A program made the position numbers and the translations under genes. Below are positions 1-42,402 of a stretch of 42,402 bases of DNA, in pieces. The stretch covers positions 1 to 42,402 of the forward strand of contig JACQGM010000364.1 in the NCBI GenBank assembly GCA_016199585.1, written 5' to 3'. Numbering within the stretch: position 1 is the first letter of the stretch; the number at the start of each line of letters is the position of its first letter. Source of the stretch: Armatimonadota bacterium (GTDB lineage: Bacteria > Armatimonadota > JAAZEB01). The notes beneath the pieces were generated by a model that was not told the origin of the DNA, made no database searches, and saw nothing but the letters and a program-made list of their open reading frames with translations.

Positions 1-1
1 C

Positions 2-57
2 CCCCATACTCCCATACCCCCATACCCCCATACTCCCATACCCCCATACCTCCATAC
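2..57. repeat. Tandem array of seven 8-bp units (CCCCATAC / TCCCATAC / CTCCATAC) at the window edge
   Basis: Read directly: CCCCATAC TCCCATAC CCCCATAC CCCCATAC TCCCATAC CCCCATAC CTCCATAC. The array may continue upstream of the window. Frame 1 stays open through it and stops at TGA 85-87, 6 nt before the ATG at 94. Confidence 0.9.
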
Positions 58-93
58 CTGTGTTCGTTTCACGACCTGGAGTACTGAAGACCG

Positions 94-3000
94 ATGTGGC
101 TCACACGCCTTTCCATACAGCGTCCGGTGTTCGTCATTGTGCTGATGGCGTTCTTCCTGGTGCTGGGGCTGCGCTCCCGCTCCGAGATGAACGTGGAGCT
201 CAACCCGCAGCTCGATATTCCCTGGGTCACCATCACCACGGTCTACCCCGGCGCGGGTCCCGAAGAGATCGAGACGCTGATCAGCAAGCCGATGGAGGAC
301 GCGGTCAGCGCCGTCAACAACGTCAAGAGCGTCGTCTCCACGTCGCAGTCGGGCGTCTCCAACGTCGCCCTGGAGTTCTACCTGGGAACGAAGGTGGACG
401 TCGCCTTCTCAGACGTGCGTCAGAAGGTGGATGCCGCCCGGCGCCTGCTGCCCCGCGACGCGGAGTCGCCGGTCGTCTCGAAGATTGACATCGGCGCCAT
501 GCCGATCCTCTACCTCGGCATGACGGGGGGCCGCTCGCTGCGCGATCTGCGCTACCTCGCCGACAACGTGGTGAAGTACCGCTTGGCGAAGGTGTCCGGA
601 GTCGGGTCCGTCGGGATCAGCGGCGGCGAGGTGCGCGAGGTGCGCGTCGCCGTAAACCGCGACCGGCTGCAGGCCTACGGGCTGACGATCAACAGCGTGG
701 TGGGGGCCCTCCAGCAGGCGAACCTGAACCTTCCCAGCGGGCGCATCACCGAGGGCGAGCGCGATTACGAGGCTCGCGTGATCGGCGAGTTCCAGAGCGT
801 GGACGAGATCCGCGCGCTGCGCGTGCCGGTGCGCCGGCCCACCGGGGCGCTCCTCAGCCTGCGCCTCGCCGACGTGGCCGACGTCACCGACACGACGCGC
901 GAGCCCACCGAGATCACCCGCGTCTACGAGCGGCGGGATGGCCGCATGGTGGGGAGCGAGAGCGTCGGCGTGGTGATCACCAAGCTCTCGGACGCCAACA
1001 CCGTGGCGGTCATTGATGACGTGAAGAAGGCGCTGGCCGGCCTGGAGAAGGATCTGCCGGGGAAGGTGCGGTTCGTCGTCACGACGGACCAATCCGACTA
1101 CATCAAGGCGTCGCTAGAGGACGTGAACGTCAGCCTCGTCCTCGGGTCTCTCCTCGCCGTGCTGGTGATCTTCCTCTTTCTGCACAACCTGCGCGGCACG
1201 ATCATCTGCGCCATCGCCATCCCCACGTCGCTGGTGGCGGCGTTTATCCCGATGAGCTTCCTCGGCTTCACCCTCAACCAGATGACGATGCTCGGTCTCT
1301 CGCTCGTGGTCGGCATCCTGGTGGACGACTCGATTGTGGTCCTCGAGAACATCTACCGGCACCTGGACCGGGGGGAGCGCCCGCGCGAAGCGGCCTACAA
1401 CGGCCGCAGCGAGATCGGCCTGGCGGCGATCACCATCACCATGGTGGACGTCGTCGTCTTCGTGCCGATCGCCTTCATGGGCGGCTATTCCGGCATGTTC
1501 TTCCGCCAGTTCGGCCTCACCGTCGCCGTCTCCACCCTCTTCTCGCTGCTGGTCTCCTTCACGGTGACCCCGATGCTCGCCTCGCGCTGGTATCGCGTCG
1601 GCGAGGAGATGGAGGCGAAGCGCGGCCTCTTCGGCCTGCTGGATCGCTTCTACCACGGTCTGGACGCGGGCTACCGCCGGCTGCTGGGATGGGCGCTGCG
1701 CCACCGGCCGCTGGTCGTCGTCGGCGGGGTGCTCTCGCTCGTGGGGACAATGATGGTCTTCGGCCCGCGGCTGGGGTTCGAGTTCTTCCCGCAGATGGAC
1801 CAGGGCCAGCTCAACGTGTCCGTCGAGATGCCGGCGGGCACCTCCTTGGAGCGCACCGACCGCGTGCTGAAGCGCGTCGAGAAGGTGCTGCACGAGATCC
1901 CCGAAGTGGCGACGACGTTCGCCAACGCGGGCAACATCTCCGGAGGGATGCGTGCGTCGGCGGAGCGCGGGCGCCAGTTCGGTCAGGTGGCCGTGGCGCT
2001 GAACGACAAGAGGGGGTTGGCGCACGTCATCGGGCTGGAGAAGGCCCACGGCCCGCTGCGCACCCGCGCGGACTACGAGGTGGCGGCAGACGCCCGCCGT
2101 CGCCTGCGAGACATTCCCGGCGCGCTCATCACGGTGATGACCGCCAGCGGGTTCGGCGGCTCCGAAGCCCCGATCCAGATCGAGATCTCCGGCTTCGACT
2201 TCACCCAGATGAGCCGCGTGGCCGATCAGGTGCGCTCCCGCCTCGAGACTGCGGAGGGCGTGCGCGATGCCGACATCTCGCTGCGCGCCGGCAAGCCGGA
2301 GCTGCAAGTGCGCCTGGACCGCGTCCGCGCCGCGGCGCTCGGGATGGACTTGAGCAGCGTGGCGATGGCGCTGCGCAACTCACTGGAGGGGAACACCGAC
2401 AGCAAGTTCCGCGAGCGCGGCGAGGAGTTCGATATCCGGGTGCAGTTCGCCGACGTGGACCGCAACCGCGTTGACTCGCTGCGCCAGGTGGTGGTGGGCA
2501 GCGCCGTGTCGCGCACGGGCGCGGTGGAGCCGGTCTACGTCGGAGACGTCGCCAACATCGCCTACGGGGCCGGCCCCTCGAAAATTGACCGCGAGGACCG
2601 CGTGCGCCGGGTGTTGGTGACGGCCTACCTGGAGCCGGGCTACCCGCTGGGCAACGTCCAGCAGAAGGTGGCGCCGACGCTGCGCGACATTCCTCTGGGC
2701 GACATGCGCCTGAACTGGGGCGGCGAGGCGGAGGTCATGGCGGACGAGAGCCGCTACATGTTCTCGGCGCTGCTCCTCGCCGTCGTCCTGGTCTACCTGC
2801 TGATGGCGGCGCTCTTCAACAACCTGCTGCACCCGTTCACGATCATGCTCTCGCTGCCGATGGCGCTGGTGGGCGCGGTGGTGGCCCTGGTCATCGCCGG
2901 GAAGACGATGAGCATCGTGGCGATGATTGGCATCATCATGCTGGTGGGGTTGGTGACGAAGAACGCCATCCTGCTCGTGGACTACACGAACACGCTGCGG

Positions 3001-3309
3001 GAGCGCGGCATCGAGCGGAACCGGGCGATCCAGGAGGCCGGCCCCACCCGCCTCCGCCCGATCCTGATGACGACCACGGCGATGGTCCTCGGCATGATGC
3101 CGATCGCCCTCGGCATCGGGCGCGCTTCGGAGATGCGCTCGCCCCTCGCCACCGCGGTGATCGGCGGCCTGATCATCTCGATGCTCCTCACCCTGGTGAT
3201 GATCCCGGTGATCTACAGCCTCTTCGACGACGCCACGCAGGGGTTGGTCCGGGCGATCCGGTGGGTGGGGCGGGGGCTCGCGGGGCGCGGTCGCACGCCG
3301 CGGGCGTGA
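94..3309 (+). CDS. RND (AcrB/HAE1-type) efflux transporter permease subunit
   Basis: 1071-aa ORF. The N-terminus MWLTRLSIQRPVFVIVLMAFF and the alternation of TM bundles with two large periplasmic loops are typical of AcrB-family pumps. GC3 coding bias is strong, and the overlapping antisense ORFs are shadows. Confidence 0.93.
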   Translation: MWLTRLSIQRPVFVIVLMAFFLVLGLRSRSEMNVELNPQLDIPWVTITTVYPGAGPEEIETLISKPMEDAVSAVNNVKSVVSTSQSGVSNVALEFYLGTKVDVAFSDVRQKVDAARRLLPRDAESPVVSKIDIGAMPILYLGMTGGRSLRDLRYLADNVVKYRLAKVSGVGSVGISGGEVREVRVAVNRDRLQAYGLTINSVVGALQQANLNLPSGRITEGERDYEARVIGEFQSVDEIRALRVPVRRPTGALLSLRLADVADVTDTTREPTEITRVYERRDGRMVGSESVGVVITKLSDANTVAVIDDVKKALAGLEKDLPGKVRFVVTTDQSDYIKASLEDVNVSLVLGSLLAVLVIFLFLHNLRGTIICAIAIPTSLVAAFIPMSFLGFTLNQMTMLGLSLVVGILVDDSIVVLENIYRHLDRGERPREAAYNGRSEIGLAAITITMVDVVVFVPIAFMGGYSGMFFRQFGLTVAVSTLFSLLVSFTVTPMLASRWYRVGEEMEAKRGLFGLLDRFYHGLDAGYRRLLGWALRHRPLVVVGGVLSLVGTMMVFGPRLGFEFFPQMDQGQLNVSVEMPAGTSLERTDRVLKRVEKVLHEIPEVATTFANAGNISGGMRASAERGRQFGQVAVALNDKRGLAHVIGLEKAHGPLRTRADYEVAADARRRLRDIPGALITVMTASGFGGSEAPIQIEISGFDFTQMSRVADQVRSRLETAEGVRDADISLRAGKPELQVRLDRVRAAALGMDLSSVAMALRNSLEGNTDSKFRERGEEFDIRVQFADVDRNRVDSLRQVVVGSAVSRTGAVEPVYVGDVANIAYGAGPSKIDREDRVRRVLVTAYLEPGYPLGNVQQKVAPTLRDIPLGDMRLNWGGEAEVMADESRYMFSALLLAVVLVYLLMAALFNNLLHPFTIMLSLPMALVGAVVALVIAGKTMSIVAMIGIIMLVGLVTKNAILLVDYTNTLRERGIERNRAIQEAGPTRLRPILMTTTAMVLGMMPIALGIGRASEMRSPLATAVIGGLIISMLLTLVMIPVIYSLFDDATQGLVRAIRWVGRGLAGRGRTPRA

Positions 3310-3342
3310 GGCGGCTTCCGATCCCACAGGGAGAGGCGGCCT

Positions 3343-3390
3343 GGTGCGTGACGAGTGAGGCGTGAGGCCGAGCGCCACTCGTCACGCACC
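3343..3390. terminator. 15-bp perfect inverted repeat (GGTGCGTGACGAGTG ... CACTCGTCACGCACC) with an 18-nt loop, between convergent genes
   Basis: Arms at 3343-3357 and 3376-3390 are exact reverse complements. It lies between the stop of the RND gene (3309) and the stop of the minus-strand Rpn gene (3396). There is no U-tract, so a role as an intrinsic terminator is only inferred. Confidence 0.5.
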
Positions 3391-3395
3391 ACTCA

Positions 3396-4340
3396 TCAGC
3401 CCCCGGGGGTGCCCCGCGTGCCGCTTGGCCTCTCAGCCACCACTTCCTCTGCGGAAGCGGCCACGGCCGCGCGGGCGATCCACCGGTCCAGGGCGGCCCC
3501 GTCGGTGCAGGCGAGGATGCGCGCCCGCGCCTCCCTGTCCACGGCAATCCCGCGCGCGGCGAGGACCGCCAGCACCGCCTCGGCCCTCGCCTCAGCTCTC
3601 CCCTCCGCCCTCCCTCTGGCTTCCCGGGCGGCACCGTAGTCGCGCGCCTGCTGGATCTCGTCCATCACCTTCCGGTAGGCCTCCATCTCCAACCGCGAGA
3701 ACGTGGCTTCGTTCGCCAACTGCACCGCCTCCCGGTGCGGCCCCGGGGGCAGGTCGGCCGGCATCTCGGTCAGCTCCGGCGCGTGGACGAACAGCCAGGC
3801 CCACAGGTCCGCCCCGCCGCTCGGCCGACCCTCCGGCAGCTTCGACAACTCCAGGAAGGCGTATTGCACTTGCAGGACCTCCTGGTTGCCGGAGGCCCGC
3901 TCCGTCATGTTCCAGCGGCTGAGCATCGGCACCCGCGGCAGCACGGCGGCGTCCTGTTCGGCATCCGGCCAGAGGGCGAAGTCGCAGATGGAGATGACCA
4001 CTACGTCTGCCAGCCTGGCGTACGACTCCCCTGCCTGGAGCTGGTCAACGTATGCCTTGCAGGCGTTGTAGACGACTCGGTTGACGAAGCCGGGCACGTG
4101 GAGCAGCTGCATCTCGACGACGAAGGTAGTGCCGGAGCGGTCGCGGCAGCGGACGTCGAGGATGGAGAGCTTGGCCCCGGCCACCAGGGGGAGCTGTTCG
4201 CTCGGCAGGTAATCGATGACCTCGATGGTCTGGTCGCCGCGCCGGTCCAGGAGGTTGTTGAGGAGGCCCCGGAGGATCTCCGGGTGGCCGGCGAAGATGC
4301 GGCGGAAGACGAAGTCGTTCTTCAGGTCGGCGAAAGGCAT
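3396..4340 (-). CDS. Rpn/YhgA-like PD-(D/E)XK recombination-promoting nuclease (putative transposase family) with a DUF4351-like C-terminal tail
   Basis: 314-aa ORF. The N-terminus MPFADLKNDFVFRRIFAGHPEILRGLLNNLL matches my memory of the Rpn / TIGR01784 family. The C-terminal Arg/Ala-rich helix region resembles DUF4351. An SD-like GAGGTGAG lies upstream of the ATG at 4340. Confidence 0.8.
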   Translation of the reverse strand: MPFADLKNDFVFRRIFAGHPEILRGLLNNLLDRRGDQTIEVIDYLPSEQLPLVAGAKLSILDVRCRDRSGTTFVVEMQLLHVPGFVNRVVYNACKAYVDQLQAGESYARLADVVVISICDFALWPDAEQDAAVLPRVPMLSRWNMTERASGNQEVLQVQYAFLELSKLPEGRPSGGADLWAWLFVHAPELTEMPADLPPGPHREAVQLANEATFSRLEMEAYRKVMDEIQQARDYGAAREARGRAEGRAEARAEAVLAVLAARGIAVDREARARILACTDGAALDRWIARAAVAASAEEVVAERPSGTRGTPGG

Positions 4341-4363
4341 GGCTCGCTCACCTCGCTGAGGGT

Positions 4364-4369
4364 AGTATA
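4364..4369 (-). promoter_or_regulatory. Candidate -10 hexamer TATACT (minus strand) upstream of the Rpn gene
   Basis: Plus-strand AGTATA at 4364-4369 reads TATACT on the minus strand, 23 nt upstream of the ATG at 4340. It is a local AT-rich spot in GC-rich DNA. No clear -35 element. Confidence 0.35.
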
Positions 4370-4406
4370 GCGGGAAAGGGGCTTGGGCGCAAGGGGGGCG
4401 TGTTCC

Positions 4407-4436
4407 CCACAGCCCTGGGGCGCCCCCGGGCTGTGG
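4407..4436. terminator. 30-nt GC-rich near-perfect palindrome downstream of the 4443..5090 gene
   Basis: CCACAGCCCTGGGGC|GCCCCCGGGCTGTGG. The two halves are reverse complements except for one position. It sits 7 nt after the stop of the minus-strand gene. No U-tract. Confidence 0.5.
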
Positions 4437-4442
4437 GCCGCG

Positions 4443-5090
4443 CTACTGCCGCTCCGGCAGCAGCCGGCGCAACTGCTGTGCTTCCGTCTCGGAGAGTGGC
4501 CGACCGGAGTTCATGTAGGGCAGTGCGAATACGGTGCTCCCGTTTCCCCCTCGAGATTGCAGGAGCCGGACAATCCCCTCTGACAGCTCTCCCGTGGGTT
4601 CCTCTAGGAACTCTCCCGTGGGTTCCCTCGGCATCGCCACGTGCTTGCGGAAGTCGTAGCCTGCTACGTAGAGAAGCTGGTAGGCCCCCTTGAACCCCTT
4701 GCCGCTGCCCTGGCCGACCTTGGCTCGGACGGCGAAGACAGACCCATCACCCGACCAGACGGCGCCCTGCATCTTGATGGAACCGTCGGAGGCGTACGTG
4801 CCGCCAAGGAAGATGGGAGACGCGCCCCGCTTGCCGTCGCTGACGAGAACCCAGGCATCGCTTCCCGCAAGGGAAGAGGGATCAGTGACCAGCCATGCTG
4901 TACCGATCCTGGCGGGACTTGGCGCTGCGGACTTGAGCAAGGGGGCCTCCCACGTCCGCCCGGAGTCGTGGAAGAGAGAACCCAGACAAGAGATGAGCAG
5001 AAACAGACCGAAGGCGAGGGCGTAGGCACCCAGCAGAAGGGCTGCGCAGAGGCGACCTACCCATCGGATAGCGTCCCGCAGGCGCTCCAT
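4443..5090 (-). CDS. Hypothetical N-terminally membrane-anchored protein
   Basis: 215-aa ORF. ATG at 5090 is preceded by GGAGGGAAG. One N-terminal TM helix (LCAALLLGAYALAFGLFLLISCLG) is followed by a soluble domain of normal composition. It contains an internal 24-bp tandem duplication (4587-4602 / 4611-4626, EPTGEFLE/EPTGELSE). No family recognised. Confidence 0.7.
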   Translation of the reverse strand: MERLRDAIRWVGRLCAALLLGAYALAFGLFLLISCLGSLFHDSGRTWEAPLLKSAAPSPARIGTAWLVTDPSSLAGSDAWVLVSDGKRGASPIFLGGTYASDGSIKMQGAVWSGDGSVFAVRAKVGQGSGKGFKGAYQLLYVAGYDFRKHVAMPREPTGEFLEEPTGELSEGIVRLLQSRGGNGSTVFALPYMNSGRPLSETEAQQLRRLLPERQ

Positions 5091-5119
5091 GGTCTTCCCT
5101 CCAGCAATCTGTCACGTCC

Positions 5120-5425
5120 TCACGCTCCGCCGGTTCTGGCGCGGCGGCCGATCTCGGCGTGAGGAATGCCCTCGCCGCGCCGGCAGGCTTCCCGCGACTC
5201 CGCGTCGAGGCGCTGCTCCTCCTCAATATGGGGGTCGTCGTCCTCCGGCGCGCTCGCCAGAAACGCGATGAGCGGATCGTCTGCAGGGACCAGGCCGCGC
5301 AGCATCCGGGCAACGACCGCCAGGTCCGCCTCGGACAGCCGGTCCAACAGGCTGTGCGCTTCCTGTTTCGTGCTCGTGATGGCGTCTCCCAAGCCCATGA
5401 TACCACGGATGAGGGTGCGCGGCAA
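5120..5425 (-). CDS. Small hypothetical protein, antitoxin-like in layout
   Basis: 101-aa ORF with a TTG start at 5425 and GGAG 6 nt upstream; an alternative ATG is at 5398. The segment KQEAHSLLDRLSEADLAVVARMLRGLV followed by an acidic region and ...GEGIPHAEI resembles small type II antitoxin-like proteins I remember. No cognate toxin is adjacent. Confidence 0.4.
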   Translation of the reverse strand: MPRTLIRGIMGLGDAITSTKQEAHSLLDRLSEADLAVVARMLRGLVPADDPLIAFLASAPEDDDPHIEEEQRLDAESREACRRGEGIPHAEIGRRARTGGA

Positions 5426-5566
5426 CTCCCACTCCGCGTGGTAACTGCCATGCGCGAGCCGCGGCGGAGCTGCGCGCGCGATAGGCGGCGGTTCGCCGTC
5501 CGCCGGAACCGGCTGTTCGCTGACCGTCTCTCGCCGTCCGGTCAGAAGCCCTCGCAGACGTTGACG

Positions 5567-10345
<4,779 letters not shown>

Positions 10346-10389
10346 TCGGGCACTTGGTCGCCGTCGCGCGTGGGCTGCACCAGGGCTGC

Positions 10390-10589
10390 GGAGTGATGGC
10401 CCGGGGATGCGCGGCGGTGACCTCCGGGCAGCGCGCGAAGTCGCTCGGGTTGAGGGTGAGCAGGTGGGTGATGCCATGCGCCAGCATCACCGCCGCCAGG
10501 CGAGCGTCGTGTGCCTTCACACCGGAGACGGCGTGGGTGGCGACAAGGCGGCGCCACCGGGGGTACACCTCAGGTAGGTCCGGCACCAT
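10390..10589 (-). pseudogene. Relic of a PIN-domain (VapC-like) toxin gene, C-terminal third only
   Basis: Translation EVYPRWRRLVATHAVSGVKAHDARLAAVMLAHGITHLLTLNPSDFARCPEVTAAHP matches the C-terminal part of PIN toxins (..V.G.Q.HDA.LVA.M..HG...LLTFN..DF.R....V.P). The N-terminal two-thirds with the first catalytic acidic residues is missing. The frame has no nearby stop and runs on into the 3' end of the convergent gene. Confidence 0.65.
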
Positions 10590-10629
10590 GCGGAACGCGG
10601 GCCGCGCCGGTGTGAGGAGTCCGCCCGGC

Positions 10630-12276
10630 TCACTCCTTCCCGGGGTTCACCACCTCGAAGGCCGTCTGGTGCTCGGCATTCGTCTCCTGGTAGGCGGTCC
10701 ACGCGGCTTTCTGCAGCGCTGCGGCTTCCTCCGGCGAGAGACCATCCGGCTCCAGCGTTGGGGCCCTATGGGTGAGGCCAACAGGACTCAGACCGGTGAT
10801 CGCCGAGTAGATGCAGCAGGCCGCCATGTAGCCGCCTTTCTTCGACGTGTGTACCGCATCGCGACCGTACAGGGCCCGGCGCTCCTCATCTGGGGGATTC
10901 GGACCCAGATACGTCATCCAGGCACGGCACGACGGCGCCACGGGGGCTCTCAGCGCCTTGCCCAGGGCCACGTTCTCCTCGTGGAAGCTCTGGAACTTCT
11001 CCGGGTAGGGGTAGCTGTAGTTCACCGGACTCTCGTAGAGGGCCGGCCTGGCGCCCCTGCTGCGGATGAGGTCGGTGAACAGGGTCCCGTACTTGAAAAG
11101 GCCATCGTGGGGGAGGGTGAAGAACGTCTCCAGGACCACGAAATCCCATGGCTCCGTGGCGATCTTGGCCCGGGCGGTGTCCGGGCCGGCGCCCTCTTCC
11201 CAGAACCAGTTGATCATCCTTCCGCCGCGGGTGAACTCGTCCGTGATGATCCGGGGGCACCCGGGCGGCGCGGATGCCGCCAGCGCCTCTACGAGCAGGG
11301 GGATGCTCCACACCTGCGTGTGGCTGGCGCCGATGAAGAGCACGGTGAGCGCCTTCTCGCCATCGAGGCGGCGCTCCCTCAGGCAGAGCCGCAGCTTCGC
11401 CTCATGAGTCTGCCTGGCCGTCGCGCCCGGCATCGCCAGGACCTTCCGCAGCTCCGGCGTGGCGCGATCGAAGTCGCGCGCGCGGTAGTCGCTGAGACCG
11501 ATGCCCAACTGCGCTTCAGCCCTGCTGGCGTCGGGGACGCCCTCCAGGGCGAGGACACTCGCGAATTCGCTCTTCGCCGCGGTGCAGTTCCCCTCCGAGA
11601 GATAGCTCTGCCCCATCAGCACCCGGGCGGATGCCTTCGAGGCCGGGGGCAGCCCCCGGGTCGCCAGGATTTCGGCCAGCACGGAGCGAGCGTCGCCGTA
11701 CGCCTTCTCGGAGAAGAACGCGCGAACGATGGCCATCCGGGCATCCACCTTCTGCTGGAGAGAGGCGCCGGGGATTCCCGGGACTCGGGAGAACGCCGCT
11801 CTCGCCTCGGCCCACTCTCTCAGGCGGCCCAGGCTCTGCCCGATGGTCATCTGGGCCTGCACCTTCCATTCGACGGGCGCCCCTGCCATCGCCAGCACTT
11901 TCTCCATCTCGCCCCTCGCCTCGGGGAGCTTCCCCTCCAGGAAGTAGCTGGCGCCAAGGCGGCACCGTGCCTCCGCTGCCTGCTCCAGGGTGACGCCCTC
12001 GGTGGCGAGCGCCTTCTCAAACTCGGCTCGCGCCCGGGCATGCTCCTTCTCCGCATTCCGCGAGATGCCGATGCCGATCAGCGCGGCAGCCCTCTCGGGG
12101 CCGCTGCCCGCCAGCCTCAGCGCCTCCTCAAAATCCCTTCTCGCCTCGGCGTACTGCCCGGCCCGCAGCCTGGCCTGCCCGGCTTCATAGGCGTCCTCGC
12201 TCCCGGACGCGCCCGCTGAAGCCAGAACGCCCGCCAGACACGCGCACGCGGTGATCCGCCGCGAAAGACCCACCAC
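10630..12276 (-). CDS. Secreted TPR-repeat protein with a C-terminal SGNH/GDSL-like (DUF4886-type) hydrolase domain
   Basis: Start moved to the GTG at 12276, with AAGGAGG 5 nt upstream. A signal peptide is followed by ~300 aa of TPR-like helical repeats (AEARRDFEEAL..., EARGEMEKVL...). The C-terminus has LTVLFIGASHTQVW... and a layout typical of SGNH-like esterases. Confidence 0.8.
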   Translation of the reverse strand: MVGLSRRITACACLAGVLASAGASGSEDAYEAGQARLRAGQYAEARRDFEEALRLAGSGPERAAALIGIGISRNAEKEHARARAEFEKALATEGVTLEQAAEARCRLGASYFLEGKLPEARGEMEKVLAMAGAPVEWKVQAQMTIGQSLGRLREWAEARAAFSRVPGIPGASLQQKVDARMAIVRAFFSEKAYGDARSVLAEILATRGLPPASKASARVLMGQSYLSEGNCTAAKSEFASVLALEGVPDASRAEAQLGIGLSDYRARDFDRATPELRKVLAMPGATARQTHEAKLRLCLRERRLDGEKALTVLFIGASHTQVWSIPLLVEALAASAPPGCPRIITDEFTRGGRMINWFWEEGAGPDTARAKIATEPWDFVVLETFFTLPHDGLFKYGTLFTDLIRSRGARPALYESPVNYSYPYPEKFQSFHEENVALGKALRAPVAPSCRAWMTYLGPNPPDEERRALYGRDAVHTSKKGGYMAACCIYSAITGLSPVGLTHRAPTLEPDGLSPEEAAALQKAAWTAYQETNAEHQTAFEVVNPGKE

Positions 12277-12343
12277 GATTGCCTCCTTTCCTCCCACAGC
12301 ACCTGTTCGGGGCCATCGGAAGAAGCGTGATCATCAGCCCACA

Positions 12344-13240
12344 TCAGACCACAGCCTCCACCAGCGGCAGCACGTTCCGCTCGACGCTCCCTTCGTCGGA
12401 GACGTCCACGTCGCGGAAGAGGCGCCACTCCTCCACGTGCTCGATGGTCTCGCCCGGAGCCACGGTGCGCAGCGGACCCAGTGTCTCCAACTCCAGCATC
12501 GCTTCGTTGGTGTACATCTCCACGCTGCAGCCGCAGTCCGGGTAGCGGGCGCCATCCTGGTAGGCGAACCGCTTCAGGAAGAGGTGGCCGCGGCGCGCAT
12601 GGGCACACCAGCCGGCGTCCACGTCCAGGCCCACCTTGATCGGGCCGCGCTCCGGGTCCTGGCGAAGCCGGAGATACCGGCTACCCAACATCAGGCGCGG
12701 GTCGGTCGGGTCGGTGTAGGGCCACAGGACCAGCACGCGGTTGGGGAGCAGGTTGTGGGGCACCGACCGCTGCGACTGCGGAGCGATCCCGAAGCCGCCG
12801 GGGGCCATAACCGAGAGAGCCCACGCGGCCATCTCGACCGGCCACGGCCCGGCGTTGCGCAGGCGGTGCGTCACCCGCACGCGCGCCTCCGCCGGCGAGA
12901 GCGCGACCGCCATCTCCTTCTGGATGCCGGTCTGTGGCTCGACCGGCTGGATCAGGCGCAGGGTGTCGCCATCCGTGCGGGCCTCGATCGGGGAGTCGTC
13001 GGGGGAGTAGCTGCGCGGCATCGCCTCGGGCGAGTGCCACAGGCGGTGCCCCCCGTAGATGTGCCACGCGCGACCGCCCGTCTGCATCACCATCTCGGGC
13101 AGCTCGGCGAACTCGTTCTCGCCTCCGAGGAAGGCGAGCCGGATGATACGCGGGCCGACGTCGGTCGTCGCGACTACCTCGATCTGTCCATTGGCCAGGC
13201 GGCAGCAGTTCGGCCAGACTCCATAGCTCACTCTCTCCAC
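12344..13240 (-). CDS. DUF4380-like (galactose-mutarotase-like fold) protein
   Basis: Start chosen at the GTG at 13240, with GGAGG 7 nt upstream. The longer ORF to 13423 adds a low-complexity Arg/Ser/Pro extension. The 298-aa product resembles DUF4380 proteins from memory. The function call is tentative. Confidence 0.65.
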   Translation of the reverse strand: MERVSYGVWPNCCRLANGQIEVVATTDVGPRIIRLAFLGGENEFAELPEMVMQTGGRAWHIYGGHRLWHSPEAMPRSYSPDDSPIEARTDGDTLRLIQPVEPQTGIQKEMAVALSPAEARVRVTHRLRNAGPWPVEMAAWALSVMAPGGFGIAPQSQRSVPHNLLPNRVLVLWPYTDPTDPRLMLGSRYLRLRQDPERGPIKVGLDVDAGWCAHARRGHLFLKRFAYQDGARYPDCGCSVEMYTNEAMLELETLGPLRTVAPGETIEHVEEWRLFRDVDVSDEGSVERNVLPLVEAVV

Positions 13241-13659
13241 GGATGTGCCTCCTATCGTCCGAGTGTCACGGACACTTCTGCTTCGATGGGGAGGTTCGAC
13301 GTGCAGCGGCGTTGCCCTGTCGGTTGCGGAGGCAGCACCCATTTCGCTGGCGGTATCGGCGGCAGGCAGCCGATGGCGCGTTCTCCCCGGTGACGATCCG
13401 AAACGGGCTCGCAGGCTCGGCACGCGGAAGGAAGGCAGCGGCGCGCGCCGAATAGTGGCGGCGATCCAGACACGTCGTCGGGCCTGAAGGCGGCCTGCCC
13501 GGCGTCAGGGGCACACCCCTGCGCCGGGGCACCGCAGGCAAGTGTAACGCACGGTAGTAGAAGCGTGATGAGAACCATACGGGCGTACTGCGGACGCGGC
13601 GGCCAGGCACTACGGTCCCCGCCGCTGCCGGCGCTCGTCGGTGCGGGAGGGGTAGCGCA

Positions 13660-15762
13660 GTGGGGGCCACGAAGGGCCAAGAGAGAGAGCCGGCGGATCC
13701 CGGAGACGCCGGGGACCAACGGATCGCTTCGCCGCCGGCGCTGTCGCCGCACAGCCCCGGGACGGGCGACGGCCGCGGGGCGCGCTCGCTCCGCTGGTCT
13801 CTTCTCCTGGCTGGCCTGGCCGTGGCTCTCGGCATCGCTGCGCTGAGGGCGCGTTGGCCGCGGGACCGGGCCACCGGCGCCGATGCGTGCGGCCCTTCCG
13901 CTGAACCGTGCCCCGGGCTGTCTGCGCCCGCGCAACCTGCCCGCTGCAGCGAGGTCCACGCGACACCCGTCGCCTGGCTGCCCGCGCCGTCGCCCGAGGA
14001 GACCGAAGAGCACGGCACGTTCGGGGCGTCCGCCCGCCGTCCTGCACCCGGCGCGGAGCTGGAAGGCATCTGGGCCGGCATCCAGTCTGCCGTCGGGCTG
14101 GAAGACATCCGGGCCGCAGCTCGTTCGGTGTGGCGGACGGCGATCCTGGCCGGCCTCGCCGCCGGAACGGTGTTGTTCATCCAGGCGTGCCGCGCCACGC
14201 CTCTCGACGAGGGGCGACTGGCGGGGCTGGTCGTCTCGGTGGGGCTGGGCCTGGGGGTGGCCGGTGGCGTCGTGGGGGTGAACGCACTCTGGATGTGTGC
14301 CCGGCGTACCGGCGCCGTCGAATGCGGCGACGCCGGTACGCTGAGGCGGGTGTTCCCGGATGCGCCGCCCGCGGTGTACCGGCGCGCCCGTACCAGCGGC
14401 CTCGTTGCGGCGTTGGTCGTTGGCGCGGCGCTCTCCCTGTTCCGGGGATGGAGCTACCTCACATGGGGCCTGGTGGCCGGCGGGGTTGCCTACCTTCTGC
14501 CGCTGACGGCGGCCTGGACGGGCCAGGGCTTCGACCGTCGCTGCCGCGAGTTCGCGCGCACGGTGGATGGCGTGTTCGAGGCGAGCCGGCCCGGCCTGGT
14601 GCGCGTCGTTCTCCCGCGGGTGCTCTTCCGCCATCGCGATTGCCCGGCCTGCCTCGACTTCGGACCCGGCCGCGCCATGGCCAGCTTCGGCTTCGGCGTC
14701 GGCGAGTGCGCCGATGTGCAGTTCGGGGGAGGCGCGCAGTCCACCCGCCTCACCTTCGAGCTGCCGGGCGGGTCGTCCGCACGTTGCCATATCGCCGCAT
14801 TTTCCCGGCCGGGTCCGACGGAACGCCTCCCCGGGCTGGAGGAGGTGAGGGTCGGCCGGCCCTGGTTCGATGACCTCGTGGCCGTGAGCACCAGCGATCC
14901 TGCCTGGGCAGCGCGTCTCCTGACGCCGGATTGCCAGCAGGCGCTCCTCTCTCTGCGGGAGTGGGGGAAGGAGCACCTGGTGGTGACGCTGGAGGCGGAC
15001 CTCCTTCGCGTCGTGGCCGGAGGGCAGGCCGGCAGCCCGGAGGGACTGGGCGAGTTCTACCGTCACGCCGGGGTGGTGTGTGATGCCGTTCTCGACAGTC
15101 TGCCTGCGCTCCCGGCGGCGGGCGCGCCGGCAGGCGGCGAGGAGTCTGCAGACCGTTTGGCCGCCGTCACCACGGGCGAGACCCCCGCCGATCCCCCCTG
15201 GACACGGATCGCCGCCGGTTCGCGGGGGATCCTGAGGCGTTTCCGGGTACCCTGGTATCCCGTGTGGTTCCTGACGGCGCTGACGCTTGGAGTGGGCAGC
15301 CGGTCCTTCTACTGCGAGCGCTGTGGGCTGATCCGCGCCGAGGGGGGCTTGATGGCCCTATCCCTGCGCATCACCTGGCGCACGCGCTACAAGGAGACGG
15401 AGTTCCGCCGGCTCTACGCCCGCTGCATGCCCCCCTGCTCCCACCGGTGGCGCGATGGCGGCGACGCCTGGCGTTCTCTGGCAGAGGGCGTCTACAGCCG
15501 CGAGCGCAAGGAGCCGCTGCCGCCGCTGATGTCGCAGGATGGCTACCTGAACCGCCACATCCTTGATCGGTTGCGGCGCCTCGACCGGCACACGCTGGCT
15601 GCGGTGTTCCGGCAGGTGCCACAGCCGGACGCCACGCGCCAGACGGGCCCGTTCCTGAGGGCACTGGATGCCCTGGCGCCGGAGAAAGCCCGCCGATCGT
15701 CTCAGCGCGCGCCGCAGGGCCGGCGGGACGGCAGCCACGCGCGGATGGAGGCACTCCCGTGA
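13660..15762 (+). CDS. Hypothetical polytopic membrane protein (700 aa) with a DUF3137-like soluble region and a C-terminal Cys-rich segment
   Basis: GTG start with GGGAGG 9 nt upstream and good GC3 bias in this frame. There are ~5-6 predicted TM helices. The segment RPWFDDLVAVSTSDPAWAARLLTPDCQQALLSL resembles the DUF3137 signature. The C-terminal part has FYCERCG ... CMPPCSHRW. Confidence 0.7.
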   Translation: MGATKGQEREPADPGDAGDQRIASPPALSPHSPGTGDGRGARSLRWSLLLAGLAVALGIAALRARWPRDRATGADACGPSAEPCPGLSAPAQPARCSEVHATPVAWLPAPSPEETEEHGTFGASARRPAPGAELEGIWAGIQSAVGLEDIRAAARSVWRTAILAGLAAGTVLFIQACRATPLDEGRLAGLVVSVGLGLGVAGGVVGVNALWMCARRTGAVECGDAGTLRRVFPDAPPAVYRRARTSGLVAALVVGAALSLFRGWSYLTWGLVAGGVAYLLPLTAAWTGQGFDRRCREFARTVDGVFEASRPGLVRVVLPRVLFRHRDCPACLDFGPGRAMASFGFGVGECADVQFGGGAQSTRLTFELPGGSSARCHIAAFSRPGPTERLPGLEEVRVGRPWFDDLVAVSTSDPAWAARLLTPDCQQALLSLREWGKEHLVVTLEADLLRVVAGGQAGSPEGLGEFYRHAGVVCDAVLDSLPALPAAGAPAGGEESADRLAAVTTGETPADPPWTRIAAGSRGILRRFRVPWYPVWFLTALTLGVGSRSFYCERCGLIRAEGGLMALSLRITWRTRYKETEFRRLYARCMPPCSHRWRDGGDAWRSLAEGVYSRERKEPLPPLMSQDGYLNRHILDRLRRLDRHTLAAVFRQVPQPDATRQTGPFLRALDALAPEKARRSSQRAPQGRRDGSHARMEALP

Positions 15763-17081
15763 CTGGGTCTCTTCCAGATGAGCCGAACCTGCCGGTGGAA
15801 GCCCCCGACAGAGGGGGGTGCCCGCCCGGGGCCGCCTCGGCCGGTCCCGAGGACCCCGTGGCCCTCGTCGCGGGGTGGTCGCCACTGCGCACCGGCGCGA
15901 TGAGCATCCGCACGCACCGCCTGGTGCGCGTCACGCCCGGCCGGATGGAGTTCCGCTCCGAATGGGCCGCGAGAGGCTTTGCTGCCGCGTTCGTCGTCGG
16001 CTTCGGGGCCGGGGCCATCGCGCCCTGGCTCATCGCGGCCAGCTCGGAAGAGCCGGCGTGGAGCGTGGCGGTCTTCCGCATCGCGTGTTCGGCCGTCTGC
16101 GGCGCCATCGCCCTCGGCTTTGCCGCCCTGTGCTATGGGCTGATGCGCCCGATCGTCTTCGACACACACGCGGGCGTCTTCAGGAAGGGGTGGCGCCCTC
16201 CTCGCCGCGGGAACCTGGCGCGCCCGCCCTCGGCGGCGCCGCTGGCACAGGTACACGCGCTCCAGCTCCTGGCCTCTCGGGGAGATGAGTTCACGAGCTA
16301 TGAGCTGAACCTGGTGCTGAAGGACGGTCGTCGCATCGGCCTCGTGAACCACGGCGACGGGGACCGGCTGCAAGCCGATGCCCGGGCGCTCGCACGGTTT
16401 CTGGGCGTCCGCGTCTGGGACGGGACACGCGGCCCCGTAGACTGGGGAGAGGAGCCGGCGGCTGCCGGTGAGCCGGCGGACGTCTGCGGCATCCCGGATG
16501 CCGCTGGCGGCATCGCGGCCCTACGGAGGGGGCCGAAGCGAACACTTCTCTGCGGCGCGGCACTCCTCGCCGCGGCGTCCGGCACTGTGCTGACAGGCCG
16601 CTGGGCACTGCGGCCCCGGGTGGACCCCGGGTTCTACTCGGCCGGCTCTCCGTACCCCTACGTAGACATCCGCCTGCGCCGGGGCGAGATCGAGATCCTC
16701 GGCAGGATCCGGGGGGCGGACGCCACCGGCAGGCGCCTGGCCATCGAGGCGGAGCGGTTCAACCGATATAACTTGTGGGGACGCGTCCGCCTCCGCCCGT
16801 TCCCGTCTCCTCGCCGCATGGTGCTCCGCGTGGGCCCGGAGACCGCGCTGCACGTTCGCGGGCGGGAGGCGCTCACCTTCGAGGACTTCCAGCCCGGGCG
16901 CTACGTCTTCGCCATTGCGAGGAACCGGGGGCCGGGAGAGGAGCTGCCCGCCCGCGAGGTGGCGCTCTGGTCGAGCCCGCCGCGGCAGTCAAGGAGGCAT
17001 CCAGAGGCAGGTTCTGACGGCACTGGCGGGAAGCGGGCGGGCGTGCCCCGGGGCGGCGAAGGAGGAACGGTGTTGCCATGA
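15759..17081 (+). CDS. Hypothetical membrane protein (440 aa; two TM helices near the N-terminus plus two soluble domains)
   Basis: The GTG overlaps the upstream stop (GTGA, 15759-15762). TM helices are FAAAFVVGFGAGAIAPWLIAA and ACSAVCGAIALGFAALCYGL. No family recognised. Confidence 0.7.
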   Translation: MTGSLPDEPNLPVEAPDRGGCPPGAASAGPEDPVALVAGWSPLRTGAMSIRTHRLVRVTPGRMEFRSEWAARGFAAAFVVGFGAGAIAPWLIAASSEEPAWSVAVFRIACSAVCGAIALGFAALCYGLMRPIVFDTHAGVFRKGWRPPRRGNLARPPSAAPLAQVHALQLLASRGDEFTSYELNLVLKDGRRIGLVNHGDGDRLQADARALARFLGVRVWDGTRGPVDWGEEPAAAGEPADVCGIPDAAGGIAALRRGPKRTLLCGAALLAAASGTVLTGRWALRPRVDPGFYSAGSPYPYVDIRLRRGEIEILGRIRGADATGRRLAIEAERFNRYNLWGRVRLRPFPSPRRMVLRVGPETALHVRGREALTFEDFQPGRYVFAIARNRGPGEELPAREVALWSSPPRQSRRHPEAGSDGTGGKRAGVPRGGEGGTVLP

Positions 17082-17584
17082 AACGCGTGCTCGTTCCGGC
17101 CGTCGTGCTGGTCGTAGTCGTCCTGATAGCGGCCATCAGCGATCCCGGTTCGTCGGCGCTCGGGAGTCCCGGCGGACTGCTCTTCGCCGCCGTCCTGGTG
17201 CTGACGTACGTGGTCGTAGTGAAGATGTCCGCCTCAGATCGAACGCCCTCCGGCGCGCACGACCGCGGCGCCGGGGAGACGGCGCCGGCCACGTCGTGTC
17301 CCACCTGCGGCGCGGCGATGGTGGACGGCGAGTTCTACTGCACCAGCGACGGCACGGCAGAGTGCGCGTGGGTGCGCCCGCCGGGAGCCAGACGCCCCGG
17401 CCTGTGGGAAGTGCCATTCTGGGACTGGGTGGCCGCGGGCGAGCGGGGCGGGGCGCGAGTGATTGAGCAGGTCGCGAAGGTGTGTCTGCGGTGCGGGGTC
17501 CTGCTGCTTCGCATCGATCCCTCGGCGTTCGGGCCGCCGGACTCCGCGACGGAAGGGCCTGACCGTACGCCACCGGCCGCATGA
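17078..17584 (+). CDS. Small membrane-anchored zinc-ribbon protein (DUF6487-like)
   Basis: The ATG overlaps the upstream stop (ATGA, 17078-17081), with GGAGGAA 10 nt upstream. Two N-terminal hydrophobic helices are followed by CPTCG ... CLRCG, two CxxC pairs about 66 residues apart. Confidence 0.7.
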   Translation: MKRVLVPAVVLVVVVLIAAISDPGSSALGSPGGLLFAAVLVLTYVVVVKMSASDRTPSGAHDRGAGETAPATSCPTCGAAMVDGEFYCTSDGTAECAWVRPPGARRPGLWEVPFWDWVAAGERGGARVIEQVAKVCLRCGVLLLRIDPSAFGPPDSATEGPDRTPPAA

Positions 17585-17754
17585 GCGGCTGCCGGGCCTG
17601 GCCGGTCCCCACCCACGGCGACCTGACCGGGGGGCGATGGCACAAGGAAGAACGCGGCGGACCCGGAACCTTCCTCCTGGCGCGGCTCCCGTGGGGCCGA
17701 CGCCGGGAGCTCGGGGGTTCCCCCGGGATCCGAGCGTGAAGGGAATCCGAAGCA

Positions 17755-19554
17755 ATGAAGCAGTTGGAATGGCTCGGGAGAGCCTCCCTGGTCGCCCTGG
17801 GGTCGGTCGCGTGGACGGCCGCGGCCGCACCTGGGCCCGGCGCGGCGGATGGGGCCGCCCCCTCCAGCAGCGCACAGGTGTCGGATGCTCGTCTCGCGGA
17901 GCGAATCTACCACCCCGTCGCCTCCTGGCGCCTTTCGGGCGCGGAGGGCGACGCGGGGCTGGCCAAAGCCATCGCCGAGCTGCGCCGGCTGAAGGCCCTC
18001 GGCTTCACCGGGGTGGTTCTCCGAAACGAGCCGCAGTTGGCCTTGCCGGGCATCCTGGGCGACGCCGCCTACCGGGCGCGCCTGCGCCAGCTCGGTGAGA
18101 AGGCCGCGCGACTGGGAATCGACGTGATTCCGCACGTGATGAACTTCGGCAACGGCCAGTCGCTCCTCGCCCACGACCCCAATCTCGCGGAGGGCTTCCC
18201 GGTCAAGGACGCGCTCTTCGTGGTGAAGGGCCGGGAAGCGACTCTAGTGCCGGATCTACCGCTGGCGCTCGCCGATCCGGGCTTCGAAGCGCCCGAGGGA
18301 AACCGCTTCCCCGGCTGGATGGCGAACGCCGGCATGGAGGGGAAGGCCGTTCTGTCCGACACGGACGTGCGCCACGGCGGCGCGTCCTCGGTGCGCTTCG
18401 AGGTGGCGGCCGCCCCGGGGCCGCAGAACAACGTGCAGTTGTCGCAGCCGCTCCCGCTGACGCCCTTCCGGCTCTACCGGCTGTCGATCTGGATCAAGAG
18501 TGAGGGCCTGGATCCGAAAGCGGAGGTGACGGTCGAGCTTCAGAACGGCGAGCGGCGCCTCCACTTCGGCGGGCTGAGAGCCGAGAACATCCAGGGGGTG
18601 GCACCGACGCAGGACTGGACGCGCCATGTGCTGGTTTTCAACAGCCTGGCCGGCGGCACGGGAAGCCTGGGGCTGCGCGTCCGGCACAGCCCGCAAGGGA
18701 AGGTGTGGTTCGACGACCTGGCGGTTGAGGAAGTCGGGATGCTGAACATCCTGCGCCGTCCGGGGTGTCCGCTCACGGTGAAGGGGGAGGACGGCACGCT
18801 CTACGAGGAGGGGCGCGACTTCACGCCGGCGAAGGACCCCAGGCTGAACCGGCTGCACGCCTGGGGTGGATGGAGCCTCTCGCACGAGCCGCCCGCCCTG
18901 GAGCTGACCGCCGGGTCCCGGCTGCGAGAAGGACAGCGGCTGCGGGTGAGCTTCTACCACGCGGTGCCGGTCTACGGCCACCAGGTGGCCCTCTGCATGA
19001 GCTGTCCGGAAACCTACGAGCTCTTCGCCAGGGGCGTCAAGGAGCTGGAGGAGCTGCTGCGCCCTGTCGGGTACCACATCAACGTCGGTGAGTGTCGCTC
19101 CGCCAACTGGGATGCCGACTGCCAGCGGAAGGGGCTTCCCCTGGCGCAACTCCTCGCGTGGAGCGTGAAGGAGCGGATGCGACTCATCCGGGAGATCAAC
19201 CCCCGGGCGCGCATCTACGGATGGTCCGACATGCTGGACCCCTACCACAACGCGCGCGACAACTACTACCTCTGCAACGGCACCCTCGTGGGCGGGGCGG
19301 AGGCGGCGCCGAAGGACCTGATCATCCTCAACTGGAACATCTCCTCGGGTGGCGAGGGCGAGGAGAAGGCACGCAGCCCGCGCTTCTTCGCGAACCTCGG
19401 TTACCGCCAACTGCTCGTCAACTACGGGAAGCCCGTCCGCGAGTGGCTGGATGGCAACCCGGGCGTGCCGGGGATCAGCGGCGTCTACCAGTTCGCCTTC
19501 GAGGAGCCGGAGGTGTTCGCCGGTGCGGTGTGGGGGGCCGGCGCGAAGCCGTAG
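17755..19554 (+). CDS. Secreted protein with a CBM4_9-like carbohydrate-binding module embedded in a putative glycoside-hydrolase-like scaffold
   Basis: Signal peptide [27 protein letters not shown]. The central segment [16 protein letters not shown]...[11 protein letters not shown]...[11 protein letters not shown] has the classic CBM4_9 pattern (NGGFE..W ... Y.ls.W.k ... iDDv.l). The flanks are of unknown family. Confidence 0.7.
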
Positions 19555-19571
19555 ATTGTCGGGAGGACCTG

Positions 19572-21017
<1,446 letters not shown>

Positions 21018-21019
21018 GC

Positions 21020-21041
21020 GGGCCGCGTGGTGGCGCGGCCC
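21020..21041 (+). terminator. GC-rich hairpin immediately after gltX (GGGCCGCG-tggtgg-CGCGGCCC)
   Basis: 8-bp perfect stem starting 3 nt after the TGA. No U-tract follows. Confidence 0.45.
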
Positions 21042-21087
21042 CGCCGCCCGGTCGCGTGTGAAACTTTCGGGGGGCGTCCGAGTCCAA

Positions 21088-21113
21088 GAACCATCAGCGA
21101 CCGTTCCCTCGTC
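21088..21113 (+). promoter_or_regulatory. Weak candidate ECF-type promoter (GAAC - 18 nt - CGTC) upstream of the anti-sigma gene
   Basis: AAGAACC at 21086-21092 and CGTC at 21110-21113, ~75 nt upstream of the ATG at 21189. This resembles the generic AAC/CGT ECF promoter architecture. It is a pattern match only. Confidence 0.2.
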
Positions 21114-21188
21114 GGGTCGAGGGATGGGAGAGACGCGACCAGCCAATGGGCGTGACCGCCTCCTCGCAAGCGGGTGGGGGATTGAGAG

Positions 21189-22187
21189 ATGAGTTGCCGA
21201 CGCATTCGGAGCAGGCTTTCGGAGTACATGGACGGGGAGTTGGCGGCGCTTGAGGGCGCTCGCGTGCGGGAGCACCTCGCGAGGTGCCCACGCTGCGCCG
21301 CCGAGGCGGAGGCGCTGCGTCGCGTCGCGGGCGTGGCCCGGCGCGTAGGGGCGTACGAGCCTCCCCCGAACCTGCGCGCGCGCCTGGATGCGGTCGTGTT
21401 GGCCGGCCTATCGCGGGAGCAGGTGCGTGTTCCCTGGTCCCAACGCTTCCAGGCCGTGCTCGCGCCGGCAGGCACTCTGGCCGCCGCCGCCGCGGCGCTC
21501 TTCCTCGCCGTGCGCCTCGCCGGCCCGGGATCCGTACCCCACCCCACCACTCCGGTGCCGGATGGCGCGTCGCGAAGCGTCGCGTCGGCGCCGCCGACCC
21601 GACCCGCCGATGCGCTCATGCCCGCCGCCGAAGGGATCCTGCCGCCCTCCGCAGGCGCTGATGTTGCCTCGCGACCGGCACCCACCCGTACCCTCGCGCA
21701 GGCCCCGGACACCTCTCCGGCAGCGCCGGGTGACCACTCCGCACCGCCGGTTGCTGACCTGCCGGACTCACCCGCGAAGGGAGCCGCGAGCGCGCAGCCT
21801 TCGCCCCTTCGCTCTCGGGAGCCACGGGCAGCGCCGTCCGGGAGGGTGCGCGTCGCGTCGGCGCGTCCCCGGCGGGGAGTCAGGGCCGCTCATCGCGCGC
21901 TGGAGCGCCGCCCCGAGCGCGCGGAGCCGGCGGAGCCGCTGGCGATGGCGGAGAGCCTGTACGCGAGCGGGCAGTACTCAGAGGCGGTGGGGGTGCTGAA
22001 CGCCGCGTTCGCCCAAGCGTGTGAGCGCTCGCCCGAGGAGATCCGCGAGCGGAACGCCCTGGCCGACGGCGCCATCCTGGAGTGCAGCCGCGCCCTCCGC
22101 CAGGACCCGGGCAACGCCAACGCGCGCAAGTTCCTGGGCGAGGCTTACTCCACGAAGCTCGCGCTCCTGCAGTCGCTCGCTGGCTAG
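21189..22187 (+). CDS. Anti-sigma factor (zf-HC2 N-terminal domain, one TM, Pro/Ala-rich linker, helical C-terminal domain)
   Basis: The N-terminus C..IRSRLSEYMDGEL....VREHLARCPRC carries the H-x3-C-x2-C signature. The TM is LAPAGTLAAAAAALFLAV. It lies in the same cluster as an ECF sigma factor. Confidence 0.85.
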   Translation: MSCRRIRSRLSEYMDGELAALEGARVREHLARCPRCAAEAEALRRVAGVARRVGAYEPPPNLRARLDAVVLAGLSREQVRVPWSQRFQAVLAPAGTLAAAAAALFLAVRLAGPGSVPHPTTPVPDGASRSVASAPPTRPADALMPAAEGILPPSAGADVASRPAPTRTLAQAPDTSPAAPGDHSAPPVADLPDSPAKGAASAQPSPLRSREPRAAPSGRVRVASARPRRGVRAAHRALERRPERAEPAEPLAMAESLYASGQYSEAVGVLNAAFAQACERSPEEIRERNALADGAILECSRALRQDPGNANARKFLGEAYSTKLALLQSLAG

Positions 22188-22212
22188 CGGTTAGCTCTTT
22201 CGGCGCTTCCTA

Positions 22213-22221
22213 TGGTATAAT
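22213..22221 (+). promoter_or_regulatory. Extended -10 promoter TGGTATAAT, placed so that the transcript would start at or next to the ATG (leaderless)
   Basis: TATAAT at 22216-22221 is preceded by TGg. Only 6 nt (AAACCG) separate it from the ATG at 22228, and there is no SD. Confidence 0.55.
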
Positions 22222-22227
22222 AAACCG

Positions 22228-23652
22228 ATGAGCGGATGGGGCGCGAGAGTTCTGGTGTTGGGGTGGACCTGCGCGCTCCTGCTCGCCGGGGCGAGCCGGG
22301 GGACCGCAGCCGAGGAGGTGGTCGGCCTCAGCGAGGTGACGAAGCACCGGGCGCCACTGGAGCCGGGCCAGCGCCTGGTGATCCGCCACTCCTACGGCGC
22401 CGTGCGCCTCAGCGGCGTGGACCAGCCGGAGGTGAACGTGTGCGCCCAGCGGCACGTGCGCGGCGTGAGCCTCCAGGCCGTGCGCTCGTACCTGAAGGCG
22501 CTGGCGACCAGCGTGCAGCCGATGGGCGACCGGGTGGAGATCGAGACGCGCCGGCCCGGAGGCGATCCGAGGTTCCTGACCCAGACCACGGTGGACCTGG
22601 ACATCACGCTGCCGCGCGGCACACCGGTGGAGCTGAACAGCAGCTTCGGCGACGTGGATGCCGAGGGGATCGGCGCGCTGCGCGCCACGGTTCCCTGGGG
22701 CGCCATCAGCGTGCGCAAGATCGCCGGCGACGTGAATCTGGAGGGAAAGGCCGGCAAGGTAACGGTGGCCGATGTGGCCGGCGACCTCACCGTCGCGCAC
22801 TCCATGCAGGACGTGGACGCGAGCCGGATCGGGGGGAGCGTGACGATCCGCAACCAGTTCGGGCAGATCCGCGTGCAGGGGGTCGGCGGGCGCGCGGTGC
22901 TCGCCAACCGCGGCGGCCCGATCGCGTTGATGAACGTCGGGGGCGGCGCTCAGATCACCTGCCAGACCGGCCAGGTTCAGGTGAGCCGGGTGCAGGGCGG
23001 CCTGACGGTGACGAACGCCGATGAGAGCGTCTCCATCTCGGAAGTGCAGGGCGTCACGGTCATCGAGGCGAGCAACGGCAACGTGATTGCCAGGCAGGTG
23101 TCCGGCGACCTGAAGATTGACAACCGTTACGGCGTGGTGGACATCGCCACGGTGACCGGGAACGTGACGGTCAAGCACGGCAACCAGCGGCTCCGGGTGA
23201 GGGGCGTGAAGGGATCAGCGGCGTTGAGCAACAGCCACGGCGCCATTGACGTGGATGGCGTCGCCGGGGACTGCAATATCCACAACCAGTTCGCCTCGGT
23301 GACCGTCCACCGCGTCTATGGCGCCCTGGAGGTGTTCAACGCCTGGGGACTGGTGCGGGCCGACCTGCCGGCGCCGCCCGCGCGGGGGGAGGCCGCGCCC
23401 TGGAAACTGAAGACGAACAACAGCAACATCGTGGTCGGCGTGCCGGAGAAGACCGGGTGCGCGCTGAGCGTAGAGGTGATCTCCGGCGCCATCGAGTCGC
23501 AGTTCCCGGTCGAAGTGCAGCGCGCCGGCAACGTGCAGTCGGCGCAGTGGGCCATCAACGGGGGTGGCCGCCCGGTGGACGTGGTGGTGGATCTCGGCAT
23601 GGCGCAGGTGCAGAAGCGTCCGGCCGCTGCGCCGCGTCCGGCCGGGAATTGA
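22228..23652 (+). CDS. DUF4097-family beta-strand repeat protein (LiaG/YvlB-like putative adhesin), secreted
   Basis: A signal peptide is followed by many ~20-aa repeats of the type G.V.V....G.v.....G.I.v (for example GDVNLEGKAGKVTVADVAGDLTV, GSVTIRNQFGQIRVQGVGG), characteristic of DUF4097. Confidence 0.85.
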   Translation: MSGWGARVLVLGWTCALLLAGASRGTAAEEVVGLSEVTKHRAPLEPGQRLVIRHSYGAVRLSGVDQPEVNVCAQRHVRGVSLQAVRSYLKALATSVQPMGDRVEIETRRPGGDPRFLTQTTVDLDITLPRGTPVELNSSFGDVDAEGIGALRATVPWGAISVRKIAGDVNLEGKAGKVTVADVAGDLTVAHSMQDVDASRIGGSVTIRNQFGQIRVQGVGGRAVLANRGGPIALMNVGGGAQITCQTGQVQVSRVQGGLTVTNADESVSISEVQGVTVIEASNGNVIARQVSGDLKIDNRYGVVDIATVTGNVTVKHGNQRLRVRGVKGSAALSNSHGAIDVDGVAGDCNIHNQFASVTVHRVYGALEVFNAWGLVRADLPAPPARGEAAPWKLKTNNSNIVVGVPEKTGCALSVEVISGAIESQFPVEVQRAGNVQSAQWAINGGGRPVDVVVDLGMAQVQKRPAAAPRPAGN

Positions 23653-23667
23653 GCAGGGAGACGCCCG

Positions 23668-24300
23668 ATGGACCTGGACGTCGCCGTGAATGAGGCCATG
23701 GTGGCAAGCACCGCCATCGAGCGGCGGTGCGCGCCCGACACGGCCATCCCGGACGAGGACCTCCGGCTCTCCTTCGGCGAGCTCACCGACAAGTACTACC
23801 GCCGCATCTACAACCTCATCTGCTACCAGGTGGGCGACCCGGACGAGGCGGCCGACCTGACCCAGGAGGTGTTCGTGAAGGCGTTCCGCGCCTTCCCCGC
23901 GTTCCGGGGCGAGGCGAGGGTCTCCACCTGGCTGTGGCGGATCGCCATCAACCTCTGCAAGAGCAGCTACCAAAAGCGCGCGCGCCAGGAACACCTCTTC
24001 CCCTTCTCCCTCGACGCCGAGGTCAGCACCAACGAGGGCGAGGTCAGCCGCGAGGCGCCGGACTGGTCGGTCTGCCCCGAGCATATCGCCGAGGTGAAGG
24101 AACTGCGGGTCCAGGTCCGGCGCGCCATCCGGTCGCTGCCGGATCTCTACCGCAACGCCATCGTCCTGTGCGACCTCGAGGGGTGCTCTTACCAGGAGAT
24201 CGCCGACATCACCCAGGCGAGCGTCCAGGCCGTGAAGTCGCGCATCCATCGCGGGCGGCAGATGCTGCGCCAGAAGCTCGAACGCTATGTGCGGGGGTAG
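23668..24300 (+). CDS. ECF (group IV) RNA polymerase sigma factor
   Basis: Region 2: YYRRIYNLICYQVGDPDEAADLTQEVFVKAFRAF...WLWRIAINLC. Region 4: LPDLYRNAIVLCDLEGCSYQEIADITQASVQAVKSRIHRGR. GGGAGA lies upstream of the ATG. Confidence 0.92.
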   Translation: MDLDVAVNEAMVASTAIERRCAPDTAIPDEDLRLSFGELTDKYYRRIYNLICYQVGDPDEAADLTQEVFVKAFRAFPAFRGEARVSTWLWRIAINLCKSSYQKRARQEHLFPFSLDAEVSTNEGEVSREAPDWSVCPEHIAEVKELRVQVRRAIRSLPDLYRNAIVLCDLEGCSYQEIADITQASVQAVKSRIHRGRQMLRQKLERYVRG

Positions 24301-24324
24301 AGGTTTGGGAAGGACCGTGCCCGG

Positions 24325-24843
24325 ATGGCGTTCCGTGTGGTGCTGGAGAGGCTGTACCCGGACATGAAGGAGGCCACCGTCGGGCGGTGGCTGAAGGCGG
24401 AAGGTGAGGCGGTGGCCGAGGGGGATCCGATCGCCGAGCTCATCACCGACAAGGTGACATTCGCGTTGGAGTCACCCGGGGCGGGGCGGCTGCGGCGCAT
24501 CTACGCACGCGAGAAGAGCGTGCTGCCGATCGGGTGTACCCTGGCGGTGCTGGCGTCCCCGGAGGAGGCGCTCCCGGACATCGAAGCCGAGAACCGGGCG
24601 CTCATCGCGGCCCGGGAGGCGGAAGTCGCCCGCGGATTGCCGGCACCGCGTAGGGGCGGACCGCGTGTCCGCCCGGCGCTCGTGGCCGGCGTCGCCGGGC
24701 CGGGCCGGGCCGACGGGGTACGCGCCACTCCCTCGGCCCGGCGTCTGGCCCGTGAGCGCGGCATCGATTTGGCGCGGGTGCCCCGCCCCGAGCGCGGACC
24801 GATCACCGAGCGGGATGTAGAGGCGTTCATCAGTGGCAGGTAA
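24325..24843 (+). CDS. Lipoyl-domain + peripheral-subunit-binding-domain protein lacking an acyltransferase catalytic domain (E2-arm-like)
   Basis: The N-terminus has EATVGRWLKAEGEAVAEGDPIAELITDKVTFALESPGAGRL, with the TDK lipoyl-lysine motif. After an Ala/Pro linker comes ATPSARRLARERGIDLARV...GPITERDVEAF, a PSBD signature. The ORF ends there at 172 aa. Confidence 0.8.
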   Translation: MAFRVVLERLYPDMKEATVGRWLKAEGEAVAEGDPIAELITDKVTFALESPGAGRLRRIYAREKSVLPIGCTLAVLASPEEALPDIEAENRALIAAREAEVARGLPAPRRGGPRVRPALVAGVAGPGRADGVRATPSARRLARERGIDLARVPRPERGPITERDVEAFISGR

Positions 24844-26047
24844 TCAGCGGGTGGTCGTCACCGGCATCGGGGCCGTGTGCTGCCTCGGGCTCTCGGTGCC
24901 CGAGTTCTGGGAGGGGCTGTGCGCGGGCCGATCCGGCATCGGGCCGATCGCGCGTTTCGACACGACCGGCCTGCGCAATCCGTGCGCCGGTGAGATCAAA
25001 CATCCCGAGGCGCTCCGGCTTCCCGCGGGCGCCGACCCCGAGGACCTGGCCGTGCGCTTCGCCCTGGCGGCGGCGCGCGAAGCCGTCGCCGATGCCGCCC
25101 TCCCCCAAGGGGGCGACCCGGGCCGCCGGGGCATCGTCTTCTCCACCAACTTCGGCGGCGCGCACGCCTGGGAGCGCTTCGCCACCGCCTGGCACACCGA
25201 CCCGGCGCAGGTGCGCTCCGCGGATCTGCTGCGCTTCTCCTTCGAGGATGCCGTCGCCATCGCCGCCACCGCGCTGCGCTTCCTCGGCCCGCGCGGCACC
25301 CTCTCTCTCTCCTGTTCCTCGGGCGCTGCGTCCGTCGCCTGGGCGATGGATACCATCCGCGCCGGGCGCGCCGATGTCATGCTGGCCGGCGGGCACGACG
25401 CCCTCAGCCTCTCCTCTCTGGCCGGCCTGAGCGCCCTGCGCACCGTCACCGCCGAGCAGATCCGCCCCTTCGACAAGAACCGCAGCGGCACCCTCTTCGG
25501 CGAGGGCGCCGGGATGCTGGTGGTCGAGGCGCGCGACCACGCCGTCGCTCGCGGCGCCCGGATCTACGGGGAGGTGTGCGGCGCCGCCGTCAACAACAAC
25601 GCCTACCACGTCACCGCCCCGGACAAGCAGGGCGAAGGTCTGGCGGCCGCGCTGCGCGCCGCGCTGGGAGATGCCGAGGTGCCCCCGGAGGCGGTGGACT
25701 ACGTGAACGCCCATGCCACCGGCACGAAGTACCACGACGCGGTGGAGACGGCGGCGATCAAGGCGGTGCTGGGCGCGCGCGCCGGGGAGATCCCGGTCAG
25801 CTCCATCAAAGCGGCCACGGCACACCCGATGGCCGCCGCCGGCTCCCTGGAGGCGATCGCCAGCCTCCTCGCCCTGCGCGACGGCATCGTGCCGCCCACC
25901 TTGAACTACGAGACGCCCGACCCCGCGTGCGACCTGGACTGCGTGCCGAACATCGCCCGGCGAACATCGCTGCGGTGCGTGGTCTCCCTCTCCTCGGGCA
26001 TCGGCGGCAACAACGCCGCCCTCGTGCTGCGAAAGGACGAGCCGTGA
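24833..26047 (+). CDS. Beta-ketoacyl synthase (KAS I/II, FabF-like) with an intact Cys-His-His triad
   Basis: The GTG start overlaps the upstream gene by 11 nt. RVVVTGIGAV...; active-site LSCSSGAAS (Cys); NAYHVTAP and VNAHATGT (two His); C-terminal GGNNAALVL. Confidence 0.9.
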   Translation: MAGNQRVVVTGIGAVCCLGLSVPEFWEGLCAGRSGIGPIARFDTTGLRNPCAGEIKHPEALRLPAGADPEDLAVRFALAAAREAVADAALPQGGDPGRRGIVFSTNFGGAHAWERFATAWHTDPAQVRSADLLRFSFEDAVAIAATALRFLGPRGTLSLSCSSGAASVAWAMDTIRAGRADVMLAGGHDALSLSSLAGLSALRTVTAEQIRPFDKNRSGTLFGEGAGMLVVEARDHAVARGARIYGEVCGAAVNNNAYHVTAPDKQGEGLAAALRAALGDAEVPPEAVDYVNAHATGTKYHDAVETAAIKAVLGARAGEIPVSSIKAATAHPMAAAGSLEAIASLLALRDGIVPPTLNYETPDPACDLDCVPNIARRTSLRCVVSLSSGIGGNNAALVLRKDEP

Positions 26048-27219
26048 GCGTGGTCATCACCGGCACCGGCGCTCTCTCGGCCATCGGCTGCGGCCCGGCG
26101 TTCGCCTCCGCCCTGGCGGGATGCACGCCGGGCATCGCCGAAGTCACCGGCTTCGATCCAGGCGATGCGCCCTCGGTGCTCGCCGCCGAGGTGCCCCACT
26201 TCTCCATCGAGGAGTATTTGACGAGCGCGAAGACCTACCTGGATCGCTCCTCGGCCCTTGCTCTGGCGGCGGGCGCCCTGGCGCTGCGCGACGCGGGCGT
26301 CATAGTGGCTCCCGGGGAAGGGCAGCGCGCCGGTCTTTCCTTCGGCACCGCCTACGGCTGCCTGGAGACGATGGGCGGCTTCTGGGCGGGCGTGCAGGAG
26401 AAAGGCGCCCGCCTGGCCAGCTCGCTCCTCTTCACCCACTCCTACGCCAACACGCCCGTGAGCCTGGCCTCCATCGAGTTCAACCTCGCCGGGCCGCACG
26501 GCTGCTTCTGCGCGGGCGCCGCCTCCGGGGGGCACGCCCTGGCCGACGCCGTGGCGCAGGTGGCCGCCGGCCGCGCGGACGTGATGCTCGCCGGCGGGTG
26601 CGAGGCGCTCTCGCCCATCCTCTACGGGGGACTATCCGGCGCCGGCGTTCTCTCGCCGGGGGATGACGGCCCGGAGGGCCTGCGCCCCTTCGCGGCGTCC
26701 CGCAACGGCACCGTGCTGGGCGAAGGCGCCGCCATGCTCGTCGTCGAACCAGAAGGCGTGGCCGCGCGACGCGGAGTCCGGGTGCGCGCCCGTGTGCTCG
26801 GCGTCGGCCCGGGGGGCGGTGGGGCCGTCGGCGCCGAAGCGGCGATGCGCGCCGCCCTGGCGGATGCCGGCGGGGGACCCGGGGAGGTGGATGCCGTGTT
26901 CGCGGCGGCGAATGGCTCCCCCGAGGGGGATGCCGCCGAGGCGGGGGCGCTGGAGAGCGTCTTCGGGGGACGGTGGATCCCGGTGGTCGCCCTGAAGGCG
27001 ATGGTCGGGGAGACGCTGGGGGCTTCCGGGGCCCTGGCGGCGGCCGCCGCCGTACACGCCCTGGAGGAGGGCCTCTTGCCCGCCGCTCCCGGGATGGAAG
27101 CTCCCGAGTTCGCCCTCGACCTCGTGCGCGCCCCCCGGCGCGCTTCTCTGCGGCGCGTGCTCGTGAACAGCTTCGATGCGCGCGGCGGGTGCGTCAGCCT
27201 CTTGCTCGGGGCGGCGTGA
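26044..27219 (+). CDS. Ketosynthase-like partner lacking the catalytic triad (chain-length-factor-like)
   Basis: GTGA overlap with the KS stop (26044-26047). An ungapped alignment to the upstream KS over GP...GRADVMLAGG places Ala where the nucleophilic Cys should be (FCAGAASGG versus LSCSSGAAS). The His positions read ...GGGAVG... and AAANGSP. Confidence 0.85.
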   Translation: MSVVITGTGALSAIGCGPAFASALAGCTPGIAEVTGFDPGDAPSVLAAEVPHFSIEEYLTSAKTYLDRSSALALAAGALALRDAGVIVAPGEGQRAGLSFGTAYGCLETMGGFWAGVQEKGARLASSLLFTHSYANTPVSLASIEFNLAGPHGCFCAGAASGGHALADAVAQVAAGRADVMLAGGCEALSPILYGGLSGAGVLSPGDDGPEGLRPFAASRNGTVLGEGAAMLVVEPEGVAARRGVRVRARVLGVGPGGGGAVGAEAAMRAALADAGGGPGEVDAVFAAANGSPEGDAAEAGALESVFGGRWIPVVALKAMVGETLGASGALAAAAAVHALEEGLLPAAPGMEAPEFALDLVRAPRRASLRRVLVNSFDARGGCVSLLLGAA

Positions 27220-27221
27220 AC

Positions 27222-27287
27222 GCCCGGCGCGGGGCGGAACCCGCGCCCTACGGGATGCCCGGCGCGGGGCCGAACCCGCGCCCTACG
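27222..27287. repeat. Two tandem copies (35-bp period) of a REP-like GC hairpin, GCCCGGCGCGGGGC(G/C)GAACCCGCGCCCTACG
   Basis: Copies at 27222-27252 and 27257-27287. Each contains GGCGCGGG / CCCGCGCC arms (27226-33 / 27240-47 and 27261-68 / 27275-82) followed by CTACG. They sit right after the KS-like gene stop and may act as a terminator. Confidence 0.8.
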
Positions 27288-27307
27288 ATTTCGGCGAAGA
27301 GGAGAGC

Positions 27308-28339
27308 ATGGACCAGGAGGTCAGAGTAGAGCACGGGGCGCTGGTCGCCGCGATCCGGGAGGTGCTGGAGGGCGCGGGCGTGCCGGCGCCGGTGAGCCGT
27401 GTGGAGGCGGAGGTGACCGCCGAGGCTGACCTGCTCGGCGTGCCGTCGCACGGCGTGCGCATGGTGCCGGCGCTGGTGAAGGCGATCCGCGAGGGACGGG
27501 CGACCCCCGACCCGCAAGTGCGGATCGTGCGCGAGCGGGGCGCCACCTGTGTCCTGGACTGCGACAACGGGCCGGGGCGCTACGTCTCCGTCCTGGGGAT
27601 GCGGCACGCGGTCGGGCGCGCGCGGGAGGCGGGCGTCGGGGTGTGTCTCGCCCGGCGGACGACGCACTGGGGCCGGGCGCACGCCTACGCCTGGCGGGCG
27701 GCGCAGGCCGGGATGATCGGGGTGTGTGCCACGAACGCCATCCCGAACATGCTCGCGTTCGGGTCCTCCGGCCGCCTGGTGGGAAACAACCCCTTGGCGA
27801 TCGCGGTGCCCGCCGGGGAAGGGCGCGACCCGGTGGTGCTGGACATGGCGATGAGCCAGGCCGCCCTGGGCAAGGTCGGCACCTACCTGCGCGAGGGGAA
27901 GAAGGCGCCCCCCGGGTGGGGTCTGGATGCCGATGGACGGCCGACCGACGACCCGGCGACGATCCTGGCCAGCCGGAAGATCCTCCCCTTCGGCGGCCAC
28001 AAGGGCGCCGGCCTCGGCGTGATGATCGAGCTGCTCACCGGCGCGCTCTCGGGCGGCCTCCTCGCCCACGAGATGGCCCGGAGCGACGCCAGCGGCCTCG
28101 ACCGTGAGGCGACCAAGCTCTTCCTGGCGCTCGATCCGGCGGCCTTCCTGGACCCGGAGCACTTCTGCCGCCGGGTGCGCGACTCGCTCACCTTCCTCCA
28201 GACCGCCGAGCCGGGGCTCACGGTTCTCTATCCCGGCGAGCGGGGCTGGCAGGTCAGAGACCGCTATCTCGCCGAGGGGATCCCAATCCCGACCGACATC
28301 ATCGCCGAGCTGCGAGCGTTGGGGGCTTCGCCGGGGTAG
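27308..28339 (+). CDS. Ldh_2-family (malate / L-lactate / ureidoglycolate-type) NAD(P)H-dependent oxidoreductase
   Basis: Start at the ATG at 27308, with GAGGAGAG upstream. The translation has LLGVPSHGV.R......I, ...NNPLAIAVP..., ...DMAMSQAALGKV and ...PFGGHKGAGLG..IELL.G.LSG, typical of the type-2 malate/lactate dehydrogenase family. Confidence 0.85.
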   Translation: MDQEVRVEHGALVAAIREVLEGAGVPAPVSRVEAEVTAEADLLGVPSHGVRMVPALVKAIREGRATPDPQVRIVRERGATCVLDCDNGPGRYVSVLGMRHAVGRAREAGVGVCLARRTTHWGRAHAYAWRAAQAGMIGVCATNAIPNMLAFGSSGRLVGNNPLAIAVPAGEGRDPVVLDMAMSQAALGKVGTYLREGKKAPPGWGLDADGRPTDDPATILASRKILPFGGHKGAGLGVMIELLTGALSGGLLAHEMARSDASGLDREATKLFLALDPAAFLDPEHFCRRVRDSLTFLQTAEPGLTVLYPGERGWQVRDRYLAEGIPIPTDIIAELRALGASPG

Positions 28340-28365
28340 GACCGGGATCGCTGTGGGGGTAGATC

Positions 28366-28896
28366 ATGAACACTCTGGTAGTTTGCGCGGCGGCGTCGGG
28401 AACGACGTTCGCCGCCGAGGCCGAGGAAGCGCCCCGCCTGGAAGTCGGCGACTGCGCGCCCGACTTCCGGGCGAGCGCCTCGGATGGCAAGGAGTACACT
28501 CTGGCGCAGTTCCGCGGCCGGTCGGCCGTCGTTATCGCCTGGTATCCCCGGGCAATGACCGGCGGCTGAACGCGGGAGATGAACTCTCTCCGTGATGAGA
28601 TGAGTTTCCTCTCGCAGTTCAACGTGCAGGTGTTCGGCGCCAGCACCGACCCGGTGGAAGCCAACCGGGAGTTCGCGGAACGCCAGGGCTACCCGTTCCC
28701 CCTCCTCTCCGACCCCGACGGGAGGGTGGCGAAGGCTTTCGGGGTTCTCAACGCCAAGGGCACGGCCGCCCAGCGCTGGACCTTCGTCATTGACGACCAG
28801 GGCATCATCCGCCACATTGACCGCAAGGTGAAGACAGACACCCACGGCAAGGACCTGGCCGAGGCGCTGGGCGCGCTCGGGATGCCGAAGCGGTAG
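28366..28896 (+). CDS. AhpE/Prx-like peroxiredoxin with an in-frame TGA (28567-28569) at the peroxidatic-Cys position; candidate selenoprotein (otherwise a nonsense pseudogene)
   Basis: ORFs 28366..28569 and 28579..28896 are in the same frame, separated only by TGA + ACG CGG GAG. The joined product reads ...VVIAWYPRAMTGG[TGA]TREMNSLRDEMSFL...VFGASTDP...PFPLLSDPDG.VAKAFGV. This parallels the Prx active-site block FPLAFTG(V/I)C..EL..LRD. There is an N-terminal signal-like peptide. Confidence 0.6.
28573..28592 (+). promoter_or_regulatory. Candidate SECIS-like hairpin 3 nt downstream of the in-frame TGA
   Basis: CGGGAGA-UGAAC-UCUC(U)CCG forms 7 bp with one bulged U and a 5-nt loop with G at the second position. 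It can be extended by G-U and C-G pairs (28571-28594). Position and size are compatible with bacterial SECIS elements, but this was not evaluated with a model. Confidence 0.3.
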
Positions 28897-28922
28897 GGGT
28901 AGCAGCCACGGAGGTTGGCGCC

Positions 28923-29360
28923 TCACCGCGCGCTCAGGTCCACCACCTCGATGTGGGCGGCCTCGGCCAGTGCCACGCAGCGCTCGTCGCGATAGAACTC
29001 GCCGAAGAAGATGCGCGCGATGCCAGCGTTGGCGATCAGCTTGAAGCAGTTCCAGCAGGGGCTGGCCGTGGTGTAGAGCTCCGCGCCGGCGATCTGCACC
29101 CCGTTCCGCGCCGCCTGGATGATGGCGTTCGCCTCCGCGTGTACCGTGCGCACGCAGTGCCCCTCGACGACATCGCACCCCGCTTCGTCGCAGTGGGGCA
29201 ATCCGCGCACGCTGCCGTTGTAGCCGGTGGAGAGAATCGTCCGGTCGCGCACGATCACCGCGCCCACGTGCTTGCGCGGGCAGGTGGAGCGCGTCGCCAC
29301 CACCCGCGCGATGTCCATGAAGTACTCGTTCCAGTTCGCCCGCTTCCTCTGTTCCGCCAT
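28923..29360 (-). CDS. dCMP deaminase / ComEB-type cytidine-deoxycytidylate deaminase
   Basis: Zinc-binding motifs HAEANAI and PCWNCFKLI. 145 aa from the ATG at 29360; the track's first M at 29363 is a TTG. Confidence 0.9.
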   Translation of the reverse strand: MAEQRKRANWNEYFMDIARVVATRSTCPRKHVGAVIVRDRTILSTGYNGSVRGLPHCDEAGCDVVEGHCVRTVHAEANAIIQAARNGVQIAGAELYTTASPCWNCFKLIANAGIARIFFGEFYRDERCVALAEAAHIEVVDLSAR

Positions 29361-29938
29361 CAAGCCTTCTCCACTCTCAGCTCGCCCGCGACGATCAGAG
29401 GATCGACGACCGCGTCCACGGCGGCGCGCAGCTCCTCGACGGTCCCGTTGTTCAGGACCATGGCATCCGCCAGGGCGATCGGGGGCGCCTTCTCCAGGTG
29501 GTCCACCTCCATCCGGTCGCGGCTGGCGGCCTCCTCCGGGGTGAGGGGCCGGGCCGGCCGCGCCGCCAGGCGCGCGTAACGCAGGCGCTTGTCGGTGAAG
29601 ACGCCCAGGACGAACACTTGACCGGGGAACTCCTCCTGGAGCACCTTCAGCTCGGCGTCGCTGTAGAGGCCGTCAATGAGGACGGAGCGCCCCTCCGCCA
29701 CCAGCGCCCGGATCTTCGGCAGCGACAGGATCGCGTAGGCCGCCATGCCGTGACGCTGGCGCAGCTCCTCGCGCACCATCCGCTCGTTCGCCTCACTCAC
29801 CAGCAGGCCCCTTCGTCGCACCTCCTCCATCGTGATGCCGCCGAAGTGAACCCGGGGCAGCCCCTTCTGCGCCAGGTGAGCGCTCGCTTCGGACTTGCCC
29901 GAGCCGCACATGCCGACCACTGCCAGCACCGCAATCAT
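29360..29938 (-). CDS. P-loop nucleotide kinase-like protein (dephospho-CoA-kinase / UPF0200-like AAA ATPase)
   Basis: Start at the ATG at 29938, with GAGGAGG 7 nt upstream. Walker A is VVGMCGSGKS. About 190 aa. Its stop overlaps the dCMP deaminase start (TGATG). The substrate is unknown. Confidence 0.7.
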   Translation of the reverse strand: MIAVLAVVGMCGSGKSEASAHLAQKGLPRVHFGGITMEEVRRRGLLVSEANERMVREELRQRHGMAAYAILSLPKIRALVAEGRSVLIDGLYSDAELKVLQEEFPGQVFVLGVFTDKRLRYARLAARPARPLTPEEAASRDRMEVDHLEKAPPIALADAMVLNNGTVEELRAAVDAVVDPLIVAGELRVEKA

Positions 29939-29990
29939 CGGTGATCCTCCTCGGCCGCCAGCCGGCCGCACGATCCGCGCGCGGGCGTCG

Positions 29991-30818
29991 CTAGACTCGC
30001 GGCCCGCTCGCCACGAAGGCATCTATCAAGGCGCGGGCGATGCTCAACTTGCCGGGGAGTCCCGGCAGGTTGCCCGCGCCGAACCAGTCCGCCTCCAGCA
30101 CCTCCACGCCATCCACGCGGATCTCGCCCCCCGCGTGCTCGGCGGTGAAGCCGAGCATGAGCGAGTTCGGGAAGGGCCACGGCTGGCTGCCGAAGTAGCG
30201 GAGATTCCGCACCTCGATCCCCGTCTCCTCGCGGATCTCGCGGCGGATGCACGCCTCCAGCGACTCCCCCGTCTCCACGAAGCCCGCGAGCACGCTGAAC
30301 ATTCCCGGCGCGAAGCGCGGGCTGCGCGCCAGCAGGATCCGATCCTCGCGCCGCACCGCCACGATCACCGCCGGGGCGATCTGCGGGTAGTAGACCTGCC
30401 CGCACGCGGCGCACGCCCGGGCGCGCTCGTCGCGCTTCAGCGCCAGCGGCTTCCCGCAGCGGCCGCAGTAGCGGTGCGCCAGGTCCCAGTGGGCGAGGTG
30501 CGCGGCGCGGGCGGCCACGGCGTAGTGGTCCTCCGGCAGCACGCCGAAGAGCTCGCGCAGGCCCGCGAAGCGATGGTCGGGGGGGAGCGCCAGTGGTGGC
30601 GCATCGAACCCGGCGGCATGGCAGGGAACCCCGTCCAGGACCCCGAGGTGGTGCAGCGTGTCCGGCCGCAGCCCGAGCGCCGCCGGGCCATCCGCCCGTG
30701 GCACGGCCGGCGTCATGCCCGGCACCCCTTCCTGCACGAGGATCTGGCCCCCGTGAAAGAGGAACCACCACCCGGCCGCATCCGCCGCCGCCGGCCCTAC
30801 TCCCGAGACGAAACCCAT
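29991..30818 (-). CDS. nudC: NADH pyrophosphatase (NudC-type Nudix hydrolase with zinc ribbon)
   Basis: Start at the ATG at 30818, with GGGGGAG 5 nt upstream. CGRCG...CAACG zinc ribbon, Nudix box GFVETGESLEACIRREIREETGI, and SQPWPFPNS typical of NudC. Confidence 0.85.
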   Translation of the reverse strand: MGFVSGVGPAAADAAGWWFLFHGGQILVQEGVPGMTPAVPRADGPAALGLRPDTLHHLGVLDGVPCHAAGFDAPPLALPPDHRFAGLRELFGVLPEDHYAVAARAAHLAHWDLAHRYCGRCGKPLALKRDERARACAACGQVYYPQIAPAVIVAVRREDRILLARSPRFAPGMFSVLAGFVETGESLEACIRREIREETGIEVRNLRYFGSQPWPFPNSLMLGFTAEHAGGEIRVDGVEVLEADWFGAGNLPGLPGKLSIARALIDAFVASGPRV

Positions 30819-30851
30819 GCGCGCTCCCCCTCGCCGCGTCGCTTCCGGGGG

Positions 30852-31510
30852 AAGGATTCGCGGTGCGGGGGGGAGGATCCTGTATGGGAGAGGGGCGGGG
30901 GGGCGGCGCTGGACGACCACCACACGTCCACACCTGTAGCGGAAGCCCGACGGCGATGCTTCGGCTCGGAGCCTCCCAAGAAACTTGCGGCCAACCAGCA
31001 CCGTTTCGCCCGATTCGCCGCAGCCCCGACTCTGTCATCCTGAGCCGAAGGCGAAGGATCTCCCCCGGACGACCATCACGCGTCCGCACCTGTAGCGAAA
31101 GCCCGGGGGAGATGCTTCGGCTCGGAGCCTCAGCATGACTAGTGCGCGGGCTGGGGATGGTTGTGTCCGGGCAGGGGCAAGACGCGCGAGCCCGTTTCTT
31201 CCCCTGCCACCCCGGGGCGGCCCCGGGTGAGCGGCTCCTAAGAAACTGGCGGGCGACCAGCACCGTTTCGGCTAATTCGCTGCACCCGCGACTCTGTCAC
31301 CCTGAGCCGCTGAGGCGAAGGGTCTCCGCCCCGAGAGCCACCACAGGTCTGAACCGGTAGAGGAACCCCGGCGGAGATGCTTCGGCTCGGAGCCTCAGCA
31401 TGACCGGTGCGGGGGCTTGAGATGGTTGTCCCCGGGCACCGGTACGCCGCACGCGCCTGTTTCTTCCCCTGCCACCCCGGGGCCGCCCCGGGTCACTTGC
31501 TCAGCATGAC
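30852..31510. repeat. Array of a composite ~262-bp repeat: long imperfect hairpin elements (H2 31034-31139, H3 31296-31404, degenerate H1 ~30852-30980) separated by conserved linker segments
   Basis: Read directly. Elements of the form GTCA(T/C)CCTGAGCCG..GGCGAAGG.TCTCC... / ...GGAGATGCTTCGGCTCGGAGCCTCAGCATGAC recur. The linkers CTCC(C/T)AAGAAACT.GCGG.C.ACCAGCACCGTTTCG... and ...GTTTCTTCCCCTGCCACCCCGGGGC.GCCCCGGGT.A are also duplicated. The ORFs crossing it look spurious. Confidence 0.85.
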
Positions 31511-31610
31511 AGCACGAGGGCCGGCAAGGCGACGCCGGGCGGGACCAAGAGCGACGCCGACGGTGGGCGCCGGGCCAAGTTGAGGGTGATAGAGAGGCCC
31601 TCTCCTTGCT

Positions 31611-33065
31611 CTACGACCGCCGCTCCCCCACCCACCGCTCCGCGAAGGCAATCGCCTCCTCGCGGCTCCTCACTTCCCCGACGGCGACGGCCTCCTCCAG
31701 GGCTTCCAGCAGTTCCCCCAGCTCCCGCCCAGGCTTCAGGCCGGTGGCGCGCATGAGCTCGCGACCGTCGGCAGGGACCACCGGCCGCGCCACGGGCGCG
31801 CCCTCGAAGTGCAGCCGCAGCATCTCCACCACGAAGCGCCGGTGCCGCTCGATCTGCTCCGGCGCTGCCCAGGGGCCGCGCGCCGCCAGGCGATCCGCCA
31901 GCGAGAGGATGAGCGTCTCGACCGCCGAGTCGCCCGCCTCGCGGAAGAACCGGTAGCGCTGTCGAGGATCCAGCGGCTCCTCCAGGGAGAGCCAGCCGGG
32001 GGAGAGGTGGCCGGCCACCATTCGCGCGACAGCCTTTGTCTCCCGGCCGCCGAGGCGCAGCCGGCGGCAGATGCCCGCGGCCACCGCGGCGCCCGCCTCG
32101 TCGTGACCCCGGAAGGTGATCACTCCGCCCGGAGTGACATCGCGTGTCTGTGGCTTGGCGACGTCGTGCAAGAGGGCGGCGAAGAGGAACAGCTCCCGCC
32201 GCGCGCGCGGTGGGGTGATCGGCTGAGAGAGCGCCCGGTGTGCCGGCTCGAACACGTCCTCCGGCAGCTCCTCACCGACGAGCAGACGCTCGGTCTGGCG
32301 CACTACCTCGAGGGTGTGCTCCCAGGCGTCCAGGTGGTGGTTGGCGTTCTGCTCCAGGCCCTTGAGCGGCATCAGCTCTGGAAGGATGACTCCGAGCATC
32401 CCCATCTCATCCAGGCGGCGCACCGACTCCGGACAGCCCGGCGCGCCCAGGAGCAGGAAGAGCTCGTCACGCACGCGCTCGGCAGCCGCGCCCGCCAGGA
32501 GGCCGGCCTGGCTGCGCGCCAGCGCCTCGGTCTCCGGCACGATGGTGAACCCCAGAACCGCCGCCATCCGCACCGCGCGCAGCAGCCGGATCGGGTCGGC
32601 GGTGAACACATCGGGCCGGACGTGCCGCACCCTGCCCGCGCTCAGGTCATCCAGCCCGCCGGCGGGGTCGATCAGGCGGCATGTTGAACACATTATTCTA
32701 TAATGTATTATAGAATAATACATTTGATCGTGCTGCAGCGGCAGCGCCATCGCGTTGATCGAGAAGTCACGCCGCAGGAGGTCCTCTTCCAGGGGCTCGG
32801 TGAGCGGGAGCACGTCCACCGGGATGCCGGGGGCACCGGAGCGAGGCACGACCCGGTAGGCGCGCATCTCGCGGTGGAGGCAGAAGGGCGCCCCGCCGGT
32901 GCGCCGGGCGATGCGCTCGGCCAGGCGCCGGGGGTTGCCATCGGTGACGAGGTCGAGGTCTTTGGTCGGACGGCCCAGGAGCAGGTCGCGCACGCACCCG
33001 CCCACGAGGTAGATGCGCTCGCCGGGGCGCGGCAGGTCGGCGAGGGATCGCAGCAGTTCTTCCAT
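31611..33065 (-). CDS. cca: CCA-adding enzyme / poly(A) polymerase-family tRNA nucleotidyltransferase with an HD domain
   Basis: GGCVRDLLLG...DLDL, RRDFSINAMA, ...DPIRLLRAVR and an HD motif (LLHDVAKP). The ATG at 33065 is 3 nt after the upstream gene stop. It contains the AT-rich palindrome listed separately. Confidence 0.88.
   Translation of the reverse strand: MEELLRSLADLPRPGERIYLVGGCVRDLLLGRPTKDLDLVTDGNPRRLAERIARRTGGAPFCLHREMRAYRVVPRSGAPGIPVDVLPLTEPLEEDLLRRDFSINAMALPLQHDQMYYSIIHYRIMCSTCRLIDPAGGLDDLSAGRVRHVRPDVFTADPIRLLRAVRMAAVLGFTIVPETEALARSQAGLLAGAAAERVRDELFLLLGAPGCPESVRRLDEMGMLGVILPELMPLKGLEQNANHHLDAWEHTLEVVRQTERLLVGEELPEDVFEPAHRALSQPITPPRARRELFLFAALLHDVAKPQTRDVTPGGVITFRGHDEAGAAVAAGICRRLRLGGRETKAVARMVAGHLSPGWLSLEEPLDPRQRYRFFREAGDSAVETLILSLADRLAARGPWAAPEQIERHRRFVVEMLRLHFEGAPVARPVVPADGRELMRATGLKPGRELGELLEALEEAVAVGEVRSREEAIAFAERWVGERRS
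32683..32728. repeat. AT-rich palindrome inside cca: perfect 13-bp arms ATTATTCTATAAT / ATTATAGAATAAT (32692-32704 / 32707-32719), 2-nt spacer, partly extendable
   Basis: Read directly. There are 9 G/C in the 47 nt of 32681-32727, within otherwise GC-rich DNA. The sequence is open in the cca frame, encoding QMYYSIIHYRIMCSTC. Confidence 0.95.
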
Positions 33066-33068
33066 CGC

Positions 33069-35390
33069 TCACCAGGGGAGGCGCGCGGGCTGGCGGAAGG
33101 AGCCGCGCGCCAGGAAGACGCCCCACCGGTGTACGAGGGGCGACGGCAGATCGAAGACGACGCCGGCGGCGTTCCCCTCCTGCGCCGCGGTGACGAGGCG
33201 CATGGCGTGCCGCGAGGTGCGCACCCGCGCCGTGCTGACCACGGGGAGCACGCGGGTGCCCGGCGCCAGGAGTTGCACCCGCTGGGAGAGCTTCCGGGCA
33301 GCGGCGGTATCCCCGGAGTCCAACTCGGGGCAGATGCCGTCCACCCAGGACTGGCGCACCCAGGAGCGCCAGTCGGCGATGGCGTAGGAGCGCGGCTCGA
33401 TGCCGACGGCGCTGATGCCCGCCAGGATCGGCACGCCGGGACGCACCGTCCGCAGGTCGCGGGTGAGGCGGCGCACCAGGGTGCTGACGCGCTCGCGCCG
33501 CCAGCGCAGCCACTCCGCCTCCCACTCGCCGCGCAGCGTCTCGGTGCGGGGGTTGCGGCCGGTGTCGGCCTGGAAGAGAGCGACGCAGGTGGGGTCGTAG
33601 CACGCCTCGGGAACACCGCCGTAGTCCAGGCAATCGAGGAGGATGCCCTGCACCGGGTAGCTCGCAAGAACGCGGCGGACCCCGGCGCACAGCGCGTCAC
33701 GCGCGCCGGCCTGCGAGGGGCAGAGCCACTGGAGGCCGCTGGAGACATAGCGCGCCCCGGCTCGCGTCTGCGCGCTCCACCCCGGGGCGAAGGGGGAGGT
33801 GGCGCCGGGGGCCCCGGTAGTGAGCAGCGGCACCCAGGCGTAGACGGACATGCCGCGCGCGGCGGCCTCGGCCAGGATCGAGGCGAGCGGGTCGTGCCCC
33901 GCGAAGCGGGGGTCCTGATTGGGTCCGGGAGCCAGGGTGAGGCCGCCGCAGTAGACCTCGGGCACGACCAGGTTGATGCCGGCTGCCTGGAGGTTGCTCA
34001 GGAGCTGGCCGATGGCGGCGCGCGAGGCGGGGAGCAGGCTGCGGGGGAGGAGCACGGCGCGCGCTTCCACCGGCCGCGAGGGGAAGGCGAGGAGGCCGAT
34101 CCGCTCGGCCGCATCCAGCGCCGCGGCAATGGCCGCCGTCGCCGTGGGCGAGAGCGCCGCGGCGGGCGTATCCGGGGGCACCGCGGGGGCGATCTCCAGT
34201 CCGGTCGCGTCGGGCGCCAACCCGGGTGCGAGCGGATCACCCCCCGGCGCGAGGGCACCCGGGTCTGTCTGCGCGCCGCCACCGGCGGAGCCGGGAGCGG
34301 GCGCCGCGGCGATCGGGGGAGCCGCCAGAGCGGCGGGGGCGGCCGCGGCGGGCACGGGAGATCCAGCCGGCGGGAGAGAGGTGCTGGCCGCCGCCGCCGA
34401 GGCCCGGGCCTCGGCGGCGGCCAGCAGCGCCGCCGCATTCGCATCTGTGGATGCCGCGGCCACGCGACGGGCTTCGCCCAGGGCCACCTCCAGCTCGGCG
34501 AGCGCCAGCCGGCGCGGATCGGGGGCTGCCACGGGCGAGAGCATCCGAATGGCGTTCTCCAGCAGGCGCAGCATGTTCCGGGTCAGCAGCGCCTCGGAGA
34601 GAATGTCCGGAGCGAAGTACGCCGTGCACGCGGTGGTGACCAGCGCCGGGGAGCGGGCCGCCGAGCGCCCGCTCGGGGTGCCATCCTCGGCCACCCAGCT
34701 TGCCTCTACCTTCCCGCCGGGCAGCGCCTCGACCAGCGGCGTGGAGCGGCTGCGCACCTCCACGTACTCCGGCAGCCCCCGGAAGGCGGCACCGCTGTTC
34801 ACGGAGCGCAGGTAGGCGTTCCCGGCGGCGCTCCAACCGTTGATGCGCACCTGCAGCGTTTCCTGCAGGCGGTAGGCGGGAAAGGCGAGCTGCCGCTTGG
34901 GCGAAACCGTCGTGCCCCACGAGCACGCGATCATGCGGCCGCCGCGCTGCACGAAGTCACGGAGGAAGGCCGCGGCTGTCAGCGTCAGCGGCCGCTCCAG
35001 GTTCACCAGCAGCGTGCCGTAGGCATCCAGCGCCCCGGCGTCCACGTCTTGATAGGACACGACCCGCGCATCGTAGCCGGCCTTGCGCAGCAGCTCGGCC
35101 AGCTCAGGGGCATCCACCACCCCGATCGCCGGCAACTGCGCGGGTGAGACCACCTGAAGCTGCAGCGCCGTTGGCCCGGGCGCCAGCGGGATCCCCGGTG
35201 CCCCGGCGGGCGGCGTCGGTGGAGGCGTGGGAGGCCCGGACTCGAGCCCCTGCGCCAACAGACAGGCGCCCCCCAACGCGATCGCCAGCACTACCCGCGC
35301 CAGTCTGGCGGCCGGTGCCGATGCCGCGCAACACGCCCCGCGCCCCCGAGAGACGGCGCGCTTCCATCGCTCTCGATCCAATCTCCCCAT
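33069..35390 (-). CDS. Secreted GHL10/DUF187-type (YngK-like) glycoside-hydrolase-like protein with an N-terminal domain and a long Ala/Pro linker
   Basis: Start at the ATG at 35390 (a TTG 9 nt downstream is also possible). Signal peptide present. The C-terminal half has ...GINLVVPEVY..., ...DPLASILAEAAARGMSVYAWV..., ...WLCPS... and ...VQGILLDCLDY, matching the GHL10 pattern as I recall it. Confidence 0.75.
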   Translation of the reverse strand: MGRLDRERWKRAVSRGRGACCAASAPAARLARVVLAIALGGACLLAQGLESGPPTPPPTPPAGAPGIPLAPGPTALQLQVVSPAQLPAIGVVDAPELAELLRKAGYDARVVSYQDVDAGALDAYGTLLVNLERPLTLTAAAFLRDFVQRGGRMIACSWGTTVSPKRQLAFPAYRLQETLQVRINGWSAAGNAYLRSVNSGAAFRGLPEYVEVRSRSTPLVEALPGGKVEASWVAEDGTPSGRSAARSPALVTTACTAYFAPDILSEALLTRNMLRLLENAIRMLSPVAAPDPRRLALAELEVALGEARRVAAASTDANAAALLAAAEARASAAAASTSLPPAGSPVPAAAAPAALAAPPIAAAPAPGSAGGGAQTDPGALAPGGDPLAPGLAPDATGLEIAPAVPPDTPAAALSPTATAAIAAALDAAERIGLLAFPSRPVEARAVLLPRSLLPASRAAIGQLLSNLQAAGINLVVPEVYCGGLTLAPGPNQDPRFAGHDPLASILAEAAARGMSVYAWVPLLTTGAPGATSPFAPGWSAQTRAGARYVSSGLQWLCPSQAGARDALCAGVRRVLASYPVQGILLDCLDYGGVPEACYDPTCVALFQADTGRNPRTETLRGEWEAEWLRWRRERVSTLVRRLTRDLRTVRPGVPILAGISAVGIEPRSYAIADWRSWVRQSWVDGICPELDSGDTAAARKLSQRVQLLAPGTRVLPVVSTARVRTSRHAMRLVTAAQEGNAAGVVFDLPSPLVHRWGVFLARGSFRQPARLPW

Positions 35391-35394
35391 CTCC

Positions 35395-36168
35395 TCAGCC
35401 TCCCGGCTTCCGCGCCACGAAGTAGGCGCGGTCGCTGTCGGGGAGCGGCCGGCGGAAGGTGTAGGCCTCGAACACCGCCAGCGTGTCGAAGCCCGCTCCT
35501 GCGAGCGCCTCCAGGACCTCCTCCGGCTCGTAACCCGCCTCGTAGTGTACTTCGGTGAAGTGGCGGGTGCCGCCCTCCTCATCCACCCAGAAGTCCATCA
35601 CCACTTCGCAGATGCGCGCCTCCTCGTTGTAGGCGCTGCGCCAATCATAACGGATGGCCGAATGCCGGTCCATGTGTCGCTGGGTGAAGAGATTCTCGCG
35701 CAGGGCGAAGATGGTGTTGATATCGAAGATGTAGAGCCCGCCGGGGTTGAGCACGTCTGATGCCGAGCGGAACGCCCGTCGGACGTCCTCGAGTGTCGTC
35801 AGGTAGTTGATGCTATCGTACAGGCAGACGGCCAGGTCGTACCGATCCGGGAGCGATAGGCTGCGCATGTCGCTCCGGTGGAAGGGGATGTGCCGCTGCG
35901 CCTGCCGGGCCTTCTCGCGCGCCACCTCGAGCATCGGCTCGGAGAGATCCGTCCCGGCCACGCGGTAGCCGCGCTCGGCGAGCGCGAAGGTGACGTTGCC
36001 GGTGCCGCAGGCGATGTCGAGCACGTTCCGCGGCGAAGCCTGGAACCGCGCCAGCAGCTTCTGGACGTAGTCCACCCACTTGCGGTACGGCACGGTGGAC
36101 ATGAGGGCGTCGTAAGCCCGGGCCACTTCGGTGAACTGAGGTTGACGCCCCCGGACGGCCTCGCTCAT
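35395..36168 (-). CDS. Class I SAM-dependent methyltransferase
   Basis: The ATG at 36168 overlaps the xylB stop (ATGA). Motif I VLDIACGTGNVT and post-I GTDLSEPML. 257 aa. Confidence 0.88.
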   Translation of the reverse strand: MSEAVRGRQPQFTEVARAYDALMSTVPYRKWVDYVQKLLARFQASPRNVLDIACGTGNVTFALAERGYRVAGTDLSEPMLEVAREKARQAQRHIPFHRSDMRSLSLPDRYDLAVCLYDSINYLTTLEDVRRAFRSASDVLNPGGLYIFDINTIFALRENLFTQRHMDRHSAIRYDWRSAYNEEARICEVVMDFWVDEEGGTRHFTEVHYEAGYEPEEVLEALAGAGFDTLAVFEAYTFRRPLPDSDRAYFVARKPGG

Positions 36169-37709
36169 GCGCTTCCTTTCCCGACGACGCTGGCGGTCTG
36201 GCGAAACAGGCCCCGGAGCTGCGGATAGAGCCCCCGGTAGAGGCGGTAGTGCTCCTCGTAGGCGCGGACGCGCTGCGGCGGAGGCGGCTCCGTCACCCGG
36301 CGCGCGGCGATGGCGCGCGCGCACGCCTCCGGTACCGAGGGGTAGGTGCCGACGCCCACGCCCGCCAGCAGCGCCGCGCCGAACGCCGGACCTTCCTCCG
36401 CCGCGGCCTGCGAGAGCGGGACGTTCAGCACCGCGGAGAGGATCCCGCGCCAAACCTCGCTGCGCGCGCCTCCGCCGGATACCCGCACCTCGCCGATCGT
36501 CAGGCCGATCTCCCGCAGGATCTCGAGGGAGTCGCGCAGGGCGAAGGAGACGCCCTCGATCACCGCCCGGGCCAGGTGCCGCCGGTCGTGGCGCAGGCTG
36601 AGGCCGAAGAAGACGCCGCGCGCGTCGGGATCGGGGTAGGGAGTGCGCTCGCCGGTGAGGTAGGGGAGGAAGAGGAGACCCTCGGAGCCGATCGGCGCGC
36701 GGGCGGCCCCCGCGGTGATGAGCTCGTAGGGATCCACGCCCTGGCGCCGCGCCCGGTCGGCATCGGCCGCCGCCACCACATCGCGATACCAGCGGAGGGA
36801 GCCCCCGGCGCTCAGCACCACGCCCATCACGTGCCACTTCCCCGGGACGGCGTGGCAGAAGGTGTGGGTGCGCAGCTCCGGGTCCATCACCGGCGCGTCG
36901 GCGCAGGCGAGGACCACTCCCGAGGTGCCGAGGGAGATGGAGACCGCTCCCGACGCGGCGATGCCGTTCCCCACGGCGCCGGCCGCCTGGTCGCCGCCGC
37001 CCCCCACCACCGGGGTGCCCTCCTTCAGGCCTGTCTTCGCCGCGCCCGCGGCAGAGACCCGGCCGCTCACCTCGGACGACTCGTAGACGCGGGGCAGCCA
37101 CTCCTCCGGGATCCCGAGCGCCGCCAGTATCTCGCCCGACCAGCGCCGACGGGGCACGTCGAAGAGCGAAGTGCCCGAAGCGTCCGAGACCTCGGTGGCG
37201 AACTCGCCCGTCAGCCGGAAGCGGATGTAGTCCTTGGGCAGGAGCACCCGGCGCACGCGCGCGTAGACCTCCGGCTGGTTCTCCTTCACCCAGACGATCT
37301 TCGGCGCGGTGAAGCCGGTGAGCACGGGATTGCAGGTGATCGCGATGACGCGATCGCGCCCGACCGCCTCGGTGATCCGCTCACACTGGGGGGCCGTGCG
37401 CTGGTCGCACCAGAGGATGGCGGGCCGCAGCACCCGGTGGCTCTCGTCGAGGAAGACGGAGCCGTGCATCTGGCCCGAGAGACCCACGCCGGCGATAGAC
37501 TCCGGCGCGACTGCCGCGCGCTCGCACGCCGCGCGCACGGCGGCTCCGGTCGCCCGCCACCACTCCTCGGGGTCCTGCTCCGCCCACCCGGGCCGCGGCG
37601 TGGTGAGCGGGTGGTCTGCCGTGGCCGAGCCGCGCGCGCGCCCGTCCTCGCCGATGACCAGCGCCTTCGTGCCGGTGGTGCCCACGTCAATGCCGAGCAG
37701 ACAGGGCAT
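36165..37709 (-). CDS. xylB: FGGY-family carbohydrate kinase, xylulokinase-like
   Basis: Start at the ATG at 37709 (MPCLLGIDVGTTGTKALV). WAEQDPEEWW, GLSGQMHG, ILWCDQR, GGGDQAAGAVGNG and FLPYLTGERTP are all typical of XylB. The symbol is assigned by similarity pattern only. Confidence 0.85.
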   Translation of the reverse strand: MPCLLGIDVGTTGTKALVIGEDGRARGSATADHPLTTPRPGWAEQDPEEWWRATGAAVRAACERAAVAPESIAGVGLSGQMHGSVFLDESHRVLRPAILWCDQRTAPQCERITEAVGRDRVIAITCNPVLTGFTAPKIVWVKENQPEVYARVRRVLLPKDYIRFRLTGEFATEVSDASGTSLFDVPRRRWSGEILAALGIPEEWLPRVYESSEVSGRVSAAGAAKTGLKEGTPVVGGGGDQAAGAVGNGIAASGAVSISLGTSGVVLACADAPVMDPELRTHTFCHAVPGKWHVMGVVLSAGGSLRWYRDVVAAADADRARRQGVDPYELITAGAARAPIGSEGLLFLPYLTGERTPYPDPDARGVFFGLSLRHDRRHLARAVIEGVSFALRDSLEILREIGLTIGEVRVSGGGARSEVWRGILSAVLNVPLSQAAAEEGPAFGAALLAGVGVGTYPSVPEACARAIAARRVTEPPPPQRVRAYEEHYRLYRGLYPQLRGLFRQTASVVGKGSA

Positions 37710-38033
37710 GGAACCGTTCCTACGCATCAGACACCCGACCCGCAATCCCTTACCGCAAAGCCAAGCCCACAACCGAAAGACACCATCGCACCGGCCTCAC
37801 CCCCGGCCGAAGGGCAGCACTCTCGCAACGGCATCGGAGCGCCGGTGGAACCGGCTGGAGGCGGGGCGGGAGGGGGCCACTGGCCCTTCGTGCCCCACGC
37901 CGCCCCCGCCCGATTCTCGGGCGCTCCGGGCAACAGGCCGAAGGAGCCTGCGTGTCCGGCGGCGCCAGGCCCGGCATGGCGGGTGTTGTCGGGGGTTGAG
38001 ACGACGCGCGCCATCCTCATCCTGCCCATCCAG

Positions 38034-38619
38034 CTAACCCTCGGCCTCGTCTTCCCCCGCCAGTGCTCGCAGATCGATCTCCAGCCCCGGGAAGATGCCC
38101 GGGCGGAACACCGACCCGGCGGCCACGCTGGCGGCGCGCACATAGCGCCCCTCAACGAGTTGGTACTCTTCAACCACGAGCTCCATCGGATCGATGATCC
38201 AGTACCACGCCACTCCCACCTCCCGGCAAAACCTCGAACTTGCCGACACGGTCGCGCGCCTCGCCACCCCGCGGGGAGAGCACCGCCACCACCAGATCGG
38301 GAGGTCCCGTCACCTGGCCGCTCTCCGGGTCATACTCCGCCGCGCCCTCCCGCGCGATGAAGAAGACATCCGGGGCGTAGACGACGTCCGGCAGCACCGC
38401 CACCAGGCTATCGAGGAACACCCGGCCCAGCCGGTTCTGGCGCACGTGCGCATCCAGGAATGTGAAAAGGAATGCCGCCAGGCCGTTATGTCTCGGGTGG
38501 GGGCGTGGCATCTCGATCAACTCTCCCCTCTCGTACTCGTAGTCGGGAGGCCCTTCGGGGAGCTGCGCGAACTCCGCCAGGCTGATCCGGGAACGCACTA
38601 TCGGTTCTGCAACGGCCAT
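38034..38619 (-). pseudogene. Uma2-family (DUF820) PD-(D/E)XK endonuclease gene split by a frameshift at an A4/T4 run (38228-38231)
   Basis: The upstream frame (to 38170) gives ...ISLAEFAQLPEGPPDYEYERGELIEMP.P...H......F....PDVFFI....PDLVVAVLSPRGGEARDRVGKFEV. The second frame (38034..38267) continues FCREVGVAWYWIIDPMELVVEEYQLVEGRY...FPGLEIDLRAL. Removing one T from GTTTTG joins them into a canonical Uma2 sequence. Confidence 0.75.
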
Positions 38620-38705
38620 GGTCATCTCTCCCAAGGATACGTTCGTGGGCGAGGGCGGGCTTCCTGCCGGGAGCGCCCCGGGCGCTTTCCCCTGCGAGCA
38701 GAACG

Positions 38706-38714
38706 TGGTATACT
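38706..38714 (+). promoter_or_regulatory. Extended -10 promoter TGGTATACT upstream of the AI-2E transporter gene
   Basis: TATACT at 38709-38714 is preceded by TGg. It has the same architecture as the elements at 6014-6022 and 22213-22221, and lies ~69 nt upstream of the proposed GTG start. Confidence 0.45.
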
Positions 38715-38782
38715 GGGGAGGCGGTTCGCCGTCCGAGGGTAGGGAGTGTCCCATCTGCGGCCATATTCGCGGGAGGAAGTCC

Positions 38783-39865
38783 GTGGACCGTGAGCGTTTC
38801 CGGCTGACCCTGTTCTTCATTCTGCTGACACTGTTGGTCGGCGTGTGCGTGGTGTTGGTCTGGCCGTTCCTGCGGCTCATCGCGCTGGCGGTAGTGCTGG
38901 CGGTGGTGGTCTACCCGGCGCACCGGCGCATCGCCCGGCGGATCCGCGGGCCGTCGGTCGCCGCGGCGCTGTCGTGCGGCCTCGTGGTCGTCGCGGTGGT
39001 GCTGCCGATGGCGCTGGTGACGGCACGGGTGGTGGACGAGGCCACGGCGCTGACCGAGGAGATGAAGACAGCGTTCGAGAGGGGCGAGCTGCCGGCCTAC
39101 CTCCGCCCTCTGGACCTGGCCGCCGTCCGCGACGCCCGGCGCTGGGTGGAGGAGCGCATCGCCCTCTCGGGGCTCGACCTGGAATCGGCCGTGCGCGAGA
39201 CGGTGACGCAGGCGAGCGCCTACCTGGCGGCGCAGAGCATGGTAATGGTAAGGAACCTTGTCTGGGGAGCCGTGCAGCTCCTGCTCGCGCTGGTGACGCT
39301 CTTCTTCCTGCTGCGCGACGCGCCACGGCTGTTGAACTCGGTGCGCGCGTTCGCGCCCCTCGATCCCGTTCAGACCGACGCGGTGCTGCGGCGCGCCACC
39401 GACACGATCCACGCCACCGTCTATGGCGCGATGATCGTGGCGATCACCCAGGGAACTCTGGGAGGGCTGGCGTTCTGGGCGCTCGGACTCCCCTCGGCGC
39501 TGCTGTGGGGCGTGGTGATGACGATGCTCTGCTTCGTGCCGCTGTTGGGCGCGCCGGTCGTGTGGGTCCCGGCGGCCATCGCGCTGCTGCTCCAGGGAGC
39601 CTACGCGAAGGCGGTCGGCCTGGCGCTCTGGGGCGCGCTGGTCGTCGGCCTGGTGGACAACCTCTTGCGTCCGACCGTCATCGGCGCGCGCACGCAGCTT
39701 CACCCGCTGGTTGTCTTCTTCAGCGTGTTTGGCGGGCTGCTCCTCATCGGTCCGCTGGCCTTCATCCTGGGGCCGGTGATCGCGGCCGTGACCCTGGCCC
39801 TGCTGGACATCCTGAAGCTGCAGTTGGCGGAGGGCCGCGCGGCCGCGCCGGTCGAGAAGGTGTGA
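38783..39865 (+). CDS. AI-2E family transporter (PerM/YhhT/UPF0118-type permease)
   Basis: Start moved to the GTG at 38783, with GGGAGG 6 nt upstream and downstream of the promoter. There are 7-8 TM helices. ...LFFLLRD...TIHATVYG...ITQGTLGGL.FW..G...ALLWG... and ...VDNLLRPTVIG are typical of the family. Confidence 0.85.
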   Translation: MDRERFRLTLFFILLTLLVGVCVVLVWPFLRLIALAVVLAVVVYPAHRRIARRIRGPSVAAALSCGLVVVAVVLPMALVTARVVDEATALTEEMKTAFERGELPAYLRPLDLAAVRDARRWVEERIALSGLDLESAVRETVTQASAYLAAQSMVMVRNLVWGAVQLLLALVTLFFLLRDAPRLLNSVRAFAPLDPVQTDAVLRRATDTIHATVYGAMIVAITQGTLGGLAFWALGLPSALLWGVVMTMLCFVPLLGAPVVWVPAAIALLLQGAYAKAVGLALWGALVVGLVDNLLRPTVIGARTQLHPLVVFFSVFGGLLLIGPLAFILGPVIAAVTLALLDILKLQLAEGRAAAPVEKV

Positions 39866-39883
39866 GGCGCGGCCGCCCGCGGG

Positions 39884-40762
39884 CTACGCTTCCCGCAGCC
39901 GCGCCAGGATGGCGGCGAGCCTCCGGCGGTCCGCCTCGCCCAGGGGACCGGCGGGGCCGCGCACCGGGCCGGCGGGGTGGCCGATCTGCGCCAGCGCCTC
40001 TTTGATCACTGCCGGGAAGGTGCCCATGGCGAAGACCTGGCGCAGCGGGTGCAGGGCGTACTGGGCCTTCCGGGCGCCCTCCAGGTCGCCGGCGCGGTAG
40101 CGCTCATAGACGGCGACCACCTTCTCGGGGAAGATGCCGGCGCTGGCAGCCACGGCGCCGCTCCCGCCCATGACGAGGGTGGCGAGGATCAGCGAGTCCA
40201 TGCCGGCCATGACGCCGAACCCGGCCGGACCGGCGGCGATGTAGGACATGGTGAGGGCGAGCTGCCCGCTGCTGTCCTTGATGCCGATGACGTTGTGCGC
40301 GGCGGTGAGGCGGGTCACCACCTCGGGGGGGATGGTGATCTGGGTGCGGAGCGGGTGGTTGTAGAGGAGCGTGGGGATGCTCACGCTGTCCGCGATCGCC
40401 GCGAAGTGCGCGTACAGCTCCTCGGCGCTCGGGGGCACGAAGGCCGGAACGATCACGGAGAGGGCATCGGCGCCGGCGCGCTCGGCGGCGCGGGCGGCGC
40501 GGATGCTCTCGCGCGTGGAGGGGAGCCCCGCGCCGGCCATCACCGGCACCCGCCCCGCCGTCTCCTCCGCGACCGCGGCAATCACCCGCTCCCGCTCCGC
40601 GTGCGTGAGCACGTACGCTTCCCCTGTCGAGCCGGTGGGAAAGAGTCCGTGGACTCCTCCGGCCAGCAGGCGGCGCACCAGCGCGCGCAATCCCGCCTCG
40701 TCTACCTCGCCCTCCGCCGTGAAGGGCGTCACCATCGCCGGAATGATACCTTCGATCTTCAT
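39884..40762 (-). CDS. DapA/NAL-family class I aldolase (dihydrodipicolinate synthase family; exact substrate not assignable)
   Basis: Start at the ATG at 40762 (MKIEGIIPAMVTPF). TGSTGE motif and Schiff-base lysine context IGIKDSSG. 292 aa. Confidence 0.85.
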   Translation of the reverse strand: MKIEGIIPAMVTPFTAEGEVDEAGLRALVRRLLAGGVHGLFPTGSTGEAYVLTHAERERVIAAVAEETAGRVPVMAGAGLPSTRESIRAARAAERAGADALSVIVPAFVPPSAEELYAHFAAIADSVSIPTLLYNHPLRTQITIPPEVVTRLTAAHNVIGIKDSSGQLALTMSYIAAGPAGFGVMAGMDSLILATLVMGGSGAVAASAGIFPEKVVAVYERYRAGDLEGARKAQYALHPLRQVFAMGTFPAVIKEALAQIGHPAGPVRGPAGPLGEADRRRLAAILARLREA

Positions 40763-40775
40763 CGGATCCCCCAAG

Positions 40776-42402
40776 TCACCGGGCGCTCGGCACCTTGTGG
40801 CGCTCCCGCCGGCGATGGCCGTTTCCGGCGGCCTCTGTCGCCTGCTGAAGCGCCTCGCGCTCCACGCGGGCGGCTTCACCGGAGCGGCGCACCGCCGCCA
40901 CCAGGCCCCCCGTCAGCACCAGCACCGTGCCGAGCCAGAGCACGTTGATCAAAGGTTTATTACTCACGTCCACCACAACTTCCTCTCGCGGGCCGGCGGG
41001 CGCCGCCGTCGGGAGGCCGGTGATGGAGAGCTGGACCCGCGGGACGGCGATGCCTGCCAACTCAACCGAGATGCCGGTGCCCGGGAGCTTCGCGGGATGG
41101 GGCACCAGCTCGCTCGATTCACTCGGGGTCACGGAGGGCACCACCGTCGCGCTCTTGCCGTCCGGCTGCTGCACCTTCACCACGGCGCCGATGGACCCGC
41201 CGCCGTCGCCGTGCCCGCTCATGTCGAACTTCTCGAAGGTGAAGGTATACCCGCCGGCCTTCAGCGACTCTCCCTTCCCCAGCTCGCCGTGCTTGGCGCC
41301 GGGGTCCTCGCTTTGGCGGAGCTCGACCGGCGAGACGTAGATGTCCTGAAGGAGGTACTTCCGCACGGCGGGGGAGTGTACCCAGGAATTCATCTGGGGG
41401 CTGAAGACCATGCGCGGGGTGGCGGCGAACTCGCTGCCGCCGCGCGAGAGCGTGAGCTTCATCTCGCGCCGCGTCTCGCTCGGACTCTCCGTGCCGAGGA
41501 GCTTCACCCGGTAGCCGAGCGCCTCCTTCGTCTCACCCGGGTGCAGCACCAGCTTCTCCGAGCGGCTGTAGACCGACGAGCCGACGATGCCGATGAGCAT
41601 GAGGGCGAGACCCACGTGGCTCAGCGGCGCCCCGGCGTGCAGGGGGTTCTCGCGCAGGGCGCGTCTCAGCACCCCCACGGCCACGGAGAGGCAGAGGAGA
41701 GAAGCGGCGATGAGGAGGAGCATCCAGCCGCTGCGCACTCCAATCAGGAACGCCGCCGCGGTGCCGATCAGGGCGACAACGCCGTGGGGCGTCAGGCGCT
41801 TCCTGATCACTTCCGCAGCGGTGTGCCGCCAGGAGAGGAGCGGCGCCATCGCCATGATGATCCCGAGCAGCACGGCCACCGGGTAGTGGGTGCGGTTGTA
41901 GAAGCCGGGCTGCAGGGACGCGGGCTTCACATCGAACCCCAAGCGCGCCAGCACCGAGGAAAGGATCGGCGCCGACGTGCCGAAGGTGACGATGGCCGCC
42001 GAGATGAAGAGCACCAGCATCCCGAAGAAGAAGGAAAAGTCGCGCGAGGCGAGGTTGTCGTAGGTGGTATCGGTCTCGATCTCGCGCACGCGGCGCACAA
42101 AGAGGATCGCGGGAGCGACGAGCGACAGGACCATCCCCAGAACCAGCGTCCAATACAGTGCGGCGCCCGCCTCCGCGAAGGAGTGGACGGAGAAGTCCGC
42201 CAGCACGCCGCTGCGGGTGAGGAAGGTCCCGTAGAGCACCATCACGAAGGAGGCGACGGCCAGGAGCAGCGTGGTGCGCTTCATCGTGCCGCGCGCTCGC
42301 TGCGCCAGCATCCCGTGCAGCAGCGCGGTGGCGAGGAGCCAGGGGATGAGCGAGGCGTTCTCCACCGGGTCCCAGCCCCAGTAGCCGCCCCAGCCGAGGA
42401 CG
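40776..42402 (-). CDS. ccmF: Cytochrome c maturation heme lyase, CcmF family (5' end outside the window)
   Basis: Reading the minus strand from the window end gives VLGWGGYWGWDPVENASLIPWL, the Trp-rich WGxxWxWD heme-handling motif. Many TM helices and a C-terminal periplasmic domain follow. There is no start codon within the window. Confidence 0.8.
   Translation of the reverse strand, partial: VLGWGGYWGWDPVENASLIPWLLATALLHGMLAQRARGTMKRTTLLLAVASFVMVLYGTFLTRSGVLADFSVHSFAEAGAALYWTLVLGMVLSLVAPAILFVRRVREIETDTTYDNLASRDFSFFFGMLVLFISAAIVTFGTSAPILSSVLARLGFDVKPASLQPGFYNRTHYPVAVLLGIIMAMAPLLSWRHTAAEVIRKRLTPHGVVALIGTAAAFLIGVRSGWMLLLIAASLLCLSVAVGVLRRALRENPLHAGAPLSHVGLALMLIGIVGSSVYSRSEKLVLHPGETKEALGYRVKLLGTESPSETRREMKLTLSRGGSEFAATPRMVFSPQMNSWVHSPAVRKYLLQDIYVSPVELRQSEDPGAKHGELGKGESLKAGGYTFTFEKFDMSGHGDGGGSIGAVVKVQQPDGKSATVVPSVTPSESSELVPHPAKLPGTGISVELAGIAVPRVQLSITGLPTAAPAGPREEVVVDVSNKPLINVLWLGTVLVLTGGLVAAVRRSGEAARVEREALQQATEAAGNGHRRRERHKVPSAR

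Follow-up and report, generated by a model that had tools for sequence, protein, structure and literature searches.

A lipoyl/subunit-binding protein encoded with a FabF-derived ketosynthase pair: candidate core of an acyl-chain-building module in Armatimonadota and other phyla

Enzymes of the E1 class acylate lipoyl domains and dock on the peripheral-subunit-binding domain (PSBD). In the QncN/QncL/QncM (quinocarcin) and NapB/NapD systems, a two-carbon unit reportedly passes from an E1-like thiamine enzyme, by way of a lipoyl arm, to an ACP. Pairs of condensing enzymes in which an active ketosynthase (KS) is encoded side by side with an inactive partner occur in type II PKS KS/CLF systems, including highly reducing ones (Iga11/Iga12, 6KXD; ApeO/ApeC), and in AmcF/AmcG. 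The last of these, from the cispentacin pathway, performs a single C2 extension of a 2-oxo-acid-derived starter, 2-oxoglutaryl-ACP (PMC10698177). The anammox pair amxFabF2/amxFabFmut was shown experimentally to act as an obligate heterodimer and to initiate chains by making acetyl- and acetoacetyl-ACP (Granatino et al., bioRxiv 10.64898/2026.05.19.726425); that paper mentions neither a lipoyl protein nor pyruvate dehydrogenase. Matching residue numbering indicates that chains B and C of PDB entries 9S5H and 9S5I are probably amxFabF2 and amxFabFmut.

The locus described here joins a lipoyl-arm protein, LIP, to a ketosynthase, KSA, and its paralogue, KSB. It lies in a window, the whole stretch of DNA analysed, of 42,402 nucleotides from an Armatimonadota bacterium. 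The features are as follows.

23668 to 24300, plus strand: ECF sigma-70 gene, a context gene ending 24 nt 5' of LIP
24325 to 24843, plus strand: LIP, 172 aa; lipoyl domain (Lys43), helix, flexible linker and PSBD
24833 to 26047, plus strand: KSA, 404 aa; FabF-like ketosynthase with intact Cys161, His294, Lys326 and His331
26044 to 27219, plus strand: KSB, 391 aa; catalytically dead FabF-fold paralogue, presumed partner of KSA
27225 to 27287, no strand assigned: tandem 28-nt GC-rich palindromic element, two copies, between KSB and the Ldh_2 gene
27305 to 28339, 3' of the trio: Ldh_2 gene, from the Pfam scan

The KSA GTG start overlaps the LIP TAA stop by 11 nt, and KSA and KSB share a GTGA overlap. 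Both junctions, already read by the initial annotation, were confirmed in the sequence, as was its account of the flanks: the ECF gene upstream and, downstream, the Ldh_2 gene followed by a putative seleno-peroxiredoxin gene, in which an in-frame TGA occupies the peroxidatic position, 1.1 kb from the trio. The closest relatives (L006, L013, L014) share the ECF gene as a neighbour of LIP, and an ECF gene also stands upstream of LIP at one more distant locus (L028). Neither a sigma-70-type promoter nor a terminator was found in the gap between the ECF gene and LIP, and the two genes are possibly co-transcribed. The palindromic element, present in two copies where none is expected, may mark the end of the transcription unit; its fold energy is not significantly lower than that of shuffled sequence (z = -1.57).

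LIP matches the Pfam models Biotin_lipoyl (PF00364, 1.5e-10) and E3_binding (PF02817, 8.7e-9), and the lysine of its ITDKVT motif, Lys43, falls on the lipoyl-lysine of human PDH E2 in a PDB alignment (6ct0, 6e-24). Its PSBD aligns with the Geobacillus stearothermophilus chains 1w85_I, solved with E1, and 1ebd_C, solved with E3. The Pfam scan returned no match to the 2-oxoacid_dh catalytic domain (PF00198), and the chain stops at residue 172, after the PSBD. Pfam and PDB alignments thus agree with the original description of a TDK-lysine lipoyl domain plus PSBD lacking the E2 core. In NCBIfam the matches are confined to the N-terminal portions of E2 and AcoC proteins, with E2 models scoring 60-74 bits against cut-offs of 307-722 bits. 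Because PF00198 is unmatched and every NCBIfam E2 score falls far below its cut-off, LIP was rejected as a 2-oxo-acid dehydrogenase E2, the acyltransferase core being missing. It was likewise rejected as the acetoin dehydrogenase component AcoC, whose N-terminus is its best NCBIfam match (NF011457, profile positions 5-126 of 372, 74 bits, cut-off 307): LIP has no alpha/beta-hydrolase-fold acyltransferase domain. The AF2 model (pLDDT 88.9) predicts a barrel at residues 1-80, where pLDDT exceeds 95, a helix at 86-104, a disordered stretch at 105-130 and the PSBD at 132-171, a length and layout like those of the recombinant lipoyl-plus-PSBD "didomain" used as an E1 substrate.

LIP belongs to a distinct family of about 165 residues found in Armatimonadota, Abditibacteriota, Lentisphaerota, Planctomycetota and WS1, comprising roughly at least 75 clusters at 50% identity and annotated merely as "E3 binding domain-containing protein". 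Lys43 is invariant in all 24 family members aligned, as are T41, R133, P136, R139 and R140. The family is conserved, its functional residues do not vary, and LIP is not a decaying fragment. One LIP::AcpS fusion protein is known (P0496).

KSA matches the N- and C-terminal ketoacyl-synt Pfam domains, and comparison with Bacillus subtilis FabF (4ls6) upheld the earlier description of a FabF-like KS with an intact triad: Cys161, His294, Lys326 and His331 are all present, and triad and lysine are retained in 120 of 120 KSA family clusters. Among solved structures it scores highest with B. subtilis FabF (292 bits), followed by 9s5h_B (287 bits). The phenylalanine of the GFGG gate, found in 18 of 19 FabFs, is isoleucine in 114 of 120 KSA family members; family-wide, the gate changes relative to elongating FabFs are Phe to Ile, Asp to Asn and Phe to Thr.

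KSB also matches both KS Pfam domains, and its AF2 model (pLDDT 94.7) retrieves FabF structures in Foldseek at TM 0.94-0.95. The active site is dead. The initial annotation had placed Ala at the nucleophile position with both histidines lost, and two alignments concur: against Thermus thermophilus FabF 1j3n (phmmer, 4.7e-49), KSB has Ala at Cys, Ala at the first His and Glu at the second, and a 121-sequence MAFFT alignment gives Ala/Ala/Glu again, or Ala/Ala/Lys/Glu at the Cys/His/Lys/His columns. Across the KSB family these four columns read x-[AS]-K-[ED], the nucleophile column being unconserved; among the 120 best KSB matches, 37 have an altered triad, and all 37 lack the Cys. Neither protein was accepted as FabF proper, since both fall below the cut-off of 493.75 bits of the equivalog model TIGR03150 (KSA 349 bits, KSB 212 bits) and KSA is without the gate Phe. 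Nor was KSB accepted as an aromatic type II PKS KS-beta, having Ala instead of Gln and scoring higher with 1j3n (171 bits) than with 1tqy_B (111 bits).

The locus had been likened to the KS/chain-length-factor architecture of type II PKS and aryl-polyene pathways. An active KS beside a dead one is indeed what is found, but membership of those clades did not hold: sequence comparison makes the pair FabF-derived and places it outside the aromatic type II PKS and aryl-polyene KS/CLF clades, with amxFabF2/amxFabFmut as its closest characterised relative. Because of the GTGA translational coupling and the anammox precedent, KSA and KSB presumably form a heterodimer. An independent origin of the dead subunit is possible, since KSB scores lower with 9s5h_C (135 bits) than with ordinary FabFs (171 bits).

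A gene-neighbourhood survey showed that the arrangement is conserved. The survey took in 37 GTDB species representatives that encode LIP as a stand-alone protein and in which the sequence continues for 5 kb or more downstream of it. In 15 of them a KSA+KSB pair follows within 5 kb on the same strand; a FabG-like SDR is nearby in 20 and AcpS in 17, and in 24 at least one of KSA, a FabG-like reductase and AcpS lies downstream. The linkage of LIP to the KS/dead-KS pair is seen in five phyla with order and strand unchanged. The fullest order, LIP-AcpS-FabG-esterase-KSA-KSB-E1alpha-E1beta-GT2-ACP-hydrolases, is seen, with AcpS, FabG and the S9 esterase variably present and hyd2 preceding hyd1 at the end, in Armatimonadota (L011, L019, L092) and Victivallaceae (L100). 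The cluster is found also in Lentisphaerae (L102), Planctomycetota (L093), WS1 (L029, L094) and a bin labelled Verrucomicrobiota (L026). FabG and AcpS assignments are at NCBIfam cut-offs or within 2 bits of them. A PDH/acetoin-type E1alpha directly follows the KS pair in at least 11 loci, with E1beta next in seven; these subunits are closest to PDH/acetoin-type E1 (345 and 379 bits). All ten E1-linked clusters whose contigs extend far enough upstream start with LIP, and none of the ten contains an E2 core or an E3. An ACP gene is present in five clusters (L011, L019, L026, L092, L100), fused to GT2 in L092; the six-gene clusters (L093, L102) have no hydrolase, and no cluster has a dehydratase or enoyl reductase. 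The cultured Abditibacterium utsteinense LMG 29911 carries LIP-acpS-fabG-esterase-KSA-KSB. Some 40% of LIP genes lack a KS within 10 kb, and there are KSA/KSB pairs with no accompanying LIP. Because KS-linked LIPs are scattered over the entire LIP family in a neighbour-joining tree, the adjacency looks ancestral.

The window itself is sparser. The earlier report that no ACP, ketoreductase, dehydratase or acyltransferase gene lies nearby was borne out by Pfam searches of the GC3-selected ORFs, which also yielded no E1 or E3 and which covered the 42 kb apart from about 15.8-17.0 kb and 33.1-36.2 kb, where no ORF is GC3-selected. Queries for ACP, E1alpha, E1beta and E2 core against all window ORFs of at least 50 aa (phmmer) found none, and an unfiltered hmmsearch with a cluster-ACP profile found no ACP; for E3, the Pfam scans were the search used. 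E1, ACP and E3 are absent also from the available 20 kb of the 100-kb contig of a 67%-identical relative. The suggestion of an ACP-free pathway fails all the same: ACP, AcpS and a FabG-like ketoreductase sit inside the same cluster in relatives, and by this comparison the window trio is a reduced form, or remnant, of the larger conserved cluster. The companion idea, of a lipoyl arm that works with the condensing enzyme or links it to an E1/E3-like component, gains partial support from the recurrent linkage in five phyla and from the E1 loci.

We tentatively propose, with confidence a little short of even, a conserved acyl-chain-building module with the trio at its core, in which E1 loads LIP and KSA/KSB condense the lipoyl-borne starter. 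A full module would comprise a PDH/acetoin-type E1alpha-beta, LIP, the KSA/KSB heterodimer, a FabG-like ketoreductase and AcpS, frequently joined by a GT2 glycosyltransferase, an ACP and two alpha/beta-hydrolases. E1, docked on the LIP binding domain, would decarboxylate a 2-oxo acid, or cleave an acetoin-like ketol, and reductively acylate the arm at lipoyl-Lys43. Because the cluster encodes no E2 core, the acyl thioester would then move from the arm to KSA Cys161, in a pocket shaped by dead KSB, for condensation with malonyl-ACP; the FabG-like enzyme would reduce the 3-oxoacyl-ACP, and housekeeping E3, using the same binding domain, would re-oxidise the arm. In the window's lineage only LIP, KSA and KSB would remain together, behind the ECF sigma gene, the rest being encoded elsewhere or housekeeping. 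The stronger form of this proposal, in which the lipoyl-lysine arm and not CoA or ACP is the acyl donor to the KS, and E1alpha-beta, LIP and KSA-KSB make up a 2-oxo acid-primed PDH-FAS hybrid with the KS pair in place of the E2 core, is doubtful. Armatimonadota, Abditibacteriota and PVC-group bacteria may use such a hybrid as the native way to start a lipid or acylated glycan. The initial annotation did not recognise the operon as a described pathway, and the literature searched likewise contained no description of the LIP-KS link or module and no precedent for lipoyl-to-ketosynthase transfer; we know of none.

A lipoyl-borne starter is not strictly needed, because the anammox homologue self-primes by decarboxylating malonyl-ACP, making acetyl- and acetoacetyl-ACP from malonyl-ACP alone. 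KSA/KSB might do the same, or use acyl-ACP, while LIP passes its acyl group to ACP or CoA through an alpha/beta-hydrolase-fold transferase, or serves another step, so that LIP and the KS never touch. The best NCBIfam match of LIP, the AcoC N-terminus, fits this account, as do the S9 esterase and the hyd1 and hyd2 hydrolases recurrent in clusters; the catalytic part of AcoC is an alpha/beta-hydrolase domain, and by analogy with that C-terminal domain the hydrolases of the larger clusters could be the real acyl-transferases. We nevertheless think it rather unlikely: the six-gene clusters and the window trio lack a hydrolase, hyd1 and hyd2 have no AcoC-model match at E<=0.001, and LIP and KSA are translationally coupled in the window. 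Mitochondrial FAS, whose chief role is to feed lipoylation, offers another model, in which KSA/KSB, FabG and AcpS make octanoyl-ACP mainly to lipoylate LIP, and LIP serves E1/E3 only, in the metabolism of 2-oxo acids. The commonest LIP neighbours are of FAS type, and the LIP::AcpS fusion points the same way, but the recurrent neighbour families (mostly alternate-frame artefacts) include no candidate LipA, LipB, LipM or LplA, and the want of a dehydratase and enoyl reductase, the missing E2 core beside E1 and the GT2-ACP-hydrolase extension leave this explanation improbable.

The downstream peroxiredoxin raises the thought that LIP might act as a redox relay through its dithiol, or tether E3, for instance as a reductant of that enzyme, with the KS genes hitch-hiking in the operon; DlaT and AhpD serve AhpC in this way in the lipoyl-dependent peroxidase system of Mycobacterium tuberculosis. 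Yet peroxiredoxin and Ldh_2 adjoin LIP in no relative (L006 has URO-D there), and the conserved linkage is to KS, FabG, AcpS and E1, so that we regard a redox role as quite improbable. Least credible of all is the view that an orphan E2 fragment and a functionally unrelated KS pair came to lie together by chance; some genomes do carry LIP or the pair alone, but the neighbourhood survey contradicts it, with order and strand constant across five phyla, an ancestral-looking linkage and a LIP family whose functional residues do not vary.

Should the hand-off from LIP to KSA prove real, a lipoyl swinging arm would for the first time be seen to supply a Claisen-condensing enzyme. Oxidative decarboxylation of 2-oxo acids would then be coupled to the assembly of carbon chains with no CoA thioester in between, and a thiolase-fold heterodimer would be shown able to replace an E2 core. 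The LIP family would gain a function, and a conserved pathway of lipid or glycan acylation would be defined in phyla that have been little studied. The question is directly testable because the cultured A. utsteinense carries the cluster. On a conservative reading, the newly recognised class of FabF/dead-FabF heterodimers reaches well beyond anammox bacteria.

With the anammox pair, the locus shares a FabF-derived active KS and an adjacent FabF-fold paralogue whose Cys-His-His triad is destroyed; the match of KSA to 9s5h_B (E 2e-84) is on a par with that to B. subtilis FabF. The dead gene, however, lies upstream in anammox bacteria and downstream in the window trio, the anammox dead subunit carries Val/Thr in place of Cys where KSB has Ala, amxFabF2 retains the gate Phe394 that is Ile in KSA, and the anammox cluster has amxACP, amxFabZ and radical-SAM genes. 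With the Amc system, KSA reaches 236 bits on the AmcF model (cut-off 325), and the L011 cluster ACP finds its best match in AmcB at 64 bits (cut-off 80). KSB matches the act CLF 1tqy_B less well than FabF (7.6e-31 versus 4.7e-49) and lacks the Gln of aromatic CLFs; in KS/CLF systems, moreover, it is an adenylating enzyme or a decarboxylation step that loads the starter, rather than E1 acting with a lipoyl arm. In relation to the PDH and AcoABC complexes, LIP is equivalent to the lipoyl and PSBD portion of a PDH-type E2, and the nearest non-cluster relatives reside in E1a-E1b-E2 or AcoABC-like operons; LIP differs in having neither the acyltransferase core (PF00198) nor the AcoC hydrolase domain, and its cluster in encoding no E3 and in placing KS/dead-KS and FAS-type genes between LIP and E1. 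The lipoyl protein of the Qnc and Nap systems is said to retain the E2 catalytic domain and so to pass its unit to ACP; those systems have no KS heterodimer as presumed acceptor, whereas the LIP cluster has one.

All three genes proposed for this locus in the initial annotation are real. The window has a G+C content of about 70%, and a codon-position filter shows a single clear plus-strand coding series at 17.7-28.9 kb. The three genes (the trio) encode LIP, a lipoyl plus peripheral-subunit-binding (PSBD) protein with no E2 core, followed by KSA, an intact FabF-like ketosynthase (KS), and KSB, its dead paralog.

Genes of the trio and the block upstream
21189-24300, + strand: ECF block, consisting of a zf-HC2 protein, a 474-aa protein with no Pfam match, and an ECF sigma factor
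24325-24843, + strand: LIP, 172 aa, supported by Pfam
24833-26047, + strand: KSA, 404 aa, supported by Pfam
26044-27219, + strand: KSB, 391 aa, both KS domains found by Pfam

The junctions are as first described: the LIP stop codon, TAA at 24841-24843, overlaps a KSA reading frame that starts with GTG at 24833, the KSA TGA and KSB GTG share the bases GTGA, and the ECF sigma gene ends 24 nt upstream of LIP. The zf-HC2 domain is typical of anti-sigma factors. The order zf-HC2 protein, 474-aa protein, ECF sigma factor recurs in three loci from other genomes, L006-L008, which hints that the trio may be under envelope-stress control. A promoter and terminator scan of 21.0-28.6 kb gave nothing exceeding background, and Rfam identified no RNA family at 20-32 kb. 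Between KSB and the Ldh_2 gene, a 28-nt GC-rich palindromic element, CGGCGCGGGGCNGAACCCGCGCCCTACG, occurs in two tandem copies (27225-27252 and 27260-27287) and nowhere else in the window; the fold of the tandem palindromes is not significantly more stable than that of shuffled sequence.

Pfam, phmmer and hmmsearch agreed with the initial annotation in finding no acyl carrier protein (ACP), ketoreductase, dehydratase or acyltransferase; they found no E1 or E3 within the window either. The Pfam searches, which alone covered E3, used ORFs selected by GC3, with no such ORF at approximately 15.8-17.0 kb and 33.1-36.2 kb; phmmer queries for ACP, E1 and the E2 core were run against all window ORFs of at least 50 aa, and the hmmsearch with a cluster-ACP profile was unfiltered.

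LIP contains two Pfam domains and no others, Biotin_lipoyl (residues 14-76) and E3_binding (132-166). Its NCBIfam matches, all far under cut-offs, are to the N-terminal 100-180 residues of E2 and AcoC models only, apart from one to the N-terminal lipoyl extension of a pyruvate dehydrogenase (PDH) E1beta; lacking a catalytic domain, LIP qualifies as neither an E2 nor an AcoC protein. Among solved structures LIP is closest to human PDH E2, in its inner lipoyl domain and PSBD (6ct0, 6e-24), on whose lipoyl-lysine Lys43 of LIP (ITDKVT) aligns; the C-terminal 40 residues also match the Geobacillus stearothermophilus PSBD solved with E1 (1w85) and with E3 (1ebd). An AlphaFold2 model (pLDDT 88.9) shows a beta-barrel at 1-80, a helix at 86-104, a disordered linker at 105-130, and a two-helix PSBD. 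Identification as BCCP or GcvH was rejected on the basis of these matches and of the motif, TDK rather than MKM.

No database record is identical to LIP by exact-sequence lookup, but a database search returned over 200 relatives; the roughly 60 best are all 160-175 aa in length, share the two domains, and come mostly from Armatimonadota. Invariant residues include T41, K43, R133, P136, R139 and R140. In an exhaustive profile search, about 75 of the top 150 matches were short LIP-type representatives (50% clustering). Sequence conservation thus marks LIP as a protein family, not a fragment. In one profile-search match, the 319-aa protein P0496, the lipoyl and E3_binding domains are fused to a holo-ACP synthase, AcpS; this may be a genuine Rosetta-stone fusion, or else the result of read-through across LIP and acpS genes overlapping by 4 nt. 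It is the only LIP fusion that turned up, with no LIP-KS fusion among the top 120 KSA matches or the top 150 LIP-profile matches.

KSA retains Cys161, His294, Lys326 and His331, as do all members of its large, well-conserved family (at least 120 clusters, 50-81% identity, about 400 aa). Three columns distinguish the family from the genuine FabFs that the search also returned: the GFGG-loop gate Phe (residue 390, window approximately 26000-26002) is replaced by Ile in 114 of 120 family members, Asp by Asn at residue 256 (approximately 25598-25600), and Phe by Thr at residue 220 (approximately 25490-25492). Such substitutions may be adaptations to an acyl donor of an unusual kind. Two of the three columns we take, as a lead only, to be those of F400 and D265 of Escherichia coli FabF, reportedly described as gating residues by Mindrebo and colleagues (Mindrebo et al. 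2020).

KSB is indeed dead, as proposed, with Ala, Ala and Glu at the Cys, His and His columns in both a Thermus thermophilus FabF alignment (4.7e-49) and an alignment of 121 sequences. Its model, of high confidence (pLDDT 94.7), overlays FabF structures with TM 0.94-0.95, which marks KSB as a folded pseudo-enzyme rather than a decaying gene. KSB relatives show the pattern x-[A/S]-K-[E/D], with the nucleophile column unconserved, and are often shortened to 220-330 aa. The initial annotation likened the pair to KS/chain-length-factor (CLF) heterodimers; the sequence-level features of that architecture are present, but the pair does not belong to the aromatic CLF clade. Both proteins score under FabF cut-offs. 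In sequence and in fold they resemble FabF more closely than they do act KS/CLF or Iga11/12. A cluster of a different type, in Myxococcota JAKLKC010000032 (L002), has two consecutive KS/dead-KS-like pairs (KSA-KSB-KSA-KSB), no LIP, and distant KSB relatives (37% identity).

The LIP alignment, searched against one genome per GTDB species, yielded 80 loci, whose ORFs were labeled by phmmer with cluster proteins; Chloroflexota matches, ordinary full-length E2 genes adjoining E1alpha and E1beta, served as controls. Stand-alone LIP loci revealed a modular, collinear, same-strand cluster that can include a FabG-like reductase (SDR), PDH/acetoin-type E1 subunits, glycosyltransferases (GT2, GT4) and hydrolases (hyd1, hyd2).

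Gene orders in selected loci
L092, Armatimonadetes CG2_30_59_28, among the fullest forms: LIP-AcpS-FabG-like SDR-S9 esterase-KSA-KSB-E1alpha-E1beta-GT2::ACP-hyd2
L100, Victivallaceae, among the fullest forms: LIP-SDR-...-KSA-KSB-E1alpha-E1beta-GT2-ACP-hyd2-...-hyd1-GT4
Abditibacteria, including cultured A. utsteinense (L069): plsY(-) der(-) LIP-acpS-SDR-S9-KSA-KSB

The cluster is also found in L011, L019 and L026, and in shorter form, reaching only through E1alpha, in L029, L045 and L080; matches listed from an E1alpha-centered scan added Planctomycetota L093, Lentisphaerae L102 and WS1 L094. The small gene 3' of LIP passes the AcpS equivalog model, and the SDR is FabG by score (296 bits, cut-off 297.75, with subfamily NF009466 passed). 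The hydrolases resemble the exosortase-associated hydr1 and hydr2 families and the ACP is nearest to cispentacin AmcB, all under cut-offs.

In the 37 species whose stand-alone LIP has 5 kb or more of sequence downstream, KSA and KSB follow on the same strand within 5 kb in 15, a FabG-like SDR is present in 20, AcpS in 17, and at least one of KSA, SDR or AcpS in 24. Among the matches listed, LIP opens all ten E1-linked clusters whose contigs reach far enough, and none of the E1-linked clusters contains an E2 core or E3 gene. On a neighbor-joining tree of LIP sequences, KS-linked members are spread across all major branches, and the LIPs with no KS beside them (LIP-M48-DUF1015, or LIP alone) fall in derived clades, so that the linkage looks ancestral and later dispersed. 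On one Abditibacteriaceae contig, for example, KSA now lies 14 kb downstream of LIP.

Several variants were encountered. L092 18345-19553 encodes a GT2 glycosyltransferase that ends in a fused PP-binding (ACP) domain; other clusters have one gene for GT2 and a neighboring one for ACP. Cluster-type E1alpha genes with no adjoining E1beta occur in L029, L045, L080, L094 and L095 (928-1875, Abditibacterium sp. JAYVFL010000411); that of L095 is an orphan, L080 has an E1beta about 6 kb upstream of LIP, and L029 and L045 have BlaI/BlaR-like, cytidylyltransferase and LytR-CpsA-Psr genes after E1alpha. One Armatimonadota clade (L003, L004, L021-L024, L028) has no KS genes after LIP; in most of these, LIP precedes a membrane M48 peptidase, a small zinc-ribbon membrane protein and DUF1015, and L003 and L004 have HSP20 and Lon upstream. 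Small recurrent ORFs near LIP, considered as hidden ACPs, proved to be mostly alternate-frame artifacts, and one was a zinc-ribbon membrane protein.

The closest relatives of the window locus (L001/L013, L006-8 and L014, 66-81% identical) share the local order zf-HC2 protein, unknown protein, ECF sigma, LIP, KSA, KSB, while the gene 3' of KSB differs, URO-D in L006 and Ldh_2 in the window. This synteny marks the trio as the conserved unit, with Ldh_2 and the peroxiredoxin outside it; both were rejected as pathway members because neither is conserved beside LIP. Physical linkage to E1, FabG, AcpS and ACP appears to have been lost in this clade. The peroxiredoxin/BCP-like gene (28363-28896, + strand) is interrupted in frame by a TGA (28567-28569) precisely where the peroxidatic Cys is expected (WYPRAMTGG*TRE), and its C-terminal part matches AhpC-TSA (9e-20); it is a candidate selenocysteine peroxiredoxin, with no SECIS-type Rfam match at the gathering threshold.

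In established biochemistry, E1alpha-beta docks on a PSBD and reductively acylates a lipoyl domain, and a free lipoyl-PSBD didomain, as in Perham-type constructs, is a competent E1 substrate. The conserved core comprises six genes, LIP, FabG-like SDR, KSA, KSB, E1alpha and E1beta, and of the enzymes they encode KSA alone has a thiol able to take over an acyl group from a thioester; by elimination, a lipoyl-to-KSA model is the most economical. Domains, the dead site and synteny are observed; the entire acyl flow is inferred: E1 would convert a 2-oxo acid or ketol to acyl-S-lipoyl-LIP, the acyl group would pass to Cys161 of KSA, KSA would condense it with malonyl-ACP to 3-oxoacyl-ACP, and the FabG-like enzyme would reduce this to 3-hydroxyacyl-ACP. 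The clusters include neither a dehydratase nor an enoyl reductase, so a short 3-hydroxyacyl unit may be the dedicated product, used later by the GT2, GT4 and hydrolase genes for an acylated glycan or a glycolipid. If instead housekeeping FabZ and FabI extend the chain, the module would be a route of initiation independent of FabH. In Abditibacteria the plsY, der, acpS and fabG surroundings favor a primary-lipid role; the GT2-ACP-hydrolase extension favors a specialized one.

We hold the overall route from E1 through LIP to KSA/KSB tentatively, as somewhat short of probable, and direct lipoyl-to-KS transfer, which would be a new biochemical hand-off, has a smaller but real chance. Of the rival readings, a hydrolase-mediated hand-off combined with KS self-priming is unlikely, an mtFAS-like route supplying lipoylation is improbable, and service of LIP as a redox relay is more improbable still. 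Mere chance adjacency, set beside the recurrent neighborhoods, is scarcely credible.

Among known systems, QncN/L/M use an E1 and a lipoyl-E2 to feed an ACP. The KS pair finds a functional analogy in AmcF/AmcG, which carry out one round of extension on a 2-oxo-acid-derived starter (PMC10698177). The third-best solved match of KSA, 9s5h_B (2e-84), has numbering (Cys165, His298, His335, Asn389/390, Phe394) that matches Brocadia fulgida amxFabF2 of the anammox pair amxFabF2/amxFabFmut (bioRxiv 10.64898/2026.05.19.726425). That FabF and dead FabF form an obligate heterodimer converting malonyl-ACP to acetyl- and acetoacetyl-ACP, which amounts to chain initiation, and the report mentions neither a lipoyl protein nor pyruvate dehydrogenase (bioRxiv 10.64898/2026.05.19.726425). 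The anammox heterodimer is the closest characterized system. None of the three brings together a KS pair and a lipoyl arm that lacks the catalytic core, and the literature searched (lipoyl-ketosynthase, core-less lipoyl domains, inactive-KS heterodimers) yielded no description of such a link.

What the first reader, a model, noticed from the sequence alone, without database searches (positions are those of the whole stretch)
28366..28896. TGA exactly at the peroxidatic-cysteine position of an AhpE-like peroxiredoxin: candidate selenocysteine recoding
The ORFs 28366..28569 and 28579..28896 share one frame and are separated only by TGA ACG CGG GAG. The joined protein reads ...AVVIAWYPRAMTGG-[TGA]-TREMNSLRDEMSFL...FGASTDP...YPFPLLSDPDGRVAKAFGV. 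This is colinear with the Prx/AhpE active-site block (F)FPLAFTG.C..EL..LRD, so the stop codon occupies the catalytic Cys position.

Sec-for-Cys replacement at redox-active sites is the hallmark of bacterial selenoproteins. Sec-containing peroxiredoxins are known, for example PrxU of Eubacterium acidaminophilum.

A hairpin, CGGGAGA-UGAAC-UCUC(U)CCG, begins 3 nt after the TGA (28573-28592), where a bacterial SECIS would be expected. The alternative is a simple TGC/TGT to TGA nonsense mutation, giving a pseudogene or two fragments.
Basis: partly seen in the sequence, partly recalled or inferred. Interest (0 to 1): 0.68.

Follow-up and report, generated by a model that had tools for sequence, protein, structure and literature searches.

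The report
Selenocysteine peroxiredoxin gene with SECIS hairpin
The "stop" codon that seems to split this antioxidant-enzyme gene in two almost certainly encodes selenocysteine at the catalytic site, read with the help of an RNA hairpin just downstream; it is a genuine but ordinary member of an already known family of bacterial selenoproteins.

Summary
ORFs 28366-28569 and 28579-28896 share one frame and are separated by TGA 28567-28569. Joined, they give a complete 176-residue AhpC/TSA peroxiredoxin, and the TGA is the last position of the catalytic PxxxTxxC motif.

It is not a chance nonsense mutation:
- 48 other loci from independent genomes and metagenomes carry TGA at this column; 37 carry TGC/TGT.
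- A hairpin 3' of the codon is specific to the TGA loci. In them it is 92% paired with compensatory changes; in Cys loci it matches shuffled controls.
- In the window's own clade, a 23-nt hairpin core is identical in 9 of 10 loci (one loop base differs in L001), through codons that are rare in this 71% G+C genome.
- Cys homologues encoding the same peptide use other codons and lack the hairpin.
- The window's stem-loop (28572-28615, loop CGUGAU) meets all four published bacterial SECIS criteria.
- TGA ends 17 of 25 checked reading frames in the window, so the genetic code is standard.

The selA/B/C/D genes could not be checked because only this contig is available.

Sec-peroxiredoxins with the TxxU motif have been known since 2001, so this is a new member of a known kind.

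The parts
28366..28896 (+). Complete selenoprotein gene: 176 codons (ATG 28366, Sec-UGA at codon 68, TAG stop 28894-28896) encoding a BCP/PrxQ-AhpE-like peroxiredoxin.
   Evidence: one frame, single internal TGA. (PF00578 1-124/124, E 5e-36). (gap-free alignment to solved Bcp and AhpE structures). (GC3 0.90 downstream of the TGA, like the real genes around it).
28546..28569 (+). Active-site motif P61-R-A-M-T65-G-G-U68 (PxxxTxxU).
   Evidence: P61 and T65 invariant in the family alignment. The motif matches the PxxxTxxU signature given for Sec-peroxiredoxins in PMC13188914.
28567..28569 (+). UGA codon read as selenocysteine (U68), at the peroxidatic position.
   Evidence: The same column is TGA in 48 other loci and TGC/TGT in 37. 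TGA is otherwise the ordinary stop of 17 of 25 checked reading frames in the window.
28572..28615 (+). Bacterial SECIS stem-loop inside the coding sequence. Lower stem 28572-28578 (GCGGGAG) pairs with 28609-28615 (CUCUCGC). Upper stem 28581-28590 (GAACUCUCUC) pairs with 28597-28600 and 28602-28607 (GAGA, GAGUUU), with U28601 bulged.
   Evidence: dG -20.7 kcal/mol, z -3.85, 0 of 200 shuffles as stable; the core AACUCUCUCCGUGAUGAGAUGAG (28582-28604) is identical in 9 of 10 clade loci, with one loop base changed in L001; synonymous codon identity 91% in the core against 60% elsewhere. Cys homologues with the same peptide use other codons and do not fold, and the core uses codons that are rare in this genome.
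28591..28596 (+). Apical loop CGUGAU, with G-U at loop positions 2-3; the presumed SelB contact (inferred). It begins 21 nt after the UGA.
   Evidence: The main Sec group has the loop CGUGA/CGGGA at the same distance from the UGA. This fits the published rule of a G in the first two loop positions, followed by G or U, and a 16-37 nt spacing (PMC13188914).
28774..28776 (+). Conserved catalytic Arg (R137, in the RWTF motif), downstream of the TGA.
   Evidence: Invariant in alignment A1. It aligns with the Arg of ANRGTF in AhpE. Since the C-terminal part holds an essential active-site residue, neither half-ORF could work alone.
28366..28434 (+). Short hydrophobic N-terminus (MNTLVVCAAASGTTFAAEAEEAP). 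Homologues have clear signal-peptide-like leaders; here the leader is shorter and has no basic n-region, so export is uncertain.
   Evidence: Alignment A1 and translations of L001 and L003. An in-frame stop at 28360-28362 rules out a longer N-terminus. No signal-peptide predictor was run; this is an inference.
27176..28339 (+). Context only: upstream same-strand Ldh_2-family (malate/L-lactate dehydrogenase-like) gene, ending 26 nt before the Prx start and possibly co-transcribed with it.
   Evidence: PF02615, E 1e-102; 26-nt gap, G-rich stretch before the ATG. Co-transcription is inferred, not shown.

Best explanation
Positions 28366-28896 are one gene for a selenocysteine-containing thiol peroxidase of the AhpC/TSA superfamily (BCP/PrxQ-AhpE-like). 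During translation, the UGA at 28567-28569 is decoded as Sec rather than stop. The mRNA just downstream folds into a SECIS stem-loop (28572-28615, apical loop CGUGAU). In the established bacterial mechanism this structure is bound by the elongation factor SelB carrying Sec-tRNA(Sec), which delivers it to the ribosome paused on the UGA. The product carries Sec68 in the PxxxTxxU active site, with Thr65 and Arg137. Sec68 attacks a peroxide and becomes a selenenic acid, which is then reduced again. Most relatives have a second Cys four residues on (U-T-x-E-C) that could resolve the oxidised Sec. This window has Met there, so it is probably a '1-Sec' enzyme recycled directly by an external thiol reductant. 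Shown here: one complete Prx domain interrupted only by UGA; UGA or Cys at this column across the family; a SECIS hairpin specific to the Sec loci. Inferred from established knowledge: SelB-dependent decoding, peroxidase chemistry, and the nature of the reductant.
For: Gene integrity: a single frame and the full PF00578 domain; the active-site column identified against solved structures; P61, T65 and R137 invariant; GC3 of 0.86 and 0.88 on the two sides of the TGA. Sec/Cys pairs: TGA at the same column in L001, L003 and L009 and in L090-L095, 49 TGA loci in total including the window, against 37 TGC/TGT loci. At least 15 public protein entries are C-terminal-only fragments of about 98 aa that start just after this column, and five contigs show adjacent N- and C-terminal Prx half-genes. 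SECIS in the main Sec group (39 loci): stem nt 18-24 with 30-36 is 92.3% paired, 6 of 7 pairs show changes on both sides, and the covariation score is 0.405 against 0.151 for shuffles (0 of 500 reach it), with slid controls 29-63% paired. The same columns in 34 Cys loci are 66% paired with covariation equal to shuffles (229 of 500). SECIS in the window's clade: a 23-nt core identical in 9 of 10 loci, with one loop base changed in L001. Synonymous codon identity is 230/252 in codons +5 to +12 against 1377/2287 elsewhere. Cys homologues L097 and L098 encode the same NSLRDE peptide with TCC CTG/CTC CGC GAC, and their core folds at only -1.2 to -3.9 kcal/mol, against -6.2 to -7.9 in Sec loci. In the window the core uses TCT, CGT, GAT and AGT, which are 4.3%, 6.5%, 21.5% and 0.7% of their codon families in this genome (joint probability about 4e-6). 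The window's hairpin has dG -20.7 kcal/mol and z -3.85, and it meets all four criteria of the published bSECIS model. TGA is the normal stop in 17 of 25 checked reading frames in the window. The family is established in the literature: Prx, PF00578, TxxU/PxxxTxxU.
Against: No selA, selB, selD or tRNA-Sec is found on the 42.4-kb contig. The rest of the genome is not available, so the organism's ability to decode Sec is unproven. Within the window's own clade the upper stem never varies, so it gives no covariation of its own. A covariance model trained on the main Sec group scores the window's site at only 7.5 bits (E about 5) and does not separate Sec from Cys loci. A plain MFE comparison of Sec against Cys loci is only weakly different (p = 0.016). 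The window lacks the +4 Cys found in most relatives, and its N-terminal leader is atypical. No Rfam SECIS family matches. There is no direct evidence of selenium incorporation.
Confidence: 0.9

Rival explanations
1. Relic selenoprotein gene. The gene descends from a true Sec-peroxiredoxin, but this organism has lost the Sec-insertion machinery, or the gene was recently acquired by a host that cannot decode Sec. Translation then stops at codon 68 and the gene does nothing.
For: No sel genes or tRNA-Sec on the contig. The +4 Cys is absent and the leader is shortened relative to homologues. The closest syntenic relative examined has no Prx at the corresponding place, so the gene may be mobile or dispensable.
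Against: Both halves are intact, with no frameshift or second stop, and keep genome-typical GC3. The hairpin is the most stable in its clade and keeps four rare codons against strong GC3 pressure, which decay would erase quickly. All catalytic residues are kept. A 42-kb contig would not be expected to contain the sel genes anyway.
Confidence: 0.06
2. Simple pseudogene: a private TGC/TGT-to-TGA nonsense mutation in a Cys-peroxiredoxin.
For: TGC or TGT to TGA is a single-base change, and gene callers split the gene in two.
Against: The same TGA is found in 48 other loci from independent samples, including all 9 other members of the window's clade. A Sec-specific hairpin lies downstream. The hairpin core uses codons that are rare in this genome. 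Protein conservation is equally strong on both sides of the TGA.
Confidence: 0.02
3. Sequencing or assembly error at 28569, or genome-wide reassignment of TGA (to Trp or Gly).
For: One homologue, P0006, has TGG (Trp) at this column. Read data are not available for the window.
Against: Ten clade members from different samples and sources all have TGA. TGA terminates 17 of 25 checked reading frames in the window, and there is no other within-gene TGA. Trp or Gly at the peroxidatic position would inactivate the enzyme.
Confidence: 0.01
4. Two separate functional small proteins: a 67-aa N-terminal fragment and a 105-aa C-terminal fragment restarting at ATG 28579.
For: An in-frame ATG lies 9 nt after the TGA, and public gene calls report such fragments.
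Against: The thioredoxin-fold Prx domain spans both pieces. The N-terminal piece would end one residue short of the catalytic residue, and the C-terminal piece holds the catalytic Arg but no peroxidatic residue. In relatives the called restart Met is a different one, M76 in window numbering, which lies inside the SECIS core, and the window's M72 is Cys in most homologues. So the restart codon is not a conserved feature.
Confidence: 0.01

Closest known systems
Sec-containing peroxiredoxin (Prx) family of bacterial selenoproteomes (PF00578 / COG1225, TxxU or PxxxTxxU motif; Zhang & Gladyshev surveys, PMC1088965, PMC1794560, PMC13188914)
   Same: AhpC/TSA domain; UGA at the peroxidatic position of PxxxTxxC; widespread Cys homologues; a bSECIS hairpin immediately 3' of the UGA inside the ORF; abundant in environmental metagenomes.
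   Different: This clade falls below the cut-off of every NCBIfam peroxiredoxin model, so annotation pipelines split it into two fragments. Most members have a signal-peptide-like leader and a Cys at +4 (U-T-x-E-C). The window's copy has Met at +4. The nearest named relatives are MAGs labelled Armatimonadota, a phylum not mentioned in the 2026 review. I could not compare it directly with the review's reference sequence.
PrxU of Eubacterium acidaminophilum (NCBIfam NF040737; Sohling et al. 2001, cited in PMC13188914)
   Same: The first experimentally shown peroxiredoxin with Sec at the peroxidatic position; the same superfamily and the same catalytic logic.
   Different: The window's protein scores 66.8 bits against the PrxU cut-off of 270, so it is not a member. 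The PrxU profile is longer (233 positions) and of a different Prx subfamily. The SECIS sequences are unrelated.
BCP/PrxQ peroxiredoxins (E. coli Bcp model PRK09437; Sulfolobus Bcp structure 3drn)
   Same: Best NCBIfam hit (103.5 bits) and best solved-structure hit (E 5.8e-25), with similar length and domain layout.
   Different: It is below the equivalog cut-off of 140. It has Sec instead of Cys. The second Cys in relatives is at +4, whereas from memory E. coli Bcp has it at +5, and the window has none.
Mycobacterium tuberculosis AhpE (1xvw and related entries), a 1-Cys peroxiredoxin
   Same: The active-site block is colinear (FPLAFTGIC aligned with YPRAMTGGU), E 1.5e-21. Like AhpE, the window's protein has no nearby resolving Cys.
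   Different: AhpE has Cys, not Sec. It is a weaker match than the Bcp structure. From memory, AhpE is cytoplasmic and recycled by mycoredoxin/mycothiol; the reductant here is unknown.
E. coli fdhF SECIS (the textbook bacterial SECIS)
   Same: A stem-loop inside the coding sequence directly after the UGA, with G-U in the apical loop as the presumed SelB contact and a bulged U in the upper stem.
   Different: There is no sequence similarity. From memory, the fdhF loop G-U is at nt 23-24 from the U of UGA; here it is at nt 26-27. The bulged U here is on the 3' side of the stem.

Membership tests
Sec-containing peroxiredoxin (Prx; PF00578, PxxxTxxU) | AhpC/TSA (PF00578) domain spanning the UGA | tested here: met
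   PF00578 positions 1-124 of 124, E 5.1e-36, 123.8 bits against a cut-off of 26.
Sec-containing peroxiredoxin (Prx; PF00578, PxxxTxxU) | In-frame UGA at the peroxidatic position of the PxxxTxxC motif | tested here: met
   P61-RAM-T65-GG-U68 aligns with the peroxidatic-Cys column of AhpE and Bcp structures.
Sec-containing peroxiredoxin (Prx; PF00578, PxxxTxxU) | Homologues with Cys, and other homologues with UGA, at the same column | tested here: met
   49 TGA loci (window included) against 37 TGC/TGT loci.
Sec-containing peroxiredoxin (Prx; PF00578, PxxxTxxU) | Bacterial SECIS 3' of the UGA: loop 3-9 nt, upper stem 4-16 bp, G in the first two loop positions, 16-37 nt spacing, MFE of -7.5 kcal/mol or lower (PMC13188914) | tested here: met
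   loop CGUGAU (6 nt), 10-bp upper stem with one bulge, G at loop position 2 followed by U, 21-nt spacing, -20.7 kcal/mol. Sec-specific conservation and covariation.
Sec-containing peroxiredoxin (Prx; PF00578, PxxxTxxU) | Sec-decoding trait in the same genome (selA, selB, selC, selD) | not testable with these tools
   Only this 42.4-kb contig is available, and it holds none of them.
Sec-containing peroxiredoxin (Prx; PF00578, PxxxTxxU) | Selenium actually incorporated; peroxidase activity | not testable with these tools
   This needs 75Se labelling or mass spectrometry, and an enzyme assay.
PrxU (NCBIfam NF040737) | Score at or above the curated cut-off of the equivalog model | tested here: not met
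   66.8 bits against a cut-off of 270.
Thiol peroxidase Prx-SUH (NCBIfam NF045827) | Score at or above the curated cut-off | tested here: not met
   27.5 bits against 298. Its listed motif is CxxU, not TxxU (PMC13188914).
BCP/PrxQ (NCBIfam NF006960 PRK09437; NF053650) | Score at or above the curated cut-off of the equivalog model | tested here: not met
   103.5 bits against 140, and 79.4 against 260. This is the closest subfamily, but the protein is not an equivalog.
   AhpE structures score E 1.5e-21, and a Sulfolobus Bcp scores better (5.8e-25). No dedicated AhpE profile was available.

The most novel reading that the evidence does not exclude
The window's clade may be an as-yet undescribed, probably exported subfamily of Sec-peroxiredoxins. 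Its marks are the UTxECNSLRDEMS block and its own near-invariant SECIS core, CUCUCUC-CGUGAU-GAGAUGAG. It is common in environmental metagenomes and occurs in lineages (MAGs labelled Armatimonadota and Actinomycetota) not usually listed as Sec users. Within it, the window's copy would be a '1-Sec' variant that has dropped the neighbouring Cys, suggesting that Sec removes the need for a resolving residue: in this sample, all five loci lacking the +4 Cys are Sec forms.
Probability: 0.3. Interest if true: 0.35.

Novelty: new member of a known kind. Interest (0 to 1): 0.25.

Why it matters
The main value is for annotation. Public gene calls split this gene and dozens of its relatives into two "peroxiredoxin" fragments, and no NCBIfam model reaches its cut-off. 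Recognising them as single selenoprotein genes corrects the record. It also marks the host lineage as a probable Sec user and gives a clean SECIS example. Within one family there are two stem variants with the loop in the same place. Cys homologues that encode the same peptide with different codons serve as an unusually direct control for selection at the RNA level. The biology itself, Sec replacing the peroxidatic Cys of a Prx, has been known since 2001 and is one of the commonest bacterial selenoprotein types.

Tried and rejected
1. It can be drawn, but it is not the MFE structure. Its 5' arm lies in a variable region of the clade alignment, and its loop would lie only 10 nt from the UGA, outside the 16-37 nt rule. 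Rejected in favour of 28572-28615.

2. Cross-clade covariance model. R1 was built from the 39 main-group Sec loci and searched against the window, its clade and the Cys loci. Cys loci scored 10-48 bits, the window's clade 19-27, and the window itself 7.5 (E about 5). Shared coding sequence dominates the model, so the test cannot tell Sec from Cys loci.

3. Rfam. There were no matches at gathering thresholds over the whole window and only noise at E up to 10 around the site.

4. Plain MFE comparison of 50 nt after the codon. Sec loci averaged -16.2 and Cys loci -14.4 kcal/mol (p = 0.016), which is too weak alone. It was replaced by the pair-count analysis.

5. Covariation inside the window's clade. 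All 7 consensus pairs are invariant, so there is no signal. It was replaced by the synonymous-site and codon-usage tests.

6. Search for Sec machinery in the window. There are no tRNAs, and the Pfam survey of 24 reading frames found no SelA, SelB or SelD domain.

7. Orthologue by synteny. A relative's contig (L099, GluRS 76% identical) keeps the GluRS to KS-KS gene order but has no Ldh_2 or Prx. Uninformative.

8. Cys30 as a replacement resolving Cys. It is unique to the window among 86 loci, and other loci lacking the +4 Cys have no other Cys. There is no support, so it remains speculation.

9. Variant genetic code. Rejected, since TGA is the stop of 17 of 25 checked reading frames in the window.

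10. Structure prediction was not run. The tool returns no coordinates, so it could not measure the Cys30-Sec68 distance, and domain completeness was already shown.
Full report
**1. The observation**

The window is 42,402 bases and 70.6% G+C. On the + strand an ATG at 28366 follows an in-frame TAG at 28360-28362. The frame runs to TGA at 28567-28569, continues as ACG CGG GAG ATG, and ends at TAG 28894-28896. The two listed ORFs, 28366-28569 and 28579-28896, therefore share one frame and are interrupted only by that TGA, which is codon 68.

With Cys substituted at that codon, the 176-residue product covers the whole Pfam AhpC-TSA model (positions 1-124 of 124, E 5e-36). It aligns without gaps across the active-site block of solved peroxiredoxins: a Sulfolobus Bcp (3drn, E 5.8e-25) and M. 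tuberculosis AhpE (1xvw, E 1.5e-21, where FFPLAFTGIC aligns with AWYPRAMTGGC). The TGA is thus the last position of the PxxxTxxC motif, here P61-RAM-T65-GG-U68. The catalytic Arg (R137, in RWTF) lies downstream of the TGA and is invariant in the family. Third-position G+C is 0.86 before and 0.88 after the TGA, like the real genes of this genome.

**2. Is it chance, error or a variant code?**

TGA is the ordinary stop of 17 of the 25 checked reading frames in the window. A scan for in-frame TGAs flanked by coding-like sequence on both sides found only this one inside a gene; the other three hits are junctions between adjacent genes. This rules out a reassigned TGA.

**3. Homologues**

A protein search returned full-length relatives with Cys at the column. 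P0001 (70% identical, labelled Armatimonadota) reads TGGCT, and P0003 and P0004 read TRGCT. It also returned at least 15 entries of about 98 aa that cover only the C-terminal 56% of the query at 60-70% identity and begin just after the column.

At the DNA level, two MAG contigs (L001, L003) have TGA at exactly the same column. Contigs carrying the C-terminal fragments show adjacent N- and C-terminal Prx half-genes, again separated by TGA. One metagenome scan with the family alignment gave 80 more loci.

Over all loci held, the column is TGA in 49 (window included) and TGC/TGT in 37. The scan keeps only the best 80 of 555 candidates, so this ratio does not estimate the true frequency. It does show that UGA/Cys alternation at this catalytic column is a property of the family, which is the standard signature of a selenoprotein.

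**4. The RNA element**

The minimum-energy fold of 28567-28615 is a stem-loop beginning 2 nt after the UGA:
- **Lower stem:** GCGGGAG (28572-28578) pairs with CUCUCGC (28609-28615).
- **Upper stem:** GAACUCUCUC (28581-28590) pairs with GAGA and GAGUUU (28597-28600 and 28602-28607), with U28601 bulged.
- **Apical loop:** CGUGAU (28591-28596).
- **Stability:** dG is -20.7 kcal/mol, z is -3.85, and none of 200 dinucleotide shuffles folds as well.

That one is not the MFE fold, uses a non-conserved 5' arm, and would put its loop only 10 nt from the UGA.

The published bacterial SECIS model (PMC13188914, read) sets four requirements, and the window's element meets all of them:

| Requirement | Window's element |
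|---|---|
| Apical loop of 3-9 nt | 6 nt |
| Upper stem of 4-16 bp | 10 bp |
| G in the first two loop positions, usually followed by G or U | C-G-U |
| 16-37 nt between UGA and loop | 21 nt |
| MFE of -7.5 kcal/mol or lower | -20.7 kcal/mol |

**5. Is the hairpin tied to the UGA?**

There are three independent lines of evidence.

(a) Main Sec group. These are 39 loci, none from the window's clade. A stem at nt 18-24 with 30-36 from the U of UGA, with loop CGUGA or CGGGA starting at nt 25, is 92.3% paired. Six of its seven pairs show changes on both sides (32 cells). The covariation score is 0.405 against 0.151 for shuffles (0 of 500 reach it), and slid controls are 29-63% paired. The same columns in 34 Cys loci are 66% paired, with covariation equal to the shuffled value (229 of 500 reach it).

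(b) The window's clade. These are 10 loci from different samples, with the peptide UTxECNSLRDEMS. The 23-nt core AACUCUCUCCGUGAUGAGAUGAG is identical in nine, and L001 differs at one loop base. It forms the same kind of hairpin with the loop starting at the same nucleotide. Because the stem does not vary, it gives no covariation. Synonymous codon identity, however, is 230/252 (91%) in codons +5 to +12, against 1377/2287 (60%) elsewhere in the gene.

(c) Matched Cys controls. The closest Cys homologues encode the same peptide with different codons. L097 has AAC TCC CTG CGC GAC GAG AAG, and L098 has AAC TCC CTC CGC GAC GAG AAG. Their core folds at only -1.2 to -3.9 kcal/mol. The nine Sec loci folded here give -6.2 to -7.9 with AAC TCT CTC CGT GAT GAG ATG AG; L001 has CGG in place of CGT, and L090 was not folded. 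In the window's own genes TCT, CGT, GAT and AGT are 4.3%, 6.5%, 21.5% and 0.7% of their codon families, yet all four are used in the core (joint probability about 4e-6).

Together these results show selection on the RNA sequence and structure only where the codon is UGA.

**6. What could not be shown**

The contig contains no tRNA, no Rfam match, and no SelA, SelB or SelD domain among 24 reading frames surveyed.

The closest named relatives of the window's GluRS (79%) and of the Prx (70%) are MAGs labelled Armatimonadota. L001 and L003 are labelled Actinomycetota. These are bin labels, so the taxonomy is tentative.

A syntenic contig from a relative keeps the GluRS to KS-KS gene order but has no Ldh_2 or Prx. 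A covariance model trained on the main group failed to separate Sec from Cys loci and scored the window's site poorly, because shared coding sequence dominates it.

**7. Mechanism**

The most likely account has three steps.
- **Decoding (inferred):** the SECIS hairpin recruits SelB carrying Sec-tRNA(Sec), so that UGA68 is read as Sec. This follows from the established bacterial mechanism.
- **Catalysis (inferred):** Sec68, activated by Thr65 and Arg137 in the Prx active site, reduces a peroxide and is oxidised to selenenic acid. This follows from family chemistry.
- **Recycling (open):** most relatives have a Cys four residues later (U-T-x-E-C) that could form a selenenylsulfide. The window has Met there. 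Four other Sec loci also lack this Cys, and three of them have no other Cys in the mature protein. A '1-Sec' mode with direct reduction by an external thiol is therefore the best guess. The window's unusual Cys30 is unique among 86 loci and has no support as a resolving residue.

Homologues carry signal-peptide-like leaders. The window's leader is shorter and lacks a basic n-region, so where the protein ends up in the cell is uncertain.

**8. Comparison with what is known**

Sec-containing peroxiredoxin (PF00578, TxxU/PxxxTxxU) is an established bacterial selenoprotein family:
- It was first demonstrated as PrxU in Eubacterium acidaminophilum (Sohling 2001, cited in PMC13188914).
- It was found in 12 selenoprotein sequences among genomes surveyed in 2006, with repeated Cys-to-Sec conversions inferred (PMC1794560).

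The window's gene meets every sequence-level criterion of that family. It is not a member of the PrxU, Prx-SUH or Bcp equivalog models, since its scores are far below their cut-offs. It is therefore a new member, possibly of an unnamed subfamily, of a known kind.

**9. Verdict**

Confidence that this is a genuine selenoprotein gene with a functional SECIS is about 0.9. The main residual doubt is the unverifiable Sec machinery. Interest is low to moderate: the result is a useful annotation fix and a neat illustration of SECIS constraint, but it is not new biology.

Noticed in passing
window 30894-31502: Three degenerate direct copies (70-82% identity, spacing 156 and 265 nt) of a unit of about 80-175 nt fill the gap between the NudC-like gene (29991-31001, -) and the CCA/poly(A)-polymerase-family gene (31611-33065, -). 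Their nature is unknown.
   Followed up: partly
P0006 (homologue from a 926-bp JGI contig): This 58%-identical homologue has Trp (TGG) at the Sec/Cys column (TGGWTQEC), one base away from TGA. It could be an inactivated former selenoprotein gene, a sequencing error, or a gene-caller artefact.
   Followed up: no
window 28579-28581 (M72); loci L028, L035, L047, L069: All five family loci that lack the Cys four residues after the catalytic position are Sec forms (0 of 37 Cys loci in this sample, although protein P0005 is a Cys form with Leu there). Three of them have no other Cys in the mature protein. This hints that Sec forms can dispense with a resolving Cys.
   Followed up: partly
window 28453-28455 (Cys30 in VGDCAPDF): A Cys at this position is unique to the window among 86 family loci; others have K, P, A, M, R and so on. 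It is probably incidental, and a role as an alternative resolving Cys is untested.
   Followed up: partly
window 23653-27219 and L099 14204-17980: A gene block is syntenic between the window and a relative's contig: an ECF sigma factor, a small lipoyl/E3-binding-domain protein and two tandem ketoacyl-synthase genes (a KS/CLF-like pair), downstream of GluRS and an anti-sigma-like gene. Function not examined.
   Followed up: no
window 3396-4442 (-): A PD-(D/E)XK nuclease-family transposase gene (PF12784, E 4e-28) lies next to the AcrB-type efflux pump gene at 88-3309.
   Followed up: no
window 8339-10345, 13561-15762, 17740-19554, 22195-23652 (+): Four long reading frames with high GC3 (486-734 codons) have no Pfam match at E of 1e-5 or better. 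The 3' part of 17740-19554 overlaps the stop-to-stop frame of the GluRS gene.
   Followed up: no
L009 7919-8749; L099 6066-6710 and 8243-8677: Genes with prepilin-type N-methyl plus SBP_bac_10 (DUF1559-type) domains occur on contigs of a Sec-Prx relative and of the window's GluRS relative. Together with conflicting MAG labels (Armatimonadota, Actinomycetota), this leaves the lineage's taxonomy unsettled.
   Followed up: no

Follow-up and report, generated by a model that had tools for sequence, protein, structure and literature searches.

Inside the gene of a tRNA nucleotidyltransferase (cca), on a metagenomic contig of which 42,402 nt (the window) were analysed, a short stretch of AT-rich, palindromic DNA is embedded in GC-rich coding sequence at the tip of a surface loop of the catalytic head. 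This tract is best read as a one-off insertion scar that has been filtered by selection, that is possibly the remnant of the two ends of a transposon and that has no dedicated function, a reading to which a probability of roughly 0.55 can be given. The host gene and the parts of it that are concerned are as follows:

31611-33065, minus strand: tRNA nucleotidyltransferase of class II (CCA- or CC-adding), 484 aa, carrying an HD domain at its C terminus, ORF intact from start to stop
32751-32774, minus strand: motif B (R98 R99 D100 F S I N A105), directly upstream of the insert-bearing loop
32679-32726, minus strand: compositionally foreign tract of 16 AT-rich codons, Q114-C129 (QMYYSIIHYRIMCSTC), where the orthologues have 6 GC-rich codons
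32646-32669, minus strand: start of motif C (D133 P A G G L D D140), directly downstream of the insert-bearing loop

The composition of the contig points to a host bacterium with a GC content of about 71%, and GC per kb outside the region of the tract stays between 0.66 and 0.77. The AT-rich tract (32681-32728) holds 9 G/C in 48 nt, which is the minimum of the contig among windows of that length (runner-up 19/48; mean 33.9 G/C, SD 3.3; z = -7.5), and the binomial expectation for such a tract across the whole window is 6e-9. On the forward strand it reads 5'-CATGTTGAAC AC ATTATTCTATAAT GT ATTATAGAATAAT AC ATTTGATC-3'. Only one of its six reading frames is open, and this is the frame used by cca. 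The codon ATA occurs at 1.0 per 1000 codons in the contig, and three of the 10 ATA codons counted are found inside the tract, where they cluster with an AGA codon. The initial annotation of this DNA had described an AT-rich patch in a GC-rich window, lying in frame and without a stop in cca, with a perfect inverted repeat at its core and with MYYRIIH encoded on the plus strand; each of these observations stands, the minus-strand ORF running through Q114-C129 and the last being confirmed. The palindromic features are:

32692-32719, either strand: core 28-nt palindrome ATTATTCTATAAT-GT-ATTATAGAATAAT, with 13-nt arms and a 2-nt spacer
32687-32724, either strand: three palindromes in an overlapping chain, centred near 32698, 32705/6 and 32713
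32690-32694, either strand: direct repeat ACATT, left copy (AATGT on the coding strand, containing the ATG of M125)
32720-32724, either strand: direct repeat ACATT, right copy (AATGT on the coding strand, containing the ATG of M115)

The arms of the core (32692-32704 and 32707-32719) match perfectly. A 13-nt stem was reached in none of 20,000 composition-preserving shuffles of the 48-mer, the longest being 12, so that the palindrome is not a by-product of AT bias; the 20 other inverted repeats of the window are all GC-rich. Folding gives -16.5 kcal/mol for the RNA hairpin in a 71-nt context (z = -2.6) and -10.6 kcal/mol for the DNA hairpin (z = -2.7). Pairing beyond the 13-nt arms, as initially annotated, is present in the minimum-free-energy RNA fold but absent from the centroid, and hence weak. 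Two further palindromes, missed in that annotation, overlap the core at 32687-96/32700-09 (90%) and 32702-11/32715-24 (100%), and the resulting chain can equivalently be written as two 15-nt units (NN-ATTAT-NNN-ATAAT). Tandem duplication of a 15-nt unit was considered and rejected, the five positions at which the units differ being exactly those that make one unit the reverse complement of the other instead of its direct repeat. The ACATT copies, likewise without mention in the initial annotation, are exactly 30 nt apart, which equals the excess of 10 codons over the orthologues presented below, and deletion of one 30-nt period yields LQHDQMCSTCR, equal in length to the five closest orthologues. 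The dinucleotide AC is found on both sides of the 28-mer. The two ACATT copies could represent a target-site duplication or a microhomology; alternatively, just AC may flank the 28-mer.

Regarding the host protein, membership of the class-II nucleotidyltransferases is indicated by motifs A (GGxVRD...DxD) and B (RRD), the Asp of motif C, the head and RNA-binding domains and the fold. Its Pfam domains are a PolyA_pol head (E = 2.7e-19), PolyA_pol_RNAbd, HD and tRNA_NucTran2_2; the best solved relative is 3WFO (E = 2.5e-50), with 3WFO-3WFS as the closest structures, and Foldseek aligns its model to 3WFR/3WFP with a TM of 0.77-0.80. As to CCA-, CC- or A-adding activity, the scores for the NCBIfam equivalogs all fall far under their cut-offs (best 165.8 bits vs 438.8). 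With motifs defined for tRNA nucleotidyltransferases as in PMC2910056, the conserved residues are G22, G23, R26, D27, D36, D38, R99, D100, D133 and D140; across 120 homologues, R99 and D100 of motif B are invariant or nearly so and D133 and D140 of motif C are invariant, the latter motif having been described as a hinge or spring element (PMC8563995). The insert lies between motifs B and C, in the catalytic head as annotated. The known "flexible loop" is excluded as its site because that loop sits between motifs A and B. In the AF2 model (mean pLDDT 94.7), residues 111-130 have values of about 56-60 and the others exceed 90. The insert is thereby modelled as a poorly defined excursion of a surface loop from an otherwise intact fold.

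The five closest orthologues (59-65% identity) share the GHL10-cca synteny with the window. Between NA(M)A and DP there are 25 residues in the window and 15 in these orthologues, that is, a net excess of 10 codons (30 nt). The yardstick of 6-7 residues used in the initial annotation belongs to a different subfamily, the loop measuring 9-30 residues across the 120 homologues (24-30 residues in 13 of them). Its equation of the tract with an excess of 16 codons is therefore not sustained by alignment, and the check that it proposed, whether orthologues lack exactly these 16 codons, shows their loop to be shorter and GC-rich, with a difference of 10 codons. From these lengths, the loop between motifs B and C can be described as an indel hotspot, with no other loop in the head domain varying as much in length. 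AT-richness extends into the 9 nt that border the 30-nt core at either end (3/9 and 2/9 G/C), and 18-nt windows as AT-rich as these 9+9 nt make up 0.34% of the contig. Hence, for 30 nt plus a target duplication to have been gained, an unusually AT-rich target of 18 nt would be needed; otherwise 48 nt would have replaced about 18 nt. The DNA for the loop tip is 61-78% GC in the orthologues. Among 51 homologous genes, the GC content of the loop minus that of the gene averages -0.004 and never falls below -0.11, compared with -0.30 in the window, and in none of the 51 does the loop DNA hold a palindrome longer than 9 nt. That the tract arose by discrete insertion of DNA foreign in composition, and not by drift, is supported by the high GC of the orthologous tip and by these 51 genes without a comparable loop. 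A patch derived from an AT-rich orthologue was also considered and rejected, the conserved flanking codons being GC-rich right up to the tract.

Further copies and relatives of the tract were searched for in several ways. No second copy of the 13-nt arm was found in the 42-kb window with up to 3 mismatches in 13. Exact-pattern scans of genome, metagenome and viral contigs with the 28-mer, the 20-mer core, the 10-nt arms around any centre and the 13-nt arms with 0-30 nt between them returned nothing related: every match lay in AT-rich DNA (flanks 17-49% GC) with unrelated flanking sequence, corresponding to promoter -10 regions, terminator-like hairpins or a giant-virus motif, and these matches were judged to be due to chance. 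Blastn of the 48-mer against plasmid/vector and phage records gave none below E = 0.02. A phmmer search with the peptide against 1.84 billion representative proteins, clustered at 50% identity so that a rare insert could stay hidden, gave just three unrelated tandem-repeat proteins, and a word-indexed peptide search gave no match but likewise missed the window's own protein. The exact host protein is on record from no other assembly, the best non-self homologue being 65% identical. Rfam 15 had no matches across the window, with chance-level scores only (E >= 0.69) near the tract, and a tRNA scan found nothing. The search for multiple copies that the initial annotation had called for thus ended without a second copy within 42 kb or a relative in public collections, and the mobile element of the Rickettsia type that it had envisaged finds no evidence in this single-copy tract.

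According to the preferred reading, a single insertion would have placed short, compositionally foreign DNA in the tip of the surface loop between motifs B and C, the event comprising about 48 AT-rich nt with a net gain of 30 nt and having as its core the 28-nt perfect hairpin palindrome. The enzyme would merely carry 10 extra, poorly ordered residues, and the insert would persist because its length is a multiple of three, because it is open in the needed frame and because the loop tolerates 9-30 residues. An in-frame length (about 1/3), freedom from stops (about 1/3) and a tolerant loop (about 0.1) together suggest selection on a living lineage. The run of very rare codons, the 13-bp A-U hairpin in the mRNA and the accidental -10-like boxes would be side effects. 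As the likeliest origin, an element bounded by terminal inverted repeats would have collapsed to a remnant in which its two 13-nt ends adjoin each other between copies of a short direct repeat (AC or ACATT). Such a remnant could be made by replication slippage across the hairpin, as in the "nearly precise excision" of Tn10, or, in a variant of this route, by the loss of internal sequence from a small palindromic element inserted in frame; alternatively, break repair might have captured filler DNA and duplicated it in inverted orientation. A full-size transposon would inactivate a normally important enzyme, so that the remnant route needs a tolerated intermediate. A scan in which the arms stood 0-30 nt apart brought up AT-rich hairpins of unrelated genomes but no parent carrying these termini, so that no donor supports the possible remnant origin. 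The perfect match of the arms (13/13) could reflect selection for the hairpin instead of just a recent origin.

Several other explanations can be weighed against the insertion scar. The tract could belong to a family of mobile elements, miniature and palindromic, which enter genes in frame as Rickettsia palindromic elements (RPEs) do and whose other copies lie beyond the sampled 42 kb. Its 13-nt terminal inverted repeats, the possible AC or ACATT flanking duplication, its foreign composition and its site in an in-frame, stop-free surface loop, as reported for RPEs, all fit such a family, which moreover could be specific to this poorly sampled lineage (best non-self homologue 65%) and so invisible in databases. 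However, the tract is single-copy in the window even at 3 mismatches in 13, exact scans with 20- to 28-mers matched unrelated AT-rich contexts alone, the peptide search retrieved unrelated repeat proteins alone, and 28-48 nt is far under the RPE size of about 150 bp; in addition, the stiffness of DNA suggests that transposase-binding ends 2 nt apart on one molecule cannot meet by looping. Such a family is unlikely. Highly improbable is its bolder form, in which the tract would be the first sighting of AT-rich hairpin elements of an ultra-small class (about 30 nt), spreading through the coding loops of a GC-rich, poorly sampled lineage, flanked by matched codons and translated or hopped over, as a mirror image of the GC clusters and byps of yeast mitochondria. 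That the tract is missing from the organism's DNA, as an artefact of assembly or sequencing, would agree with its occurrence in a single metagenomic contig, with a protein on record from no other assembly and with a composition unlike the rest of the contig. Yet the gene is continued in frame on both sides of the tract, no match was found in plasmid/vector or phage records, no likeness to common adapter sequences was seen by eye, and the length is a multiple of 3, with the sole open frame being the one used and the site being the tip of the most variable head loop, a fit expected of only about 1% of unfiltered artefacts. The in-frame, stop-free position of the insert in a loop that tolerates it makes an artefact very unlikely. 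An ancient loop extension that drifted to the present sequence could invoke the 24-30-residue loops of 13 of the 120 homologues, but the DNA behind these long loops has a normal GC content and no palindromes. A perfect 13/13 repeat at 19% GC, in a gene whose third codon positions are 87% GC, would be neither kept by protein-level selection nor made by drift under the mutational bias of the genome, and such an extension is scarcely credible.

Functional explanations can be set against the scar as well. The tract could act in cis as an internal or antisense promoter, as an operator for a dimeric protein, as a tyrosine-recombinase core (dif/lox-like), or, through an mRNA hairpin combined with pausing at rare codons, as a modulator of cca expression or folding. 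The promoter candidate is the following:

32684-32711, plus strand: sigma-70-like TTGAAC-16-TATTAT, brought about by the tract, antisense to cca, a consensus match only (9/12 positions)

Two sigma-70-like sites occur in 4.4 kb where 0.2 are expected, TATAAT is present on both strands, the 28 nt can in our reading be parsed as 11-6-11 in a Xer-like manner, the 13-bp hairpin is significant against shuffles, and the three ATA codons and the AGA codon are clustered. A promoter, an operator or an mRNA hairpin is at best compatible with the sequence. A plus-strand gene downstream is absent, cca starts 3 nt after the GHL10 gene, with which it is probably co-transcribed, there is neither a terminator-like tail nor an Rfam family, and nothing comparable exists in the 51 homologous genes, which argues that the host gene has no need for the tract. 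Against a dif site in particular, 4 nt separate the inner ATAA and TTAT boxes where 6-8 would be expected, the XerD-arm sequence is absent, and the tract is intragenic with no GC-skew switch. A cis-acting role is accordingly judged quite unlikely. A dif/Xer site, an integron attC, a protelomerase target and a terminator were each rejected on spacing, consensus or context. Translational bypass, of the byp or T4 gene 60 type, would have ribosomes take off at the ATG of M115 and land at the ATG of M125, 30 nt downstream, restoring the ancestral 11-residue tip. The codons are matched within the AATGT direct repeat at exactly this distance, the 13-bp hairpin begins 1 nt past the ATG of M115, the codons after take-off are very rare ones and the skipped product LQHDQMCSTCR has the orthologous length. 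However, the frame is open throughout, with no stop or frame break to force a hop, a target-site duplication explains the matched codons equally well, and we know of no precedent for bypass in bacterial chromosomal genes. It is extremely improbable here.

Read as an insertion scar, the tract would provide a natural example of a catalytic domain absorbing junk DNA, in which a foreign, palindromic insert rich in rare codons survived only by landing in frame at the tip of the one head loop whose length ranges over 9-30 residues. It would mark a permissive insertion site in class-II tRNA nucleotidyltransferases, serve as a caution for annotation pipelines, and might record past transposon traffic in a GC-rich lineage that has been under-sampled. 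To our knowledge, elements of about 30 nt living inside genes are not known in bacteria, for which reason the importance of the tract would be far greater if more copies were present in the same genome.

With regards to known systems, RPEs and intragenic MITEs resemble the tract in that palindromic DNA lies in frame in a housekeeping gene and is translated in a surface region compatible with the fold. The in-frame, fold-compatible, translated insertion is found here, and so are the terminal inverted repeats, although the 13-nt perfect arms make up nearly the whole element. The size is at variance with the 50-500 bp or so of these elements, the palindrome measuring 28 nt, the net gain 30 nt and the tract 48 nt; instead of a dispersed, multi-copy family there is one copy in 42 kb and none in the collections, whereas RPEs are about 150 bp long, share a conserved encoded peptide and are multi-copy, with 44 insertions counted in R. 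conorii. The composition of the tract, unlike that of RPEs and MITEs, is opposite to that of the host genome. This opposite composition is found in short hairpin inserts of mitochondrial coding sequences, such as the mobile GC clusters of S. cerevisiae VAR1 and the byps that Lang and colleagues reportedly described in Magnusiomyces capitatus in 2014, the latter being flanked by matched take-off and landing codons. However, GC clusters and byps are GC-rich in AT-rich genomes, multi-copy and mitochondrial, and byps break the frame and must be bypassed, whereas here the frame is open and the copy single. As in T4 gene 60 and byps, matched codons (M115/M125) and a hairpin at take-off are present, but the obligatory stop or frame break is missing. 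Like the 28-bp core of Xer/dif sites, the palindrome is 28 nt long, AT-rich and palindromic, and it shares ATAATGTAT with the dif site of E. coli (GGTGCGCATAATGTATATTATGTTAAAT). In contrast to that core, the gap between the inner ATAA and TTAT boxes is 4 nt and not 6, the XerD-arm consensus (TTATGTnAAnT) is lacking, and the tract is intragenic without a skew switch, while dif is intergenic at the replication terminus.

The remaining comparison is with Tn10, whose "nearly precise excision" was reportedly described by Ross and colleagues in 1979 and by Foster and colleagues in 1981, and leaves a remnant of about 50 bp. The process was demonstrated in E. coli and not in the present lineage, no parent with ATTATTCTATAAT as its ends was found, and the duplication here is just 2-5 nt and ambiguous. 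Copy-choice slippage promoted by inverted repeats is an established process, and palindromic remnants of transposon ends are its product. Like the tract, the Tn10 remnant is a short palindrome of two transposon termini flanked by a target duplication.

GC content per kb ranges from 0.66 to 0.77 throughout the window, which is uniformly GC-rich with one extreme exception, the 48 nt at 32681-32728 inside cca. This tract contains 9 G/C, against 19 in the runner-up window of that size and a mean of 33.9 (SD 3.3) over the 48-nt windows of the contig (z = -7.5). It reads CATGTTGAAC-AC-ATTATTCTATAAT-GT-ATTATAGAATAAT-AC-ATTTGATC and can also be parsed into a pair of 15-nt units, each NN-ATTAT-NNN-ATAAT. 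When the 48-mer was shuffled 20,000 times, a 13-nt stem never arose, so AT-richness does not account for the palindrome; the remaining 20 inverted repeats of the window are all GC-rich. The AT-rich outlier with its perfect palindrome, as described in the initial annotation, is real and statistically striking. The features concerned are:

31611-33065, minus strand: host ORF (cca), 484 aa, containing the tract
32679-32726, minus strand: 16 AT-rich codons encoding Q114-C129, QMYYSIIHYRIMCSTC
32692-32704 and 32707-32719: main palindrome, 13-nt arms of perfect complementarity, 2-nt spacer
32687-96 and 32700-09: overlapping palindrome, 90% match
32702-11 and 32715-24: overlapping palindrome, 100% match
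32690 and 32720: direct repeat ACATT, spacing exactly 30 nt

The host protein harbors PolyA_pol head, PolyA_pol_RNAbd, HD and tRNA_NucTran2_2 domains (Pfam), and its closest solved structures are the tRNA-processing enzyme entries 3WFO-3WFS (E = 2.5e-50; Foldseek TM 0.77-0.80). It can safely be assigned to the class-II tRNA nucleotidyltransferases; it reaches none of the NCBIfam equivalog thresholds and may be either CCA-adding or CC-adding. All invariant motif residues are retained. Q114-C129 follows motif B (R98-A105) and precedes the invariant Asp133 opening motif C, which rules out a location in the well-studied "flexible loop", found between motifs A and B (PMC2910056). Motif C, directly downstream of the tract-bearing loop, is a hinge or spring element (PMC8563995). 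The genes around cca are ordinary chromosomal housekeeping genes; a GHL10-family gene precedes it with a gap of 3 nt, an order also present in an Armatimonadetes MAG.

Other repeats can be found in the window. The gap from a nudC-like gene to the cca stop codon is occupied by a ~265-nt unit in two tandem copies (30955-31500; 82% identity by TRF, 90% mean column identity by MAFFT), whose 21-nt core GATGCTTCGGCTCGGAGCCTC has a third copy at 30955; these repeats have no Rfam match, and their 29-nt core is absent from the genome contig collection. The octamer CCCCCATA, present about seven times at the contig start (1-58), may have ended the assembly. The sole mobile-element-like or recombination-nuclease gene of the window encodes a PD-(D/E)XK "transposase" family protein (Pfam PDDEXK_2, Rpn/YhgA-like; minus strand), with a perfect 16-nt inverted repeat (18-nt spacer, 3342-3391) directly downstream, gene and repeat together lying within 3342-4442; no link to the palindrome was seen.

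The tract had been proposed to be a discrete insertion of 16 codons rather than drift. Comparison with homologues bears out the insertion and corrects its size: 15 residues lie between NA(M)A and DP in all five closest homologues vs. 25 in the window, a net excess of 10 codons (30 nt), the overestimate being due to a yardstick of E. coli and Bacillus enzymes from another subfamily. At the loop tip, these five homologues have six codons of 61-78% GC where the window has its 16 AT-rich ones. Among 120 homologues the segment spans 9-30 residues (mode 16; at least 24 in 13 of them), which marks the site as a natural hotspot of indels, where a long loop is unremarkable in itself. The long loops of other homologues are unrelated in sequence to that of the window and consist of ordinary DNA. 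In a systematic control at the DNA level, the difference in GC between loop and gene averaged -0.004 in 51 homologous genes and never fell below -0.11, vs. -0.30 in the window, and the longest perfect inverted repeat of these other loops was 9 nt (usually 3-5 nt) vs. 13 nt. Taken together, these comparisons identify the tract as a discrete, lineage-specific and compositionally foreign insertion; an ancestral loop that drifted is hardly credible, being excluded by the perfect palindrome and the composition. In one homologue (P0008, on contig L033), AT content likewise peaks in a 29-residue loop at the same site (codons 128-156; 39% GC vs. 54% for the homologue), which has no palindrome; this mild echo of the anomaly is probably caused by a K/N/Q/I-rich loop composition.

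Regarding the boundaries, if the 30-nt period set by the ACATT repeats is deleted once, the peptide left, LQHDQMCSTCR, is precisely as long as in the orthologues, and boundaries placed on these repeats would fit an insert of 25-28 nt with a 2-5-nt duplication. The 9-nt flanks of the 30-nt core are AT-rich as well (3/9 and 2/9 G/C), only 0.34% of the contig's 18-nt windows being as G/C-poor as both combined. Hence two models are possible, either an unusually AT-rich target or a replacement of ~18 nt by 48 nt.

An AlphaFold2 model built with 120 homologues (mean pLDDT 94.7, pTM 0.92) has low confidence only in two 10-residue blocks of 111-130 (pLDDT 60 and 56), where a helix (115-125) is placed between strand 107-109 and the single bridge residue 132; in this model, the insert protrudes from a head domain that is itself intact. 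Its codons are very rare for the contig: ATA occurs at 1.0 per 1000 codons, with 3 of the 10 counted lying within the insert, and AGA, TAT, TCT, TCA, ACA and TGT each at 1.4-2.7 per 1000. Such a tract could be an assembly or sequencing artefact, and no other assembly on record carries this cca protein. However, the insert has a length divisible by three, five of its six frames contain stops and the stop-free one is that of cca, and it is located at the tip of the loop that best tolerates changes in length. These three properties, which an unfiltered artefact is estimated to combine ~1% of the time, argue for selection in living cells; as the tract also has no match in plasmid, vector or phage records, an artefact is very unlikely.

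A functional promoter, operator, recombination site or mRNA hairpin would draw on consensus matches only, namely TATAAT on both strands of the tract and, on the plus strand, TTGAAC-16-TATTAT, downstream of which nothing is encoded on that strand. The predicted mRNA hairpin has 13 bp, nearly all A-U (-16.5 kcal/mol in 71 nt, z = -2.6). Such a function is decidedly unlikely, as none of the homologues in the 51-gene control needs one. A dif-like site was rejected, as neither the spacer length nor the arm consensus nor the location fits. The most exotic reading is a translational bypass element: the hairpin lies between two AATGT repeats at a distance of 30 nt, which contain the ATG codons M115 and M125, and a skip from one to the other would bring the loop back to its ancestral length. 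However, the open frame forces no hop, and this reading is extremely improbable. An 814-aa plus-strand ORF (32703-35147), beginning at an ATG within the palindrome and running antisense across the cca 5' end and most of the GHL10 gene, is one of the many spurious long antisense ORFs typical of high-GC DNA.

The initial annotation also raised a mobile element, for which neither a second copy in the window nor relatives in the collections were found. The 13-nt arm has a single site in the window, even at 3 mismatches (0.1 expected). When four pattern designs were scanned exactly against genome, metagenome and viral collections, all loci returned were AT-rich and unrelated: -10 regions of promoters, hairpins resembling terminators adjoining tRNA genes, and a palindrome from giant viruses. 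The loop peptide, searched exhaustively with phmmer, matched only unrelated tandem-repeat proteins, and no Rfam family matched the tract; a word-indexed peptide search carries no weight as a negative, having also missed the protein itself. These negatives rest on 42 kb of the genome and on collections in which the lineage is poorly sampled, its nearest non-self homologues being only 59-65% identical. Within this coverage, a lineage-specific mobile family is unlikely. Self-transposition of the 28-nt unit also appears unlikely, as its ends, spaced by only 2 nt, could presumably not meet on one DNA molecule; the unit is also far smaller than Rickettsia palindromic elements (~150 bp). Among the loci scanned, two Bacillota MAGs (L029, 4161-4187; L030, 7844-7870) have a hairpin whose 13-nt arms are identical to those of the tract (ATTATTCTATAAT / ATTATAGAATAAT; loop of 1 nt) and which adjoins an apparent tRNA gene at its 3' end, where no CCA is encoded; it resembles a terminator and probably matches the window by chance. 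Five viral contigs (L001 5612, L006 1780, L007 3041, L008 514 and L009 10047; L001, L007 and L008 are giant-virus MAGs) have in common a ~30-nt palindrome, (C/T)AT-ATTCTATAAT-AT-ATTATAGAAT-(A/G)T(C/G)AT, possibly a conserved promoter or terminator motif, which shares 10-nt arms with the tract and is otherwise unrelated.

The best-supported reading is that of a one-off insertion scar without dedicated function, which has persisted since it does no harm at its location; none of the findings demonstrates mobility, regulation or another function. Further copies elsewhere in the genome, if present, would raise the moderate-to-low interest of this orphan tract. The favoured candidate for its origin is an element bounded by terminal inverted repeats whose two ends would have collapsed onto each other, copy-choice slippage at a hairpin leaving the two termini as a short palindrome flanked by a target duplication; in a variant of this route, slippage would trim an in-frame MITE (a small mobile element) down to its bare ends. 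Alternatively, filler DNA could have been captured and then inverted-duplicated in break repair. For neither the transposon-remnant nor the break-repair origin was a donor found in the collections scanned. In Tn10, hairpin-promoted copy-choice slippage yields a short two-termini palindrome with flanking target duplication, a "nearly precise excision" reportedly described by Ross and colleagues in 1979 and Foster and colleagues in 1981. With its short palindrome and flanking repeat, the tract can be likened to such an excision remnant.
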